A DNA stretch of 64,000 nt from a virus, in IMG/VR virus record IMGVR_UViG_3300028490_000395. One strand, 5' to 3'. The notes under the pieces are model-generated. The model was not told where the DNA came from. It ran no database searches and worked only from the letters and a program-made list of their open reading frames with translations. Positions 1 through 64,000 of the stretch are shown here, piece after piece (positions within the stretch are counted from its first letter, which is position 1; each line of letters opens with the position of its first letter). Both the position numbers and the translations under genes were made by a program.

Positions 1-1686
1 CTATTTACCTTTCTTTACGATGCTCTTAATTTCTGAAAACAACTCTTTTGGTTTAACAGTTAAGTCTGTAACATCTACAACAACAGGATCTTTATTCTCC
101 ACACGCAACCCATTCTTTACGTCCTCAACATTCAAGTCCTTCTTTGACTCATTTAGCTCGTTTTGAAAATCAAGAATATTAGAGTTCTTTACTGAATTAG
201 CTAGATCAATAATATAAGTGTCACCTTTCCCAGAAGACATAGGTCTCCCAATTTGCTGAAAGAAGATAATTTTAGACGCTGTATCTCTTAAAAGAATAGC
301 TAGGTTTAGTTCAGGTAAATGTAACCCCTCATTAAACTTATCAACGGTATGAAGGATATTCGCACCGTGAGAGTTATCCTTGATATAAGAATCTAACTTT
401 ACAGATTGTTTCTTGCCTGAGATCTTAGAGTGAATAGAGTACGACCGAATATCATCGATATCATAAACATCTGAATCAATAAATGATTTATGAACATATT
501 TTCTAAGTCTATCAAGTTCTGAAATGTTGCTATAAAAAGCGATTGTTTTCTTAACAGTATTCGGGATATATGTCTTAATGATAGAGCCTAGACTTCCAAC
601 AGTATTTTCCCAAGAAGCAAGATCATCTAAATCTTTCATAAGCTTGTTTTTCTGTGTAGAAGACAATGACGACGAATCAACAAGATCTCTATGCTTGTCC
701 ATATCTTCAGAGATAGAATAAAGACCTTGGATAAACTTTGGTGCGATTAAATACCCTCTGTTAATAGCGTCAAACAAAGACATATCTCTTGCCATATTGT
801 TATCAAAAAACTCTCGGACATTAACACCGTCTTCTCTCTTTGGTGTAGCACTAAATCCTACAACTTTTGAGTTAGGATGCAATTCTAATACTCTGATAAC
901 ATTTTCTTTCCAACAGTCCGCTTCAATTCTATGAAACTCGTCAAAAAGAATCAGGTCATACTGCTCTTTATCTTCAGTAGAGTCCAAGCCGATATATGTA
1001 GAATAGTCAATATTGTCTGAGACTTCAACTTTAGAATGTCTAGACATTTGATCATTAAGCTCTGTACGAGGAGATACAACAAGAACACGCTTATTGTTAC
1101 GAACATACTCTAAAGAGAGAGCGATCATTAAACGCATCTTTCCTGTACCTGTTGGTTGAACAACACAAGCTTTGTCTTTTTTGTTAAGGATAGAGAGGAT
1201 GTTAAAGTATGTGTCTAAGTTAAATTTATAGAGATCAAACATTGTCTCAGGTAATACTTTTGACATTGGTAAAAGTAAGATTTGCTCAAGGTATTCAATA
1301 GATAAAAGAGAAATGGTACTTTCTGTTAAATCAAAGACTGCTTCAGTATCAAACCCTTTGAATGAAAATACTTTAAGTTGGTCAGGTCCAAACACTAGAT
1401 CCTTAGTGTCATCGAGAATAGAAGATAGATCATCTCCTGAAAGCTCTTGAAATTTAACTACAACAGATGTATCACCTAAAGTAAACCCAATATGAGAATC
1501 ATCTCTATTGTGCAAAGTTTTAAAGCCTCTCAACTTATGCATAGTTGATAAATAAAAGCCTAACGCCTCATCTCGATCTTTTTCAGACCCGAAATATTCT
1601 AGATCATTCTCAAAATAAGAGACAACTATTTTTAGATCTGTTTCTTCAACTAATCTTGATAATTCTGACATAACTTTCATTTTCAT
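1..1686 (-). CDS. SF2 (DEAD/DEAH-type) DNA/RNA helicase with ~170-aa N-terminal extension
   Basis: Motif I QPTGTGKM, motif II DEFH, motif III SAT and motif VI QQIGRPMS are all present. Stop codon sits at 1-3 and the ATG at 1684-1686, with AAAGGA upstream. Confidence 0.8.
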   Translation of the reverse strand: MKMKVMSELSRLVEETDLKIVVSYFENDLEYFGSEKDRDEALGFYLSTMHKLRGFKTLHNRDDSHIGFTLGDTSVVVKFQELSGDDLSSILDDTKDLVFGPDQLKVFSFKGFDTEAVFDLTESTISLLSIEYLEQILLLPMSKVLPETMFDLYKFNLDTYFNILSILNKKDKACVVQPTGTGKMRLMIALSLEYVRNNKRVLVVSPRTELNDQMSRHSKVEVSDNIDYSTYIGLDSTEDKEQYDLILFDEFHRIEADCWKENVIRVLELHPNSKVVGFSATPKREDGVNVREFFDNNMARDMSLFDAINRGYLIAPKFIQGLYSISEDMDKHRDLVDSSSLSSTQKNKLMKDLDDLASWENTVGSLGSIIKTYIPNTVKKTIAFYSNISELDRLRKYVHKSFIDSDVYDIDDIRSYSIHSKISGKKQSVKLDSYIKDNSHGANILHTVDKFNEGLHLPELNLAILLRDTASKIIFFQQIGRPMSSGKGDTYIIDLANSVKNSNILDFQNELNESKKDLNVEDVKNGLRVENKDPVVVDVTDLTVKPKELFSEIKSIVKKGK

Positions 1687-1875
1687 AATCTATCCTTTAA
1701 GTATATAGATTATACCGAAGACAAGCTAAAAGTTTATTGAATAATTATAGGTGAAATTATCTTTAATATATGACCGCTTAAGATATAATTTATCTTATCT
1801 ATGCTAGAATACTCTTAATCAAAAAATAAAAGAATACTTCTATTGAAGTGTAGATTTATTTACAGGAGAAAAATT

Positions 1876-2433
1876 ATGAATAAACAACCTCGAGTAGCTT
1901 TTTCAGCTGAACGAAATCAACCATTTACAAATGGACACTTTTATCTAAACTCAGAGATGCTAAGAGACAATGACGTGATCATTGTAGGCATCGGTTCAAC
2001 ACAGATTCAAGGAACTTCAAGAAACCCATTCTCACCAGAACAACGAAAAGAAATGTACTTTAAAGTTTTTGGTAAAACTAAAAAGATAAAATTTGTTTAT
2101 CTTCGAGATATTGGAGCTGTATATCCTGGAGAATGGCAAGACTATTGTCTTAAAAGAATCAAAGATTCAAGTTATCCTACTCCAACACATTACTACTGTG
2201 GATCAAAAACAGATGGATATTGGTTTGAAGGTGCAGAAAACCTAAATGGTGATCCTATTGAACTTGTTACTTTGAAAAGATACGACACACCTTTCATGCC
2301 AGGTACAAATATCAGAGCGTCAATTACAAATGATTCGGATGAGTGGGAAGAACATGTTCCTAAATGTCTGATTGAATACATTAAAGATAATTATCCAAAA
2401 GATCTTATGATTCAAGCTCACAGAGATCATTGA
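1876..2433 (+). CDS. nadM: NadM-type nicotinamide-nucleotide adenylyltransferase (HxGH nucleotidyltransferase)
   Basis: N-terminus ERNQPFTNGH...IGSTQ...RNPFSPEQR matches archaeal/bacterial NadM (GRMQPFHRGH...IGSAQ...RDPFT..ER). The track start at 1843 is TTG; ATG at 1876 follows AGGAG. Confidence 0.8.
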   Translation: MNKQPRVAFSAERNQPFTNGHFYLNSEMLRDNDVIIVGIGSTQIQGTSRNPFSPEQRKEMYFKVFGKTKKIKFVYLRDIGAVYPGEWQDYCLKRIKDSSYPTPTHYYCGSKTDGYWFEGAENLNGDPIELVTLKRYDTPFMPGTNIRASITNDSDEWEEHVPKCLIEYIKDNYPKDLMIQAHRDH

Positions 2434-2435
2434 TC

Positions 2436-2654
2436 ATGTGGGAATTTTATAGACGCGTTCTAAAATTACTCTATCCTGACATAGTTCTAATAGGGGATCG
2501 TGTTACAGTCAACAGTGGCAAAAAGGATGGGAAAGATTTTCTAGTAGTAGACATCTCAGTTATAAAGGGTGTCAAGAGTGCTAGGATAGAATTTTCAAAA
2601 GGGTATATGGAGTGGGTAAACTATAATTTAGTAAGCCTAGTAAAAGAAAAGTAA
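2436..2654 (+). CDS. hypothetical small protein, coupled to nadM stop
   Basis: ORF overlaps the nadM stop. Start could be TTG at 2430 or ATG at 2436. No recognizable motif. Confidence 0.4.
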   Translation: MWEFYRRVLKLLYPDIVLIGDRVTVNSGKKDGKDFLVVDISVIKGVKSARIEFSKGYMEWVNYNLVSLVKEK

Positions 2655-2754
2655 AAAGTGACCAAAACGTGATTTGTCCTAAAAAGCTGCGAAATTCAAG
2701 TAGTACAATAGATCTGTTCAATTGAATAGAATAATATGTACAAGGAGAACTAAT

Positions 2755-3348
2755 ATGTATAAGAATATACTTGTAGTCGTAGACTACCAAAGAGACTTCG
2801 TAAGTCCAGAAGGTGCACTTTATGTACCTGAAGCAGAAACAGTTGCCGCAAGGATTCAACAAGAGATAGACAATCCTAAGTACGATGCGATTGTATATAC
2901 AATGGATACACATATCAAAGAAGACTATGCTAGTTCAAAAGAAGTCAAGATCTTTCCTCTTCACTGTGAGTTCAACACAAAAGGGTGGGAATTCTTTATA
3001 ATCAGACCAAGAAGCAGAGAGGTTAGAATAACTGTAGAAGAAGGTGTTCTTGAAACGCCAAGAGATTTTTCTGTGGAGAATGAATTTGTCTTTATGAAAG
3101 ATGAGTTTAGTGTTTGGGAAGGAAATTCTCAATACGAAACATGGATCAGAGATAATGTTGAAAAAGAGGCTTCTGTAACGGTTGTCGGTGTTGCCACAAA
3201 TTATTGTGTGTTTCAGAATGCAATGGGATATGAAAAGCTTGGAATCTCAAGCGTTTCTGTCATTGGCGATGCAGTAAGAGGTATTCCAGATGATACCTAC
3301 GAAGCAAAAGTTATTGAGATGAAAGATCAAAATGTTCGCTTCCGCTAA
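2755..3348 (+). CDS. pncA: nicotinamidase (isochorismatase family)
   Basis: LVVVDYQRDF catalytic Asp region. Metal-binding D-x-H...PLHC aligns with the PncA D49/H51/H71 region. The catalytic Cys sits in VGVATNYCV. ATG at 2755 follows AAGGAGA. Confidence 0.85.
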   Translation: MYKNILVVVDYQRDFVSPEGALYVPEAETVAARIQQEIDNPKYDAIVYTMDTHIKEDYASSKEVKIFPLHCEFNTKGWEFFIIRPRSREVRITVEEGVLETPRDFSVENEFVFMKDEFSVWEGNSQYETWIRDNVEKEASVTVVGVATNYCVFQNAMGYEKLGISSVSVIGDAVRGIPDDTYEAKVIEMKDQNVRFR

Positions 3349-3967
3349 TTATTCAATCATAACGGACTTTGGTTGTCCGTTTATGTGTGCGTTCTGTATC
3401 ACAAACTCTCAAAACTCAAAAAAGAAGTTTACTTTTAATGAAGAAGTATTCTCTGATATATCAGAGAGTCTCTCTAAGGGGTCTTACAGGCGCATCTCAG
3501 TGTCAGGAGGAGGTGAGCCTCTCTTTGTACACAACAATGAGATTCAGGCATTCTATGACAGGCTATTTAAGTTTGGAAAAGAAAAAAACATACCGATACA
3601 TGTTCATACAAATATCGTTGCTCCAAACGCTTTAGCTAGGAAGTTTGATAAGGTGACTATTTCAATCAACGAAGAGAACTTTCTTAAAAAGTATTTTCTA
3701 TGGGAGGATGTCAAAGATAAAAGATTTGTGCATGTTTCAGATGGGTCAGATGTTACGCTGATCAAAGAGATGATCTTTAATCTAGATAAAGATTCTCAGC
3801 TAACTATAAAGCAAATGGATGGGGTTGACGCTTCATGCTTTGTAGATGTAATAAAAGAGTGCACTCTGGATCAAAGGGTTATGTTCCTCGCTGAAGGTGA
3901 TTATAACCTGTACTATGTACTAAATGAAAGAAAAGAATTTCATAAATTCAAGGATATAAGCTTTTAA
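3332..3967 (+). CDS. small radical-SAM enzyme, activase-like (PflA/NrdG/QueE-like fold)
   Basis: CPFMCAFC (CxxxCxxC) at residues 15-22 and a GGGEPLF motif. About 211 aa. Overlaps the pncA end by 17 nt. Confidence 0.65.
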   Translation: MFASANYSIITDFGCPFMCAFCITNSQNSKKKFTFNEEVFSDISESLSKGSYRRISVSGGGEPLFVHNNEIQAFYDRLFKFGKEKNIPIHVHTNIVAPNALARKFDKVTISINEENFLKKYFLWEDVKDKRFVHVSDGSDVTLIKEMIFNLDKDSQLTIKQMDGVDASCFVDVIKECTLDQRVMFLAEGDYNLYYVLNERKEFHKFKDISF

Positions 3968-4074
3968 TGTTCTTCTAAGTTTTATTAGCATATAATTGAT
4001 TATCAATAGTTGGGAAACTAGATAAAAATCCCAACTGGGATTTGATAGTGTCTCTCCTAAAAAAAGGATATACC

Positions 4075-4668
4075 GTGAAGAAAAAGTTAATAAACATCGA
4101 TTTCGATGGCCCTCTCTATGACTTACAGTCAGTTCAAAATGAATTTTTACTACAAGAAACAGGTGTTCTAGTTAAACCAGAAGATGTCCAAACATGGGAT
4201 TATTATATAGATAATCATCCAAGGATATTTGAAGTATGGTCTAATTTTGAACATTACTCAAAAGGGTCTCTAATCCAAGGTGCAAGAAAGTTTTTTGACG
4301 ATCTTATGAAGATACCTGGAATTACAATTGACGATGTTTGTATTCTAACTCATACCAGAGGGGATATGGATGATAAAAAGGATGAGCTAATTAGAAGATT
4401 ACTACCAGATCATAAAGTTGACATCTATCATGTTCATGCAAAAGACAAGCAAGATATAGTGGGGACTAATTTTATCGTGGATGACTACGATGACACTATT
4501 AAAAGATGCTCTGAAAATGGGGCAACGTGCTCATTGTTCGACGGTAATATATATCACTATTCAGAGAAGGGTATTGAAAACAGCTTAAACAATGTTACAA
4601 GAGCAATGTCTCATGACGATGTTATTCACTCTATTGAAGGGTTTTTAAAAGCTAAAGGTATTAAGTAA
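4075..4668 (+). CDS. HAD-superfamily 5'(3')-deoxyribonucleotidase-like phosphatase
   Basis: NIDFDGPLYDL matches the dNT motif VDMDGVLADF. FIVDDYDD matches LLIDDRPD. GTG at 4075 follows AAGGA; the track gives TTG at 4042. Confidence 0.7.
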   Translation: MKKKLINIDFDGPLYDLQSVQNEFLLQETGVLVKPEDVQTWDYYIDNHPRIFEVWSNFEHYSKGSLIQGARKFFDDLMKIPGITIDDVCILTHTRGDMDDKKDELIRRLLPDHKVDIYHVHAKDKQDIVGTNFIVDDYDDTIKRCSENGATCSLFDGNIYHYSEKGIENSLNNVTRAMSHDDVIHSIEGFLKAKGIK

Positions 4669-4713
4669 CTCCATTATAAAAAACAAAATTTAGCTATACT
4701 CTGTAAAAATATT

Positions 4714-6531
4714 ATGAGGGTATCTGCTATGTTTAGCTTTAAAAAATCAAATCCAACTCCAAGCTTGAAAGAACTGTTAAATTTTAAAGAAGTTGACAAG
4801 ATTTCATCCGTTAAATTTTCAAGTATGCCTCTTCTATCTGATAATAAACGACATTCTTTTATTATTCTTCAAATAAAAGAACGGGCAAATATAGACGATC
4901 AAATGGATGAGCAGCGTATTTTTTACAGAAAGTTAAAAAAAGAGATTGAAGGTAAAAAACATTTATCTACTTCCGTATCCCTCCAAACATTAAGAAAAGT
5001 AATCTATCCAAGATTTGAGAACTTTGAATCCGATCGTATAGAGATTCCTATCCATGAAGCATTATCAAAAGAGTTTCAAAAATCAATAAGTGATTGTCGA
5101 ACTAATTTTTTCACATATAAATCATTTATAGTTATTAGATTCTCAAAGTTAACAAAAAAAGCAACATATGAGTTTGCCGAGATAATTAAGCTTTTATCAG
5201 ACAGTAATTTACTTCAAGTTGATCAGAATGAAATAAGCAAGTTCTTTGACAATGACTATATTGAGATGGATCCTTTTCACAATATTATTGCAAGTGAAGG
5301 AGAGTCACACTATCAAATTCTTATAGATTCTATGTACAACGTTTTTACGGATTCCAAGGCAGAAAAGTTCAAAGATGATTTGATTGCAGCTTTTGGAAAT
5401 AATTTCATTACATATAACGGCGTTGTTCCAACAGTATCAGAGAACGGGGTGTGTTCTTTTCTCGATATAGATGACTCTTTTTCTATTATTGGGATAGCAG
5501 GAAGTGGAAAGACAACGCAAATGTCAAGTATTGTAAAAAGTTATCTAGATAAAGGCACTAGAACTTACATTATAGACAATTCTGAATCGTATGAACATTT
5601 TTCTAAATTCTTCAATTCAAAAAGATTTGATTTAAATAAAGACTTATCTATAAATATTCTTTCGCTAGTTTCAGAAGACAATGACAACAACGAGATTATA
5701 GATGCTTATATCGATGTTATTAATGCTTTAGTTGGAGGGATGCAACGGGCTGAAAGAAATCAAGTTAAAGAGGTCGTTAAACATGTTGTGTTTTCAAAGA
5801 AGAACAAAGGCACATTAAAAGATGTCGTTAAAGAGATGGGTAAAAACAATAAGCTTTACTCGTTAATGGGGAAGTTAAAGCCTTATATAGAGGAGTCTTC
5901 AGAATATTATAATGTTCTTAATTCACCATGTGAAATAAGCTTTGGAATGGAAGATCTTTTTGTATTAGATTGTTCTGAGTTATATAAAGATACAAAACTG
6001 AGAGAGGCTATCCTCATATCTACAATATTGATAATAAAAGAGATCGAAAAGAAAAAGAGTGGATCATTCTTACTAATTTTGGAAGGCGTGGATGAATATT
6101 TAAGAACCGACACGACTTCATTTATAAAAGATGTAAACAACAACTTTAAAAGTTTACACGGTAAATTAGGGGTTTCATTGGACTATTCTTTTCATAAAGA
6201 AAATTTAGATGCACTTCCATTATCTTCAATTATCATCTATCAAAGAGCCGGGAACTTTTTATCTCAGGGAATTTTAAACAATTCCATTCATCTAAACCTA
6301 GAGGTGAAAGAGTTTTTGCTTGCGCATGAAACAGAAAATTTTAATTCCTACAAAATGATCATGACAAAAGACAACAAAGTATTATTTAAGGGTCGGCCTA
6401 TTTTTGGATATGATCCGGGACTATTAACTGGTTCATATAGAGTAAAAAAAGAGATTGATTTGAAAATCAGATCAGGGTTATCAGAGGAAGAATCTTTAAA
6501 GAAAGTTATTAAAGAAAATTCTTTAGGTTAG
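4714..6531 (+). CDS. P-loop NTPase (Walker A IIGIAGSGKTT mid-protein), possibly HerA/VirB4-like
   Basis: Walker A at about residue 265 and a candidate Walker B LLILEGVDE. The family is not resolved. An alternative ATG at 4732 follows GAGGG. Confidence 0.55.
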   Translation: MRVSAMFSFKKSNPTPSLKELLNFKEVDKISSVKFSSMPLLSDNKRHSFIILQIKERANIDDQMDEQRIFYRKLKKEIEGKKHLSTSVSLQTLRKVIYPRFENFESDRIEIPIHEALSKEFQKSISDCRTNFFTYKSFIVIRFSKLTKKATYEFAEIIKLLSDSNLLQVDQNEISKFFDNDYIEMDPFHNIIASEGESHYQILIDSMYNVFTDSKAEKFKDDLIAAFGNNFITYNGVVPTVSENGVCSFLDIDDSFSIIGIAGSGKTTQMSSIVKSYLDKGTRTYIIDNSESYEHFSKFFNSKRFDLNKDLSINILSLVSEDNDNNEIIDAYIDVINALVGGMQRAERNQVKEVVKHVVFSKKNKGTLKDVVKEMGKNNKLYSLMGKLKPYIEESSEYYNVLNSPCEISFGMEDLFVLDCSELYKDTKLREAILISTILIIKEIEKKKSGSFLLILEGVDEYLRTDTTSFIKDVNNNFKSLHGKLGVSLDYSFHKENLDALPLSSIIIYQRAGNFLSQGILNNSIHLNLEVKEFLLAHETENFNSYKMIMTKDNKVLFKGRPIFGYDPGLLTGSYRVKKEIDLKIRSGLSEEESLKKVIKENSLG

Positions 6532-6571
6532 TGTAATATCTTCTATGTTATCCTTTTGAAAAGGTTGAACT

Positions 6572-6787
6572 ATGGAAAAGTTTTATAAAGTTAGAAATAA
6601 GCAAACAGGGCTCTTTTTCAATAAAGACTCATACAAAGAGAGTGAAAAGGGATCAACATTCAAGATCTTATCTGCAGCAGAAAGATTAAAGGGATATATA
6701 TCGGACTATCCTAATGTTAATGCGAACCATGATACTCTTGAAATCGTTGTTTTTGGACTAGTTGAGATTTCTGTGGTAGGAGACTGA
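6572..6787 (+). CDS. small protein (71 aa) coupled to the ATP-grasp gene
   Basis: Its stop lies 2 nt before the ATP-grasp ATG. Its C-terminus ...EISVVGD contains the SD site of the next gene. Confidence 0.5.
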   Translation: MEKFYKVRNKQTGLFFNKDSYKESEKGSTFKILSAAERLKGYISDYPNVNANHDTLEIVVFGLVEISVVGD

Positions 6788-6788
6788 T

Positions 6789-7997
6789 ATGGCTTCTTTT
6801 TTATACCAGTCTAGATTCCCATTAGGTTCAATACCTTTCGATGCTCCTACACCTCTTAAAACTCTCTACATAGACATTATTAGATCTATGGACATCTCAA
6901 CAACTGAAAGAAATGTGGATAAGGAAGATTGGATTGAATCTGTGATTCCATTAATTGAACTTTATAAGCAAAAAGATGTGCACACAATTTTAGTGCTAGA
7001 TATTTCTAACAATAACTTCAAACAGTTCTTGTCAAAGGAAAAAGAATATTCAAAAGAGTTTATCTCCGTTGGTCTGTATCTTAAAAAGAATTTTACTAAA
7101 GAAATAAAAGTTGACGGATTGACGATATCTGTTGTTTTCCCGAGAGAGCCTGATTATGTTGAGTATGAAGGGTATATGTATCCTATGCTTCAATCATTTA
7201 AGGAAAACTCAAATAGAGTAATTTATGGTCTTTTTTCTACATACGATGAAGAAGGAGTATCCTATGCTAAAAAGAAAATGGATGATCTAACAAAAGCAGG
7301 GTATAAGAATGAATACTCTGAGCATACTAAGATAATTTCAGAAGAAAAAGCTAAAGAGGCAAGAGCTTTCAGTGCAGCAAAGAACTATTATGAGCTTGGT
7401 TTAAAATGTAAAGAAAATTCAATAGAAGACAAGCTTTCTGAATTGTCTTATGCTCAAGATGAAGATATTAAGGACTATTTTATTAAAACTGTCAAGAAAA
7501 ATTGGGCGCTAAAGATCTCTATTAAAAAGAACTCAAGTAGATCAGACGTGTACAATGAGTTTGTAAACATTTTTGAGTACGCATGGTGTGAAACCTTAAG
7601 AAATAGTATCGACACAATCTTATTGCAAGACTATGCTGATATAACTTACGAATATAGATTTATAGTCTTAAACAGTGTTCTTGTTTGTGGGGCTGGGTGC
7701 ATAGAAGAATTTACACCCGTAGACAATATTGGTGGTAAATTTGATACACAACTGAAAGAGTATAGATACGATAAACAAATACTTGTAGATGTTGAGAAAG
7801 TAGAAGAACTAAAATCTTTTGCAGAGACTATAGTTGAAAAGATTACTCTTGAAGATGACTTTTTCCAAAACTATAGCTTAGACATTGGGATTATAAATGG
7901 AAGACCTGGGATTATTGAAATAAATCCTTACGCAAATGTGGGGATGTATGCCCTAGATTATTCAAATGTTTTAAGACATTTAACAAAGGGAGAATAA
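6789..7997 (+). CDS. ATP-grasp family ligase
   Basis: C-terminal half carries ATP-grasp signatures: a Lys-rich ISIKK, LLQDYADITYEYRFIV (E-x-R), and GIINGRPGIIEINPYAN (EIN motif). AGGAG lies 6 nt upstream of the ATG. Confidence 0.7.
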   Translation: MASFLYQSRFPLGSIPFDAPTPLKTLYIDIIRSMDISTTERNVDKEDWIESVIPLIELYKQKDVHTILVLDISNNNFKQFLSKEKEYSKEFISVGLYLKKNFTKEIKVDGLTISVVFPREPDYVEYEGYMYPMLQSFKENSNRVIYGLFSTYDEEGVSYAKKKMDDLTKAGYKNEYSEHTKIISEEKAKEARAFSAAKNYYELGLKCKENSIEDKLSELSYAQDEDIKDYFIKTVKKNWALKISIKKNSSRSDVYNEFVNIFEYAWCETLRNSIDTILLQDYADITYEYRFIVLNSVLVCGAGCIEEFTPVDNIGGKFDTQLKEYRYDKQILVDVEKVEELKSFAETIVEKITLEDDFFQNYSLDIGIINGRPGIIEINPYANVGMYALDYSNVLRHLTKGE

Positions 7998-8405
7998 ATG
8001 GGAAATTATACAAACTGTCCAAAGTGTAATGGGTTAGATATTTCACAAGAAGATTGTGGATATTCAAGTTTCAATGTTGGGACGATACGCTGCGTGTGTG
8101 GATTTGAGTTGAAGACAACGTGTAGCTGCTATCCTCAAGATGAGTTAATCTCATACTGGAATAAAACAGTTGCGGTCTTAAATGAGATTGCACAGCTTGA
8201 TCAAAAGAAGATGATAGAGCTTGCACAAGCGTTGTATTTAGAGGATGTAGTTATAGGGAACTCCACCTTAATGAATATAGTGGGACCGGCACCAAAGACT
8301 CTATGTAAGAGCTGCGCAGGGCATGGGACTATTGTAATTAAGCAAGGATTCCACAACCCACCACCAGAGACTTGTGAAAGCTGTAAAGGAACAGGGTATA
8401 TCTAA
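7998..8405 (+). CDS. Cys-rich zinc-finger protein with DnaJ-type CxxCxGxG repeats
   Basis: CPKCNG, CKSCAGHGT and CESCKGTGYI repeats. Its start codon abuts the stop of the ATP-grasp gene. Confidence 0.6.
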   Translation: MGNYTNCPKCNGLDISQEDCGYSSFNVGTIRCVCGFELKTTCSCYPQDELISYWNKTVAVLNEIAQLDQKKMIELAQALYLEDVVIGNSTLMNIVGPAPKTLCKSCAGHGTIVIKQGFHNPPPETCESCKGTGYI

Positions 8406-8425
8406 GTAGAAGACTCACCCAATTC

Positions 8426-8596
8426 TTACTCTTCAAGATCAGCTTTTCTTGAGGTAAGCACTTGATTCTCTAGAAAGTCTGTATCTCCTAAATCATTATC
8501 TGACAAATCAGTTATATCAAGGGCTTCGTTATCTGCATCTTCAATAGTGTCTGCCTCGATAATCAAGTATGTAGCAACTTCAATTAAGAATTTCAT
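8426..8596 (-). CDS. small acidic protein (56 aa), not in ORF track
   Basis: ATG preceded by AAGGATC. Sequence MKFLIEVATYLIIEADTIEDADNE.... Confidence 0.35.
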   Translation of the reverse strand: MKFLIEVATYLIIEADTIEDADNEALDITDLSDNDLGDTDFLENQVLTSRKADLEE

Positions 8597-8745
8597 GGTA
8601 GATCCTTTTCTTTTTTATGACATATTATACTTACAAAGGGCTGACTAAGTCCACGGACTATAGTCCTCAATTTTAAATAAAAGAGTTATTTTTTATCAGA
8701 AAACATACATACAACAATATCAATCCAAATTTTAAAGGAGTTATT

Positions 8746-8910
8746 ATGGCTAGTTTCAATAAACAACCATATTGGTATATAGAAGGAAGTCGTGTTTTTG
8801 AAGGCCCATGGTCAATGTCTCGCGATTTTGCTATTAAGAAGTTCGGGCGTGTTTTTGATTCATATTCTTCAGCTAACAATTATCACTTAGCAGGAATTAT
8901 GGCGGGTTAA
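8746..8910 (+). CDS. small protein (54 aa), not in ORF track
   Basis: AAGGAG lies 7 nt upstream of the ATG. It replaces the antisense track ORF 8673..8879. Confidence 0.5.
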   Translation: MASFNKQPYWYIEGSRVFEGPWSMSRDFAIKKFGRVFDSYSSANNYHLAGIMAG

Positions 8911-8948
8911 TTAACCTCAACAATATATTTTATAATAAAGGAAAAAAG

Positions 8949-9317
8949 ATGGAAATCTTAAACAAAATAAATGATCAAGGTGACAATCTTGCAATCGAAG
9001 TTAAATACAACAAAGGCGGTGTAAATTATTTCACTTATAAAACAGAAGAACGTGGTCTATACTTACATCTTTCACCAGTGAACATTAAATCATCTGGAGG
9101 AGGCATGCAAGTTCGAACGTCTCGCTTAATGGGTGGATTACAAACATCTGGTGCAAAACAGTTTCTAAAGCCTCTTGGTAGAAAATCTAAAAAGCAAGAA
9201 ACTTTTGTAGAAAATGTTGTTCTTGATTTTAACAATCGACTTTTTGAAGCTTGGAAAAACAATGATCGCGCAACACTTGTTTCTCTTGTCGATGAGATTA
9301 TTGATATCGTAAACTGA
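8949..9317 (+). CDS. hypothetical protein
   Basis: ORF follows AAAGGAAAAAAG. No motif recognised. Confidence 0.5.
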   Translation: MEILNKINDQGDNLAIEVKYNKGGVNYFTYKTEERGLYLHLSPVNIKSSGGGMQVRTSRLMGGLQTSGAKQFLKPLGRKSKKQETFVENVVLDFNNRLFEAWKNNDRATLVSLVDEIIDIVN

Positions 9318-9376
9318 ACATAAGTAAGAAGATCTTTCTTCTTACTATAAAGCTATAAAGCTTTTCTACTATCTTA

Positions 9377-9964
9377 TTAATTGAGGTCGGCCACAGTAAT
9401 ATCTTTAGACTTCATATAATCCGCTATATCTTTTCTGTTAAACTTGCTCCCAACATATTTTTTATCGATACTCTTAAACTCATCTCCATAATATCTTTTA
9501 TTTACCATAGAAAGAGCAAAATTGTTTGTGGTATTTTTACTATACATCCATTTTATAGACTTAACGAAGTCAATGTTGTCAGATCGATCTTCAGAGTCTT
9601 TCAGCGAATCCATTTCTGAATCTATATCTTGGATGAAAGAGTGATCAAATCTATCATTTAACGGTTGAATAACATAATTACCTAATCCATAAAGAATTCC
9701 ATATGTTGCTATTGCAGCAAAAAAAACACCGGGACTTATTGTGTCAGGGTTAATGCTCATATCCATTTGATTAATTTTAACTTGATCCTCGTCAGTCTCT
9801 CCCCGAGAAAAAAGTGTGGCCAGGATAATAAAAACTCCTCCCATAATCCACAACGTGTATGGAAGATAAAATCCTGTAAGGTTAAATACATAAATTGGCT
9901 CTAACGAATGACTAGATACAAAATCATTTACGAATTGTTCTATTTTTGACATGCTCAGAATCAA
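9377..9964 (-). CDS. membrane protein (2 TM) hypothetical
   Basis: Two hydrophobic helices. Abuts the upstream gene at 9965. Confidence 0.5.
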   Translation of the reverse strand: MILSMSKIEQFVNDFVSSHSLEPIYVFNLTGFYLPYTLWIMGGVFIILATLFSRGETDEDQVKINQMDMSINPDTISPGVFFAAIATYGILYGLGNYVIQPLNDRFDHSFIQDIDSEMDSLKDSEDRSDNIDFVKSIKWMYSKNTTNNFALSMVNKRYYGDEFKSIDKKYVGSKFNRKDIADYMKSKDITVADLN

Positions 9965-10342
9965 CTATGATAGATTGTAAGTAAAACTTACTTTTTTAGC
10001 AGAGACAGATAGCGCCTCTCTAAACCGAGCTTCTATCTCAGCCATATTGAATTCTCCTGAGCTATTTTGATAGGTTTTCCCATTCATTGAAACAGTTTGA
10101 ATAGGTGCAGAAAAAGAAACATCTGAAGAAATATAAAACTTAAGAATAAGGTTCTTAGAATGTGTTACAAACATTCCTGAGATTACAAACTGAGATAGAA
10201 TGTCTTCTATCTTTTCATTAAACTGTTCAATCGTTTCGATACCAGGGAGGCCAACGGTTGCAACATCTGTGCTTTCAGGGAAATAACCTCCTTTAACAGA
10301 AAATTGTAGGTCACAGTTACATTGAATTGTTTTTATAGACAT
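9965..10342 (-). CDS. hypothetical protein
   Basis: ORF forms a tandem pair with 9377..9964. Confidence 0.45.
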   Translation of the reverse strand: MSIKTIQCNCDLQFSVKGGYFPESTDVATVGLPGIETIEQFNEKIEDILSQFVISGMFVTHSKNLILKFYISSDVSFSAPIQTVSMNGKTYQNSSGEFNMAEIEARFREALSVSAKKVSFTYNLS

Positions 10343-10512
10343 AATATACCCTTTAATTTAATTGTATAAAGTATATGAGAAATCAACTGAAAGATAACTG
10401 AAAGAAGAGTAATTTAGAGGTGTTGTATAAGTAGAAACAGAGAATGAAAAATCATCCTTTGTTTATTTGATCAAAACGGAGCAGAAAAAATTCTGTCCGA
10501 AATCAACTTTGT

Positions 10513-11664
10513 CTAGAAGTTATATGTATAAGCTAGAGCTAAAGAATTTTGATCGTTTGTTGCTTCAAGATCTCCAGAAGCAAACGGAATATCTTCAGAT
10601 TGTGAACCTGTTCCATAAACGTATGCAAGATCGAGAGAGTTGTTGTCGTTAATGTTCCACGTACCACCAATTGTATAGTGCATAGTTGTAACAGCAGGGA
10701 AGTAAGCCATTGAAGTACCTAAACCATTTGCAGTGTCACCTCTACCTAAAGGAGTATCACCATAGTTAAGACCAAGTCTTCCTTCCCAAGATTTTGCTGA
10801 GTACTGATAACCTCCAGCGAACACATCTTGATTTTCCCAATCGAAATCTTCAAAACCTGTTGCTGAACCATAACCAAGGTGCTTGTAATCAAAAGCGATT
10901 GTATGAGCACTAATTGTGTAGCTGATACCAACGCCAATTTCTGACGGAGTCGCCAACTTGTTGTTGTTTCTGTTAGTACCAGAAATAAGAACGTCATCTC
11001 CAAAGTCAAGATCAACTGAAGATTTATAAACAGCAGCGAATGTTACAGATGAACCTTCATTAATAGAAAGTTCATAGTCTGCACCAAGTTCAAAACCTAA
11101 TCCAGTAGCTGTAGAAGATTGCTGAGAATCTGTACCATCTGTTCCAAAGTAACCAGGTAGACTAAGCTTTCCTGATTTAGCCAAAGGTGTAAAACCAATA
11201 CTAAATCCAGAAACCTTATACGCCATAGGAACAGCGAAAGTAGCAATTGCTAACTCAGATTTAACATCTTTAATGTTATCTTCATCGCCATAATCAACAC
11301 CCATTCCACCACTGCCGTAAATCGCTCCACCTAAGTAGAAAGAATCGTTAAATGCATAAACACCTGAAACTGAAGGGATGACTGACATAGGATACTTACT
11401 GTTGTAAGTGTTCGAATTATCAGCAACAGAAACGTCAGCGTTAAACAGCGTTGCTCCAACGTTGATAAATGCTGTATCAGTCCGCGTGATCATAGAAGGG
11501 TTAGAATAAGCATTCTCACCTTTTAGATTAGTTGCAATACCTACACCACCCATTGAACGAGCCTTTGCTCCTACACCAATTTGATTAATACCATTTGTTG
11601 CGAAAGCAGACGTTGTCCCTAGTGCTAGTGCAGCGATAACTGCTAATTTAATTGTTTTTTTCAT
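10513..11664 (-). CDS. FadL/OmpP1-family outer-membrane transport protein
   Basis: Signal peptide, then NQIGVGAKARSMGGVGIATNLKGENAYSNPSMIT, which is the FadL N-terminal signature ending ...NPA/S. C-terminal ...AYTYNF is a terminal aromatic. Confidence 0.7.
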   Translation of the reverse strand: MKKTIKLAVIAALALGTTSAFATNGINQIGVGAKARSMGGVGIATNLKGENAYSNPSMITRTDTAFINVGATLFNADVSVADNSNTYNSKYPMSVIPSVSGVYAFNDSFYLGGAIYGSGGMGVDYGDEDNIKDVKSELAIATFAVPMAYKVSGFSIGFTPLAKSGKLSLPGYFGTDGTDSQQSSTATGLGFELGADYELSINEGSSVTFAAVYKSSVDLDFGDDVLISGTNRNNNKLATPSEIGVGISYTISAHTIAFDYKHLGYGSATGFEDFDWENQDVFAGGYQYSAKSWEGRLGLNYGDTPLGRGDTANGLGTSMAYFPAVTTMHYTIGGTWNINDNNSLDLAYVYGTGSQSEDIPFASGDLEATNDQNSLALAYTYNF

Positions 11665-11820
11665 ATGTTATTCTCCTCAGAATTTTTAGTTTAAAACGAT
11701 CTTACGAACGTTTTATTGAGTCTATTGTAGCTGATTTTTTAAAAAAAAAACTTAAACTTTGAATATATAAAACTTTGGGAGAAGAATTGTAACACCTGTT
11801 TTAGGTGTTTTAAGGAGAGG

Positions 11821-12198
11821 TTACTTAGATAAAACCTTTTGAAGCTCTGTTTGAATAGTCATACTATTGTCGTTAAATTCTTTGGAAAATGATTCCTCTT
11901 TAGATTTCATTATTACATCGAGAGTATTTGTAATACTAAGTGTTTTATAGATATAGTAATACTTGTCTGGTGTAATTTGAGAAGAAAGAAGAGACAGAGC
12001 ATCGGCCTTAGAGAGATCAGCGTTAATTTTATGAAAATCTTTTGAGAAAGAGTCTTTCATTTCATCGCTAAAAGGAATTACTTTTGAGACTGAGGATTCT
12101 TTAGGTGTTATGCTTTTTGAAGATTCCTTCCCGGAGTCACTGCAGCCTCCAAACATAAGGATACTTGTCAAAATGCTAGCTGTTAATATTTTATTCAT
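11821..12198 (-). CDS. lipoprotein (start moved to internal ATG)
   Basis: MNKILTASILTSILMFGGCSDSGK carries a lipobox-like FGGC. GAGG lies upstream of the ATG at 12198. Confidence 0.55.
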   Translation of the reverse strand: MNKILTASILTSILMFGGCSDSGKESSKSITPKESSVSKVIPFSDEMKDSFSKDFHKINADLSKADALSLLSSQITPDKYYYIYKTLSITNTLDVIMKSKEESFSKEFNDNSMTIQTELQKVLSK

Positions 12199-12498
12199 GG
12201 AAAACCTCACTGATCTTTGTTTTAAAGAAGTATACCTTCTTTTACGGATAAAGTTACTTAAGTTATTTTTTAGATAAGGTAAGCTATAATTACTTACAAT
12301 TTTATGTAAACGAATAAGATAATTCCATTGAATTATGCAATTTGTAGTAGGAGAAATATATGAAGAGCTTACTTTAACCAACCACCATTTATACTAAACT
12401 TAATAGGCCATTAGATTAAATTCTAAAAGCAGGTTCTATATCTGCATGAAGAGACTATTATTCCATTGAATATATAGACACTTGAAAAGGAGAAACAC

Positions 12499-13461
12499 AT
12501 GAATACATTTTCAACAGATGAAAAAGAAACACTTTTTAGCCAATTCATAGTAAAGGCTAGTGAAGTAATGACACCCTCACAAAATACAGTAACAGATTCT
12601 CTTGATATAATTGATCGAGATCTTTACGACTATACTAAAGCTGCAGGACTTGAGAGTCTTTGCCTAGGCATCTCTGGGGGACTAGATTCAGCGGTAGTAG
12701 CGGCTATTGCCTCTAAAGTAACAAAAAGACTAGGGATTAAACTTATAGGGGTTTCTATCCCTCTTAGTTCGTCAGACAAACACAGGGAGCAAGCTGCATG
12801 GGTTGGAGAAACTTATTGTGACGCATTCTCAGAGATTAATGCTTGGGAAGAGATAATCCCTGAAGCAGAAACAACTCCACACGAGATGGTTGACTCTGTA
12901 ATCAATTCAACAGATAGAGTTCTTAAAATGGCGGGATTTGAACCGAATGACTTTGATCGAGCTATTCAACAAGCGAACATTAAAAGTAGACTTAGAATGA
13001 TTACTCTTTATGCTATTGCTAAAAATGCAAAAGGAATGGTTCTAGGGACAGGAAACTGGAGCGAAGACCATGCAATTTTCTTTTATACAATTGGTGGAGA
13101 TGGTCAAGTCGATTACTCTCCGATAAAAGGAATAGGTAAAGGCTTTGAGATGCCTGTGTTTGCAAAAGAGCTAGGGATTAGAGATGATATCATTGATCAA
13201 AAACCGAGTGACGGTCTAAAAGCTTCTGAGGCGGATACAGATGAAGCTCAGATAGGTGGGACCTATGAAGAAGTCGATGCAGTAATCAATGCTTACCTAG
13301 GAAACTTTGGAAAAGAGCTTACTTACTACTTCAGCATGATTGAAGATCTTGAAAAAGTTCAAAAGATCATTGGAAGACATAAGGCCAACAAATTCAAAGA
13401 GAATGGTGAAGTCTCAATAGAGAGGGGAGAGAACGGGCTACCAGAAGTCTTTATGGAATAA
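12499..13461 (+). CDS. nadE: NH3-dependent NAD+ synthetase
   Basis: PP-loop LGISGGLDSAVVAAIA. Length and layout are consistent with NadE. Confidence 0.8.
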   Translation: MNTFSTDEKETLFSQFIVKASEVMTPSQNTVTDSLDIIDRDLYDYTKAAGLESLCLGISGGLDSAVVAAIASKVTKRLGIKLIGVSIPLSSSDKHREQAAWVGETYCDAFSEINAWEEIIPEAETTPHEMVDSVINSTDRVLKMAGFEPNDFDRAIQQANIKSRLRMITLYAIAKNAKGMVLGTGNWSEDHAIFFYTIGGDGQVDYSPIKGIGKGFEMPVFAKELGIRDDIIDQKPSDGLKASEADTDEAQIGGTYEEVDAVINAYLGNFGKELTYYFSMIEDLEKVQKIIGRHKANKFKENGEVSIERGENGLPEVFME

Positions 13462-13579
13462 AGATGAGTTATTATCTTTAATAAAAGGTGTCATTTTACA
13501 GTCTTAACTCCCAGACTAAGGGTTTATTAACTGAAAAATGATAACCTATTATCTATAAAAACATAGGAGAAGACAACAT

Positions 13580-13951
13580 ATGACAATGCAAGAACAATTT
13601 ATTAAAAGCAAAGCAAAACTGCACAATTCCTTCCTCGAACAAGTTCTAAATGATCTTGAATATCAAAAAACAGACTCAAATAAGACAATCGTCCAAGATA
13701 TCCTCTCTGTAGCAAGAAATGATATTAATTACGTATGGACAAAGATGGATACTTTGATAAAATCTATTAAACACGTAAAAGGGTATGTAGGACTATCTAG
13801 TAATAGAAAGGCTATAAAGATAGGTTATTCTAAAAAAGATGTGTCAGAGGTTATTGCAGATGAATTTCACGACATAGTTAGATCATGGAGTAAGAAGTAT
13901 AAAATAGAACTGAACTATGCATATGAAAATGAAACTTTTTATATAGATTAA
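13580..13951 (+). CDS. hypothetical protein
   Basis: ORF preceded by GGAGAAG. Confidence 0.45.
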   Translation: MTMQEQFIKSKAKLHNSFLEQVLNDLEYQKTDSNKTIVQDILSVARNDINYVWTKMDTLIKSIKHVKGYVGLSSNRKAIKIGYSKKDVSEVIADEFHDIVRSWSKKYKIELNYAYENETFYID

Positions 13952-13986
13952 AACTTTTAGTTATAATTTTAAAAAAGGAGGTTTAT

Positions 13987-14310
13987 ATGAAAGGAGTACT
14001 ATTAAGTCTAGTGTTGACAACTTTAGCATTTGGACAAATATTTTCGGGGACAACCCCAGATGGATCTTTTGTTGCAGAAAAAACTCAAATTGTAGTAAAA
14101 GTGAATGTTTTAAATTCTGGATATATGCAAATAACAAAGGCACCAACTAACTGTGGAACAGTATTCGTTCTAGATGATTCGGGGAAGCTTGTAGGAGATT
14201 TGAACATGAATCAGTTTACAAAAAACATAAAAATATCGAAAGGATCTATAAAAATTCAAGTGGTACCGACAAAAGGCGCTTGCACAATAAGTTATTTAGT
14301 TCCTGAGTAA
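13987..14310 (+). CDS. secreted small protein (signal peptide)
   Basis: Signal peptide MKGVLLSLVLTTLAFGQIFSG. AAGGAGG upstream. Confidence 0.55.
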   Translation: MKGVLLSLVLTTLAFGQIFSGTTPDGSFVAEKTQIVVKVNVLNSGYMQITKAPTNCGTVFVLDDSGKLVGDLNMNQFTKNIKISKGSIKIQVVPTKGACTISYLVPE

Positions 14311-14324
14311 CTAAAAAGCTCGAA

Positions 14325-14346
14325 AGCTAGAAAAACCTACCCGGAA
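14325..14346. terminator. bidirectional hairpin between convergent genes
   Basis: tacccGGAAgggta stem-loop between 13987..14310 (+) and 14368..15000 (-). Confidence 0.4.
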
Positions 14347-14367
14347 GGGTAAGTAGTTAAAAAAATG

Positions 14368-15000
14368 TTAAAAGACTAATGTACCGTCTAAGTTAACACT
14401 TTTGATAGAGGCAGTACCAAGATAACTCTCATTTTTGTAAGAGATATGATCTTGATAAACGTCACCAACAAGAAGATAATCAGAAATTCGATCATTAATA
14501 CCAAACTCGCCTTGAATCTCCATAAATCCATGATCAATAGATCCGTGAATTGAAACAACATACTCTGTACTTTCGTCAAAGTTAAATTGTTTAATGTCAA
14601 GATCTACAATAGTAGAATCTTCTGAAAAAGAAAGAGTTTGATAACCTTCTATGCTGTTTCCTTGATCAATACAATTAGTATAGCTAACATGTAAGTTCAT
14701 TACATGGTTTTGATATACTTCATCGATTGTATAAGAACCTTCGTCTGAACAAAGATACGTACTAGAATTTCTAGTAGTGTCATTTGAATCAAGGAAGCCA
14801 TGATAAGGATCATTGACAAGAGCCAAGATATTATCGGATATTACGACTTCATTAAATGTTGTTAAGTAGTCGTTTTTGAAAGCAATAGCCTCAGCTGCAT
14901 TATCAAGAGTTGAATATCGAGAACCAGATGTAGTAGAACCACAACCAGAAAAAACCATAGCAACAAGGATGAAAAGTACCGCTTTAATAAATGTGTTCAT
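14368..15000 (-). CDS. lipoprotein (start moved to internal ATG)
   Basis: MNTFIKAVLFILVAMVFSGCGS carries a lipobox FSGC. Confidence 0.55.
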   Translation of the reverse strand: MNTFIKAVLFILVAMVFSGCGSTTSGSRYSTLDNAAEAIAFKNDYLTTFNEVVISDNILALVNDPYHGFLDSNDTTRNSSTYLCSDEGSYTIDEVYQNHVMNLHVSYTNCIDQGNSIEGYQTLSFSEDSTIVDLDIKQFNFDESTEYVVSIHGSIDHGFMEIQGEFGINDRISDYLLVGDVYQDHISYKNESYLGTASIKSVNLDGTLVF

Positions 15001-15129
15001 GAGAAACCTTTGGACGGAGAATGATCTCAATTGAGTCGTATCAAACGTCATAAAACATGAATACAGTTATATAAACTTAATTATAAAAAAAACAACTAAA
15101 AGTGTAAAAGAGCCGAAGCTCTTAAGTCT

Positions 15130-15474
15130 TTATTCAAGAATCTTATGAAATTGTTCAGAAACATCTTTCTGAGCAGCTTCTAAGACTTCGTTGAGCTCAT
15201 TATAAGCTTTTGATACGATTTGACTCATAAGAATAATGCTGACTCCTTTAACCCAAGTTTCTTGCTCAAAGATACGTTCTAAAACAGGTGTACCAGATTG
15301 AGTAACTGAAAACCGAGGGATAGGACCTGATTGAGACATAGCCATACTTAAAGAAAATTTAAAATTTTCAGTATTAATTGACGCGCCAAGATTTTCGTGT
15401 TCCGCGATATCTAGCTCTATAAGCTGCTTAAAGATTTGTTCGATTTCATAACCGACAGTGTTAGTTGAGGACAT
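15130..15474 (-). CDS. hypothetical protein
   Basis: ORF only. Confidence 0.45.
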   Translation of the reverse strand: MSSTNTVGYEIEQIFKQLIELDIAEHENLGASINTENFKFSLSMAMSQSGPIPRFSVTQSGTPVLERIFEQETWVKGVSIILMSQIVSKAYNELNEVLEAAQKDVSEQFHKILE

Positions 15475-15586
15475 AAAGTCTCCTTTGTGAATTGAATTGA
15501 TCTAGTTATATAAGCAATTCACTTAAAAATACCTTGTTTAGCAGATATAGTTAAGTTATAATCAACAAAATACAAAAGGAATCACT

Positions 15587-16012
15587 ATGAAGAATAGAAG
15601 AATTGCAAAGTTTATAAAAGAGTTTTTATGGATATTGAAATCAGCCTTTATGAGTTTTTTTATCTTACCACCGGCATTCATCCTGTTAACTCTCCTTTAC
15701 ACAACAAGCTTTAACTTAAGTGAGATAGGGCAAATATTTCTAGAGTCAAACCAAGATGCCTTGAAGTCAAACTGGATCATGCTTGGGGCAGCATTCTATT
15801 TTATTCTAGTTATGTTTAGAATAGCTTCTTCTGCCTTCAGACCTCTTGACAACATAGAGTATTTTCAAGAGTCAATAGCACAACAAAAGGGAAGTGAAAG
15901 AAAAGATTACATTTCTCATGGGGTGACGATAGAGGGAAACAAAAACTATTTTAAGGGATTGATCTCTAGAGAAGAGGCCAACACCTTTATGGATGTTTTA
16001 AGACGTGACTAA
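15587..16012 (+). CDS. membrane protein (3 TM)
   Basis: Hydrophobic segments. AAAGGAAT upstream. Confidence 0.5.
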   Translation: MKNRRIAKFIKEFLWILKSAFMSFFILPPAFILLTLLYTTSFNLSEIGQIFLESNQDALKSNWIMLGAAFYFILVMFRIASSAFRPLDNIEYFQESIAQQKGSERKDYISHGVTIEGNKNYFKGLISREEANTFMDVLRRD

Positions 16013-16501
16013 AACGTAATTAGGATAACTATTTTGAAAAGTGTTAAAGCTTTTCTTTCTCAGATTGTTGTTTGAGAATCTTTTGTCAAATGTTACATCT
16101 TCAGTAATCCAAGCCGGTAAAACAAATTCTTCATTTTCTGACTGAAGCTCAATCTCAGCTAAAACTAATCCAAAGTTTTCACCCTTAAAGAAATCAACTT
16201 CCCAAAGATGCCCTTCATGTTCAATTTCAAAGCGTTCTTTTTTTACAAGAGGTCCGTCGCAAAGACCTGAAAGCATTTCAATTGCGTCACTTTTTGGGAC
16301 TTCATATTCATATTCATCTCTAGTAAAGTTGTTTGTGGGACCTTTAAGAGTTAAAAATCCTTTGTCATTACAAAGACGAACTCTGACAGTGGAAGCGTTT
16401 CGAGTTGAAACATACCCCTGAATAATTTCAAGAGGTTTTGGTAATACATTGGGAAGCTTGCTGTGATCAACAAGATATTTACGTTCTATTTCTTTAGGCA
16501 T
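15998..16501 (-). CDS. CYTH-domain protein (CyaB / thiamine-triphosphatase-like triphosphate tunnel enzyme)
   Basis: N-terminal EIERKYL (ExExK) hallmark. About 167 aa. Start moved to the ATG preceded by AGGAGG. Confidence 0.7.
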   Translation of the reverse strand: MPKEIERKYLVDHSKLPNVLPKPLEIIQGYVSTRNASTVRVRLCNDKGFLTLKGPTNNFTRDEYEYEVPKSDAIEMLSGLCDGPLVKKERFEIEHEGHLWEVDFFKGENFGLVLAEIELQSENEEFVLPAWITEDVTFDKRFSNNNLRKKSFNTFQNSYPNYVLVTS

Positions 16502-16597
16502 TATAGGCCTCCTGTTTTTAATGTGTAACATAATAACCTAAATCTTTTAAAGAATGCTTAAGGTGAGAACAGATATTATTGCGTTAAAGGATCATTA

Positions 16598-17725
16598 ATG
16601 ATAAAAATAAGCATACCTCTAGGTGTTATTTCTGGGACAGTCACAACAATGTTCTTAAACTTTGGATGGATATCTCTTTTTCTGGGCTCTATTCTAATAG
16701 TAGCTTCTCTCGTTGCTATTTTTAAAATGTTAGAAGCAGAAGAGTCTGGCCCAACCTCGAAGATAAAAGAAGGGTTAGCTAAATTTGACAACTTGGTGGC
16801 AAATTATGAAAAAGATGGATGGGGGAGGATTAAGTATTTCCTAAAAAAAGGGATAGGTAAGTTCTTAAAGAAAGATTCTGTTAATTTTGATTTTCTAGAA
16901 GCACACATAAACAATAAAGAATCAATATCAAGTATGAAAATTTTTCGAAAATTTTTAGCAATTCTAATGAATAGTGAAAACTGGAAAGACTCTTCACAAA
17001 AAGAAAAAGAGGATTTTGTAGAAGATTTTATTAGAGAATTAAAATATGCTCAGGAAGAAGACATCCCCTCATACAAGATTCAATTAGAAAAAGATGCAGA
17101 AGATATATTGAAAGGGTACTCTGTTGGGAAAAGTTGTTCACTATCAATATTCTTCGCAATTATTACATTCTCAACAATGTTGTTCTTTACTATACATTTT
17201 TTCACGATGGGGCTAGATGAGGTTAGAGGAAAGGAGACGGCAGTCTTTAATAAAGTCGTAAACATGTACATATCAGAGAAGTCTGATAAAATCATATCAT
17301 TCGAATCAAGCTCAATAACCGCTGCCGCAGGATTCTGTAAAATGAAAAACTTGTTGAGATTAGAACAAGAGACAGGATATATGCCTGTTTGTCATTATGA
17401 AGAGAATCCAGACTTTGTATTTAACGAAATATTTTATATACATGGGGAAAAAGCAGACTTAGATTATACATATGAAATTTCAAAAAATGATAGGGTTTTT
17501 ATTGGTTTAACAAGTCGAAATCCTGGTAGACCAGGGTATATGTACGAAGCTGGAGTCTTTATGAAAAAAGGTCTTGATCAAAAGATAATAAATAAGGGAA
17601 TTGAGATCTTAAAATTATACAACCAGAGTAAACTAACTATTCACGAAATAGAAACAAATCGCGCAGAAATGAATCAGTATATACTTCCTGCATACGATAG
17701 TTCTGAAGCTAAGTCTCTTTTGTAA
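16598..17725 (+). CDS. membrane-anchored hypothetical protein (2 N-terminal TM, internal TM)
   Basis: ORF with transmembrane segments. No motif recognised. Confidence 0.5.
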   Translation: MIKISIPLGVISGTVTTMFLNFGWISLFLGSILIVASLVAIFKMLEAEESGPTSKIKEGLAKFDNLVANYEKDGWGRIKYFLKKGIGKFLKKDSVNFDFLEAHINNKESISSMKIFRKFLAILMNSENWKDSSQKEKEDFVEDFIRELKYAQEEDIPSYKIQLEKDAEDILKGYSVGKSCSLSIFFAIITFSTMLFFTIHFFTMGLDEVRGKETAVFNKVVNMYISEKSDKIISFESSSITAAAGFCKMKNLLRLEQETGYMPVCHYEENPDFVFNEIFYIHGEKADLDYTYEISKNDRVFIGLTSRNPGRPGYMYEAGVFMKKGLDQKIINKGIEILKLYNQSKLTIHEIETNRAEMNQYILPAYDSSEAKSLL

Positions 17726-17781
17726 GTACTTTATAAGGAAACCTTTTGTAAAATACACATATTACAAAAAAAGGACTATCT

Positions 17782-19086
17782 ATGCACCACGCTGAATTAC
17801 CTATCGCACTCATTTTAATAGCGTCAATTATTTTGATCGCTAAGTTCGCTCAAGAAAAAGGGAAAATCCCTTTACCTTACACCTTCATTATCCTAGCATA
17901 TTCCATGGAAAAATTAGTCCCCGACCTTATCCCTGACACGTTTAGAACGCATTTCGATGCAAATGTTCTATTCTTAATTCCATTGATCTTTATGGGAGAC
18001 TTATTACACCTACAATGGAAAGATATTTATCAGCACAAATTTTCAATTTTATATCTGTCAGTAGTCTCAGTCGCCCTTTCTATTATTGCTGGAGCAAGTC
18101 TGTATTACTTAGATCTTCTTCCTCAACTAACAATAGGTATGTATGTCGCGCTCTTTTCTATAGTAATGGCTACAGACGCGATAAGTGTCCAAGGTGTCCT
18201 TTCTCAATTCAAGGGGATACCTCACAAGGTAAAGATCCTTTTTGAAGGTGAGAGCATAGGTAATGACGCTACAGCAATGATTGCCTTCTACTTTGTGGGG
18301 GTGCCTTGGATAATGTATAATACATTTGATTTTTCGACACTCCCTTTAATCTTTTTTAAGGTCTTTGTAGGCTCTATTATTCTAGGTCTACTGTCTGGGT
18401 ACTTAGGTTATTTGATAATGAAGATTTTTAAAGATACAAGATCTGAAACACTTGTAATAATTGTCACTTCGTATATTTCATTTTTAAGTGCAGAGTATTT
18501 CCATCTTGCAGGTATTGCATCGATTATTGCTGCAATTATTCTTCTAAAAGCCTTATCTGATAGAGATATTGAAAGAGATTTAACATTGGCTGCACAAAAA
18601 TCAAGAGATGATCATAATCCGAAGTCTTTAACAAAGTTCCTAACAACTTCTTCAACAACAAAAGAAAGAATGGAGTCTGTTCAACATACAGTATCTGACT
18701 ATGGCTACTTTGCTTCGGTGTTCATCTTTATTGCTCTAGCAGAGATGATTAAAATAGATGATCTTGTAAAATACTGGGATGCGATATTAATTGTTTTTGC
18801 AGCCACAACTATTATCAGAGCTTTATCAATGGCTAAATTTGTTTGGATTGGTCGCAATACTGAACACATTGCACACTTAGATTTTCAAGGATGGTTTGTA
18901 CTTACTATGGCCGGGATGAAAGGTGCTCTATCTATCATAATGGTTCATGCTTTACCAGCTGATTTCGCGCTTAAAGAGATGTTTGAAGCTATAGTTGTTG
19001 GAGTCATCTTAATGAGTATTTTCTTTAATGGTCTTGCATTGATAATTTACTTTAATGTAACGAAAGAAGCTTCAGATGTTCACTAG
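17782..19086 (+). CDS. cation/proton antiporter-like membrane protein (CPA/NhaP-like)
   Basis: About 12 TM segments and 434 aa, with an N-terminal helix typical of Na+/H+ exchangers. Family assignment is by architecture only. Confidence 0.5.
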   Translation: MHHAELPIALILIASIILIAKFAQEKGKIPLPYTFIILAYSMEKLVPDLIPDTFRTHFDANVLFLIPLIFMGDLLHLQWKDIYQHKFSILYLSVVSVALSIIAGASLYYLDLLPQLTIGMYVALFSIVMATDAISVQGVLSQFKGIPHKVKILFEGESIGNDATAMIAFYFVGVPWIMYNTFDFSTLPLIFFKVFVGSIILGLLSGYLGYLIMKIFKDTRSETLVIIVTSYISFLSAEYFHLAGIASIIAAIILLKALSDRDIERDLTLAAQKSRDDHNPKSLTKFLTTSSTTKERMESVQHTVSDYGYFASVFIFIALAEMIKIDDLVKYWDAILIVFAATTIIRALSMAKFVWIGRNTEHIAHLDFQGWFVLTMAGMKGALSIIMVHALPADFALKEMFEAIVVGVILMSIFFNGLALIIYFNVTKEASDVH

Positions 19087-20215
19087 TTTTTTTACACAAC
19101 ACCCATTGCTTGGAACGGTCTACTATAATATTGTAAATCAATGGGGTATAGTATTTATTATTGCACTATGGTTAGTCCCGTTTTTACTTAAAAAGTTTTT
19201 GGAAAACAAAACCGAGAAATCTAAGAACATAGTGCTGATCGTTAGAATGACAATGTTTTGGTTGTTTATGTTCTTTGTTGTAAAAGACATATTGTTTTCT
19301 GACATTGTTTCTCACCAAGATTCAAGTTACTTGATCATCTTAAAACTTATAGAGTCTGCATTTGTGATTGTTCTGGCAGTTGTGTCATACAACATTGTTT
19401 CACATGTTATTGACATAAAAATTGAAAGTAAAAAAAGAAGTGGAGGAAGTCGAGCAGGGATGAAGCTGTTAGCTGCTGCAACAATAGTTATCGTTACCTT
19501 TATATCTTTGGTCAATGTATCAGGATTAAATGAAATATTTGAGACAGGGTCTATTATTGGAATGACAGGTCTACTATTAGGTTTAACAAGTCCAATTTGG
19601 TTTCCTGATTTATTTTCAGGTCTAGTAATCATTTTTTCCAACCTTTTTCAAGAAGAGCAAATTGTTGAAATTGAAGAGTTTGGTATATATGGAATTGTTG
19701 ACAAGATTGGAGTATTTAACACTACGTTCAGGAACTATGTTAATCAACATAAAATAAGTAAATCAAACAGTGAAGTAAGAAAGGCCACAATTAACAACCT
19801 CAGCAAGCTAGCGTCGATCAAAGGGATTAGAGAGGAACTTGTGTTTAACATAGGATATAAACAAGCCGATGGATCGCCGATGACATTCTGTAAAGTTGAA
19901 GCAATGTGCCAAGATGCTTTTGATAAAGCTAAAATACACAAGCTTCCAATTACTATCGAGTTTGAACAAGGTTTTGAATTATATTTGGTAAATCCAGGGG
20001 ATCATGCATTGGAGTTCCACCTTTATTATATTTCCAAAGATATAAAGAAGCGATTGCAAAATAGATACAACCTGTATAGAGTTTTTTATTCTAGATCAAT
20101 AAAACATAACATAGGGCTAAACACACCTGTTACACATGAGGTGCTTAGTGCAAGCATTAACAGTCAAGCAATTGTTGAGGATGAATTAGATTTACAGGAA
20201 AAGAGATCGGTATAG
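19076..20215 (+). CDS. MscS-family mechanosensitive channel
   Basis: Three TM segments followed by EQIVEIEEFGIYGIVDKIGVFNTTFRNY...TINNLS, which matches the MscS beta-domain motif GxxGxVxxIxxRxTxhR...N. Confidence 0.65.
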   Translation: MFTSFFTQHPLLGTVYYNIVNQWGIVFIIALWLVPFLLKKFLENKTEKSKNIVLIVRMTMFWLFMFFVVKDILFSDIVSHQDSSYLIILKLIESAFVIVLAVVSYNIVSHVIDIKIESKKRSGGSRAGMKLLAAATIVIVTFISLVNVSGLNEIFETGSIIGMTGLLLGLTSPIWFPDLFSGLVIIFSNLFQEEQIVEIEEFGIYGIVDKIGVFNTTFRNYVNQHKISKSNSEVRKATINNLSKLASIKGIREELVFNIGYKQADGSPMTFCKVEAMCQDAFDKAKIHKLPITIEFEQGFELYLVNPGDHALEFHLYYISKDIKKRLQNRYNLYRVFYSRSIKHNIGLNTPVTHEVLSASINSQAIVEDELDLQEKRSV

Positions 20216-20255
20216 AATTGTTTTTTTGGTATACTGTTTTAAAAAGGAGTTAATA

Positions 20256-20468
20256 ATGAAGCTAATCTGTGAAGAAGTTGCCTGTGAGAAAAAAGCTTGT
20301 GATCCAATGAAAATTTTTCTAAAAGCTGTCACTGAGGTGAATGATCTTTCAAAAGCATTCACCGTCTGTGGGGATTGTCAAAAGTCTAAAGAGGTTGATT
20401 CAGAAGAAAATGAAACATATGCGCTTCTTTTAGAAAAGTATATAGAGCTATATGACAAAAGTTGTTAA
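20256..20468 (+). CDS. small Cys-containing protein
   Basis: AAGGAG lies upstream of the ATG at 20256. The track start at 20226 is probably an extension. Confidence 0.45.
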   Translation: MKLICEEVACEKKACDPMKIFLKAVTEVNDLSKAFTVCGDCQKSKEVDSEENETYALLLEKYIELYDKSC

Positions 20469-20495
20469 GAGGTATTTAAGTTTGTCTGAGATAAA

Positions 20496-21104
20496 ATGTC
20501 TCAAAGGATTTTAATGAAAAAAGATAGACTAAGGTTAATTTCTCTGACAAGAGAGATTGCCAAAGATTATAAAGCCATTATAACCTTATGGGGTGACATA
20601 ACTAAACGTCATATAACAACAGATAGCGATGTCCTTGATTACAATAAGATTTTATTATCTGTTTCCAACCATGAAAAATCGTCAGCAATTGATTTGTTTT
20701 TGTCTAACTTCAATAAAGAAGATGCTTCAATTGAAACATTAGAACGGAACTTGACAAAGCTTAAGCATATAAAGAACACCCTTCAAGAACTTAAAATCAA
20801 AGATAGAAAAACTTATTTGGAGATAAAAGATAAGATAAAATCGATACATACTAAAATTGAAAAGATGCATAAAATAAATGAGAAAGCTGTACATTTTAAT
20901 GATCAAGAAAATGTAGATGTAATCTTTATAAAAGAAGAAGTGTTATTTTCAAACTCAATTTGGGTAGACGTCAGTTCAATCGAATCAGGATTTGAGAATA
21001 ATCTAAATGTTTCAAATGAGTTAAGATCAAAAACAAATAAAGCGATCTCATTATTAATGAGTGCTATAGATGTCAAAAAAACAATACTAAAAAAAGGAGT
21101 CTAA
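20496..21104 (+). CDS. hypothetical coiled-coil protein
   Basis: ORF only. First gene of a plus-strand block that ends at the flotillin gene. Confidence 0.45.
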   Translation: MSQRILMKKDRLRLISLTREIAKDYKAIITLWGDITKRHITTDSDVLDYNKILLSVSNHEKSSAIDLFLSNFNKEDASIETLERNLTKLKHIKNTLQELKIKDRKTYLEIKDKIKSIHTKIEKMHKINEKAVHFNDQENVDVIFIKEEVLFSNSIWVDVSSIESGFENNLNVSNELRSKTNKAISLLMSAIDVKKTILKKGV

Positions 21105-21105
21105 T

Positions 21106-21750
21106 ATGACTTATTTATCACACTGCGCAGACATTATCCCGTTTGTTTATTTTCTTTCACTAATGGTTGTTTTCTTAATGGGAGCAATAGAAGGGGTTCT
21201 AATGATCCTCGGATTTGGAATGTCGTCAATTATAGATGAGTTTTTCCCAGATGTAGATGTAGAGATGGATGTTCCAGATACAGGTTCTGCTATTTCAGAA
21301 GGGTTAACTTGGTTGAACAAAGGCCGAGTTCCAGTGGTTATTTTGTTCATAATCTATCTTTCAACATTTGGGACAATAGGTGCACAAATTCATTGTTTAT
21401 ATCCGTCTACGTATTTAATGGTGTCTCTTCCAGTTGTGTTCATCCTTTCAATTTTAATAACTAGAGTTCTGTCTGGATGGCTAGGTAAAATTATGCCTAA
21501 AGATGAGACTGTAGCTGTAAAAACTGAGACCTTTATAGGGAACATAGCAACTATCACATTAGGTACAGCAACAATTAAAGATTTTGTAGAAGCCAAAACC
21601 GAAGACATATATGGGAAGACTCATTATATTATGATCAGGGCAGAAGAAGAAAATGATAGATTTAAACAATCTGAAGAAGTTGTCATATTTAAAAAGTTAG
21701 AAAATGACTTTTTTACAGCCATCTCAAAAGAAGAGTCTAAAGAAGATTAA
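21106..21750 (+). CDS. NfeD-like membrane protein (short form, C-terminal OB barrel)
   Basis: N-terminal TM helices plus a C-terminal soluble beta-rich domain. Located directly upstream of the SPFH gene. AAGGAG upstream. Confidence 0.5.
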   Translation: MTYLSHCADIIPFVYFLSLMVVFLMGAIEGVLMILGFGMSSIIDEFFPDVDVEMDVPDTGSAISEGLTWLNKGRVPVVILFIIYLSTFGTIGAQIHCLYPSTYLMVSLPVVFILSILITRVLSGWLGKIMPKDETVAVKTETFIGNIATITLGTATIKDFVEAKTEDIYGKTHYIMIRAEEENDRFKQSEEVVIFKKLENDFFTAISKEESKED

Positions 21751-21804
21751 GATCTTCTTAAAATTTATACTATAATACACCTATCTAAAAAAAGGTGTAT
21801 TAAC

Positions 21805-22095
21805 ATGAAAAAAACAATCTTACTCTCAATACTAGCAACTCTATCTTTATCGGCAGCTGACATACATATGGAAAAAGATAAAACCATATCTATAAAAGAT
21901 CCAGGTGAGCTGCTCACAATTTATACAAATTCTGAAAAAACATCTTTTAAAATGGCCCCGTCTATAAAATGTGACTATGGTAAAAATGGAACGCATTGTG
22001 CTTTAGACAATCCAGAACAGCAGCTCCCTGTTGCAGCCGGAACAGTGTGGCTTGTTCAAGACAGTGAAGGCAAAACGACAAAAATCTTTTTCTAA
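21805..22095 (+). CDS. secreted small protein
   Basis: Signal peptide MKKTILLSILATLSLSAA. Confidence 0.5.
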   Translation: MKKTILLSILATLSLSAADIHMEKDKTISIKDPGELLTIYTNSEKTSFKMAPSIKCDYGKNGTHCALDNPEQQLPVAAGTVWLVQDSEGKTTKIFF

Positions 22096-22150
22096 GGGTA
22101 AATTAAGCTCTTTTGTGTGATAATCCATTTATCAAACACAAAGGAATATA

Positions 22151-23881
22151 ATGGAAACATTAATTACAACAGGTATTACAGGCGGAATCTTAGTATTCGT
22201 AATGGTCTTAATTGGACTAATCTTCACAAAACTCTACAAAAAAGCAACAAAAGAAACAGCGTTTATTAGAACAGGTCTCGGTGGTGAGAAAGTTATTCTA
22301 GATGGTGGTGCAATCGTTCTCCCAGTCGTTCATGATCAGATCTTGGTAAATATGCAAACTCTTCGTCTCCAGGTAATCAGAATTGAAAAAGACTCCCTTA
22401 TTACTTCGGACAGAATGCGTATTGATATTACAGCAGACTTCTATGTTCGTGTAGCTCCTAATGCAGAAGCGGTAGGAAGAGCAGCACAAACTTTAGGTAG
22501 AAAAACACTACGTCCAGACGACCTTAAAGTTCTTATTGAAGGAAAGTTTGTCGATGTTCTTCGTGCAGTAGCTGCGGAAATGAAGATGGAAGAGTTACAT
22601 GAATCAAGATCAAGCTTTGTTGAAAAAGTAAAGGCAACAGTTGCTGAAGATCTTCTTAAAAATGGATTGGAGCTTGAAACAGTTGCACTTACAAACTTAG
22701 ACCAGACGAAAGAGATGTTTTTCGATGAAAACAGTGTCTTTGATACAGAGGGTCTTACTGTTCTAAAGCGTAAAACAGAAGATCGTCGTAGAGAGCGTAA
22801 TGACATTGAAAAAGACGCTCAGATTGCAATCGAAGAAAAAAACCTTGAAACACGCAAACAGTCTCTAGAATATCAGCTTGAGCAAGAAAATGCTGAAGCG
22901 AAGCAAAGTTCGCAGGTAGTAAGAGAGCGCGAAGAGCGTAGAAAAGAAGAAGAGTCTGCTACTATTGTCGCAGAAAAAGAGATTGAAGAGGCTCGTATCC
23001 AAAAAGAGCTATTCATTAAAGAGCGTCAAATCGAAAAAGATAAATCTCTTGAAATTTCTGAACAAAACAAGCAAATTGCGATTTATGAAAAGTCTCAAGA
23101 AAAATCTCGATCAGCTAGTGAGGCCAATGCTGCGAAAGCCGACGAGGTTCGTTCTCAAGAAGCAATTGTTACAGCAAAAGAGATTGAGACAGCTGAGCGT
23201 GAAAAAAGACTCTTGATCATTGACGCTGAGAAAGATGCTGAAAGTGCTGCTATTAGTATTAAAGTAAATGCAGCTACAGAAAAAGCAGCTTCACAAGATA
23301 AAGCAGATGCTATTAAAATTGAAGCGCAAGGTACAGCTGACGCGATCATTATTAAGGCAGAAGCAGAAGAGAAGCGTTATGAAGTAGATGCAAAAGGTCA
23401 AGCAGACTTGAATAATGCTGAGAATGTTCTATCTGACGAAATCATTCAGATGAGAATTCAAGAAGCTCTTATCAAAACACTTCCTAGTATTATTGCAGAG
23501 AGCGTTAAGCCTATGGAGAAAATCGATTCTATCCGTATTGCTGAAATGAGTGGTCTTAACGGATCTGGTGGTGGCGCTATGAATGCAGACGGTGTGGTTG
23601 TAAATGGTGGAGGTTCTGGAAGTCTTTCAAATGAAATTGTAGATGCAGCACTAAAATACAAGACTCATGCACCGGTTCTAGCTTCTCTTACGGATAGTTT
23701 AGGTCTTGATCTAAACTCTCTTGAGGGCATGACAGCTCCATTAGAAAAAATGGTTCCGGCAAGAACTCCTAAAGTCCAGCCAGCTAAAGCTGCTAAAGTG
23801 GCTAAAAAAGCTCAAGAAAAAAGCTTATCTGATAAACAAAAAGCTTATCTGAAAAAAGATCCTGAAAACTCAGCGTCTTAA
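22151..23881 (+). CDS. SPFH/band-7 flotillin-like protein (YqiK-like) with long coiled-coil
   Basis: N-terminal TM, an SPFH core, and a long E/K/A-rich coiled coil. Confidence 0.7.
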   Translation: METLITTGITGGILVFVMVLIGLIFTKLYKKATKETAFIRTGLGGEKVILDGGAIVLPVVHDQILVNMQTLRLQVIRIEKDSLITSDRMRIDITADFYVRVAPNAEAVGRAAQTLGRKTLRPDDLKVLIEGKFVDVLRAVAAEMKMEELHESRSSFVEKVKATVAEDLLKNGLELETVALTNLDQTKEMFFDENSVFDTEGLTVLKRKTEDRRRERNDIEKDAQIAIEEKNLETRKQSLEYQLEQENAEAKQSSQVVREREERRKEEESATIVAEKEIEEARIQKELFIKERQIEKDKSLEISEQNKQIAIYEKSQEKSRSASEANAAKADEVRSQEAIVTAKEIETAEREKRLLIIDAEKDAESAAISIKVNAATEKAASQDKADAIKIEAQGTADAIIIKAEAEEKRYEVDAKGQADLNNAENVLSDEIIQMRIQEALIKTLPSIIAESVKPMEKIDSIRIAEMSGLNGSGGGAMNADGVVVNGGGSGSLSNEIVDAALKYKTHAPVLASLTDSLGLDLNSLEGMTAPLEKMVPARTPKVQPAKAAKVAKKAQEKSLSDKQKAYLKKDPENSAS

Positions 23882-23888
23882 TTCTTAA

Positions 23889-23910
23889 ACAAAGGGGTTC
23901 TTCCCTTTGT
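23889..23910 (+). terminator. hairpin terminator, ACAAAGGG-GTTCTT-CCCTTTGT
   Basis: 8-bp stem downstream of the flotillin stop. Same family as the hairpin at 52099. Confidence 0.5.
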
Positions 23911-23993
23911 TCTGCTACCCTAACACAAACTCTTCAAGTCCAATTAAGTAAAATCATCTTATACTTCTTTTATCAATATATCAAAGGATATTT

Positions 23994-24554
23994 ATGAACC
24001 ATTATATTTTCAACTCAACTCCGATAAACGGTGAATTTTTAAAAACATGTTTGGCAATTAAGTCAGATAAATTAGGAAATTTAGAAGATTACAAGTTTCT
24101 AACAAAGAAGACAGACGAGGAAGATGGCTTTTCATGTTGGTCTTGGGCCTTTTCAGCTCCAGGAGAGCACGTTAACCTAAATGACATAGCTGAGTCTAAC
24201 TCAGAGATAGTTTTAGCTCAGAAGCCTCTTATGAGACGTTTATGTGATCAAGCTGAAGCCTCTGAAATAAAGTTGTTGTCTTTTCAAAGTGTAGCTAGTA
24301 CAACAGTCAATGATATCAAACTTAAGCTTGTTCAATTGAAACAAGGGGAAGAGCCTTCAACTTTAGAGTTCCAGATTGCTTTGAGTTTAACGCTTATCAA
24401 CATCGTAAACCACTTTGAAGAGAAACCTGAAGAGTTATTTGACTTCCCTATTTTCATATCATACAAAAATAAACACAATCTTGGTGCAGACTACCTTGTA
24501 GAAGACTTCCTCGAAACAGTTAAACTCTCTCTCATAGCAGGATCGGCTTTTTAG
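23994..24554 (+). CDS. hypothetical protein
   Basis: ORF only. Confidence 0.45.
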   Translation: MNHYIFNSTPINGEFLKTCLAIKSDKLGNLEDYKFLTKKTDEEDGFSCWSWAFSAPGEHVNLNDIAESNSEIVLAQKPLMRRLCDQAEASEIKLLSFQSVASTTVNDIKLKLVQLKQGEEPSTLEFQIALSLTLINIVNHFEEKPEELFDFPIFISYKNKHNLGADYLVEDFLETVKLSLIAGSAF

Positions 24555-24725
24555 CCTGATCTATTATATAAAATCCCTTTTTCTTACTATAACCAAGAGT
24601 TACTTCTTTTGAAGAACTTATAATGGTGTATTTATGTTTTAGTTTTAAGGTACTTCTTAGTACTTTTTCAATATAATTAAGTATGTTAAAGACATATTTA
24701 ATTCAACGCTTTTAAGGAGCAAACA

Positions 24726-26771
24726 ATGGCAACGACAATCACAAACAATAAAGAGTACACAGTATCTGTAATGAACTTAAACAAATGGGCTAATGAGTAT
24801 TACACTCGTGATAATCCTTCAGTTTCAGATTCAGTTTACGATGAGCTGTACTTTTCTGTAAAAGCATTTGAAGATGCTAATCCTACTTTGTTATCAAAAA
24901 ATTCACCGACTCAAAGAGTTGGAGATAAATTACTAACAGGGTTTACAAAAGACTCTCATCTACAAAAGATGTATTCTCTAGATGACGTCTTTTTTGCTGA
25001 CGGTTCAGATCATGAAGAATTTCGTGAATGGGCTGATAAAATTAAAGAAGCTTACCCAAATGTAACCTTTTACGCAGAGCCTAAATATGACGGCTTGTCT
25101 CTCAACTTTCTTTATAAAGATGGAGAGCTTGTTAAAGCTATTACACGTGGAGATGGTGAAACTGGAGAAGATGTTACTGAAAATGCTCGTCATATTCATG
25201 GTGTCCCTCTTTCTATCCCATACACAGGTCTTGTTGAGATTCGTGGTGAAGTTACAATCTTTAAAAAAGATTTCCGTTCGGTAAACGATTATCGTCTTTC
25301 TATTAACAAAGATGAGTTTACAAATGAACGTGGTGCTGCTGCTGGATCTTTACGCTCATTTAACTCAGAAGCTGTTAAAGCTGCTCAGTTAAAATTTTCT
25401 CCTTATGCACTTGGCGAAAATGAGTTAGATCTAAACATGCAGTCTGAAGAGTATGACTGGATTATCTCACAAGGTTTTACCTCTTGGGGTACTCGAGAAC
25501 ACTCTGTTACACACGATACAGTCTCTGGAGTAATTCAGGACTACGATCGTATCATGACAACAAGAGATGAACATCCAATGTTACTAGATGGTGTTGTAAT
25601 CAAGATCGATGAAAAAGAAATCCAGCATGAGCTAGGTTTCACAAATAAGTTTCCTCGCTGGGCAATTGCTTATAAATTTCCGGCAGAAGAAGCTTTAACA
25701 ACGATTTTGAATATCATCTATCAAGTTGGTAAAACTGGTGCAATTACTCCTGTAGCTGTACTAGCTCCAACTGAGTTTGACGGTGTTACTGTTGAACGTG
25801 CAACACTTCACAACTTTCTTGAAATTGAACGCAAAGACATTCGCATTGGCGATATTGCTACAATCATTAGAAGTGGAGATGTTATCCCTAAAATTTTAGG
25901 TGTTAATCCTCTTGTTCGTGTAGGTACTGAAATTCCAGTAACTGAACCAACTAACTGCCCCTCTTGTAATGCTCCTACGGAACATAGAATTGGTGTAGAT
26001 GGCAACGAGTCAACTGTTACGTATTGCTCTAATCCACACTGTTCAGCTCGTGTTAAACAAAACATTGGCTATGCAATTGGTAAAAAAGCTTTAGATATGG
26101 TTGGTCTTGGTGATTCAGCTGCTGAAGAACTTGTTGAGAAAGAAATGGTCTTAGAAATTCCTGATTTATTCATGCTTTCAAAAGATGATCTTCTTAAACT
26201 TGACGGGTTTAAAGAACGTAAAGCTCAAAAAGCTTACGACGCTATTCAATCTGCTATTGGTACTGATCTTTATCGAGTTATCAATGCTTTAGATATTGAG
26301 CTTATTGGTGAACGTGCCTCTAAAAAACTTGCTATCAACAAATTCTTCGTAAGCCTAATTTTAGGTGAAGTTGAAGTTGAAGATAATCAATCATATGTTA
26401 TCTCTAAGCTAGAAGCGATAGAAGATATTGGTTCAGCTATGGCTAACAATATTTACGCATTCGTTTCTTCTGAAAGAGGTTTTATTAATCGTATGATTAG
26501 TTCAATCAATCCTAAGATGCCTGACTTTGACAAAGCTAAAGCAACTGGTGCTTTCACAGGTAAAACTGTTGTAATAACTGGAACCTTATCTGAGTCTCGA
26601 GGTGTCTTTGGTAAAATGGTTGAAGAAAATGGTGGTAAAGAAGGAAAGTCTGTTTCTAAAAAGACTGATTTTTTACTTGCTGGTGAAAAAGCTGGTTCAA
26701 AGCTTACTAAAGCAGAATCACTTGGAGTTACTGTTCTTAGTGAAGAAGAGTTTCTCGCTATGATCTCTTAA
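24726..26771 (+). CDS. ligA: NAD+-dependent DNA ligase
   Basis: KxDG adenylation motif EPKYDGLSL, Zn-finger CPSCNAPTE...CSNPHC, HhH region, and C-terminal BRCT GKTVVITGTL. Confidence 0.9.
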   Translation: MATTITNNKEYTVSVMNLNKWANEYYTRDNPSVSDSVYDELYFSVKAFEDANPTLLSKNSPTQRVGDKLLTGFTKDSHLQKMYSLDDVFFADGSDHEEFREWADKIKEAYPNVTFYAEPKYDGLSLNFLYKDGELVKAITRGDGETGEDVTENARHIHGVPLSIPYTGLVEIRGEVTIFKKDFRSVNDYRLSINKDEFTNERGAAAGSLRSFNSEAVKAAQLKFSPYALGENELDLNMQSEEYDWIISQGFTSWGTREHSVTHDTVSGVIQDYDRIMTTRDEHPMLLDGVVIKIDEKEIQHELGFTNKFPRWAIAYKFPAEEALTTILNIIYQVGKTGAITPVAVLAPTEFDGVTVERATLHNFLEIERKDIRIGDIATIIRSGDVIPKILGVNPLVRVGTEIPVTEPTNCPSCNAPTEHRIGVDGNESTVTYCSNPHCSARVKQNIGYAIGKKALDMVGLGDSAAEELVEKEMVLEIPDLFMLSKDDLLKLDGFKERKAQKAYDAIQSAIGTDLYRVINALDIELIGERASKKLAINKFFVSLILGEVEVEDNQSYVISKLEAIEDIGSAMANNIYAFVSSERGFINRMISSINPKMPDFDKAKATGAFTGKTVVITGTLSESRGVFGKMVEENGGKEGKSVSKKTDFLLAGEKAGSKLTKAESLGVTVLSEEEFLAMIS

Positions 26772-26777
26772 CTCAAG

Positions 26778-26799
26778 AGAAGCCTTTTGGCTTTTCTTT
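26778..26799. terminator. bidirectional terminator, GAAGCC-TTTT-GGCTTTTCTTT
   Basis: Between convergent ligA and 26814..27362. The identical 20-mer recurs in inverted orientation at 43427-43446. Confidence 0.6.
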
Positions 26800-26813
26800 C
26801 GACTTATATAAGT

Positions 26814-27362
26814 CTACAAATCTTCCAGAATATCTTCTTCTGCGATCAACACCTGCTCATTCTTCAGAATATTACCACTCTTGTCAATTTTAAATAAAAC
26901 AGAAGGTACATATTTACGACCATCGTTTCCTAAAGTTTTAACAGTTAACAACTCTTTAGTTGTTGCAATTATAGAAATAACTTCTCTTTGATCATAAGAG
27001 AAACTGCAAAAATTATAATGGTAAACGAATTTACTCAACCCTCCAAATTGCTCTCCAAATAAATGAGTGTCAAATTGTTTGTCTTCGTCACTATCAAAGA
27101 ATAATCCTTCACAATTTTCTTCGCTTAGTCTATACAGATTTTCTTTAATTATAGGTCGCATTTGTTTTGCGTACCAAGCCGGACGATCTCCGATACTTTT
27201 TAATTCAAATTTAACATTTACATCGGTCTTAGGAACCTCGGCTTTTATCAAAGAGCTCCCATTATTATTATCCATACCAGCAGAACTTTCTAGAACAAAG
27301 TACATTCCGAAAGCTCCTGCAAATATTAATAAAATCAATCCCAACTGTTTTATTTTTTCCAT
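26814..27362 (-). CDS. signal-anchored hypothetical protein
   Basis: N-terminal hydrophobic helix. ORF only. Confidence 0.45.
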   Translation of the reverse strand: MEKIKQLGLILLIFAGAFGMYFVLESSAGMDNNNGSSLIKAEVPKTDVNVKFELKSIGDRPAWYAKQMRPIIKENLYRLSEENCEGLFFDSDEDKQFDTHLFGEQFGGLSKFVYHYNFCSFSYDQREVISIIATTKELLTVKTLGNDGRKYVPSVLFKIDKSGNILKNEQVLIAEEDILEDL

Positions 27363-27495
27363 AAATAACTCCTATTTTCAAATATGAAAGAATTATACCC
27401 TATTTTATAGATACATCTTAAAGCCCTAAAATACGGCTTGTTAAAAGTTTTTTAAGATTGATTAAGCTATAATAGATACACATATATAAAAGGAG

Positions 27496-29739
27496 TTGCC
27501 CTTGTCTTCTACAGAGAATCAATACAGCGCAAAAAACATTAAGATACTTGAAGGTATTCATGCTGTTCGAAAACGTCCAGGAATGTATATTGGTGATACA
27601 ACTAGTTCAGGTCTGCACCACATCTTATACGAAATAGTTGACAATTCTATGGATGAAGTGTTAGCAGGATTTGGATCAGTAATTATGATCAAAAAGTCTA
27701 TTGAAAATATCATTTCTATTCAAGATGCGGGAAGAGGTATTCCAACAGAGATCCACCCACAGACAGGAGTATCGACCTTAGAGACTGTTCTCACTGTTCT
27801 CCATGCTGGAGGTAAATTCGACAAAGACTCTTACGCAGTTAGTGGTGGTCTTCACGGAGTGGGTAGTGTTGCTACAAATGCGCTATCGGAATGGATGACA
27901 GCGGATGTTTGTACAAATGGGTTCCATTATCACATTAAGTTTATTAGAGGGGTAGCAGAAGCGCCTATGCAAAAACTAAAGCCTTGTTCAAAGACAGGGA
28001 CAATGATTTCTTTCAAGCCAGATGAAAAAATATTTAAAGACGGAATTAAATTCTCAGATGAGATTTTAAGAAATAGATTTATTGATCTTGCTTACTTAAA
28101 TACAGGTTTAAAAATTATTTACAAATATGAAGTATTAAACGAAGATGGAGGCATCGAAGAAATTGAAGAAGTTTATCAGTCTGAAACTGGGCTAGAAGAT
28201 TTTATAGAGCATGAGCTTAACGGGAAGCCTGCTTTAATAAAGACAAAAGTATTTAGTAAAAAACAAGAAGATATCCCAGACAATGAGAAATCAAGAAGTT
28301 TTGAGATCGCTATAAATTACTCAGCTAAAAGTTTTGAAAAGAAGATAAAGTGCTATACAAACAATATCTATAATGAGTTTGGTGGAGATCATGAGCAAGG
28401 GTTCACAAGAGCACTGCATGTGGCTATTACTCAAAAGATGAACGAGAGAAAAGACAATAGTGCTAAAGACATTACTATAGATGACACGAGAGAAGGTCTT
28501 TTTGCTATTATCTCATATAAAGAATATGAGCCTCAATTTAAAGGACAAACAAAGGGTACACTAAATAGTCCAGAGGGAAAATCTCTTGTCTATGCCGAGA
28601 TGAAGAACCAACTTTTAATTTGGCTTGAGGAAAACCCAAAAGACTTTGACAAAATAGTAAAAAAGGCAGAATCAGCTAGAAAAGGTCGTGAAGCAGCTAA
28701 AAAAAGCCGTGAGGCGGCAAGAAAAAATGATATAAACTCTATGGTAGGTATTCTTCCAACAAAGTTAGCTGACTGTCAAAGTAAAGATCCAGAAGAGTCC
28801 GAAATCTACTTGGTTGAAGGTGATTCAGCAGGTGGTTCTGGTAAGCAAGCGAGAAATCGTATTACTCAAGCTATTATGCCTCTAAAAGGTAAGATTTTAA
28901 ATGTAATGAAGCACCCAAAAGAAAAAGCTCAAAATCATGAAGAAATAGGTTCAATGATTACAGCTTTTGGATGTGGTTTTGATAAAACTGTTGATCTAAC
29001 AAAAATTAGATATCACAAAATAATTATCATGACAGATGCCGATATAGATGGTGGACACATTGAGACACTTCTTTTCTTAGCATTCTTTAAATATTGGAGA
29101 CCAATTATAGAGGCAGGATATTTGTATATTGCGATACCACCTTTGTACAGAATGTCTAAAGGTTCAGAGTATCACTATTTTAAAGATGATATTGAGCTTG
29201 ACAAGTGGATAGCAAAAAAAGTATCTTCAAAATACAAGCGCTCTGATATTGATAGAATTTTAGACCAGGCTGTTGAAGATTATGCGGATATAAAAGGCGT
29301 TCCAGTGGACGGTCTTTTAGATTATGCCATTAATGAGCATATCGAACAACTTGGATTAACTTCAGTAATTAATATTCTTCCTCAGGTATTAGAGCAAATA
29401 AAAGAAACTGTTCTCGATGAAATAGACGATGTTAGAGAAGAGGCTATGAAAGAGATTCAGGATAAAGTTCTAAAAGGCTGGATGAAGTCTAGATTTAAAG
29501 GACTAGGAGAGATGAATCCATCTCAACTAAAAGAAACAGCTATGAATCCTGAGACGAGAGTAATTAAGCAGGTAACTCTTTCCGATGAAGGCCGCATGAT
29601 AGGTGATATGTTTCTACAACTAAGCGAAGATGAGGTTTCAGATGTCCTTACTCTTTTAGGTGCAGATGATTCAGCCTTTAGACGATGGTTTTTATTAAAC
29701 TTCACAAAAGACATTGGTCTTGATAAATTAGATATTTAA
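27496..29739 (+). CDS. gyrB: type IIA topoisomerase ATPase/TOPRIM subunit (GyrB-like)
   Basis: GHKL ATPase LEGIHAVRKRPGMYIGDT, plus HAGGKFD, EGDSAGG and PLKGKILNV. The start is TTG; a second TTG at 27502 has better SD spacing to AAGGAG. Confidence 0.85.
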   Translation: MPLSSTENQYSAKNIKILEGIHAVRKRPGMYIGDTTSSGLHHILYEIVDNSMDEVLAGFGSVIMIKKSIENIISIQDAGRGIPTEIHPQTGVSTLETVLTVLHAGGKFDKDSYAVSGGLHGVGSVATNALSEWMTADVCTNGFHYHIKFIRGVAEAPMQKLKPCSKTGTMISFKPDEKIFKDGIKFSDEILRNRFIDLAYLNTGLKIIYKYEVLNEDGGIEEIEEVYQSETGLEDFIEHELNGKPALIKTKVFSKKQEDIPDNEKSRSFEIAINYSAKSFEKKIKCYTNNIYNEFGGDHEQGFTRALHVAITQKMNERKDNSAKDITIDDTREGLFAIISYKEYEPQFKGQTKGTLNSPEGKSLVYAEMKNQLLIWLEENPKDFDKIVKKAESARKGREAAKKSREAARKNDINSMVGILPTKLADCQSKDPEESEIYLVEGDSAGGSGKQARNRITQAIMPLKGKILNVMKHPKEKAQNHEEIGSMITAFGCGFDKTVDLTKIRYHKIIIMTDADIDGGHIETLLFLAFFKYWRPIIEAGYLYIAIPPLYRMSKGSEYHYFKDDIELDKWIAKKVSSKYKRSDIDRILDQAVEDYADIKGVPVDGLLDYAINEHIEQLGLTSVINILPQVLEQIKETVLDEIDDVREEAMKEIQDKVLKGWMKSRFKGLGEMNPSQLKETAMNPETRVIKQVTLSDEGRMIGDMFLQLSEDEVSDVLTLLGADDSAFRRWFLLNFTKDIGLDKLDI

Positions 29740-29748
29740 GGATAAGAA

Positions 29749-32283
29749 ATGAGTAAAAAGCCAAAAATAGACTTTGAGAAATACAAAGAGATATTCCAAC
29801 AAATAATTCACGACGTAGGCGCAGAAGGGGGAACTATAAATTTAGCTGAAGCAGCGATTAATAGTATGATCCTTTATTCTGCATCTGTAGTAGTCGGGAG
29901 AGCGTTGCCTGACCTTAGAGATGGCCTTAAACCAGCTCATAGAAGGCTTCTTTATGCAATGAAGTATTTAGGGATATCTCATTCTGGTGCGTTTAAGAAG
30001 TCAGCAAGGATTACAGGTACAACGATTGGTTTGTATCACCCTCACGGAGACAAGTCGGCGTATGACACAATGGTAGGTATGTCTCAAGAGTGGAAGTTAA
30101 ACTGTCCTCTTGTAGATGGACAAGGTAATTTTGGATCTATAGATGGAGACAATCCTGCTGATCAACGTTATACAGAGTCGAGAATGACAAAATTTGGGTC
30201 TCTTCTTTTTAGAGATTTAGATAAGAATGTTGTTGATTTTAGACCAAATTATGACGGAGAAGAAACTGAGCCTTCAGTACTACCGTCACCTTATCCAAAT
30301 ATCATTATCAATGGGGTTCTCCCAGGTAGTATTGCCGTTGGTATGGCTTCAATTATTTTGCCGCATAATCCGATAGAGGTTATGGATGTTGTAGAACTAA
30401 TGCTTAAGAACAAAAGATCTAACAAGAAAACCTCAGCTGAAGATATTCTAGCGCTAATGCCAGGGCCAGACTTTCCTACCGGTGGCTTCGTGTATGGAAC
30501 TGATAAATCTATGTTGAACATTATAAAGACAGGTAAGGGTAAGGTTCGAATGAGAGCGAAACACCATATTGAAAAGCAGTCTAGAGGTAGAAGCTCAATA
30601 ATCGTTACAGAGATTCCTTGGATGCGTAAAAAAAGTGATTTGATTCAAGATATCGTAACGCTAAAGAAAAATGCTTCAAAAGATGACAGAATGGCAGGGG
30701 CAATCACTAATATTCTAGATAATTCTGACCATGAAATAAGAGTCGTTATAGATATAAAGGCTGGATATGATCCAGAAATGATTTGGAGTTACATCCTTCA
30801 TAATACAAATTTTGATTGTTCAATAACTAGTTCTGCAGTTGTTATCGATCAAGAAATGAACCTAGATGAAGACATGGCTCCGACACCAAAAGAGTATGGG
30901 TTACAAGAGATCTTAGATAAATATTTAGATCACAGGATAACAGTAGTTTTTAGAAAATATTCTGATATTTTGAGTAAGACTTTAGCAAGAAAGCATATTG
31001 TTCAAGGTCTACTAAAAGCGATTGATATCATTGACTCTATAATTAAAATTATAAGATCGGCGAAGTCAGAAGATAATGCGTTTAAAGATATTAGAGCATT
31101 AGGGTTCTCTAAGCTTCAAACAAAAGCGATTCTAAATATTAGACTAGCAAAACTTCTAAATTTAGAGAAGTTGTCTTTGGAAAAAGAGCATACTGAACTA
31201 GACGTTGTTTCTGATAATGCTAATGAGATAGTATCTGATAAGAAAAAACAAATTAGAGAGCTATTAAAAGAGTTTAAAGAGATCAAAAAAACAATTGGTC
31301 ATGAAAGACGTTCTGTAATTGACAACAGTATGTCAGAGTTTGACGTAATTGAGGCAGCAATACCTGAAGAAGACATGGTTGTGTATATTACAGATAAGAA
31401 TTATGTGAAGAGAGTTGTCTCTAGTGATCTAGGAAAGAAAAAAGGGGAATTGATTCTACAAGATGGGGACTCTATAAAAAAGATCTTCAAAGTTAAGTCA
31501 ACTCAGCACATTCTTTTTGTATCTGAAAAAGGTCAAGTTTTTGGGAAAAAGATAGTTGAACTACCAGATTCTTCAACAGGTAACTATATTGAAAATATTG
31601 TCGAGCTTAGTAGTGGTGATAGAATAATTGATTTCTTAATAATTGACAACTTCAATAAAGAAGAAGTATTGGTTCTATTGAGTAGTGACGGAATGATTAA
31701 GAAGAGTTCTTTAGATCAATATAAAGGTGCGTTACGTACTCCGGGTATCACAGGTATCGGATTAAAAGAAGATGCTGTAGTCTTGAGTTCTGGTATCATA
31801 AAAGACTGTTCAGAGAACCAACCGGATGTTGTTATAGTTACAAAGGATGCTAAAGCTATTAGATTTAATTTAGAAAGTGTTAGCTGTATAGGTAGAGCAT
31901 CGAAAGGGGTTACAGGAATCAAAGCTAAAAAGGGAGATATCGTTGTTGGGATGATCATTCCTAAAAATGAGAAATACCTTCTAGCAACAATCACTAAGTC
32001 AGGGATGACAAAGGTCTCTCCAGTATCTTCTTTAAAAGAACAAAACAGAGCAGGCGTAGGCGTCATATGCATGGGGCTTACTAAAAGATCTGGAGAAATT
32101 GTGTCTGTATTAGGTTGGGCAAAAGAAGATTCACACGATCTTGTTGCAAAGATGGAGTCTGGAGAAACGATAGTTCTTGAGTCTAACTCAATTGAAGGCT
32201 CGGCAAAAAATACACGTGGTGCACAGCTATTCGATATAGCAGAAGACAACTCAATAATATCTGTTGAGTTATTTGACAAATAA
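29749..32283 (+). CDS. gyrA: type IIA topoisomerase DNA-cleavage subunit (GyrA/ParC-like)
   Basis: VVGRALPDLRDGLKPAHRRLLYAM, YHPHGD, and the active-site Tyr in DQRYTE. I found no QRRGGKG GyrA-box. Confidence 0.85.
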   Translation: MSKKPKIDFEKYKEIFQQIIHDVGAEGGTINLAEAAINSMILYSASVVVGRALPDLRDGLKPAHRRLLYAMKYLGISHSGAFKKSARITGTTIGLYHPHGDKSAYDTMVGMSQEWKLNCPLVDGQGNFGSIDGDNPADQRYTESRMTKFGSLLFRDLDKNVVDFRPNYDGEETEPSVLPSPYPNIIINGVLPGSIAVGMASIILPHNPIEVMDVVELMLKNKRSNKKTSAEDILALMPGPDFPTGGFVYGTDKSMLNIIKTGKGKVRMRAKHHIEKQSRGRSSIIVTEIPWMRKKSDLIQDIVTLKKNASKDDRMAGAITNILDNSDHEIRVVIDIKAGYDPEMIWSYILHNTNFDCSITSSAVVIDQEMNLDEDMAPTPKEYGLQEILDKYLDHRITVVFRKYSDILSKTLARKHIVQGLLKAIDIIDSIIKIIRSAKSEDNAFKDIRALGFSKLQTKAILNIRLAKLLNLEKLSLEKEHTELDVVSDNANEIVSDKKKQIRELLKEFKEIKKTIGHERRSVIDNSMSEFDVIEAAIPEEDMVVYITDKNYVKRVVSSDLGKKKGELILQDGDSIKKIFKVKSTQHILFVSEKGQVFGKKIVELPDSSTGNYIENIVELSSGDRIIDFLIIDNFNKEEVLVLLSSDGMIKKSSLDQYKGALRTPGITGIGLKEDAVVLSSGIIKDCSENQPDVVIVTKDAKAIRFNLESVSCIGRASKGVTGIKAKKGDIVVGMIIPKNEKYLLATITKSGMTKVSPVSSLKEQNRAGVGVICMGLTKRSGEIVSVLGWAKEDSHDLVAKMESGETIVLESNSIEGSAKNTRGAQLFDIAEDNSIISVELFDK

Positions 32284-32295
32284 AAAGGATATGTT

Positions 32296-32451
32296 TTGAA
32301 AAAAACAAAACTAGACGACTTTAAAAAAGTAACGAATCCGGCTGAAAAGCTTTATAACGAAATGGCTCATGGAGATGATAACCATAAGAAATGGTTAAAA
32401 GATCATCTCGATGATTATTTTAAGAATAAGATAGTTCTAGAAAAGAAGTAA
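32296..32451 (+). CDS. possible small protein (51 aa, TTG start), not in track
   Basis: AAGGA lies 8 nt upstream of the TTG. Lys-rich. Confidence 0.25.
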   Translation: MKKTKLDDFKKVTNPAEKLYNEMAHGDDNHKKWLKDHLDDYFKNKIVLEKK

Positions 32452-32490
32452 TTCGTAGCTTCTATAGCTTGCATTCTGGGACACTAACTG

Positions 32491-33129
32491 CTAAAGGTTA
32501 CTCGTTCTACTCAATCTAGACTTAAAGGCCTTGTAGTAGATCAGAACAGTTATTAATAACATGAATATAGATATCGGCAATGTTAAAAAAGGCATGTGAA
32601 GATAATTCGCTAAAATACCCGCATCTGTTTCACCAGGAATTCTAAGAAGATACATCTTTACATCTTGAAGACTTGCAAAAACTAACAACGATCCAACGAT
32701 CCCAGCAACATATTCCAAGTGTAAACCTTTTTTAGACAAATAGAAGATAATGGCAGTAACAAAGGCAACACCTATATATTCCAAAGAGAACCAAGACTCA
32801 ATATATATTGTGATAAAAATAAATACGATCAAGCTAATTACAAAAAGAGAAACAGACTTATTCTTAGTTGATATAAGGAACCCACCAATGAGAGCAGTTC
32901 CGAGATATCCGGCAACAGAAACTAGAGGTACAAATCCATTTTCAGAAGGTTTCATTACACCTTCATATCCAGTAAGGCCTATACTACCAACTGATCCTCC
33001 GGTTATAATAGTTGCGATAGCATGCATTGATTCATGTATTGCAACAAAAAAGACTCGGATAGGAGAGAAGAATGTTGTGTCCCATAAAAACATGTAGATA
33101 AGAAAAGCTGCTAGAAGCTCAAAGGCCAT
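32491..33129 (-). CDS. polytopic membrane HExxH metalloprotease-like protein
   Basis: IHESMHAI lies within a TM helix. Five to six TM segments. ATG start at 33129; the track start is TTG. Confidence 0.5.
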   Translation of the reverse strand: MAFELLAAFLIYMFLWDTTFFSPIRVFFVAIHESMHAIATIITGGSVGSIGLTGYEGVMKPSENGFVPLVSVAGYLGTALIGGFLISTKNKSVSLFVISLIVFIFITIYIESWFSLEYIGVAFVTAIIFYLSKKGLHLEYVAGIVGSLLVFASLQDVKMYLLRIPGETDAGILANYLHMPFLTLPISIFMLLITVLIYYKAFKSRLSRTSNL

Positions 33130-33247
33130 GAGTTTTTTCAAAAAAGATCCTTTTTTTGTTAAGAGTATATCAAATACTTGCTTAATATATTTGCAGCTTT
33201 ATCTAAAACATGCTATTATTCATAAAATAAAAAGTAAAGGCATCTTA

Positions 33248-33595
33248 ATGAAAAAAATCGTAACAGGACTATTCTTATCACTCTCTCTAATGTTTCCAGC
33301 TATTGCTTCGGCCCAAGTATACCAATTGGATGAACCTGCTGTCTTTATGACAAAAAAGACAGGTGTTGTTAAGATAATCAAGCAAAGCAAAAGAGATAAA
33401 GATAATTCAATTATCACGCTGGTTTTCTTGAACGAAGATCAAATGGGGATATCCTTACCTCTAAGAATCTCAAAGAATTTAAAAGTAGGATCGATTATTC
33501 AGCTTTTTATTCAAGAGAACAGAGTGTACTCTATCAACATTTTAAACACAAACAAAACAGAAATATCTAAAGAGTTCTTAGAATCTTTAAGATAA
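33248..33595 (+). CDS. secreted small protein
   Basis: Signal peptide MKKIVTGLFLSLSLMFPAIASA. Start moved to the internal ATG. Confidence 0.5.
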   Translation: MKKIVTGLFLSLSLMFPAIASAQVYQLDEPAVFMTKKTGVVKIIKQSKRDKDNSIITLVFLNEDQMGISLPLRISKNLKVGSIIQLFIQENRVYSINILNTNKTEISKEFLESLR

Positions 33596-33902
33596 AATAA
33601 CTGCAAAGAGCCCTTGCTCTTCTCTTCTTCCTCAAATTATCATCCTTTTTTATTGAAAATCTTCATATAACAGAACATTTTAACATTCTAAAGGAGTTCT
33701 TATGAAACAAGTTTTTTCATTTGTAACACTATGTGTGTTGATTGAACTATATTTAGACTCGTCTATTGTAGATCCTGATATGCCCCAAGTAGTTGCAGAT
33801 TCTGTAGCCTCTGTTATACTGTTCAGGTTTACCTGTTTCTCATCTTGTGATAAAGATGAAACCGATTCGTAATAGAATCCAATTTAAAAAGGAGTTTTTT
33901 CA

Positions 33903-34511
33903 ATGAAAAGACTATTAAAAATCCCTATGCTTAAAGCAGAAGGAATAGAGATCTCAGCTTCTGATATCTTAGGCCGTGGAGTAACTACAATAGTTACTGA
34001 CAATAGCGATGGAACTGTAACTATGTATACAGTCGATCTAAAAAAGTTTGACTATCTAAGAGAATTAGAATCATTTTCAAATATTGATTTAAAACTTACT
34101 TGGATTAAAGACTATGACGAATTTTCAATGTTTACTATGGTTAAGTTAGTTTCTCCATACAGTTCACAGATTGATAAAAGGTTATTTAATAACACAATAT
34201 TTTCAATTCATGATCAGTTATTTGAGATAAAGTTTTCTTCATCTGAGTATTCGAATGCACCAATTGACTGGCTTATCCCTGTCTACATTGACGCAATTGA
34301 AAAAGGTGAATTTGTTTTCCCAGCAAATAAGTTTCAACTAGACTTGAAGACTTCTTTAAGGTCGACAATGTTTGCTTTGTCAAATATTGTTACAAATGAA
34401 GATGTTCTTGATATTCATCCAGAACAATTCATGCTCGATGAGTCTTCTCAAACTCTATTATGCATTGATCCGATAATAACTCAAAAGTTTTTATCATATG
34501 CAACGACATAA
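33903..34511 (+). CDS. hypothetical protein
   Basis: AAAGGAG upstream. Confidence 0.45.
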   Translation: MKRLLKIPMLKAEGIEISASDILGRGVTTIVTDNSDGTVTMYTVDLKKFDYLRELESFSNIDLKLTWIKDYDEFSMFTMVKLVSPYSSQIDKRLFNNTIFSIHDQLFEIKFSSSEYSNAPIDWLIPVYIDAIEKGEFVFPANKFQLDLKTSLRSTMFALSNIVTNEDVLDIHPEQFMLDESSQTLLCIDPIITQKFLSYATT

Positions 34512-34577
34512 AGGCTTAAGCCTCTGTGTTGTATCTTTTAGATATAATAAATTTCAAATAAAAACAGGAGTTATAAA

Positions 34578-35246
34578 ATGAGTTCAAAAATAGGTATTTT
34601 AGATTCAATATCAGAGAAAAATGATTCAACAACAAGGGCTAGAATTGCTGAGGTTTACAAATTAGTTGCGGCAAGCATTATGGCGTCAGTCGTCGGAGTG
34701 TTCGTGGGCCAAGAGTTAGTGTCGGTAATTCAACAGTATTTCATAGGATTTATAATCCTAGAATTTGCTTTGTTATTTGGGTTAATGTTTGCAAAAGAAA
34801 AAGTTCCTCTTAATTTAATTTTAATGTTTGGATTTACTTTTATGACGGGGCTAACAATGGCACCATTAATAGCAATGTATTTGTCGACAGAAGCCGGTGT
34901 CAACATTCTAAGTACAGCACTATTAGCTACAGGAGCTTCAGTGGGAGGATTAAGTCTTTATGCAATGAAAACAAAGAAAGACTTTACGGTCTATGGACAG
35001 ATATTGTTCGTTGCGCTAATAGCGCTGGTTGTTGTTGGCATAGCAAACATATTTATTCAAAGCTCATTTTTACATCTGGCTATGGCATATGTTGGGGCTA
35101 TTTTGTTTTCTATGTATTTGATAGTGGACACACAAAGACTTGTAAGAGGGATGTATAGCTCTCCTATAATAATGGCTGTAAACATATACTTAGATATTTT
35201 AAACCTCTTTCTAAGTATTTTATCTATACTTAGTAGCAGAAAATAA
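34578..35246 (+). CDS. Bax-inhibitor-1/YccA-family 7-TM protein
   Basis: Seven TM helices, about 222 aa, with an N-terminal cytoplasmic segment. Matches the YccA/BI-1 architecture. Confidence 0.55.
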   Translation: MSSKIGILDSISEKNDSTTRARIAEVYKLVAASIMASVVGVFVGQELVSVIQQYFIGFIILEFALLFGLMFAKEKVPLNLILMFGFTFMTGLTMAPLIAMYLSTEAGVNILSTALLATGASVGGLSLYAMKTKKDFTVYGQILFVALIALVVVGIANIFIQSSFLHLAMAYVGAILFSMYLIVDTQRLVRGMYSSPIIMAVNIYLDILNLFLSILSILSSRK

Positions 35247-35309
35247 GGCCTTGTTTTTAACTTTCAATTAGGGTAGAATAGCTTTAATAATTAAAACAAA
35301 GGTTATCAC

Positions 35310-35891
35310 ATGGTAGTAACAATTTTTTCTACAAAAGGTGGAGTCGGAAAGACTTCACTTTCTTACTCAATCGCAAAAGATCTCGGATGCAAATACATAA
35401 CAAATGACTTTTCTATGGCTGTAAACTCGTTCTCAAATGGAAGCCAAGCGAAGCATGTAAAAAAGAACATCCCTTTATATAAAGATGCTTTATATGATTT
35501 CGGAGGCTTTGAAGATAAAAATGTGGATCTGATCATTGGAAAGTCTGACCTACTTATTGTCCCAGTAATAGCCGACATAAACTCAATAATGAAAGCTCTT
35601 CAAAATATTTCTAAATTCAAAAAGACAAGAATACTCGTAGTTGGGAACATGGTGGAGAATGACAAAGACAAGCTTGTTATCCAAACCTCAATAGAAAAAT
35701 ATTTCCCAAATATCGAGTTGCTCTTTTTTAGAAAAAGTAGACTTCTGAGAAACTCTTTAGAGGAAAAACTCAGCGCTACAGAGATGTTCAAATTGTCTGG
35801 TAAAAACAAATATTTATATAGAAATGCATACCAAGACTATCGTGCGATAATGTCTGTTGTAAAGTCTGTTAGAGACGAAGTTGAAAGATAA
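35310..35891 (+). CDS. ParA/MinD-family deviant Walker-A ATPase
   Basis: KGGVGKTS deviant Walker A at the N-terminus. Confidence 0.65.
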   Translation: MVVTIFSTKGGVGKTSLSYSIAKDLGCKYITNDFSMAVNSFSNGSQAKHVKKNIPLYKDALYDFGGFEDKNVDLIIGKSDLLIVPVIADINSIMKALQNISKFKKTRILVVGNMVENDKDKLVIQTSIEKYFPNIELLFFRKSRLLRNSLEEKLSATEMFKLSGKNKYLYRNAYQDYRAIMSVVKSVRDEVER

Positions 35892-35966
35892 AAAGTAACT
35901 GAAAAAAAAGAAAAATTTTAAACCTTGTGATATACTTCTAAAAATAAACTTTTGGAAGGAACATTA

Positions 35967-37352
35967 ATGAAAATCTTAAAACCTCTACTCCTCACAACAA
36001 TATTAACTTTATCCTCGCAAGCAGCTTTTATAAAGGGCTCAGTAAATCAATGTAAAGCCTCTTATGTTGAGAATATAAAAAACAGATCAATTTACTCAGA
36101 AGATAAAAAGGTTTATACAAGAGGACTCCAACTAGGCAAGCTGGTGTCTTTCAAAAAAAGTGAGAAATTTACAGAGCAGGCTAGGTATCTATATTATAAG
36201 CCATATGATTCTCAAAAAGCCTTAGAATTCGTGTTGGAGTCTGAAAAGATTACATCGCTATATGGCATAGAAATCAGAAAGACCAACAAGAATGTTTACA
36301 ATCCATATTCATCTAAAGCTGAGAAGTTAAAAAGGTTTAATCTCTATACACGAGAATATAAAGTTTGGGAGGTCTTCCAAAGTACAGTTATTTTTGGGAA
36401 TAGCCAAGATTTAAACAGAGAAGTGAAATATCTTGTGGAAAGATTTAAAGATGAGAATAAAAAAATCTACAGCATGTTACTTGCTCCCACATATAAAAAT
36501 CTTCTTTTTTTAGAAAAGATAGAATATTTCAAGTCTAATAAAGGCAAAAGAATGTTTATGGAAGAGCTTGAGGAAAGTAGGATCAGTCAAGACGACCAGT
36601 CGTGGAAGCTACTTTATAAGATGTTTAAAGGTACTATTACAAAAGACGATATCACTGGCGGTCCAAAGAAAGCCTTGGCGTTCAAAAAGAAGATAGATCA
36701 AAGATTATCAAAATGCTATCAAAAAAACTTCATTATAAATGCAAAGAAAAAAGTATATTCTACTGAAAAGATAATTCAATGGTATGCAGCTTCCATTGCC
36801 TACCCAGAGAAGAAGAAAGATTTGCTTCAGCTCTATTACTCAATTACAACAAACACGAACTTGTGGCTTTACCTTGATTATGTTTATAACAAAGGGGAAG
36901 GTCATTACGCTCGGGCAGCAAGAAGTCTTGGGATAATGGTTGGACAAGAAAAAAGTCCTGAATACTTAACAAACAGCCTCGCAAAGATACTCTCAAAAGG
37001 GGCCCAAGAGAACTTGGAGAATAGAGAATATTACAAAGCTTGGACGATGTCTAAAAGATCTATTGGTGTATTGTTTAAGCTAAAAGAAGTTGGCCAAGCA
37101 GAAATCGATGAAATGGTAACGGTAAAGAGAGTCTTGAGAGATTCTGCACAGGTTTTAATAAATCATTTTGCTGAAAAAAATGACAAGGAAACAGCTGCCA
37201 ATATTTATAATGTTACAGATGACATTATCTTAACTGTCTACAAAAAAAGAGAATCAAAGAAAATAAAGAGATTGAAACAAAAGAAGCTTTCAAAAGAACC
37301 TACAAACGCAAGATACAAGAAGAGAAGTGATCACGCATATGACCTTAACTAA
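35967..37352 (+). CDS. secreted hypothetical protein
   Basis: Signal peptide MKILKPLLLTTILTLSSQAAF. Start at the ATG after GGAAGGA. Confidence 0.5.
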   Translation: MKILKPLLLTTILTLSSQAAFIKGSVNQCKASYVENIKNRSIYSEDKKVYTRGLQLGKLVSFKKSEKFTEQARYLYYKPYDSQKALEFVLESEKITSLYGIEIRKTNKNVYNPYSSKAEKLKRFNLYTREYKVWEVFQSTVIFGNSQDLNREVKYLVERFKDENKKIYSMLLAPTYKNLLFLEKIEYFKSNKGKRMFMEELEESRISQDDQSWKLLYKMFKGTITKDDITGGPKKALAFKKKIDQRLSKCYQKNFIINAKKKVYSTEKIIQWYAASIAYPEKKKDLLQLYYSITTNTNLWLYLDYVYNKGEGHYARAARSLGIMVGQEKSPEYLTNSLAKILSKGAQENLENREYYKAWTMSKRSIGVLFKLKEVGQAEIDEMVTVKRVLRDSAQVLINHFAEKNDKETAANIYNVTDDIILTVYKKRESKKIKRLKQKKLSKEPTNARYKKRSDHAYDLN

Positions 37353-38286
37353 GTTATTGAAGGGTCTAGAAAAGGGAGTTGTATATATTATCTCCTTTAA
37401 AATAGACTTTGATATTTCAAAAATAGAGTTCAGGAAAGATGATCTCGGTAAGCCTTCTGTTATAGAATATATTGGGACGCATATTTATAAGAAATCTGAA
37501 TTAACTGCAGAGACCTTTAATTCCTATAAATGTTATTTCAATAAAGATAAAAAATGTTTTAAAGAGCAAAAGAGACGTATACAAAATATGATAAATGGAT
37601 CGTATTACAATGGTGAACTTTTAGTTACAAAAGAAAGAGTTTTATGGCTAAAATCATTACTAAAGAAAAAGAACTGGATTGAGATTAAGAAAACGGTAAA
37701 CAGAAAAAATTTCAATTCAAACCTTGAAAGAAAGCTAAAGCTTCAGTTACTAAATTTCCTTGGTCAAACAAATGGGTCCATGGTATCAGAGTTTACGCAT
37801 AATAATCTAAAAACCAGGGCGGACATGGTTGTTTTTGGAGAAGGAGAGGTTCATGTATATGAGCTTAAAAGTAAGAATGACAAATTATCGAGACTCCGGA
37901 ATCAAATAAAAGACTATTCTAGGTATGCGGACTTCATAACAATTGTTATAAACAAAAAGCACTGGGAACAGGCGAAGAAAATGATTTCTATGGACATTGG
38001 TGTTATCCTTGAAAAAAATGGGGTATTGGAGCGCAAGAGACCGGCTAAAAAGATAGAAAGTATAAATAGATCTTTTCTATTGTGGAAAGATGAGGTTGTT
38101 CAATTTAGGAAATCTGATAACTTTCAAAAGTTGACTCTAGAAGATCAGAATAAACTAGTAGCTATAATTCTGGAAAGCAGATTTAAAGACTGCAGTCAAG
38201 AAGTAGATAAAAACCCTCTTGCAATATTCAAAAACAGAATCTTAAAACCTGGATCAAAGACATCTTTAAAATACACTACTCAATAG
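37339..38286 (+). CDS. hypothetical protein with candidate PD-(D/E)xK nuclease motif
   Basis: ADMVVFGEGEVHVYELKSK gives a D...ExK arrangement. Overlaps the previous gene by 14 nt. Confidence 0.4.
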   Translation: MTLTKLLKGLEKGVVYIISFKIDFDISKIEFRKDDLGKPSVIEYIGTHIYKKSELTAETFNSYKCYFNKDKKCFKEQKRRIQNMINGSYYNGELLVTKERVLWLKSLLKKKNWIEIKKTVNRKNFNSNLERKLKLQLLNFLGQTNGSMVSEFTHNNLKTRADMVVFGEGEVHVYELKSKNDKLSRLRNQIKDYSRYADFITIVINKKHWEQAKKMISMDIGVILEKNGVLERKRPAKKIESINRSFLLWKDEVVQFRKSDNFQKLTLEDQNKLVAIILESRFKDCSQEVDKNPLAIFKNRILKPGSKTSLKYTTQ

Positions 38287-38497
38287 CTGCTTCTAAAGCT
38301 TAATAAGATATAACAATTTCCACACTAATGATCACATTTTGTGACCTTTCTTTTTGCTTTCTAAAGGCATTACCTGAATGAAGTATATAAATCTACCGCA
38401 TTTCTGCTTTTTTATGATATTATTACACTAATTATTAGAGAAAACTTAAACTTTTTAATTAGTTTAAAATCTTTGTTTTCGTTAAAGGAACTTAAAT

Positions 38498-39523
38498 ATG
38501 TATAATACCTTAAGAGAAAGTTTGGCTATAAAAATAGCAGGGAAAGATGAAAGTCTTAGTTCAGAAGAACAAAATTTATTGAAGGGAGAACTCAAGTTAG
38601 CTTACTTAAAATTGTTAAGCTCAAAAATAATGATTTTTATAATGATATTTTTAGAGCTCGTATTCTTCTTATATATTGGGTATAGAGTGACAGTCGGTAT
38701 GAGTAATGCTGGTCTGTTAGATTCTGCACCGAGTAAGCCACATGTTGCAGTATTGGCTCTAGATAAGCCGATAACAGACAATTACGCAGACAAGTTTATT
38801 TCAAAACTAATAGAGATAAACAATGACAAAAATGTAAAAGCTATTGTGATAAAGTTAAGGTCTCCAGGCGGGACTCCGGCAGCGTCATGGAATATAGCTG
38901 ACACCTTTAAATCTTTACAAGAAAAGAATGGTGACAAAAAGCCTATTTTCTTATATGTTGACTCTATGGCAGCAAGTGGGTCATATATGATCGCGTCACA
39001 ATCAAATTACATTTATGCAAATAGATTTGCCGTAGTTGGTTCAATTGGTGTGATCATGCAACATATGGTATTTGAAGGCTTTGCTAAGAAAGTTGGGATT
39101 GGAGAGGAAACGCTAACAGCTGGAGAATATAAGAAAGTATTCTCAACGTTCTCTTATATGAATGAGAAACAGAAGGATCGAGTTCAAAAGGAAATTTTAG
39201 ATGTTATGTATGAAGGGTTCCTTGAAGTTGTTGAGAGAGGTAGAAATCTTGATCGAAAGAAATTAAACGAGTATGCAGAAGGTCGAATATTTATAGCTAA
39301 TGATAAAAAGGTTGAGGGTGTTTTAGTCGACCAAGTTATAGATTGGACTAAATTCAAAGTTCTTGTAACAAAGAAGCTTGAAAAGAAAGATGACTTCTTA
39401 TTTAGCCGATACAACCTACAAGAGAAAAAATCTTTTGGATCTGCGCTATTAGGTTCTTCTTTAGATCTTAATGTAGATATCAAAAATCTAAAAACAAATT
39501 CAACAATGGAGTTATTAAAATGA
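38498..39523 (+). CDS. sppA: S49-family serine peptidase (SppA / ClpP-like)
   Basis: N-terminal TM followed by IVIKLRSPGGTPAAS...DSMAASGSYMIAS...VVGSIGV. Confidence 0.7.
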   Translation: MYNTLRESLAIKIAGKDESLSSEEQNLLKGELKLAYLKLLSSKIMIFIMIFLELVFFLYIGYRVTVGMSNAGLLDSAPSKPHVAVLALDKPITDNYADKFISKLIEINNDKNVKAIVIKLRSPGGTPAASWNIADTFKSLQEKNGDKKPIFLYVDSMAASGSYMIASQSNYIYANRFAVVGSIGVIMQHMVFEGFAKKVGIGEETLTAGEYKKVFSTFSYMNEKQKDRVQKEILDVMYEGFLEVVERGRNLDRKKLNEYAEGRIFIANDKKVEGVLVDQVIDWTKFKVLVTKKLEKKDDFLFSRYNLQEKKSFGSALLGSSLDLNVDIKNLKTNSTMELLK

Positions 39524-40269
39524 GAGTAGCATTAATCAACTATGAAGACAAAGAGATCGCGAGTAAGTTGGCCATTAAAGAAGAGTATAAGAATTGTATT
39601 TTTTTCGATGAACTAGAAGGTTTAGATAACTCGAGTTACTATATTGATATTAGAATGTATGATCTTGTTTTTATAAACATTTCAAATGAGGACAAGATTG
39701 ATAAGAAAATATTCAATATATTTAAGACCTTGGCCGATGACTATGAAAATTATCAAATTGTGCTTACTCATAACAAAGACATTAGTAAGAACAAACTTGA
39801 GACTTTAACAACTGCGATAAATACGATCTACAAAAAAATCAAACCAAACTTATCTTTCCTAGAACTCCCAGATCGTGAAATAATAGGAAGCTTTTCTAAA
39901 AGTATAGGAAGCTATTTTACATCGATCCCGCTAAAAGAAGTGTCTTCTATAAACTACAAAGAAAGAGAGTTAACGATTACCACTCATATGGAAAAAGAAG
40001 TTGTGATCAAAATCACAAAAGATATTGACTTCCAGGTGATTCTGTATTTTATTAGACATTATAATCAGATAATCAATATCGATACAATTCTTTCAGGGAT
40101 CTCTCAAGAACCTGAGCTAATGAACAACTCACCTATCGAAACCTCCTTCTCCTCTATTCGTAAAACCTTTTCAAAACTAAACATAAACCCAATCAAAGCA
40201 TTTAAGCGTGTAGGGTTCCAAATAACGTTCTCAGAGCCTGTTCTAGCTAAGAAACGTACAAAGGCTTAA
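39520..40269 (+). CDS. hypothetical protein, possible winged-helix regulator
   Basis: The C-terminal region loosely resembles an OmpR-type effector domain. This is a weak call. Confidence 0.3.
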   Translation: MRVALINYEDKEIASKLAIKEEYKNCIFFDELEGLDNSSYYIDIRMYDLVFINISNEDKIDKKIFNIFKTLADDYENYQIVLTHNKDISKNKLETLTTAINTIYKKIKPNLSFLELPDREIIGSFSKSIGSYFTSIPLKEVSSINYKERELTITTHMEKEVVIKITKDIDFQVILYFIRHYNQIINIDTILSGISQEPELMNNSPIETSFSSIRKTFSKLNINPIKAFKRVGFQITFSEPVLAKKRTKA

Positions 40270-40355
40270 ATCAAGACTATTTTGCCTTGTAGTCGCTCTC
40301 TCATAAATTGATCTCTTAAAAAAAGTAAGTCCGGGCATAAGCCGCGGGCTAAGAT

Positions 40356-40559
40356 TTAAATACAGGGGTGAATATTTCTCGAAAGAGGAATGTTACCTTT
40401 ATGTATTACACCATTATCTCCAAAAAGAGCAATGCCTTCATTAGAAGATGCATGAGTTTTCATGTATGTTCTAAATCCTTCATCTTTATTTTTGAAAAAT
40501 TCTTCTTTCATAACCTTTACACGTTTACCAAGTTTTTGATAAATAAGTACAGCGGTCAT
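40356..40559 (-). CDS. small hypothetical protein (last gene of minus-strand operon)
   Basis: 4-nt overlap with the upstream gene. Confidence 0.4.
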   Translation of the reverse strand: MTAVLIYQKLGKRVKVMKEEFFKNKDEGFRTYMKTHASSNEGIALFGDNGVIHKGNIPLSRNIHPCI

Positions 40560-40957
40560 AATAGCTCCTTTCTAACTTCTTCATTAATGCGTTCCATAAT
40601 GAGCTCAATAGCATTGAGAACATGGTGTGCACGAGTCTTAGATACAGTTTTTCGATAACGCTTAAAACCTAGAATAGTCTTAGCTGCAGTTTTCGTTAAA
40701 ACAATATATCCGGCCACAGATGGGCTTAGATACTCATAATGTTTACGTCCGTCAAATTTAGACAATAAAGTCATATCTTTGAGAACATAAAAAGGGACTG
40801 TAATAAGATGATCAGAATTTTGTTCTGCTCGATCTTTTTTGAATTCAAAATTAATTGAATTTGAAGTGCCAGTGTTTAAAGACAATCCTTTGATTGCGCT
40901 AAAAATAAGAACACCTGCTTCTTTTTCTTGTTTAAGAAAATCTTTTACTTTTACCAT
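40556..40957 (-). CDS. hypothetical protein
   Basis: Operon member. Confidence 0.45.
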   Translation of the reverse strand: MVKVKDFLKQEKEAGVLIFSAIKGLSLNTGTSNSINFEFKKDRAEQNSDHLITVPFYVLKDMTLLSKFDGRKHYEYLSPSVAGYIVLTKTAAKTILGFKRYRKTVSKTRAHHVLNAIELIMERINEEVRKELL

Positions 40958-40971
40958 TTTATTCTCCTTGT

Positions 40972-41196
40972 TTACGACGTAGATTCATAGTCCCATTCAA
41001 CACGAGTGTCATAGTTACCATCTGGTCGTTTTGTAAATATCGTTCTGCGAACACCACAAATTGTACTAAATGTCTGCTTTCCATAAATTGAATCGCTATC
41101 ATTTTCGTGTGTATCTTCAGAAACCTCAATTGTTGCTTTTTTTACAACCTTAATACCTTTACCAGAAAACTGATAATTCTTTGCGTTTTGGATCAT
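40972..41196 (-). CDS. small hypothetical protein
   Basis: Operon member. Confidence 0.4.
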   Translation of the reverse strand: MIQNAKNYQFSGKGIKVVKKATIEVSEDTHENDSDSIYGKQTFSTICGVRRTIFTKRPDGNYDTRVEWDYESTS

Positions 41197-41209
41197 TTTA
41201 AATGTCCTC

Positions 41210-41569
41210 CTATTTTAAATCTTGTACAAAAAGATCACCACCAAATTTACGTTGAAGAGAGTAAAGAAACCTTAGATTATCTAAGTTGACTTCATTGACT
41301 TTCTTCAAGCCCAATATTTTTAGTTCACCCTGAATTAAGCGATAAACTTCTGCTTGGTTTGCTTTAAATGCTGTTACAAATTTTGCCTTTTTATTTTCAT
41401 CTGATTTTAAATCGTCAGATAAATCTATATAAAGAATGTCGTTAACAATTACAATAGGCTTAATATTAGCCAGTATGCGCTTGATCAACTTATCCTTAAC
41501 CTTGTCTTGAATAGAATCGTACAGAATCTTATCTGGTATTTTTATCCAAGTTTGTTTTAATTTATCCAT
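41210..41569 (-). CDS. hypothetical protein
   Basis: Operon member. Confidence 0.45.
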   Translation of the reverse strand: MDKLKQTWIKIPDKILYDSIQDKVKDKLIKRILANIKPIVIVNDILYIDLSDDLKSDENKKAKFVTAFKANQAEVYRLIQGELKILGLKKVNEVNLDNLRFLYSLQRKFGGDLFVQDLK

Positions 41570-41578
41570 AATAATACC

Positions 41579-42154
41579 TTAAGAAAGGATCTCGGAAACT
41601 TGCTTAAGAATTGATTCCTCATCTTCTTCTGCGTTAACAAAATAGACTGGAACAGATCCCAAGTTTAAACCGATTACATTAAAATCGTATTCGCCTTCAT
41701 CGTCTTCGATCATAAATCGACGAGCAATATTTTCTTGCGAATCACCTCTTAATATCATTCGATGTTTACGAATATCCCGTGAAGCTAAAAATACAATTAG
41801 CTTAGTTGTTAGTCCTTGTGAATTAGCTGCTTTCAATAAGTCAGAAACATATCCAGCTGAAATAACAGACAAGATATTATGAGAACTTTTAAAGCTATTT
41901 TCTGCACTTGTTTTACCAGCAGAACTTCGACCAAGAAATCCAACAATCGGAATATCTTTATTTAGTTGTTTTAATTCATAAACGGGTACACCATATCTAC
42001 CAATAACACTTCCTGCAATAGAAGGTGTAGTAGCGAAAGATGCAGCCATTTCGGTTGAATCAAAAGTAGCATCGTCAACAAAGTAATAGTGAACACCATT
42101 AACTTCGCCAGGACGAGGAGGACGGGTAGTCATTGAAACTAGTTCATTACTCAT
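41579..42154 (-). CDS. guanylate-kinase homolog lacking the N-terminal P-loop
   Basis: MSNELVSMTTRPPRPGEVNGVHYYFV is the GMP-binding motif, located 6 residues from the start. Colinear with Gmk through LRGDSQENIARRF. No GxxGxGKS at the N-terminus. ATG at 42154 follows AAGGAG. Confidence 0.7.
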   Translation of the reverse strand: MSNELVSMTTRPPRPGEVNGVHYYFVDDATFDSTEMAASFATTPSIAGSVIGRYGVPVYELKQLNKDIPIVGFLGRSSAGKTSAENSFKSSHNILSVISAGYVSDLLKAANSQGLTTKLIVFLASRDIRKHRMILRGDSQENIARRFMIEDDEGEYDFNVIGLNLGSVPVYFVNAEEDEESILKQVSEILS

Positions 42155-43283
42155 CTTCAGCTCCTTCTTCAACTTCTTGAATAGAGATCGTAGTTCGAAT
42201 AACCTCTTTAAAAGGAATTTCGAAATCAGACTCTAGTTTTGCAGCAACTTCTTCATTGAATTTTAATTCCATGAAAGGAGCGTATTCTGCAAAAGCACCG
42301 ACTTCAAGGATTTTGTCCATGATTTCAGCTTTCTTAACTTTACGAGTCTTTAATTGGAAAGAAGAAGAAGTTTTAGCAACTGCACCATACTTACCATCTA
42401 AAAATGGAAGAAGAGCAGTAACTTCACCGACACCAGGCTTGCCATCTTTTTCAAGGACAAGTTGAGCAGCAGCTTTAACTTCTTTTTCATAATGTTTAGC
42501 TAACTCTTTAGCCCAAATAGAAGCTTTAAGTTTATGACGAAGACTTCCAATGTATTTACGACCGTCACATTGTGCGATGTATTTACAGTGTTGACAATGT
42601 GAACCGGGATTAAATTCTGGTGAGAACTCATCTTCCATATCACGCTTGTAACGCTTAAGTAGCTTTACAACGTCAGGTTGAATATCTTCGAGTGAATCGA
42701 TAGAGAAAACTTTTGGAAAACGTTTACCATTTCTTAGACCGAGTCTAATAAAGATAACCGGTAGACCATATTTCTTGTAAGCAGCAAGTGCATAAAGAAT
42801 AGCTTCAGCATCGACTTCCATTTTAATGTTGTAACCAGTTTTCCATTCATAAATTACTGTGTATGGAATACCTTTGATTTCTCGATATGTAGTTAAGTCG
42901 TTTTTAACGATTAAGTTAAAATCTTCTGAGACTTCAGGGAAGGAGACTGTATACTTTTCTTCAATACCAATCAAACTTTGATCAGCAAGAAGCTCTTTAA
43001 AGTTAACGTGATCACGAATTTCTTCATTAACCTCGTAAACAACTTCAAGAGGGAAGTTTTCAGTTGTTGGCTCATAAGAACCTTGTAAAATATCAGATGC
43101 AGCGGATGCAGCGATATCATGACCTAAAATACCAATGTCAAGTAAACGACTGTGGTCGCTAGTTTTGTCAGTATCTCGTAAGTGTTTGTAAGTTCTAAGT
43201 GGACAGTCTTCATACTGTGTGATTAAAGTCTTACTTGCCGTGTTAATTTGCTTGCGTTGTGCAGCGACGTCTAAAAAATCCAT
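42147..43283 (-). CDS. RecB/Cas4-like PD-(D/E)xK nuclease with 4-Cys (Fe-S) module
   Basis: VIYEWKTG (ExKT), AILYALAAY (QhxxY-like), an N-terminal Cys (YEDCPL), and C-terminal CQHCKYIAQC. ATG at 43283 follows AAGGGGA. Confidence 0.65.
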   Translation of the reverse strand: MDFLDVAAQRKQINTASKTLITQYEDCPLRTYKHLRDTDKTSDHSRLLDIGILGHDIAASAASDILQGSYEPTTENFPLEVVYEVNEEIRDHVNFKELLADQSLIGIEEKYTVSFPEVSEDFNLIVKNDLTTYREIKGIPYTVIYEWKTGYNIKMEVDAEAILYALAAYKKYGLPVIFIRLGLRNGKRFPKVFSIDSLEDIQPDVVKLLKRYKRDMEDEFSPEFNPGSHCQHCKYIAQCDGRKYIGSLRHKLKASIWAKELAKHYEKEVKAAAQLVLEKDGKPGVGEVTALLPFLDGKYGAVAKTSSSFQLKTRKVKKAEIMDKILEVGAFAEYAPFMELKFNEEVAAKLESDFEIPFKEVIRTTISIQEVEEGAEDE

Positions 43284-43424
43284 AGGATCCCCTTTTAAAT
43301 TTAAAATATAGTCATTTTCATAGAAAATGCTTACTAAGTAATATGTACAAGTCCTCGTTAAATACAACATTAATATTATATCTCACAAAAACTTAAACAC
43401 AGATAATTATTGTTAACTAAATAG

Positions 43425-43446
43425 CTAAAGAAAAGCCAAAAGGCTT
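43425..43446 (-). terminator. terminator hairpin AAGCC-TTTT-GGCTT + TTCTTT (minus strand)
   Basis: Same 20-mer as the ligA terminator. Lies downstream of 43454..43702 (-). Confidence 0.55.
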
Positions 43447-43453
43447 ATCTAAA

Positions 43454-43702
43454 TTAAACGAAAATCCACTCTGTGTTAAATTTACGTTTGGTATCTCTAA
43501 AAAACTTGTTTAAAGTTTTTCTAACATTTTGATTAATTGGATCTTGGTATGAAAAAATCAAAGTAACTTTGCCAGGGACAAGGTCACGATTGATTTCATA
43601 TGACATGTTAATCTCTAAGAGATGTGTTGAAGAACACAGTTTAGTGTTCAGGAAGGGAATGATTTCTGAAGTAAGTTCTTCAAATTGAAGTGCTTTGGAC
43701 AT
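43454..43702 (-). CDS. small hypothetical protein
   Basis: ORF with AAGGAG-like upstream sequence. Confidence 0.45.
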   Translation of the reverse strand: MSKALQFEELTSEIIPFLNTKLCSSTHLLEINMSYEINRDLVPGKVTLIFSYQDPINQNVRKTLNKFFRDTKRKFNTEWIFV

Positions 43703-43828
43703 AGAAACTCCTTAGTTAAATTGGTTTGAGTTCGTTATAGTAGCTTATTATAGAAAAAGAGAGGGTTAAAGCTAATTTTTATCTTTTATAACATATAATT
43801 CGTTTATGAATAAATCAAAGGAGATTTT

Positions 43829-44326
43829 TTGAACTCAACATATTTAACAATCGACGGGAAAGATTGCCAAGTCGATCAATTGTCAAAAGTAGAAGAAAGA
43901 TTAGAGAAAGGATATTCTTTAAGCTTGTCTTTAAATGACTCTTTTTTCAGATCAGGGGTACCTAATACATTTCAAGAGATGTACCCGAAGGTTTGGCTTG
44001 AGATAAGTAAGGCCTTATTCATGAGCGGGGTAAAGAGGGTCAACCTCCCTTTTTCTGTAATAGTTGCGGAAAGAGCATCGCACAAGTTCAAGAAAGTTCC
44101 AGTGAGAACAGCTAAGGTTCTTATAAATGAAAAACATGCTGATCCAGATTCTGTTTCTGAAAAAACACTAGGTGGCATAAAAACAAAAACAGCTATCTTC
44201 AACATATCTGAAGGTGACTTCATTCAAATTCAAACAAAAATCAATAGCATATTAAAGGAAGAAGCTTATAATGTGATATCAATACCTGGCATAGGGTTAT
44301 GTTTTAAAAGATATTCTTTTCTTTAA
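43829..44326 (+). CDS. hypothetical protein (TTG start)
   Basis: AAGGAG lies 7 nt upstream of the TTG. Confidence 0.45.
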   Translation: MNSTYLTIDGKDCQVDQLSKVEERLEKGYSLSLSLNDSFFRSGVPNTFQEMYPKVWLEISKALFMSGVKRVNLPFSVIVAERASHKFKKVPVRTAKVLINEKHADPDSVSEKTLGGIKTKTAIFNISEGDFIQIQTKINSILKEEAYNVISIPGIGLCFKRYSFL

Positions 44327-44388
44327 GCTCTATTTAATAATTCATATGATAGTATTTCAGCATAAACAAAAAAACAAGGAGGCCAAAG

Positions 44389-44481
44389 ATGTCTAATAAC
44401 GTTATGAACAACATGATCGGGATGAATATGTCTATGGGCTGGTGTGGGAACACTAGCTCCGAATGGCCTCCAGCTATTTAA
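44389..44481 (+). CDS. 30-aa Met/Asn/Gly/Trp-rich peptide (leader-like)
   Basis: AAGGAGG lies 7 nt upstream. Peptide MSNNVMNNMIGMNMSMGWCGNTSSEWPPAI is followed by a hairpin and a T7 tract. Confidence 0.5.
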   Translation: MSNNVMNNMIGMNMSMGWCGNTSSEWPPAI

Positions 44482-44505
44482 AAACTCTCTGTAGTTTTTA
44501 TGGTC

Positions 44506-44540
44506 AGGCCGAGGAGACTTGGTTTGGCCTTTTTTTATTT
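44506..44540 (+). terminator. hairpin (AGGCC...GGCCT) + TTTTTTTATTT
   Basis: Lies directly after the 30-aa peptide gene and upstream of the tRNA cluster. Confidence 0.5.
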
Positions 44541-44727
44541 AAGGTCCCTCCAAACTCTTCCTTTAACAATATTGGTATATGATTAACCGGTACCCTCTCT
44601 GAGGAAATCCATAGGACATATATAAAGTCGTAAGTTTCACGAAAGTGATTAATGTGTTTCAGGGCACGCAATTTATTTTGCGGGAGTCTGGAGTAATTAT
44701 TCCCAAGCGCTACCAATTACAAAAAAT

Positions 44728-44804
44728 GCGGGTATAGCTCAGTTGGCTAGAGCGTCAGCCTTCCAAGCTGAATGTCGAGGGTTCGAGTCCCTTTGCCCGC
44801 TCCA
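44728..44804 (+). tRNA. tRNA-Gly (anticodon UCC)
   Basis: Cloverleaf folds. Anticodon arm tcagc-CTTCCAA-gctga. Acceptor gcgggta/tgcccgc, discriminator U, and CCA encoded. Confidence 0.85.
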
Positions 44805-44810
44805 AGAAAT

Positions 44811-44885
44811 GCGGAAGTAGCTCAGTGGTAGAGCATAACCTTGCCAAGGTTGAGGTCGCGAGTTCGAGTCTCGTTTTCCGCTCCA
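44811..44885 (+). tRNA. tRNA-Gly (anticodon GCC)
   Basis: Anticodon arm taacc-TTGCCAA-ggttg. CCA encoded. Confidence 0.85.
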
Positions 44886-44902
44886 TGTAAAAAAAAGAAA
44901 AT

Positions 44903-44975
44903 GCGGGTATAGCTCAGTTGGTTAGAGCACTGGACATTTGTCCGCCGGTCAAGGGTTCGAGTCCTTTTGCCCGCT
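44903..44975 (+). tRNA. tRNA-like paralog with aberrant anticodon arm (pseudo-tRNA?)
   Basis: Acceptor, D arm and T arm are near-identical to tRNA-Gly(UCC) at 44728. The anticodon region ctggacatttgtccgcc folds only as a 5-bp stem with a 4-nt loop (AUUU). No CCA. Confidence 0.5.
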
Positions 44976-45000
44976 CAAATATTAGATAAAGGAGATTACA

Positions 45001-45315
45001 GTGAAAAATCTTGATCAGAAGTTCTTAGTTAACACAGAAGACACAGGGAGATTCATTGTGATCTCAAAGCGCACAGGCAGGAAATATTTTGTCGAAGCAA
45101 TAGGCGACCCTCATATTCAATGGGGATCAGTAGATGCCGCAAGTGGTAAGCTAAACACGAAGAAAGGATGGAAGAGATTTAGAGGATCAATTGATAAAGA
45201 GGATAGCCTCATTACAAAAGATTCTTTTGATAAAATCCATTCTTTAACTCCAGGGGAAAGCCCTCTTGTTTATATTGATAAACTTGACGCTAAGTATCCA
45301 ACCTTAGCTAGATAA
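45001..45315 (+). CDS. hypothetical protein embedded in tRNA cluster
   Basis: AAGGAG lies 6 nt upstream of the GTG start. 104 aa. Confidence 0.5.
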   Translation: MKNLDQKFLVNTEDTGRFIVISKRTGRKYFVEAIGDPHIQWGSVDAASGKLNTKKGWKRFRGSIDKEDSLITKDSFDKIHSLTPGESPLVYIDKLDAKYPTLAR

Positions 45316-45362
45316 ATCTAGGCTTCGGCCTAGGTGGTTTAAATCCCACTAAAAAAGCACAT

Positions 45363-45439
45363 GTCTGCGTAGCTCAGTTGGTAAGAGCGATCGGCTCATA
45401 TCCGATAGGTCACAGGTTCAATCCCTGTCGTAGATACCA
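45363..45439 (+). tRNA. tRNA-Met or tRNA-Ile2 (anticodon CAU)
   Basis: Anticodon arm atcgg-CTCATAT-ccgat. Acceptor has two G.U pairs. CCA encoded. Confidence 0.8.
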
Positions 45440-45448
45440 AGTAAAAAT

Positions 45449-45526
45449 GCGGGTGTAACTCAGTTGGTTTAGAGTGTCATCCTTCCAAGTTGAAAGTCGC
45501 GAGTTCGAGTCTCGTCACCCGCTCCA
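45449..45526 (+). tRNA. second tRNA-Gly(UCC)-like paralog with U.U mismatch in anticodon stem
   Basis: Anticodon arm tcatc-CTTCCAA-gttga. Acceptor gcgggtg/cacccgc. CCA encoded. Confidence 0.65.
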
Positions 45527-45542
45527 GAATGCAATGTCACAT

Positions 45543-45620
45543 AGGTCTATAGCTCCAACTGGCTAGAGCAGGGGATTCCAAATCCTCAGGTTAAGAGTTC
45601 GAATCTCTTTAGGCCTGCCA
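45543..45620 (+). tRNA. tRNA-Trp (anticodon CCA)
   Basis: Anticodon arm gggga-TTCCAAA-tcctc. Acceptor aggtcta/taggcct. CCA encoded. Confidence 0.8.
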
Positions 45621-45730
45621 TCTTTAAGCAAAATCAAAGTAAAAACATATTATCATTATCTCATGTAAAGAAATTTGCAAATAAGCAGCAATGTTTATTA
45701 CATCCTGATCACGCGATCTATCACCGCGTG

Positions 45731-47053
45731 TTATCTCCGAAACCCTCTAAAATTCTTATATTCATTCTTGTGCATGTAATAGCTTATTCCAACATTTGAT
45801 AGAATGATAGTTAAGAACAAAAATAATCCCCAACCAAAGCCAAAACTAATATCATTAACAGTATAAGCATACTCTTCATTAGGGACTCTCTCAAAGCCAG
45901 AGGCTGCATTAGTAGGTAGATACAGCTGCTTTGATATACTATCTAATAAAGACTGCTCAGAAAGGCCTCCTTTAATAATATTCGAGGCTAGCTCTATGTT
46001 AAATAAAGATCTTCTTGAAAAAGAAGAGACCTTGGAATTTGTGATTGTATTTGAACTCTTATCTACCCAAACAATAATAACAATATCATTCTTTTTAAAT
46101 CCTCCCCAATGCTTCTCTAGATAGTTAGGAAATTTTTCTCCGGCGTTAGATGGAACAATATATAGGATAGGGTTACCTTGTATTCTATGGCCAACTCTAG
46201 ATGCCAACAAGTCAAGCTTATCTTCAAGAGATCCATAGCCAAGGCCTACCTTGTCAATAAACCTTGTGTATTCAACAGCTCCGAACCCTGAAGAATGAAC
46301 TAAAGGGTATTCAACTAGATATTTTTGAACAGACTTAGGTGGAGTTAAAGCCTTATCAAAAATATCTCGCTTGCTTGCTCTTAGGAAATTGGTCACCTTA
46401 TGTGAGACTGCCGTGGGATATTCCTTTGTAGCGTCAATAATCCAAATATCTCCTTCTCCAGCGATCTTGCTAGAAGCTGTCATTGAATAACGGTTTCCGT
46501 CAGTTTCTCTAATATTCCCGAATAACGTTCTGTAGTTTTTGAAATCAAACTCATTGATAGAGACCTGATCACCTTCACTTGTATTAAGAAAATATTTTTC
46601 TGGATGTCTTGTGTAGTCTGTTTGAGTATGACAATTTTTCCCTTCTGAATCACAAACTTCAGACTCTGAATATGTTGTGTAAGGTTCTTCATAGAACACG
46701 GTTTCAGTCGTTCCATTAATAATAGATTTATCGGATATATCTGTGCCGAAAGTATAGAATATCAAGAAGAATATCCCACTTAATATAGAGGCCACCCCAG
46801 CATGTATAAAGACTTCCTTATAGAGAACAGCCGCATTATCTATCTGTCTATTTAAAAAGGCGATGACAATACTTACAAAGACAGAGAGAATAAAATATGG
46901 GTTTGAGCTTATTATCTTCAACATAGATAAGATATAGTTAAAGTCGTAAAAGTGAGATTCACCGAAGTCCATTGAAAATACAGAGTTTGCTGTACCGAGG
47001 AAAATGATCGCAATGATCATGTATATTTTAAGAGATATTTGTTTAAGTAACAT
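45731..47053 (-). CDS. membrane protein (N- and C-terminal TM), hypothetical
   Basis: ORF with hydrophobic termini. Confidence 0.5.
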   Translation of the reverse strand: MLLKQISLKIYMIIAIIFLGTANSVFSMDFGESHFYDFNYILSMLKIISSNPYFILSVFVSIVIAFLNRQIDNAAVLYKEVFIHAGVASILSGIFFLIFYTFGTDISDKSIINGTTETVFYEEPYTTYSESEVCDSEGKNCHTQTDYTRHPEKYFLNTSEGDQVSINEFDFKNYRTLFGNIRETDGNRYSMTASSKIAGEGDIWIIDATKEYPTAVSHKVTNFLRASKRDIFDKALTPPKSVQKYLVEYPLVHSSGFGAVEYTRFIDKVGLGYGSLEDKLDLLASRVGHRIQGNPILYIVPSNAGEKFPNYLEKHWGGFKKNDIVIIVWVDKSSNTITNSKVSSFSRRSLFNIELASNIIKGGLSEQSLLDSISKQLYLPTNAASGFERVPNEEYAYTVNDISFGFGWGLFLFLTIILSNVGISYYMHKNEYKNFRGFRR

Positions 47054-47190
47054 TTCTTAGCTCCTTGTTTTAGATAATGAGAGTGTAACTTATTTAACCT
47101 TAGAGAAAAGTGAACTTTTCAAACTAAGATGAAGAATATTGGATATAGTAAATTACAAGAGAAAACAATCTGGGACAGAAGGAAACGATC

Positions 47191-47448
47191 ATGAGTATAG
47201 AAGAACTTTTAAAGATAGAAGTTATGAAAGCTACAGATATAGGCTATAAGCTATTTTATAATAGCACTGGGTCAACAACAGCATATAAGCTATGTATAAG
47301 GCACATTTCTGCTGCACCAGCATTCGGATATGGTAAAGAGAAGTTTGGCATCTTAAAGCCCTCTAAAGACATCTATATAATAGATATTGATACAGGGCAA
47401 GTGTTTAAAACTAAAAACAGTATAAAAGTTATAAACCTAGATGATTAA
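47191..47448 (+). CDS. small hypothetical protein
   Basis: ORF only. Confidence 0.4.
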   Translation: MSIEELLKIEVMKATDIGYKLFYNSTGSTTAYKLCIRHISAAPAFGYGKEKFGILKPSKDIYIIDIDTGQVFKTKNSIKVINLDD

Positions 47449-47505
47449 AGTTTAAATTAAAGAAGATAACACTATACTTTTATTATCTAAAAAAAAGGCT
47501 CAACA

Positions 47506-48054
47506 ATGCAAAAAATTGTAATAACACTATTGATTACGGTAGCTATCGTATTCACCGGAGGATTCTTCTATCAAATGAGTATCCAAAACACATGTAATGG
47601 ATACGAACAAAGTATCAAGGCTTCTCACAAAGATTCAAAAAATGTACTTTCAAGAGTAATGAATTCAATCAAGACTAATGGGCTAGTTGCTAACAAGTAT
47701 TTCGACACAGTTGTAAAAGCTTTAGAAGCAGGTGTTAAAGCCGCAGAAGCTGGAGGAATTGGATCACAAGTTGCAATCATGAATCTTCAGAATAATAGCC
47801 AAAACATTCCCACAGACGTGTTAACAAAGCTTATGAATATTGTTACATCTAGCTATACAGATTTTGAGGTTTCTCAATCTAAAAACATTGACTTAATTAG
47901 ATCATACGAAACATTTTTAGGTTCAAGTCCTGAAAAATTCTTTACTGGCGATTATCCTACAATTGATTTAGAAAAGTACGGGCAATTGGTATTAAACAAA
48001 GATGCTAAAAAGTCTTTTGAGACCGGAGAGATGGAAGCAATCAATCCTTTTTAG
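47506..48054 (+). CDS. signal-anchored hypothetical protein
   Basis: N-terminal TM helix. Confidence 0.45.
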   Translation: MQKIVITLLITVAIVFTGGFFYQMSIQNTCNGYEQSIKASHKDSKNVLSRVMNSIKTNGLVANKYFDTVVKALEAGVKAAEAGGIGSQVAIMNLQNNSQNIPTDVLTKLMNIVTSSYTDFEVSQSKNIDLIRSYETFLGSSPEKFFTGDYPTIDLEKYGQLVLNKDAKKSFETGEMEAINPF

Positions 48055-48613
48055 AGAGTTCATACTCTCTGTGTTTTTCTTTGATCCTCAATCTTTTTGA
48101 TTTCATTGAAAAACATCTAAGTTCAGAATAGTTTAAACTTTTATCTCCTTTAAAATACCTCGTAATAAAAACCTTCATTGTATCTTTATGCTTTTGATCA
48201 GTTAAAGGAAACAACACGTAGTCGTTTAAGTAATTATTGTTCTGCTGATATTTTTCTTCATAATCATCTGCTATATAGGCTTTTAAAATAACATAGTCCT
48301 GTTTTGATATTTCAGAGAATCCAAACGTAAACGCTATAGAAACAAGAACTAAAACGGAAACTACCACAGCTTGAATAAAAATTCTGATAAGGATTAAAGG
48401 TATGTTTTGATTATATTTTTTATGCGCACCCATTTTGGTGGCAATAGTCATAGACGTGTCAGCCACGTTAATATGCAAAATTGAAAAAAAGATGATTATA
48501 AATATGCCAAGTATTAAGGGTGATAAAATATAGTCAGCGGCATTACATACGAAAGGCTCAATGTCCAGCCAGCCTTGATAGAAAAAGTTAGTTATACTGC
48601 CAAAAAAACCCAT
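48041..48613 (-). CDS. membrane protein hypothetical
   Basis: Several TM segments. Confidence 0.45.
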   Translation of the reverse strand: MGFFGSITNFFYQGWLDIEPFVCNAADYILSPLILGIFIIIFFSILHINVADTSMTIATKMGAHKKYNQNIPLILIRIFIQAVVVSVLVLVSIAFTFGFSEISKQDYVILKAYIADDYEEKYQQNNNYLNDYVLFPLTDQKHKDTMKVFITRYFKGDKSLNYSELRCFSMKSKRLRIKEKHREYELSKKD

Positions 48614-48768
48614 AAAAACCTCATAATTTTAATATAGAGTCATTTTAACATATAAAAAGAAAACTTCATATTTCTTTTAGGATTGCTTTGATATACTTTC
48701 TTTATTAATCAAGAAGATACCTATAACAATAAACGCATTTTATGCTTATTTACACGAAGGAGTTACTT

Positions 48769-51700
48769 ATGATTTTCATATCAGACCTAAGTATTTCAGA
48801 AAGCGCACTAACAGTTACACAAGCTGTTGAACTTGCTGAAAGCTTAAATATTAAACAAATGGTAATTGCAGACTCAAACTTGAGTGGAGCTTTGCCATTT
48901 TATTACGCTGCAAAAAAAGCTGGTATTAAACCAATTTTTGGCGTTCGTCATTGGTTCGATAGTGTTGAATATTTATTCATTGCTAAAGATTCAATTAGTT
49001 ATAAAAAGTTGCTCTTTTGGGAGTCAAAAGGTTATACAGAAGATGCATTCTTAACAGAAGGCATTCTAACTATAGCAATTAACACTAAAACAGCTAATCC
49101 TGTTTTCAAGTCAAAACTATCTATTCTTAAGAAAGAGATTTCTGAGATTGATAAAATGATCAATGAAGACTTGTCAACGCTAGACGTTATTGACACGAAT
49201 ATAATGAATGCCAAAGAAGAAGGCGACTTCTTTAAAATTGGACTTATTAAAGCTATAAAAGAGACCTCATCTTTAAAAAAAGAAGTTGCCTCTAATAACA
49301 TCTCAGCTACTTATGAATATAAAGAATCAACTAAACTTGATTCAATTATGAGTAGCTGTAAAAATGATTACAAATTTGGTAATCCTAATCCTCCAACTTT
49401 TAAATTTAGAGTTGAAGTTGGTGAAGAGTATGGTTTAACTAATGCAACTGACAAATCTTTATTTGAAACGTTGTGTAAGCTAGGTTTAGAAAAAAGACTT
49501 GAAAAAGTTGATAAAAAACTACACCACCTGTATTATGCTCGCCTAAACAAAGAGATGAATGTTATTGATAACATGGGCTTCCCAGGTTATTTTCTTATTG
49601 TTTGGGATTTTGTAAACTATGCAATTAAAATGGAAATTCCAGTCGGTCCAGGTCGTGGTTCTGCTGCAGGTTCTATTGTTGCATGGGTTTTAGGTATTAC
49701 AAACTTAGATCCAATCAAGTATCATTTACTTTTTGAGAGATTTCTAAATCCTGAACGTGTCAGTCTTCCTGATATCGATCAAGATTTTTGTCAAACTCGT
49801 CGTCAAGAAGTTATTGACTATGTTATTGAACGATATGGTGTTGAAAATGTTGCTCAAGTAATTACATTTGGTAAATTTGGAGCAAAAGGTTCAACCGTAG
49901 ATGTCACTAGAGTATTAGAGTTACCACAATACATTGGTGAAAACATATCTAAACGAATTCCTGATCTTACAAACTTCAAGAAAGCTTACGCCGGTGCCAA
50001 AGACTCGTGGGATGAATATCTTTCAAAAGATTTTTATTCTTCTCTTGTTTGGGATCATAGTCGGACAATTGAAGGTTATACTCGAGGAACTGGTATTCAT
50101 GCAGCTGGATTAGTTATTAAAGATGACGAAATCTATAATCATGCGCCAGTTTATCGATCTGAAAAAGATGGAGAAGGAGCTTATTTGATCGGATACGATG
50201 GAAAATATCTTGAAGATGTTGACCTAGTTAAATTCGATTTCCTTGGACTAAAAACGTTATCTGTTATCGATGCTGCAGCTAGAGCTGTTTTTAAGAATCA
50301 TGCTATCAAACTTGATATTATGAACTTAGATCCAATAGATGCTAAAGTGTATGAGTACATTGAGTCTGGAAATACAATTGGAATGTTCCAAATTGAATCT
50401 CCAGGCATGCAAGACTTATCTAAGAAATTAAAGCCTGAAGACTTTGAAGACTTAATTGCACAGCTTGCGTTATATAGACCAGGACCAATGCAGGCAGGAA
50501 TGCTTGACAGTTTTGTTGCTAGAAAAAATGGTAAAGAAAAAATTGACTATTTCTTTAAAGAGATGGAAGAAAAGCTTAAGCCAATTCTAGCTCCAACTTA
50601 TGGAATGATTGTCTATCAAGAACAAGTTATGCAAATCGTTCAAGAAATTGGAGGATTTTCACTTGGTCGTGCCGATTTAGTTCGTAGAGCTATGGGTAAG
50701 AAAGATCCAGATGAAATGAAAAGGTTAGCCTTGGAATTTGCAGATGGAGCTTCTGCTATCGGCTTTAAGAAAGACAATGCAATCGACCTATTCGGGCTTA
50801 TTGAAAAATTTGCTGGATATGGATTTAATAAATCACACTCTGCTGCTTATGCTGCGGTAACTTATATTACAGCTTGGCTGAAATTATATTACCCTAATGA
50901 GTTTATGGCAGCCTTAATTAATTCTGAGGCTAAGGATAGAGAAAAGCAAACGAAATATATTCGTGAAGCTAAAGACATGAAGTTACAAATGGATACTCCA
51001 AATGTATTTATTGCGACACCTACATTTGAGGCGACTAAATCTGGAATAACTTTCAGTGCAAGTTCAATTAAAGGTCTTGGTGAAACAGCTGTAACTTATT
51101 TTCTTTCTCAATTCAAAAAGATAGATAAAGACGATGATTTCAAATCAGTCATAAAACTATTAAATAAGATTCAGATCTCTCCTAAACTTAGATTTGAAAA
51201 TTATGAAAAGTTTATAAACAAAGCAACTCGTACGTCAAATTCACTTTCTAAAAAGATTGAGGAAAAAGACGAGCAAATTCACAAACTAAATGTGAAAGCT
51301 AGAGAGAAAGGTTTAACTGATAAAGAAGGAGAACGTCTACAACGTTATTATGTTGTATTAGCTGAGTTAAATTCAGATAAAGAAAAAACAGATCTAGACC
51401 TCGTCAAAGACAATCTTGACAAATTGGTTCGTCTTCAATCTGATTTCGAGTCATGGAAAGAGTCTAAAGACAGTTTTATAAAGATCCAGAATGCGATGTT
51501 CGAGTCTTTCGCAAAAATTGGAGGCTTAAGTAGTTTTGGGATTCCTAGAAAAGTATTAGTTGAAAATACATCTAAGATTTTATCTGGCTCATGCCCTGAA
51601 GACATAGATTTAACAGGAGATGAGTATTCTAAAGCTGAGATAATTTCACTTGAACAAGATCTTTGCGGAGATTCATTTTCAAGTCCTTTTACAGATCAGC

Positions 51701-52092
51701 AATTAGCAGCCATTAAGCAAGTAAACATTGCTGAAATGAATGTTGGTATGCTTCTTTCTAAAGTTGAGAAAACTAAGAAAGATGGTGGTAAATATTTAAT
51801 CGTGTCTTTTTTAGATGCTGATAATAATATAACTTCCGGATCTGACTTTAACAATAAGGCAAATGTCATAAATGAAGGAGAAATAGTTAAATTCAAGATT
51901 TCTAAGAAAGGTCAGTATTCTAACCTAACTTATATTGATCGAATTGATTTAGATGCCTTTATTCGTGCACAGAAGCCTGCTGACGTTGCAGTAACAGTTG
52001 ATCAAGACATTTCGTCTATGGTTATACCAGATGGTGCAGATATCGTTGTAAAAGATTCAAAAGGAAATATTGTTGCGAGAATAGCTCGTTAA
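48769..52092 (+). CDS. dnaE: DNA polymerase III alpha subunit (DnaE-type C-family polymerase) with degenerate PHP domain
   Basis: NMGFPGYFLIVWDF...VGPGRGSAAGS...LLFERFLNPERVSLPDIDQDF...GYGFNKSHSAAYA. The N-terminus is FISDLSISES where HxHxxDYS is expected. ATG at 48769 follows GAAGGAG. Confidence 0.9.
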   Translation: MIFISDLSISESALTVTQAVELAESLNIKQMVIADSNLSGALPFYYAAKKAGIKPIFGVRHWFDSVEYLFIAKDSISYKKLLFWESKGYTEDAFLTEGILTIAINTKTANPVFKSKLSILKKEISEIDKMINEDLSTLDVIDTNIMNAKEEGDFFKIGLIKAIKETSSLKKEVASNNISATYEYKESTKLDSIMSSCKNDYKFGNPNPPTFKFRVEVGEEYGLTNATDKSLFETLCKLGLEKRLEKVDKKLHHLYYARLNKEMNVIDNMGFPGYFLIVWDFVNYAIKMEIPVGPGRGSAAGSIVAWVLGITNLDPIKYHLLFERFLNPERVSLPDIDQDFCQTRRQEVIDYVIERYGVENVAQVITFGKFGAKGSTVDVTRVLELPQYIGENISKRIPDLTNFKKAYAGAKDSWDEYLSKDFYSSLVWDHSRTIEGYTRGTGIHAAGLVIKDDEIYNHAPVYRSEKDGEGAYLIGYDGKYLEDVDLVKFDFLGLKTLSVIDAAARAVFKNHAIKLDIMNLDPIDAKVYEYIESGNTIGMFQIESPGMQDLSKKLKPEDFEDLIAQLALYRPGPMQAGMLDSFVARKNGKEKIDYFFKEMEEKLKPILAPTYGMIVYQEQVMQIVQEIGGFSLGRADLVRRAMGKKDPDEMKRLALEFADGASAIGFKKDNAIDLFGLIEKFAGYGFNKSHSAAYAAVTYITAWLKLYYPNEFMAALINSEAKDREKQTKYIREAKDMKLQMDTPNVFIATPTFEATKSGITFSASSIKGLGETAVTYFLSQFKKIDKDDDFKSVIKLLNKIQISPKLRFENYEKFINKATRTSNSLSKKIEEKDEQIHKLNVKAREKGLTDKEGERLQRYYVVLAELNSDKEKTDLDLVKDNLDKLVRLQSDFESWKESKDSFIKIQNAMFESFAKIGGLSSFGIPRKVLVENTSKILSGSCPEDIDLTGDEYSKAEIISLEQDLCGDSFSSPFTDQQLAAIKQVNIAEMNVGMLLSKVEKTKKDGGKYLIVSFLDADNNITSGSDFNNKANVINEGEIVKFKISKKGQYSNLTYIDRIDLDAFIRAQKPADVAVTVDQDISSMVIPDGADIVVKDSKGNIVARIAR

Positions 52093-52098
52093 TTATAC

Positions 52099-52120
52099 AA
52101 CAAGGGGTTTACCCTTTGTT
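52099..52120. terminator. bidirectional hairpin ACAAGGGG-TTTA-CCCTTTGT
   Basis: 9-bp stem between convergent dnaE and 52135..52872. Same family as the hairpin at 23889. Confidence 0.55.
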
Positions 52121-52134
52121 TCAAGCTTATAGTT

Positions 52135-52872
52135 TTATTTTTCAGAAGACAACATATCTATCATGATTTTATCAAAAGCCTCTAAAATATTTACATTTGA
52201 TTTACTGTAAACTAATTTCAAGTTTTTTCTTTCAGAAAGCAGAGGGAACATATGATTTGAAACGTATCTTAATCCTCTATCACTAATAAGCTTACCTTTG
52301 TTGCTAACTTCATAAAATAGTTTTAGTCTAAGACTATCATCTAAGCTAATTTTAAAAGTAACAGTAGAGTCAACACTTTTACCCTTGCAAATTCTATATT
52401 CACGCTTATAAAGAATTTTATCTTTTTCAATTTTATCTTTAATTAGGTTCAGAATGTGATCTTCAGAAACATAGCTAAATTTAATGTCTCCCAAAAAGTT
52501 GTCTAGAGGATTTACATCTCCAAATATCAAATAACTATAGTTTGGTTCAAATGTGCTTACAGAAATTCTTTTAGAAGATCCTTCATATTGAACAATAGTT
52601 TCAACATCCTTAACATTGTATTCAAAACTATAGCACGATCGATTTCCAATAATAGATAGAACTCTTGAGTTAAGCAAGTGTGAATCTATACTTTCATTCA
52701 AATAAAATCTAGATGTTGAAAATGCTTTACGAATAATATAAGAATAACGATATATCCTATTTTGTTCTTCTTTAGTAAAATCAAGTTTTTTATACATATC
52801 GTTGCCGATACTTTCTATACCTGTAAGAAGTTGTTTCCGCTCGTTTGAAGTTAACATTTTTATACCTTTCAT
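52135..52872 (-). CDS. hypothetical protein
   Basis: ORF only. Confidence 0.45.
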   Translation of the reverse strand: MKGIKMLTSNERKQLLTGIESIGNDMYKKLDFTKEEQNRIYRYSYIIRKAFSTSRFYLNESIDSHLLNSRVLSIIGNRSCYSFEYNVKDVETIVQYEGSSKRISVSTFEPNYSYLIFGDVNPLDNFLGDIKFSYVSEDHILNLIKDKIEKDKILYKREYRICKGKSVDSTVTFKISLDDSLRLKLFYEVSNKGKLISDRGLRYVSNHMFPLLSERKNLKLVYSKSNVNILEAFDKIMIDMLSSEK

Positions 52873-53078
52873 CTAGTTTTATATCTAATCAAAACATAAG
52901 CAAACAATGGGTAAAATTACCTCATATAAAATGTTCATTTATACTGAATAGTTTCTGTATATTGAATTTTAGCTTAATAAAATTAAAAAAGCCACTAATG
53001 TTGTTTTTTTTTAAGATTTAAGCGTATTACTAAACAATATCTTTTATTAGATAATCAAACTTTAAAGAAGGAGAACTT

Positions 53079-54833
53079 ATGAAAAAAGTTCTATACGTTG
53101 AGACTTCAGTCAAGACAAATAAAGATACTAGTGATAGTATCCCCTTAGTTGGCGGTATTTTTGAAGAAATACTACCTGATACTACATCTACTCCAGATTC
53201 TTCGGAACCGAAAGTAGACGTTAAGAAAATTGAAGCTAAAGCTCTTGCAGTTTGGCTAGGTGAACATAAGATCACGAAGAAGTCTATTTCGACAATTCTA
53301 GATGGTAAAGGTTCTCCAAAAATCAGAGAGTCATTTTATGGTTCTCCAAAAACGATATTTGAGAAATCAAGTTTCAAAAGTCTCACGAGAATGAGCAAAG
53401 CTTCATCTGAAAATTTAGATGTTGATATTGTCTCTTTTGTAGATGTTTTTGCTATGGGAGATGTCATTTTGATTCCGAAGAATTTATCTGAAGAAGATAC
53501 GAAAGATTTTCTTATCGCAGAAGTCGCCGATCTAATCGATCAAAAATATCCAATATACGTTGCTAAGTCTTGGGAGTCTGAATTTATTCGACAATTACTC
53601 AAGACTTCATTAACTAAGCTAGCTGTACTCGGAAATACTCCGTATCGTGAAGCTTATAAATTTTTAGTTGACGTTTCTTCAGTTGAAGATATGTTAGTTA
53701 AATCTTATGGTAAACAACGTTTCATCGAAGAATATAAACGTGCTCCTCAAATTGAGACTCTATGGAAGATTATAGATATCAAAGCCTTCAATATGAAGTC
53801 TTGGGGTCCGCTAGTTAATTTCTTTGGTGGTAAAGATAAATTTGAACAACTGTCAATTCCTATGCAAGAAGCAGTTATTCATATGTACGAAATAGTTGGA
53901 ACCGGAACACAAGATGTTTATAAGCACCTTGTTGAAGTTGACAATTTTAAACAGCTATACTCAATCCCTTTTAAGGAATTGGCTGTATCTAGAGTAAAAA
54001 ACAAATTTTCTGTAAACAGCGTTTCTTTGATCAAAGCTTTAAAAACTTTATCAAAAGCTGCTCCACAGAATCTATCTAAATTGGTCATTTATTCTGCTTT
54101 ATTTTCAAGCTTGAGTAAAAAAGATTTCAATCTAGATGCGTCATGTGAGGATCAAGTTAAGCTACTAGGAGCAATTCAAGGTGGTCAATACAAGGTTCAA
54201 ACTGAAACTGAAGCTTTAGCTAATAAAGCAGCTAGTATGTGGTTATCTCCTACTTCATTTGCAAAATACTCGGAAGAGTTTTTGAGTAACATGAAAGGAC
54301 TATACACTAAACCTAAACACTATCCTACGGTTAGTGGTAAAATCGAAGGTACTGATTACGCATGGGAATCAATGGATCTTACTAACCCTCACGCTTGGTT
54401 CGTAGGTCTTGAGACTAACTGTTGTCAGCACCTTGGTTCTGTTGGTGGAGCTTGTGTACGTTATGCAGCTAAGAACCCTGATATTTCAGGAATCTTTCGT
54501 GTAACTAAAAAAGGTAAAACTATCGCTCAATCTTGGTTTTGGTTTGACATTTTCAAAGGTAACTTTGTTTTTGACAATATCGAAGCTTTAGGAAGAGATG
54601 TACGAGATGTTATCTTACAATGCTATACAGAGTTCACAGAAAACGAACTTAAACCAAGAGCTAAGCTCTTCGGTATTAAAGAAGTTTGTGTTGGATTAGC
54701 TTATGGCTCTTCTGATATTACAGGCTTAAAAAAGTTTTCTTCTCCAACAAATAAAAGTGTTATAACTTCTGCCGGCAGAGGGTCTTGTTATTCAGACGCT
54801 GGAAGTCAAGTTTGTATCGCTAAATTTAAATAA
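53079..54833 (+). CDS. hypothetical large protein
   Basis: GGAGAA SD. No motif recognised. Confidence 0.5.
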   Translation: MKKVLYVETSVKTNKDTSDSIPLVGGIFEEILPDTTSTPDSSEPKVDVKKIEAKALAVWLGEHKITKKSISTILDGKGSPKIRESFYGSPKTIFEKSSFKSLTRMSKASSENLDVDIVSFVDVFAMGDVILIPKNLSEEDTKDFLIAEVADLIDQKYPIYVAKSWESEFIRQLLKTSLTKLAVLGNTPYREAYKFLVDVSSVEDMLVKSYGKQRFIEEYKRAPQIETLWKIIDIKAFNMKSWGPLVNFFGGKDKFEQLSIPMQEAVIHMYEIVGTGTQDVYKHLVEVDNFKQLYSIPFKELAVSRVKNKFSVNSVSLIKALKTLSKAAPQNLSKLVIYSALFSSLSKKDFNLDASCEDQVKLLGAIQGGQYKVQTETEALANKAASMWLSPTSFAKYSEEFLSNMKGLYTKPKHYPTVSGKIEGTDYAWESMDLTNPHAWFVGLETNCCQHLGSVGGACVRYAAKNPDISGIFRVTKKGKTIAQSWFWFDIFKGNFVFDNIEALGRDVRDVILQCYTEFTENELKPRAKLFGIKEVCVGLAYGSSDITGLKKFSSPTNKSVITSAGRGSCYSDAGSQVCIAKFK

Positions 54834-54842
54834 GGAACAAAT

Positions 54843-56012
54843 ATGAAAGCAGAAAATGCCGTATTATTACACCACACAAATGTCGGGTCACGTGTTGCTA
54901 AGTTATTAAGAAAACAAAATGTTATTTTGTCTTCAAGCTACGCAATCGGACCTCAACAGCTTCGACCTCTTCAAGAAAGAGAAGTCGAGTTTGAAACTGT
55001 CATAAATATTAAAGAGCTTAATTCTGATCGGAATGACGCTGTAACAATGTTTATGTCTACAAGTAGATGGATTCCGAAAGAAGTTCGTCTCCTAACAACA
55101 GCAGGTAAAGATGTGTATCTCATTATTGAAGACACGTCGGTATCTGATAACTATGAAGGTGTTTTTAACGAAACTGTCGATCTTATGAAGATTTTTAAGA
55201 AATCTTACAAGAACTATAAGGCGAATAGAGATGAACTTACTGAAACAGAAGATAATCTCTCTACCTTACGACAAGAACGTAAAGAACTTAGAGATATTGA
55301 AGATCGAACAGATTTAATCAAAGCTCAAATTGCTGATCTTACGAAAGAGATTGAAGACTTAGTTTCTTTAACTGTTTCAATAAGAGAAGTTGGTTCTGAG
55401 CTTAGACGAAAATCTAAAGTTGGATTACTTCTTACTCAAGCAGATCCTTTTGCAAATTTATTTAAAATTGGAAGACCTGTTTATTTTAATAAACATTTTG
55501 GGTTACTTGTTCTTAAATGTAGCAAAGCATCTAAAAAAGGTTCTTACAATGTCGATGATTTGAATGAAATGATCGCTGTTATGGATAAAACTGAAGATAA
55601 AAAAGATTGGTCAGCAGTAAAAGAAAAACTTGAACCGTTTATCAATCCTACTACCTTAACTATGAAGTCTGGATTATCTCATGGACCGAGTAGTTTTGCC
55701 GCACTTCTTTCTGAAGAAATAGAACCTTTGAAAATTCAAAGATCAATTTCACTGTCTGACACTGTTCCGGCAGCAGAAGTAACAGCAGCAACAATGGCTC
55801 AGATGTTTGCATCTGGTGCTATGGGTAATTTAGACATGTCGATACAAGAAGATGGTGAAACTGTTTTCATAAAGTCGGCTATGGTCTCAACAGTTACAGT
55901 TGACGAGACAATTATCAATGGAGAGAAGATTACATCTACTATCCGTGGTCATGCCCCGAAAATTGGAGCTTTTGCTATGACGTCTATGACGTTTACGCTC
56001 TACGAGATCTAA
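54843..56012 (+). CDS. hypothetical protein with central coiled-coil
   Basis: Closely follows 53079..54833. Confidence 0.5.
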   Translation: MKAENAVLLHHTNVGSRVAKLLRKQNVILSSSYAIGPQQLRPLQEREVEFETVINIKELNSDRNDAVTMFMSTSRWIPKEVRLLTTAGKDVYLIIEDTSVSDNYEGVFNETVDLMKIFKKSYKNYKANRDELTETEDNLSTLRQERKELRDIEDRTDLIKAQIADLTKEIEDLVSLTVSIREVGSELRRKSKVGLLLTQADPFANLFKIGRPVYFNKHFGLLVLKCSKASKKGSYNVDDLNEMIAVMDKTEDKKDWSAVKEKLEPFINPTTLTMKSGLSHGPSSFAALLSEEIEPLKIQRSISLSDTVPAAEVTAATMAQMFASGAMGNLDMSIQEDGETVFIKSAMVSTVTVDETIINGEKITSTIRGHAPKIGAFAMTSMTFTLYEI

Positions 56013-56038
56013 CTAAAAAAACGAGTCGTTTAACGACT
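56011..56038 (+). terminator. hairpin AACGAGTCG-TTTAA-CGACTTGTT + TCTTTC
   Basis: 9-bp stem starting at the stop codon of 54843..56012. Confidence 0.5.
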
Positions 56039-56185
56039 TGTTTCTTTCAGGAACTATATTTTTTAGTCTTTTAACCTTAAATTACTAATTTAACCATATG
56101 TTTTATTTTTTTCTAAGGAAAATTAGTATAACATACTCAAATAAAGACATGCGCTTTATTAATTTTAAAACACACTGGAGATCAT

Positions 56186-56770
56186 ATGTACAACAAAATC
56201 ACATTACTCGGGAATTTAACCCGCGACATCGAGTTAACATACAGCCAAGCTGGAACTGCAATTGCTAAAACTGCAATTGCTACAAGTCGCAAGTTCACCT
56301 CAAATGGTGAGAAAAAAGAAGAAGTCATGTTTATTGACCTTACTTTCTTCGGCCGCACAGGTGAAGTTGCTAACCAGTATCTTCGTAAAGGATCTAAAAT
56401 CCTAGTCGAAGGTCGTGTTCAATTTGATCAATGGGTTGACCAAAATGGTGGGAAACGTTCTAAGCACTCTGTTATTGTTGAATCAATGCAAATGCTTGAC
56501 ACTAAACAAGATGGTGCTCAAAATGGTCAACAGCAAGCTCAGCAGCCTCAACAGCAGCAGCAGCAGCAAGCTCAACAGCCACAGCAACAGCAAGCTCAAC
56601 AGCCGCAGCAGCAACAGCAAGCTTATCAAGCTCCGCAACAGCAGCAGCAGCAAGCTTATCAAGCTCCGCAACAGCAACAGCAGCAATCTTATCAAGCTCC
56701 GCAACAGCAGCAAGCTCAACAACAGCAAGCTCCTGTCGTTAATGTTGACGAAGACGAAATTCCGTTTTAG
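56186..56770 (+). CDS. ssb: single-stranded DNA-binding protein with Gln/Pro-rich repeat linker
   Basis: OB-fold region LLGNLTRDIEL...FGRTGEVANQYLRKGSKILVEGR. Acidic C-terminal tip DEDEIPF. Confidence 0.9.
   Translation: MYNKITLLGNLTRDIELTYSQAGTAIAKTAIATSRKFTSNGEKKEEVMFIDLTFFGRTGEVANQYLRKGSKILVEGRVQFDQWVDQNGGKRSKHSVIVESMQMLDTKQDGAQNGQQQAQQPQQQQQQQAQQPQQQQAQQPQQQQQAYQAPQQQQQQAYQAPQQQQQQSYQAPQQQQAQQQQAPVVNVDEDEIPF
56521..56738 (+). repeat. in-frame CAG/CAA-rich tandem repeats (about 36-nt unit, 3 copies) inside ssb
   Basis: The unit cagcaagcttatcaagctccgcaacagcagcagcag repeats and encodes QQAYQAPQQQQQ. Confidence 0.7.
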
Positions 56771-56777
56771 TCAAAAT

Positions 56778-56800
56778 AAAGAGAGATTTTCTCTCTTTCT
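56778..56800 (+). terminator. hairpin AAAGAGAG-ATTTT-CTCTCTTT after ssb
   Basis: 8-bp stem plus a T-rich tail. Confidence 0.5.
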
Positions 56801-56894
56801 ACCGTTCCGGTATACCTCTATCAATCCTCTTCAAAATCCCTTCAACTATTATGCTATAATCCTCTATTCTAAAATCAATACATAGGAGAACAAC

Positions 56895-57662
56895 TTGAAT
56901 TCAAAATCTAAAAAAATTATAATGATATTCTCAATGTGTGCCACTTGCTTAGGGACGTCCGTAATGGCAGAAGATACACTTCCTGATAATATCCAAGACA
57001 TTCTGGGACAACCACTTCCAGCCAAAGCAAAAACATGGGATCACTACTCTGATAATGGAGATACATTCTATGATAAAAAGACAGAAAACAAAGATGAAGT
57101 TAAAAAAGCTGCTGCAAAGATTCTGGGACAAAAAAACATTTCTATGTTCTCAGATAATAGAACTTTAATTACCGTTCAAGATGACGCAGCTTTAACGAAA
57201 AGCATTCATTCAAAACATGTGTACAAAAAACTTCCTGAAGATATAGCAAGTCAATTAGATTCAGATGTTACTTTTTCAAGATTACTAGTGTCATTTAAAA
57301 ACAAAGAGGGCGGGCAAACAGTTTTATCAATTGATAACTCGAAAGTAAAAGATCTTAAAACCCTCGACGCCTTTTTTAAAGAAGGTCTAGAAAAAGTTGA
57401 TATTGTTTTATCTGATCACGATCTAGTAACTCTAAAGCTCGTAGTTCAAACAGAAGGTGAAACGAAGTCTGGCTTAAAAAGAATTAGCTCAAAATCTATA
57501 GTTCTTTCAAAAGCAAAAGACAACTCTTTAATTGTGGTAGAAACTCTTTCTCTTAAAGCCGATGTCAAGAAAAGTGAGAAAAGAGAAAAAGAACTATCAA
57601 CAAAGAAGAATATTAGTGATATGAAAAAGTCTTCTTTCTGGAAAGATCCAACTATAAAATAG
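56895..57662 (+). CDS. secreted/lipoprotein-like hypothetical protein (TTG start)
   Basis: AGGAG lies 5 nt upstream of the TTG. Signal peptide with a Cys-containing h-region. Confidence 0.45.
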   Translation: MNSKSKKIIMIFSMCATCLGTSVMAEDTLPDNIQDILGQPLPAKAKTWDHYSDNGDTFYDKKTENKDEVKKAAAKILGQKNISMFSDNRTLITVQDDAALTKSIHSKHVYKKLPEDIASQLDSDVTFSRLLVSFKNKEGGQTVLSIDNSKVKDLKTLDAFFKEGLEKVDIVLSDHDLVTLKLVVQTEGETKSGLKRISSKSIVLSKAKDNSLIVVETLSLKADVKKSEKREKELSTKKNISDMKKSSFWKDPTIK

Positions 57663-57742
57663 ACTTAAATCGAGCAATTTAAGGTTAATTTTATATTTTA
57701 TGAGGTATACTTCTCTCATAATAAAACACACAGGAGTATTTT

Positions 57743-58279
57743 ATGTTAAAAGCAACACTATCAAAAGCAGCAGCAGGATTAATCCTCGCATCCGCACTAG
57801 CTACTTCAGCTTTCGCAAGTGGGTCACACCCGACCTTATATATAGGTTCAACAACCATTGATTCTCATGATTCAGCAACAGCCTTCGGCTTTGGTGTTGA
57901 TATGATTAAAGGCTTTGACAGTGGGGTAGAAGCCGGAATGGATATCAACATCCTATACGCAAGTATTGGTGACGGATATGACACAAGTACAAATGCAGGG
58001 CTTGATCTAATTATTGGATACAACTTTGATAAAAAACTTCAAGTTCCAATTGCTGTAAAAGCTGGTCTTGGTTATGGGTTTGGTAAGATTGGTAATTCCG
58101 TAACAATGAAAGGGCCTCAGTATTCTGCAGCCGTAGAGTGGGATATCACGTCTAAGCTTGGGATTGGTGTTAAATACCTTTACCAAGACTTTACTGCTAG
58201 TTACATTTTTGCAGATGCAGACCTTCCTATTGACAACTATCTAGGTTATGTTTACTACAAGTTCAAAGCAACGAAATAG
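57743..58279 (+). CDS. small outer-membrane beta-barrel protein (OmpX/Ail/OmpW-like size)
   Basis: Signal peptide ending AFA, alternating amphipathic strands, and about 178 aa. Confidence 0.5.
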   Translation: MLKATLSKAAAGLILASALATSAFASGSHPTLYIGSTTIDSHDSATAFGFGVDMIKGFDSGVEAGMDINILYASIGDGYDTSTNAGLDLIIGYNFDKKLQVPIAVKAGLGYGFGKIGNSVTMKGPQYSAAVEWDITSKLGIGVKYLYQDFTASYIFADADLPIDNYLGYVYYKFKATK

Positions 58280-58435
58280 CACACTTCTAGGCCAGGGTTA
58301 TCCCGGCCACATTCCTCAAAATATTCAACATACAAAAACTTTTTAAACTAAAATTAAGACTATCGGATCTATAATGTATCTATAGACTAAACTATAATTT
58401 AGTTATGTAAATCAAAAAATTGGAAGGAGCAAATT

Positions 58436-59506
58436 ATGCTTAATTTACCTAAAACTGGAAATCTAAAACTTGGAGGCACTGAAAAGGGTCTCCCTACACA
58501 ACATTTAAATCTAACCCCAACTCTCAACTATAAAGAAGGCGAACACTTTATGGCTCATCCTGATCACAAGGCAAATACGTCATTCTCTGTATTTTTACCA
58601 TTAGGATCAAAAAGTATTGAAATATCTTATATGTCTTTCATTAAAGTGAATGGAATAAGTTATATTGCCAAGGCTTCTAATGAAGATGACGAAACGGTGT
58701 ATGCTTTTCCAATACAGCCGAATTTCAACAATCCTTTGCTCGATTACCCTGTAATCAAACTTGGACCATTAAAAAATTTCAAAGACTCGTTGGAGATGAA
58801 GTTGAGATCTTATGTTCTTCTTCAAATTTTGGATAATGACAATGGTCTCAATATGGAAACATTCCATTTTAAATCTGAATCAGCTTTTACACTTGTTGAT
58901 CTAAAAACTGCATCTGATATGACTGTCGCTATTTTAGATGGATATGTAGACGAACCAACTTCTTTCCCTGTTGTAATGACTCTTGAGGTTCACAATAAGT
59001 TATACAAGATGAAAAAAGTGGATACTGTCACATACGCTAGACTTCTGCCACCTTCATTAAATGATATGAAGACTTTAGAAAAGTTGACAAATTTTAATGA
59101 TACTGATTCAGTAGAGTATAAATATTTTACAAACCTTTCAGGTAGTATCTTGAGAAGTAGAGAAGAAGCTGTAAAAAATGCTATAGCGCTTAACGATGAC
59201 AAAAACAAAGAGTATAAAAAGTGGTTTACAGAGAGTATTAAAATTCTCATAGATAATTCAGATGACTTCACTGATTTCCTCGGTGCAAAAGTCACAAACA
59301 TGTCTCCAGAAGAAACCGATCTTTCTAAAGATCAGGTGAAGGCGATAAAAGGTCTAATGAAAGAAACAGGTCTACCTGAAAAAATTTGTCAGCGTGCAGT
59401 ACTTGTTTTTGGTCAAGATGCAGCAAATGAACTAAAAGGTGGGATGTCTATACCTAAGGCTTTGTCACTAATTACAGCAGCAGAAACTGCTACAAAGGAG
59501 GCTTAA
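58436..59506 (+). CDS. hypothetical protein
   Basis: GGAAGGAG SD. Confidence 0.5.
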   Translation: MLNLPKTGNLKLGGTEKGLPTQHLNLTPTLNYKEGEHFMAHPDHKANTSFSVFLPLGSKSIEISYMSFIKVNGISYIAKASNEDDETVYAFPIQPNFNNPLLDYPVIKLGPLKNFKDSLEMKLRSYVLLQILDNDNGLNMETFHFKSESAFTLVDLKTASDMTVAILDGYVDEPTSFPVVMTLEVHNKLYKMKKVDTVTYARLLPPSLNDMKTLEKLTNFNDTDSVEYKYFTNLSGSILRSREEAVKNAIALNDDKNKEYKKWFTESIKILIDNSDDFTDFLGAKVTNMSPEETDLSKDQVKAIKGLMKETGLPEKICQRAVLVFGQDAANELKGGMSIPKALSLITAAETATKEA

Positions 59507-59507
59507 T

Positions 59508-60806
59508 ATGTTAATCCCAGCAGCAATTGTCAAAGTTTTAGACTTTCATGACGATAAAGGAAATTCTTCTTCAACAGTAAAAGAAGGATTTAATAAAATA
59601 AGAGTTATGCTTGATAATGGCCAAATCATAATGGTTCATGCAACATCTAATAATACAAAGTTTAGTTCTTCTTTGAAGAAGTTTATTGACTTTAAGGGTG
59701 CGAGTATTACAAAAGCTAATGAAATTAAGCAAGCTGCTTATGACATAATGTTTTCAGATCACAAAGCTGTTCTAAATATGCTAGAAAAGACAAAAGAAAA
59801 GATCAAGGTAAAGGAGCCAAACTTAGATGCGGGTTCTTTAGGCAGAAAAGCTGGAGAAAGTGTTGCTCAATATTTGGTATCGAGAAAAAGAACCATTGCC
59901 TCGACCTCGACTATTAGACTTGCATTTGGTACCCCATATAACAATGGACCTCAACTTTACAATTCCAGATGTATTCAGGTAGTAAAAGATGAAAAAGGCG
60001 AGGAAGGCTTTGGTAACGGAGGCATCTATTATTTTGCGCAAACAGGCAACGTTATACCTATTGAGGTTTCTCAAATTAGAAAAAGAGAGGGTGACTTTAC
60101 GGGCTACTTTAAAGTAGCAACAGGTAAGCTAATTAATGCAAATCAAATCAATTTTTTGATTGAACATTCAATTAGAACAATCCAAGAGTATATGGGTAAA
60201 AACCAGAAACCTTTCTTGTTGCAACTATTAAAACATGAAGGTGTAGCGAATGTGCCACCGGTATATTTTTCTGCTGTACAAAAGTTAAATCAGATAGAGA
60301 AAAGAAATAGAGATTCTGAGCACCCTCTCGCGCAAGAGGAGTACACGCAGTACATACTTGAACTCGAAGGTCTTATGAAAGCGATGAAGGCGGACAAGAG
60401 CTTATATGGATCATTTAGAGCATCTTTACCTCTAGTATACAAAACAGATGATATGATCACGGCAATTGATACTATTTCTGCAGAAAAAGGGTCTAGTCCT
60501 TTGCAAACTTTACCAAAAGCAATTGCAAACCTTAACTTTAGTAAAGAAGATCCTGATATTAAGAAAATTGTTGAAGACTTTGTTTACTCCAATATTAAAG
60601 GTGCTGCTACAGGGCACACAACATTTAAGGTTCTAGGGACTATGGCATTCTCAGCGACAAATATACTTGGGGTTGGTACCAGTTGGGGCTTCCCAGTAAA
60701 CAATATTGACTCTGCTAAATTCACGTTATCTTATGACGGGACCAAACATCTAATTGACGAAGCATACAAGCTTGTCGACTCTACTAAGGCACAAAAGAGA
60801 GGGTAG
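59508..60806 (+). CDS. hypothetical protein
   Basis: Start codon lies 2 nt after the previous stop. Confidence 0.5.
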   Translation: MLIPAAIVKVLDFHDDKGNSSSTVKEGFNKIRVMLDNGQIIMVHATSNNTKFSSSLKKFIDFKGASITKANEIKQAAYDIMFSDHKAVLNMLEKTKEKIKVKEPNLDAGSLGRKAGESVAQYLVSRKRTIASTSTIRLAFGTPYNNGPQLYNSRCIQVVKDEKGEEGFGNGGIYYFAQTGNVIPIEVSQIRKREGDFTGYFKVATGKLINANQINFLIEHSIRTIQEYMGKNQKPFLLQLLKHEGVANVPPVYFSAVQKLNQIEKRNRDSEHPLAQEEYTQYILELEGLMKAMKADKSLYGSFRASLPLVYKTDDMITAIDTISAEKGSSPLQTLPKAIANLNFSKEDPDIKKIVEDFVYSNIKGAATGHTTFKVLGTMAFSATNILGVGTSWGFPVNNIDSAKFTLSYDGTKHLIDEAYKLVDSTKAQKRG

Positions 60807-60982
60807 CACCCTCTTACAATCTTCTTTTTTTACTACAAACTGTAATATAACACCGTATCTCTCTTTTTAGAGTAGTTATTTTAACACGGTGTTCTGTTCA
60901 AGAATTAACAAGCTAAATTTATGTCAAGTTAAGACGTAAGAAGCTATAATCTATTTATAGATTTTAAATAAGGAGACTAATC

Positions 60983-61528
60983 ATGTCTAACAAAAGAGTA
61001 ATTATAATTACTGGACCTTCAGGTTCTGGTAAAAGTGAGTTAGAAAAGAACTTAGTTGAAAACGGTTTCGGAGAAAAAGCTGTGTCTACAACAACAAGAC
61101 CTCTTCGCACTGGAGAAGTTGAAGGCGTTCATTACCACACTGTTTCAAAAGCGAACTTTATCAACATAGTTAAATCTAAAGGTTTTGTTGAGCACGTACA
61201 ATTCAACGGAAATGATTATGGTATTGAAAAACGATACTTACCTACGTACGCTGTTTTAGTTGTTGAAGATAATGGTAAAACTCAAATTGAAGAAAACTGT
61301 GAAAACGTTATCTCAATTGGCTTATCTGCATCTCCAGCTGTTCTCAAAGATCGAATGCTTAATGCACGCGGTGATTCTGAAGAAGATGTTATCGAAAGAA
61401 TCAAGAATGACTCTATCCTAGAAGGTATGAAAAAGTTGTCTTTTGATATTAGTATCAATACAGATGGCTTTACACTTGACGAAGTTTCAGAACTTGTTAA
61501 GTATGAGCTTAATAGGATTATGTCATGA
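60983..61528 (+). CDS. gmk: guanylate kinase (canonical, with P-loop)
   Basis: GPSGSGKS P-loop and TTRPLRTGEVEGVHYH GMP-binding motif. Confidence 0.85.
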   Translation: MSNKRVIIITGPSGSGKSELEKNLVENGFGEKAVSTTTRPLRTGEVEGVHYHTVSKANFINIVKSKGFVEHVQFNGNDYGIEKRYLPTYAVLVVEDNGKTQIEENCENVISIGLSASPAVLKDRMLNARGDSEEDVIERIKNDSILEGMKKLSFDISINTDGFTLDEVSELVKYELNRIMS

Positions 61529-62250
61529 CAGATTCTCCAGCACTCTTCAATAAAAAGTATACTCATAGCAAAGAAGCTTTGTTTAAAGGTCTTGAAGAAA
61601 AACTTTCGGGTTATAACCTTGAGATTTTTGAAGCTTCAGAAGATGGGTATTTGGTGTCTAAAGATGACGAAACAATGTCTGGATGGGTTAACAATGTTTA
61701 TACTGTACATGAAGATGATCGTGTTGAAAACATTATGCTTTTTGATACTGAAACATCTCACTTAGGTGGATATGTTATTTCATTTGCAGGTATTTTGTAT
61801 AGCCTTTCTCAAAAGAAGATTCTAAAGAAGTTTTATGCTGAAATTAACCCTGGTGTTAAAATCGATCCTGAAGCTACTGCAAAATCTCATGGAATGACTG
61901 ATCAAGATGTCGCTGACTGTCCAAGTTTTGATTCAATTGCTGATAAAGTTGTTGACGCATTAAATTGGGCTGACGTACTTGTTGCTCATAATCCTCTTTA
62001 TGATATTGAAATCCTAATGCTTGAATTTTCAAGACTTAAACGCGAGATTAAAATCCCGCCTTATCTTGACACAATGAGACGCTTAAAGCATCTTGTTAAA
62101 GCAAAAAACTCTGCTGGTCATTTAAAAGATCCTAAGCTAGAAGAGGCTGCTGATTTTTTCAACATTCCTCAAGATAAATCTAAACTTCATAATGCTTTGT
62201 ATGATACAGAGATATTAACCGAGGTTTTTATTAAATCTTTAGACTTGTAA
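61525..62250 (+). CDS. DnaQ-like DEDDh 3'-5' exonuclease with N-terminal extension
   Basis: Exo I MLFDTETS, Exo II HNPLYD and Exo III HNALYDTE. ATGA overlap with gmk. Confidence 0.7.
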   Translation: MTDSPALFNKKYTHSKEALFKGLEEKLSGYNLEIFEASEDGYLVSKDDETMSGWVNNVYTVHEDDRVENIMLFDTETSHLGGYVISFAGILYSLSQKKILKKFYAEINPGVKIDPEATAKSHGMTDQDVADCPSFDSIADKVVDALNWADVLVAHNPLYDIEILMLEFSRLKREIKIPPYLDTMRRLKHLVKAKNSAGHLKDPKLEEAADFFNIPQDKSKLHNALYDTEILTEVFIKSLDL

Positions 62251-62260
62251 AGGACTTATA

Positions 62261-62842
62261 ATGGCTAATGAGTATGGAAAAGATATAGACTACGCAGATT
62301 CAAAATCTATTGTTACTAATACTAATCGACATATTCGAAGACATTTTGCCTCTAAGCAACTGTTTATTACTGATATTAATGGTATCCCTAAAACGAACAA
62401 AAGTGTTCAATTTAAAGGTATTGATAAGATCGTAATGACTGCAGGTGGTAAGATTTTTAAAATTGAAGAAAAAGTCAGACGAAGAGACTATGGGGATATC
62501 CTTGTAGAACTTTACGCTGACAACAACTTCTATCTAAAAGCTCACCGTGGAACAGGTTGGATCATGAAAGATTATTCATGTGACATTATCATGTTTTACT
62601 ATGAGAATACAGACAGAAGCATAATTTTTAGTTGGAAAATGTTTCAATACATCTTCAAAATAAAAATGTCAGAATGGTATGATTATGCAAAAAATAGACA
62701 GTTTGGGTTTAGTTTAAAAAAAGCTGAAAACACATATAGAAATGGTGGAAAATATCATAGTTTAAATATGGTAGTTCCCGAGAAGTTTTTTATGGAAACA
62801 TATTCTACTTATAAATCAATGTACGAAAGTTTAAAGCAATAG
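62261..62842 (+). CDS. hypothetical protein
   Basis: ORF only. Confidence 0.45.
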   Translation: MANEYGKDIDYADSKSIVTNTNRHIRRHFASKQLFITDINGIPKTNKSVQFKGIDKIVMTAGGKIFKIEEKVRRRDYGDILVELYADNNFYLKAHRGTGWIMKDYSCDIIMFYYENTDRSIIFSWKMFQYIFKIKMSEWYDYAKNRQFGFSLKKAENTYRNGGKYHSLNMVVPEKFFMETYSTYKSMYESLKQ

Positions 62843-62872
62843 TTTTTTACTTTCATACTGGATCTCTTTAGA

Positions 62873-63208
62873 TTAAAAATTCTGCATTCCTTGTCCAACT
62901 AACTTAGCACTCTTCCCTAAAGATTTAGAATACCCACCAAAAGATTTTGTACCGTTCTTTACTCTATGAACGGTATCTTTCTCTATATCCTTGACAAGGC
63001 TAGAAGATCCAATACTTTTAACTACTCTCTTCATATAATGATCCATAGACCTCTTAGAATGAGGTGAAGCTATCCCATAGTAATAAGCAACCGAGATACC
63101 TAGTACCAGAATGATCAAGCCCCTAGTGAACTTAACCAAGAATGTTAAAGCTATCATAAATAATGCGATACCCATTGCATACAGTGGGAATAATCCTATA
63201 GTGTCCAT
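62873..63208 (-). CDS. small membrane protein (2 TM)
   Basis: ORF with hydrophobic segments. Confidence 0.45.
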   Translation of the reverse strand: MDTIGLFPLYAMGIALFMIALTFLVKFTRGLIILVLGISVAYYYGIASPHSKRSMDHYMKRVVKSIGSSSLVKDIEKDTVHRVKNGTKSFGGYSKSLGKSAKLVGQGMQNF

Positions 63209-63343
63209 GTCAACTCCTTAAAATATTTCTTAAAGGTATCTTACCTTATTTTTGTTGATTAAAAAGAGAACTGTCTTTTTATGACGTTAAAGCTACTATA
63301 ACAATATACGTTTCTTTAGAAACAATTTAATGGAGGAGTTAAT

Positions 63344-64000
63344 ATGGCAAAAGATTACAATGGTTACATTAAACCATCTAAACCTTGGAAAAAGTTGTTT
63401 TCAAATGCGGAGATCTCTACGATCTTTTTGGCTTTTGAAAATTTGTATGTAAAAATGTATAATGATTTGAGATTTGAATCAGATATGCAAGAAAAACGTG
63501 CTACAAAAGAAAAAACGGATTCTGTAAATCGTAATACTTATCTTAGTATTGCAAGAGTTCGCAATATACCCTATCCGGAAACCGATATCAAAGACGATTC
63601 TGTAGGTATTCAACCTTATCAAATTAAAGCAATTTTAAAAGTTGTAGATATTGATAACCTTGAAAACTTCTTAGAAATGTTAATGGTATATAAGAAATCT
63701 TTAACAAACATAAGTTTTTATGAAGATGGCTTTGAAAGATGGGACAAAATAATTAAGTACATTTTTGGTTCTAAAAATAAGATCAAAAAGTTGAAAGCAA
63801 AAGACATTTCAAAAATAATGAAAAAGTCTTTACTTCCTACACTAGATCTATATACAGACGATCAGAAATTCAAATTTACAACAAAAGATCAAGATGTATT
63901 ACTTTCAACTAAAATGGAAGATAATACTTTTGAGATTAAGTTTAATATGGAAGCTCTTGTTAATTCAAAGACATGTACTTATGATCAAAAGAGTATTTTA
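63344..64000 (+). CDS. hypothetical protein, 3'-truncated by window edge
   Basis: GGAGG lies upstream of the ATG at 63344. The open frame runs to the end of the window. Confidence 0.5.
   Translation, partial: MAKDYNGYIKPSKPWKKLFSNAEISTIFLAFENLYVKMYNDLRFESDMQEKRATKEKTDSVNRNTYLSIARVRNIPYPETDIKDDSVGIQPYQIKAILKVVDIDNLENFLEMLMVYKKSLTNISFYEDGFERWDKIIKYIFGSKNKIKKLKAKDISKIMKKSLLPTLDLYTDDQKFKFTTKDQDVLLSTKMEDNTFEIKFNMEALVNSKTCTYDQKSIL

Follow-up and report, generated by a model that had tools for sequence, protein, structure and literature searches.

A jumbo-phage tRNA island with a mosaic tRNA-like gene, probably a non-decoding pseudogene, and a protein gene of a conserved tRNA-array family

The tRNA cluster of phage T4 gives rise to two stable RNAs, species 1 and 2 (rnaC and rnaD), which do not decode and are processed together with the tRNAs, and in bacteria thrU-tyrU-glyT-thrT-tufB is a tRNA-mRNA co-transcript. 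Degenerate members of phage tRNA arrays have also been described; a tRNA pseudogene was reported in Xanthomonas phage XacN1 (PMC5852040), and Stenotrophomonas phage DLP_6 has an annotated tRNA-Pseudo-TAC. The protein genes that lie within viral tRNA clusters are mostly virus-specific hypotheticals, and few such genes are common to groups of clusters (Morgado and Vicente 2019, PMC6409571). Phage tRNAs are now seen as counter-measures against host immunity that targets tRNAs; phage T5, for example, evades PARIS by means of a tRNA-Lys with an altered anticodon stem-loop (PMC11464382; loop-mutation survey in PMC10264068).

The tRNA island described here lies in a 64,000-nucleotide window (the whole stretch of viral DNA that was analysed), which is part of a 233,044-bp contig from an uncultivated jumbo phage. 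The contig encodes a DnaE-type polymerase, an NAD-dependent ligase, topoisomerase II subunits and a head protease. The commonest codon of the window is AAA (63 per 1000). An earlier note, made from the sequence alone, had listed six tRNA-type genes with a protein gene among them between positions 44728 and 45620, and ARAGORN and Rfam bear this out. All six genes match Rfam model RF00005 with 48-71 bits (gathering score 29), and the E values of these matches, 1e-7 to 1e-13, show that they are not due to chance. Five of the six encode their CCA, the gene at 44903 being the sole exception; in related islands 352 of 413 tRNAs do so. The features of the locus are as follows.

44502..44539, + strand: terminator-like hairpin with a 12-pair stem, then a T-run (TTTTTTTATT)
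44728..44804, + strand: canonical tRNA-Gly(UCC) with encoded CCA (ARAGORN Gly-TCC; Rfam 71.2 bits)
44811..44885, + strand: canonical tRNA-Gly(GCC) with encoded CCA (ARAGORN; Rfam 67.6 bits)
44903..44978, + strand: tRNA-shaped gene with a 6-nt anticodon loop (ARAGORN, 44903-44976, "tRNA-???" with a 2-nt anticodon "tt"; Rfam 48 bits)
44988..44994, + strand: Shine-Dalgarno sequence AAAGGAG, 6 nt before the GTG start (from the sequence)
45001..45315, + strand: CDS of 104 amino acids, GTG start, pI 9.5 (ORF and homologs)
45318..45333, + strand: hairpin CTAGGC-TTCG-GCCTAG, directly 3′ of the CDS stop codon
45363..45439, + strand: tRNA with anticodon CAU and encoded CCA (ARAGORN Met-CAT; Rfam 67 bits)
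45449..45526, + strand: second tRNA-Gly(UCC), with a U30.U40 stem mismatch and encoded CCA (ARAGORN; Rfam 64.3 bits)
45543..45620, + strand: tRNA-Trp(CCA) with encoded CCA (ARAGORN; Rfam 55.7 bits)

The hairpin at 44502..44539 is terminator-like and appears to close the upstream transcription unit, with the tRNA and CDS unit beginning downstream of it. The island from 44728 to 45620 is probably co-transcribed from the + strand; a promoter scan found no sigma-70 promoter upstream of the cluster. The hairpin that follows the CDS has no T-run on the + strand and is flagged by the terminator scan only on the - strand; a role as stabiliser or processing element is conceivable. The tRNA at 45363 should be an elongator Met tRNA, or Ile2 if its CAU is modified to lysidine. 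Two details of the earlier note, the U.U mismatch in the second tRNA-Gly(UCC) and the GTG start with a Shine-Dalgarno sequence for the 104-aa gene, are real and are entered above. An Rfam match to Plastid-ycf2 on the - strand was rejected as chance, since it scores 24 bits where the gathering score is 65.7.

The 44903 gene has the form of a cloverleaf with a 7-bp acceptor stem, a D arm and a T arm, and it aligns fully with positions 1-71 of RF00005, although it scores lower there than any of the other five genes. The tRNA body is intact (U8, A14, G15-C48, G18G19 and a UUCGAGU T-loop), and the anticodon hairpin is perfectly paired. The anticodon loop is a 6-nt CAUUUG, or an AUUU tetraloop on a 5-bp stem if C32 pairs with the G, and one loop position is deleted in the Infernal alignment. 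The minimum free energy structure given by RNAfold (-24.2 kcal/mol) is a cloverleaf with this 5-bp stem and AUUU tetraloop, just as the earlier note had drawn it. A 7-nt loop, which the note had named as an alternative fold, is available in a single register at -15.4 kcal/mol, 8.8 above the best fold, and a fold with no anticodon stem is better (-17.9). In addition, position 33 is A and not U, there is a C27.C43 mismatch, and the 3′ end reads ...CCCGC-U-CAA, with the discriminator U at 44975 and CAA replacing CCA. ARAGORN, which the note had suggested as a check, calls the gene without assigning it an amino acid. The 6-nt loop, A33 and the absence of any credible fold with a 7-nt loop argue that the RNA is not a normal decoder, as the note had held.

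The identity set of glycyl-tRNA synthetase (GlyRS) consists of G1-C72, C2-G71, G3-C70 and U73 at the acceptor end and C35 and C36 in the anticodon. The acceptor of the 44903 gene, GCGGGUA...UGCCCGC-U, is that of the neighbouring tRNA-Gly(UCC) and has all of the acceptor-end elements; C35 and C36 are missing, there being no CC within CAUUUG. Thus, the "glycine identity set" ascribed to the gene in the note stands for the acceptor end and fails for the anticodon. Compared with tRNA-Lys(UUU), which has the loop CUUUUAA and A73, the 44903 gene has the UUU, though its loop is 6 nt long and carries A33, and its discriminator is U.

The gene is a mosaic. The stretch 44898-44928, which includes 5 nt of leader, is 97% identical to 44723-44753 at the tRNA-Gly(UCC) gene, and 44948-44979 is 91% identical to 44774-44805 of the same gene; these are the 5′ 31 nt and the 3′ 32 nt that the 44903 gene has nearly in common with it. 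The central 22 nt (about 44929-44950) fall outside the 57-nt Gly repeat family and are unrelated to Gly. The tRNA-Gly(UCC) at 44728, which has the acceptor, D and T regions in common with the 44903 gene, is either the donor or a sister of the outer parts. Both differences between the two genes in the T-stem keep the pairing (G49.U65 becomes A-U, and G51-C63 becomes G.U), which could point to selection on structure and not to a recent origin. The genes at 44728, 44903 and 45449 had been proposed to form one paralog family with a common acceptor stem and T arm. The T-loop is indeed common to these three GCGGGU genes. In its T-stem (GCGAG/CUCGU), however, 45449 agrees with tRNA-Gly(GCC) and departs from 44728; its whole T arm is identical to that of tRNA-Gly(GCC), and a single simple family of three does not hold.

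The central arm resembles the anticodon arms of tRNAs that read ANN codons, and its best match is phage tRNA-Lys(UUU) (ACCGGACUUUUAAUCCGAUGGUC in the 44903 gene, ACUGGACAUUU-GUCCGCCGGUC in phage Lys-UUU). Lys-UUU accounts for 7 of the top 25 arm matches, compared with 32 of 531 phage tRNAs (Fisher p=3e-4), and a tRNA-Lys 3′ fragment in IMG/VR contains CTGGACTTTTAATCCGCTGGTC. When the loop is masked, however, Asp and Phe tRNAs also turn up as matches to the stem and variable region, and in bacteria the same anticodon stem belongs mostly to Arg-UCU (30), CAU (25) and Lys-UUU (6) tRNAs. Because of these two comparisons a strictly Lys origin was dropped in favor of an arm of ANN-reading type with Lys-UUU as its best match, and the sequence likeness is at most suggestive of a lysine tRNA as the source.

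Comparison with orthologous clusters had also been proposed, and the 44903 gene, which has been read in one assembly of the phage, has no counterpart in any relative or collection scanned. Exact and degenerate patterns gave no matches in IMG/VR, and a degenerate pattern gave four in the JGI metagenomes, none of which is a tRNA and which are therefore chance matches. In 185,579 species genomes (GTDB), scanned with 6- or 7-nt loops permitted, none of 64 occurrences of the arm has the 6-nt loop; all 64 loops are 7 nt. No gene of this type is present in the related arrays L003, L058, L059, L060 and L013, and the closest available relatives (marker protein 69-80% identical) have the order Val-Gly-(Gly)-Met-His-Leu-protein-Cys-Ser-Arg, again with no such gene. 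The content of the related arrays turns over; L013 contains four degenerate tRNA-like sequences that are found by Rfam only, and among about 535 distinct tRNAs ARAGORN made three other odd-loop calls. The 44903 gene has thus lost a decoding feature and is absent from related arrays, as befits a pseudogene or degenerate array member.

With no 3-nt anticodon, without the Gly or Lys anticodon determinants, and with its encoded CCA lost, the 44903 gene is most likely a non-decoding pseudogene. The locus as a whole is probably best described as a tRNA island in which a recombinant pseudogene of this kind accompanies a CDS from a conserved tRNA-array family. The outer parts of the gene would derive, by copying or by homogenisation, from the adjacent tRNA-Gly(UCC), and the central 22 nt would have been taken from a different, ANN-reading tRNA, most like Lys-UUU. 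In that arm U33 would have changed to A, and a single G would have come to stand in place of A37-A38, which gives the 6-nt loop. The RNA should still fold into an L shape and is probably still cut by RNase P and by the enzymes of 3′ processing. The birth-and-death turnover that is typical of phage tRNA arrays would yield such a pseudogene, and it is most likely a recent one within a fast-turnover island. Among the options offered by the earlier note, a pseudogene or a snapshot of anticodon remodelling fits best, since a Gly-UCC body carries a foreign ANN-type arm; nothing was found in support of the decoy, primer or small RNA roles that it also listed.

The T4 rnaC and rnaD products are likewise non-decoding RNAs beside phage tRNAs, but they are of greater length and do not have the form of a simple cloverleaf mosaic. 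The XacN1 and DLP_6 pseudogenes resemble the 44903 gene in that they too are members of dense same-strand arrays that fail to qualify as decoders, lie among duplicated isoacceptors and are not conserved between related arrays. Unlike these, the 44903 gene has an intact body, its defect being limited to the swapped and shortened anticodon arm and the CCA, and its mosaic of Gly body and ANN-type arm is explicitly documented. It is a clear case of phage tRNA-array evolution, in which genes duplicate, trade segments up to entire anticodon arms, and decay. Such decay is not surprising; the case is useful for annotation, since such genes should not be tallied as decoders.

Several points count against a pseudogene. 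The tRNA body is wholly intact and the hairpin perfectly paired, and useless DNA is usually purged from phage genomes. Moreover, the gene fills the position directly upstream of the CDS that is occupied by a tRNA in 27 of 47 loci of the protein family, which leaves room for a structural or processing role. The gene might, for example, be a tRNA-shaped "punctuation" element that parts the upstream tRNAs from the downstream mRNA; RNase P and 3′ enzymes would cut around it and leave the mRNA with a fixed 5′ end some 25 nt ahead of the GTG, and as decoding is irrelevant to such a role the anticodon loop would be free to change. In those 27 loci the tRNA ends no more than 150 nt upstream of the family start codon, often 20-50 nt, and the 44903 gene is so placed, its discriminator (44975) lying shortly before the GTG (45001). 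RNase P and RNase Z act on the acceptor and T domains, and in the 44903 gene both domains are undamaged, with substitutions that keep pairing. On the other hand, all the other loci have an ordinary decoding tRNA of varying identity at this position, so the slot needs no dedicated non-decoding element, and the 44903 gene is not conserved; a punctuation role is therefore considered unlikely. The idea that the upstream tRNA lacks CCA for the sake of an RNase Z cut was rejected, as 23 of 26 upstream tRNAs encode CCA compared with 329 of 387 others (p=0.78).

It is very unlikely that the gene is an anti-defence decoy, a non-decoding mimic of an ANN-type (Lys-UUU-like) arm to which host tRNA nucleases of PrrC, RloC or PARIS AriB type would bind or by which they would be distracted. 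The arm does resemble that of tRNA-Lys(UUU) with the UUU kept, PrrC and PARIS are known to attack tRNA-Lys, and AAA, at 63 per 1000, tops the codon usage of the window; like the T5 tRNA-Lys, this is a phage gene with an altered Lys-UUU-like stem-loop. But the T5-type tRNAs have a 7-nt loop and decode, whereas in the 44903 gene the loop is 6 nt with A33, the acceptor is of Gly type with U73, and CCA is lacking. The known phage counter-defence tRNAs are all decoding-competent replacements (PMC11464382; PMC10264068), and the 44903 gene appears to lack this defining feature of the T5 type, a functional replacement tRNA. The literature search gave no precedent for a tRNA with a 6-nt loop, the arm is not specific to Lys, and the gene is not conserved.

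A sequencing or assembly error in a normal tRNA gene is highly improbable. The region is present on a single metagenomic contig of ERZ27262695 with a MEGAHIT-style name (k141_827129), on which window positions 44890-44990 correspond to 72,860-72,960. But insertion of one base would still leave the loop non-canonical, without U33 and with no purine at position 37, and the change of CCA to CAA is a separate difference. A chimeric assembly is also unlikely, since the segments in common with tRNA-Gly(UCC), 31-32 nt, are far below an assembler k-mer. Finally, it can hardly be entertained that the gene encodes a working tRNA that decodes in a non-canonical way, by reading doublets or by -1 frameshifting where the sequence is A/U-rich. 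ARAGORN does model a 2-nt anticodon in the 6-nt loop, and the body is intact, but C32-G closes the loop into a 4-nt tetraloop in the minimum free energy fold, the universal U-turn nucleotide has given way to A33, by established identity rules neither GlyRS nor LysRS has its anticodon determinants here, CCA is not encoded, and the literature search found no natural precedent.

The protein gene within the island is a more valuable lead than the odd tRNA, as its family is widespread, strongly conserved, basic and without annotation or a recognised fold. The CDS at 45001 is a genuine conserved gene; its product belongs to a basic family of about 105 amino acids, with 148 homologs (best E 1e-63) and 178 clusters at 50% identity. 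Across 40 sequences (alignment A1, in which the window protein is the first row) 23 columns are invariant, and the window protein has the family motifs TGRFIVxSxRTG, WGS, KKG, RGS, SLIT, GxSP and LDxxYP over about 100 amino acids. A protein on a JGI contig of 254,785 bp (P0001) is the same as the window protein, except that the GTG start is written as V. The 104-aa protein has no match in Pfam, PHROGs or NCBIfam and no sequence match in the PDB, and longer members of the family contain no informative fusion, the single hint being a sub-threshold AAA_33 match in P0267.

The family is characteristic of tRNA islands in phages, a tie that the earlier note missed. Forty-four of 47 family loci carry tRNAs, with the gene inside a phage tRNA array, and 611 of 614 of these tRNAs are on the strand of the family gene. 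In the window the CDS lies between the 44903 gene and the tRNA-CAU at 45363, and the family gene is also found within the tRNA array in cultured phages, Stenotrophomonas DLP_6 (AAY80_194) and Ralstonia RsoM2USA (RsoM2USA_131). The family gene is typically 20-150 nt downstream of a tRNA and would probably be freed from the precursor transcript by tRNA processing. A CDS inside tRNA genes, and presumably co-transcribed with them, is common to the viral clusters, to thrU-tyrU-glyT-thrT-tufB and to the 104-aa gene. Unlike the protein genes surveyed in viral clusters (PMC6409571), however, this family recurs on dozens of widely differing phage contigs, and its genes lie almost solely within the tRNA islands of large phages. 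Its genomic association suggests that the protein probably acts on tRNA or translation, and since it travels with phage tRNAs, a function related to tRNA or directed against host defence can be proposed for it and put to the test. It is doubtful that the 44903 RNA is itself a functional non-decoding module (a processing signal or ligand of the downstream protein, or a decoy with a Lys arm); if it were, the protein family would represent a novel phage factor with tRNAs as its target. The adjacent 440-aa protein is without a close relative in IMG/VR, and its relatives in the phage collection, only 22-30% identical, are in jumbo and T5-like phages.

The six tRNA-type genes and the 104-codon, GTG-initiated ORF that the earlier note described are correct as judged by ARAGORN, Rfam and the sequence itself. 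All six genes match the Rfam tRNA model with 48-71 bits (gathering score 29), and the lowest score, 48 bits, belongs to the tRNA-shaped gene at 44903, here called the odd gene. The features of this island (tRNA-type genes as called by ARAGORN) are:

44502-44539, terminator-like hairpin that ends the preceding + strand unit
44728-44804, + strand, tRNA Gly-TCC (the first Gly-UCC gene)
44811-44885, + strand, tRNA Gly-GCC
44903-44976, + strand, the odd gene, an unassignable "tRNA-???" with a 2-nt anticodon
45001-45315, between the odd gene and the CAT tRNA, ORF of 104 codons with a GTG start, AAAGGAG 6 nt upstream
45318-45333, perfect hairpin CTAGGC-UUCG-GCCTAG directly 3' of the stop codon of the 104-aa gene, no + strand T-run
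45363-45439, + strand, tRNA CAT (Met or Ile2)
45449-45526, + strand, tRNA Gly-TCC (the second Gly-UCC gene)
45543-45620, + strand, tRNA Trp-CCA

The terminator-like hairpin lies upstream and the gene that follows the island runs on the opposite strand, so the tRNAs and the CDS make up a separate unit. The hairpin that follows the 104-aa gene may stabilise the 3' end of the mRNA or serve as a processing site before the next tRNA. The acceptor stem of the CAU tRNA is topped by a G1.U72 wobble, and the window uses the codon ATA often (24.6 per 1000 versus 22.6 for ATG); the gene could therefore encode a lysidine-modified tRNA-Ile2 instead of tRNA-Met.

The odd gene (GCGGGUA-UA-GCUC-AGUUGGUUA-GAGC-A-CUGGA-CAUUUG-UCCGC-CGGUC-AAGGG-UUCGAGU-CCUUU-UGCCCGC-U-CAA) has intact acceptor, D and T arms and retains the nucleotides of the tertiary interactions (U8, A14, G15/C48, G18G19 and the T-loop). 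It lacks an encoded CCA, as the earlier note had it, and is alone among the six in this. Its anticodon loop has 6 nt and carries A at position 33, where U is universal, and the Infernal alignment deletes one loop position. In the RNAfold minimum (-24.2 kcal/mol) C32 is paired with the last G, so that the stem has 5 bp and closes an AUUU tetraloop. An alternative fold with a 7-nt loop would have overturned the description of the gene as non-decoding, but when registers were enumerated the sole one with such a loop had two contiguous pairs and -15.4 kcal/mol, poorer than the same RNA with no anticodon stem at all (-17.9 kcal/mol). The gene carries the Gly acceptor determinants without C35/C36, and it carries UUU without a 7-nt loop or A73; under the established rules of tRNA identity and decoding, efficient charging is therefore not expected, nor is decoding.

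On either side of its centre the odd gene is nearly a copy of its neighbor. Positions 44898-44928 are 97% identical to 44723-44753 (the start of the first Gly-UCC gene plus five leader bases), and 44948-44979 are 91% identical to 44774-44805. Only four differences from Gly-UCC lie outside the centre: one at a variable D-loop position, one that changes CCA to CAA, and two in the T stem, where pairing is preserved in both. The T arm said to be common to the three Gly-like genes is shared only in part, as the T stem of the second Gly-UCC gene is that of Gly-GCC and not that of the first. The three real Gly genes share a 57-nt repeat family; the centre of the odd gene is not part of it. When its central 22 nt were compared with 531 distinct tRNAs from related phage arrays, the top match was a tRNA-Lys(UUU) (ACCGGACUUUUAAUCCGAUGGUC versus ACUGGACAUUU-GUCCGCCGGUC), and Lys-UUU made up seven of the 25 top matches versus 32 of the 531 in the set (Fisher p=3e-4, Mann-Whitney p=7.5e-4). 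The same stem occurs in a 3' fragment of an IMG/VR tRNA-Lys (CTGGACTTTTAATCCGCTGGTC); with the loop masked, Asp and Phe tRNAs have similar stems too. A search of 185,579 species genomes for this stem, allowing both loop lengths, yielded 64 tRNAs (Arg-UCU 30, CAU 25, Lys-UUU 6, other 3), all 64 with 7-nt loops. The arm thus belongs to a type that ANN-reading tRNAs carry; Lys-UUU is the strongest individual candidate, an assignment that should not be overstated.

Pattern scans found no copy of the odd gene in IMG/VR and gave only four chance matches, without tRNAs, in the JGI metagenomes, and the 6-nt-loop version of the arm was found nowhere else, the 185,579 species genomes included. A near-identical JGI contig (254,785 bp) is known through P0001, a protein equal to the 104-aa protein apart from its start residue. 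The nearest relatives retrievable through the embedded protein (loci L003, L058, L059 and L060; 69-80% identity) have larger, mutually syntenic arrays (...Trp-Val-Gly(UCC)-[Gly(GCC)]-Met-His-Leu-PROTEIN-Cys-Ser-Arg) from which the odd gene is absent, and the window array is a shrunken, rearranged form of this type. Apparently decaying copies also occur in related arrays. Locus L013 has four tRNA-like sequences recognized by Rfam and missed by ARAGORN (237-308, 675-735, 1754-1816 and 3698-3764), of which one combines an A33 loop (CAUAUAA) with the absence of an acceptor stem and another has no D arm; the four appear to be decaying or non-canonical members of the array. Among ~535 distinct tRNAs ARAGORN predicts three further "tRNA-???" genes (L030 884-953; L031/L032 1042-1116 and 1382-1457) with 2-nt or 4-nt anticodons and 6- or 8-nt loops; a tRNA pseudogene is annotated in phage DLP_6, and one has been reported in the XacN1 array (PMC5852040).

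The most economical reading, and in our view a probable one, is that the odd gene is a degenerate product of recent recombination or gene conversion between neighboring array members. Such an event would have joined a Gly-type body to an ANN-type arm, which would afterwards have lost its loop geometry, and the CCA would also have been lost. Because the flanks are only ~7% diverged from Gly-UCC, an intact body is expected if the event was recent and is therefore weak evidence for selection. The main rival, that the tRNA shape is kept to signal the processing of the mRNA that follows, seems unlikely: a tRNA does end within 150 nt of the start codon of the embedded protein's homolog in 27 of 47 loci, but every one of these upstream tRNAs is ordinary, and the prediction that they should lack CCA failed. 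A decoy, a frameshift decoder or a sequencing error is less likely; the phage counter-defence tRNAs known so far act as decoding replacements (PMC11464382, PMC10264068), and a literature search found no natural tRNA with a 6-nt loop. The "non-decoding tRNA-like gene" of the earlier note is most probably a degenerate island member of a commonplace sort, though a neat mosaic, in a phage tRNA island that evolves quickly.

The embedded protein goes beyond what the earlier note reported. It belongs to a conserved, unannotated, basic family of ~105 aa that is found almost only inside phage tRNA arrays. The 104-aa protein (pI 9.5) has 148 homologs in a collection of 5.8 billion proteins and matches 178 clusters at 50% identity in a set of 1.84 billion representatives, almost all of them stand-alone proteins of 85-115 aa. 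Forty family sequences share 23 invariant residues, which fall in the motifs TGRFIVxSxRTG, WGS, KKG, RGS, SLIT, GxSP and LDxxYP; searches of Pfam, PHROGs, NCBIfam and PDB sequences gave no match for the protein, and it has no structural neighbor. In 44 of 47 non-redundant loci (38 distinct ones from 43 IMG/VR matches, other metagenome contigs and two cultured phages) tRNA genes lie within a few kb of the family gene, often immediately adjacent on both sides, and 611 of the 614 tRNAs in these 353 kb are on its strand. The homolog of Stenotrophomonas phage DLP_6 (AAY80_194) is flanked by tRNA-Leu and a suppressor tRNA, and that of Ralstonia phage RsoM2USA, gene 131 (RsoM2USA_131), lies within an unannotated 15-tRNA array. 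An earlier survey found that CDSs in viral tRNA clusters mostly encode virus-specific hypothetical proteins (PMC6409571). We infer that the 104-aa protein is expressed together with the tRNAs and that its action is on tRNA or translation, possibly within the conflict with host defences that target tRNAs, and this uncharacterized tRNA-island family merits experimental follow-up. In a distant member from the representative set, P0267 (255 aa), the family part forms the C-terminal half behind a region with a weak AAA_33 (P-loop kinase) match (E=0.002; sub-threshold at 18.9 bits versus a cutoff of 27), which hints only faintly at a connection with nucleotide or RNA-end chemistry.

The window, part of a sequence with G+C ~33%, lies in ENA metagenome contig ERZ27262695:k141_827129 (233,044 bp), which encodes a DnaE-type polymerase, an NAD-dependent ligase, topoisomerase II subunits, a head maturation protease, a PD-(D/E)XK nuclease and a helicase; its source is a jumbo phage, and INPHARED and IMG/VR hold no close relative. 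The replication set is bacterial-style, and the phage has no close cultured relative. Window positions are:

12499-13461, NAD synthetase-like
24726-26771, NAD-dependent DNA ligase
27496-32283, two topoisomerase II/gyrase-like subunits
48742-52092, DnaE-type Pol III alpha

Related phage islands have other unusual features. Among tRNAs of normally short-armed isotypes ~9% (42/470) are 82-98 nt long, with a hairpin-like long variable arm that often has a GAAA-type loop; these class-II-like tRNAs are commonest in Lys (9/52) and Asn (9/28) and also occur in Glu, Met, Cys, Ile and Arg (for example, L026 3402-3489, L027 36-123, L025 947-1031, L037 5850-5936, L031 3218-3306 and L039 1685-1778, among others). 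Two TCA-anticodon tRNAs, called SeC by ARAGORN, adjoin the L019 island (5995-6070 and 7275-7351, - strand), and DLP_6 (L056 4319-4393) has a CTA-anticodon tRNA annotated as a suppressor; it is possible that such stop-codon-anticodon tRNAs beside the islands are suppressor tRNAs in these phages. In L004/L005 a TnpB/IS605 OrfB-type gene (Cas12f-like TNB domain; 5366-6330) lies just 3' of a 16-tRNA island.
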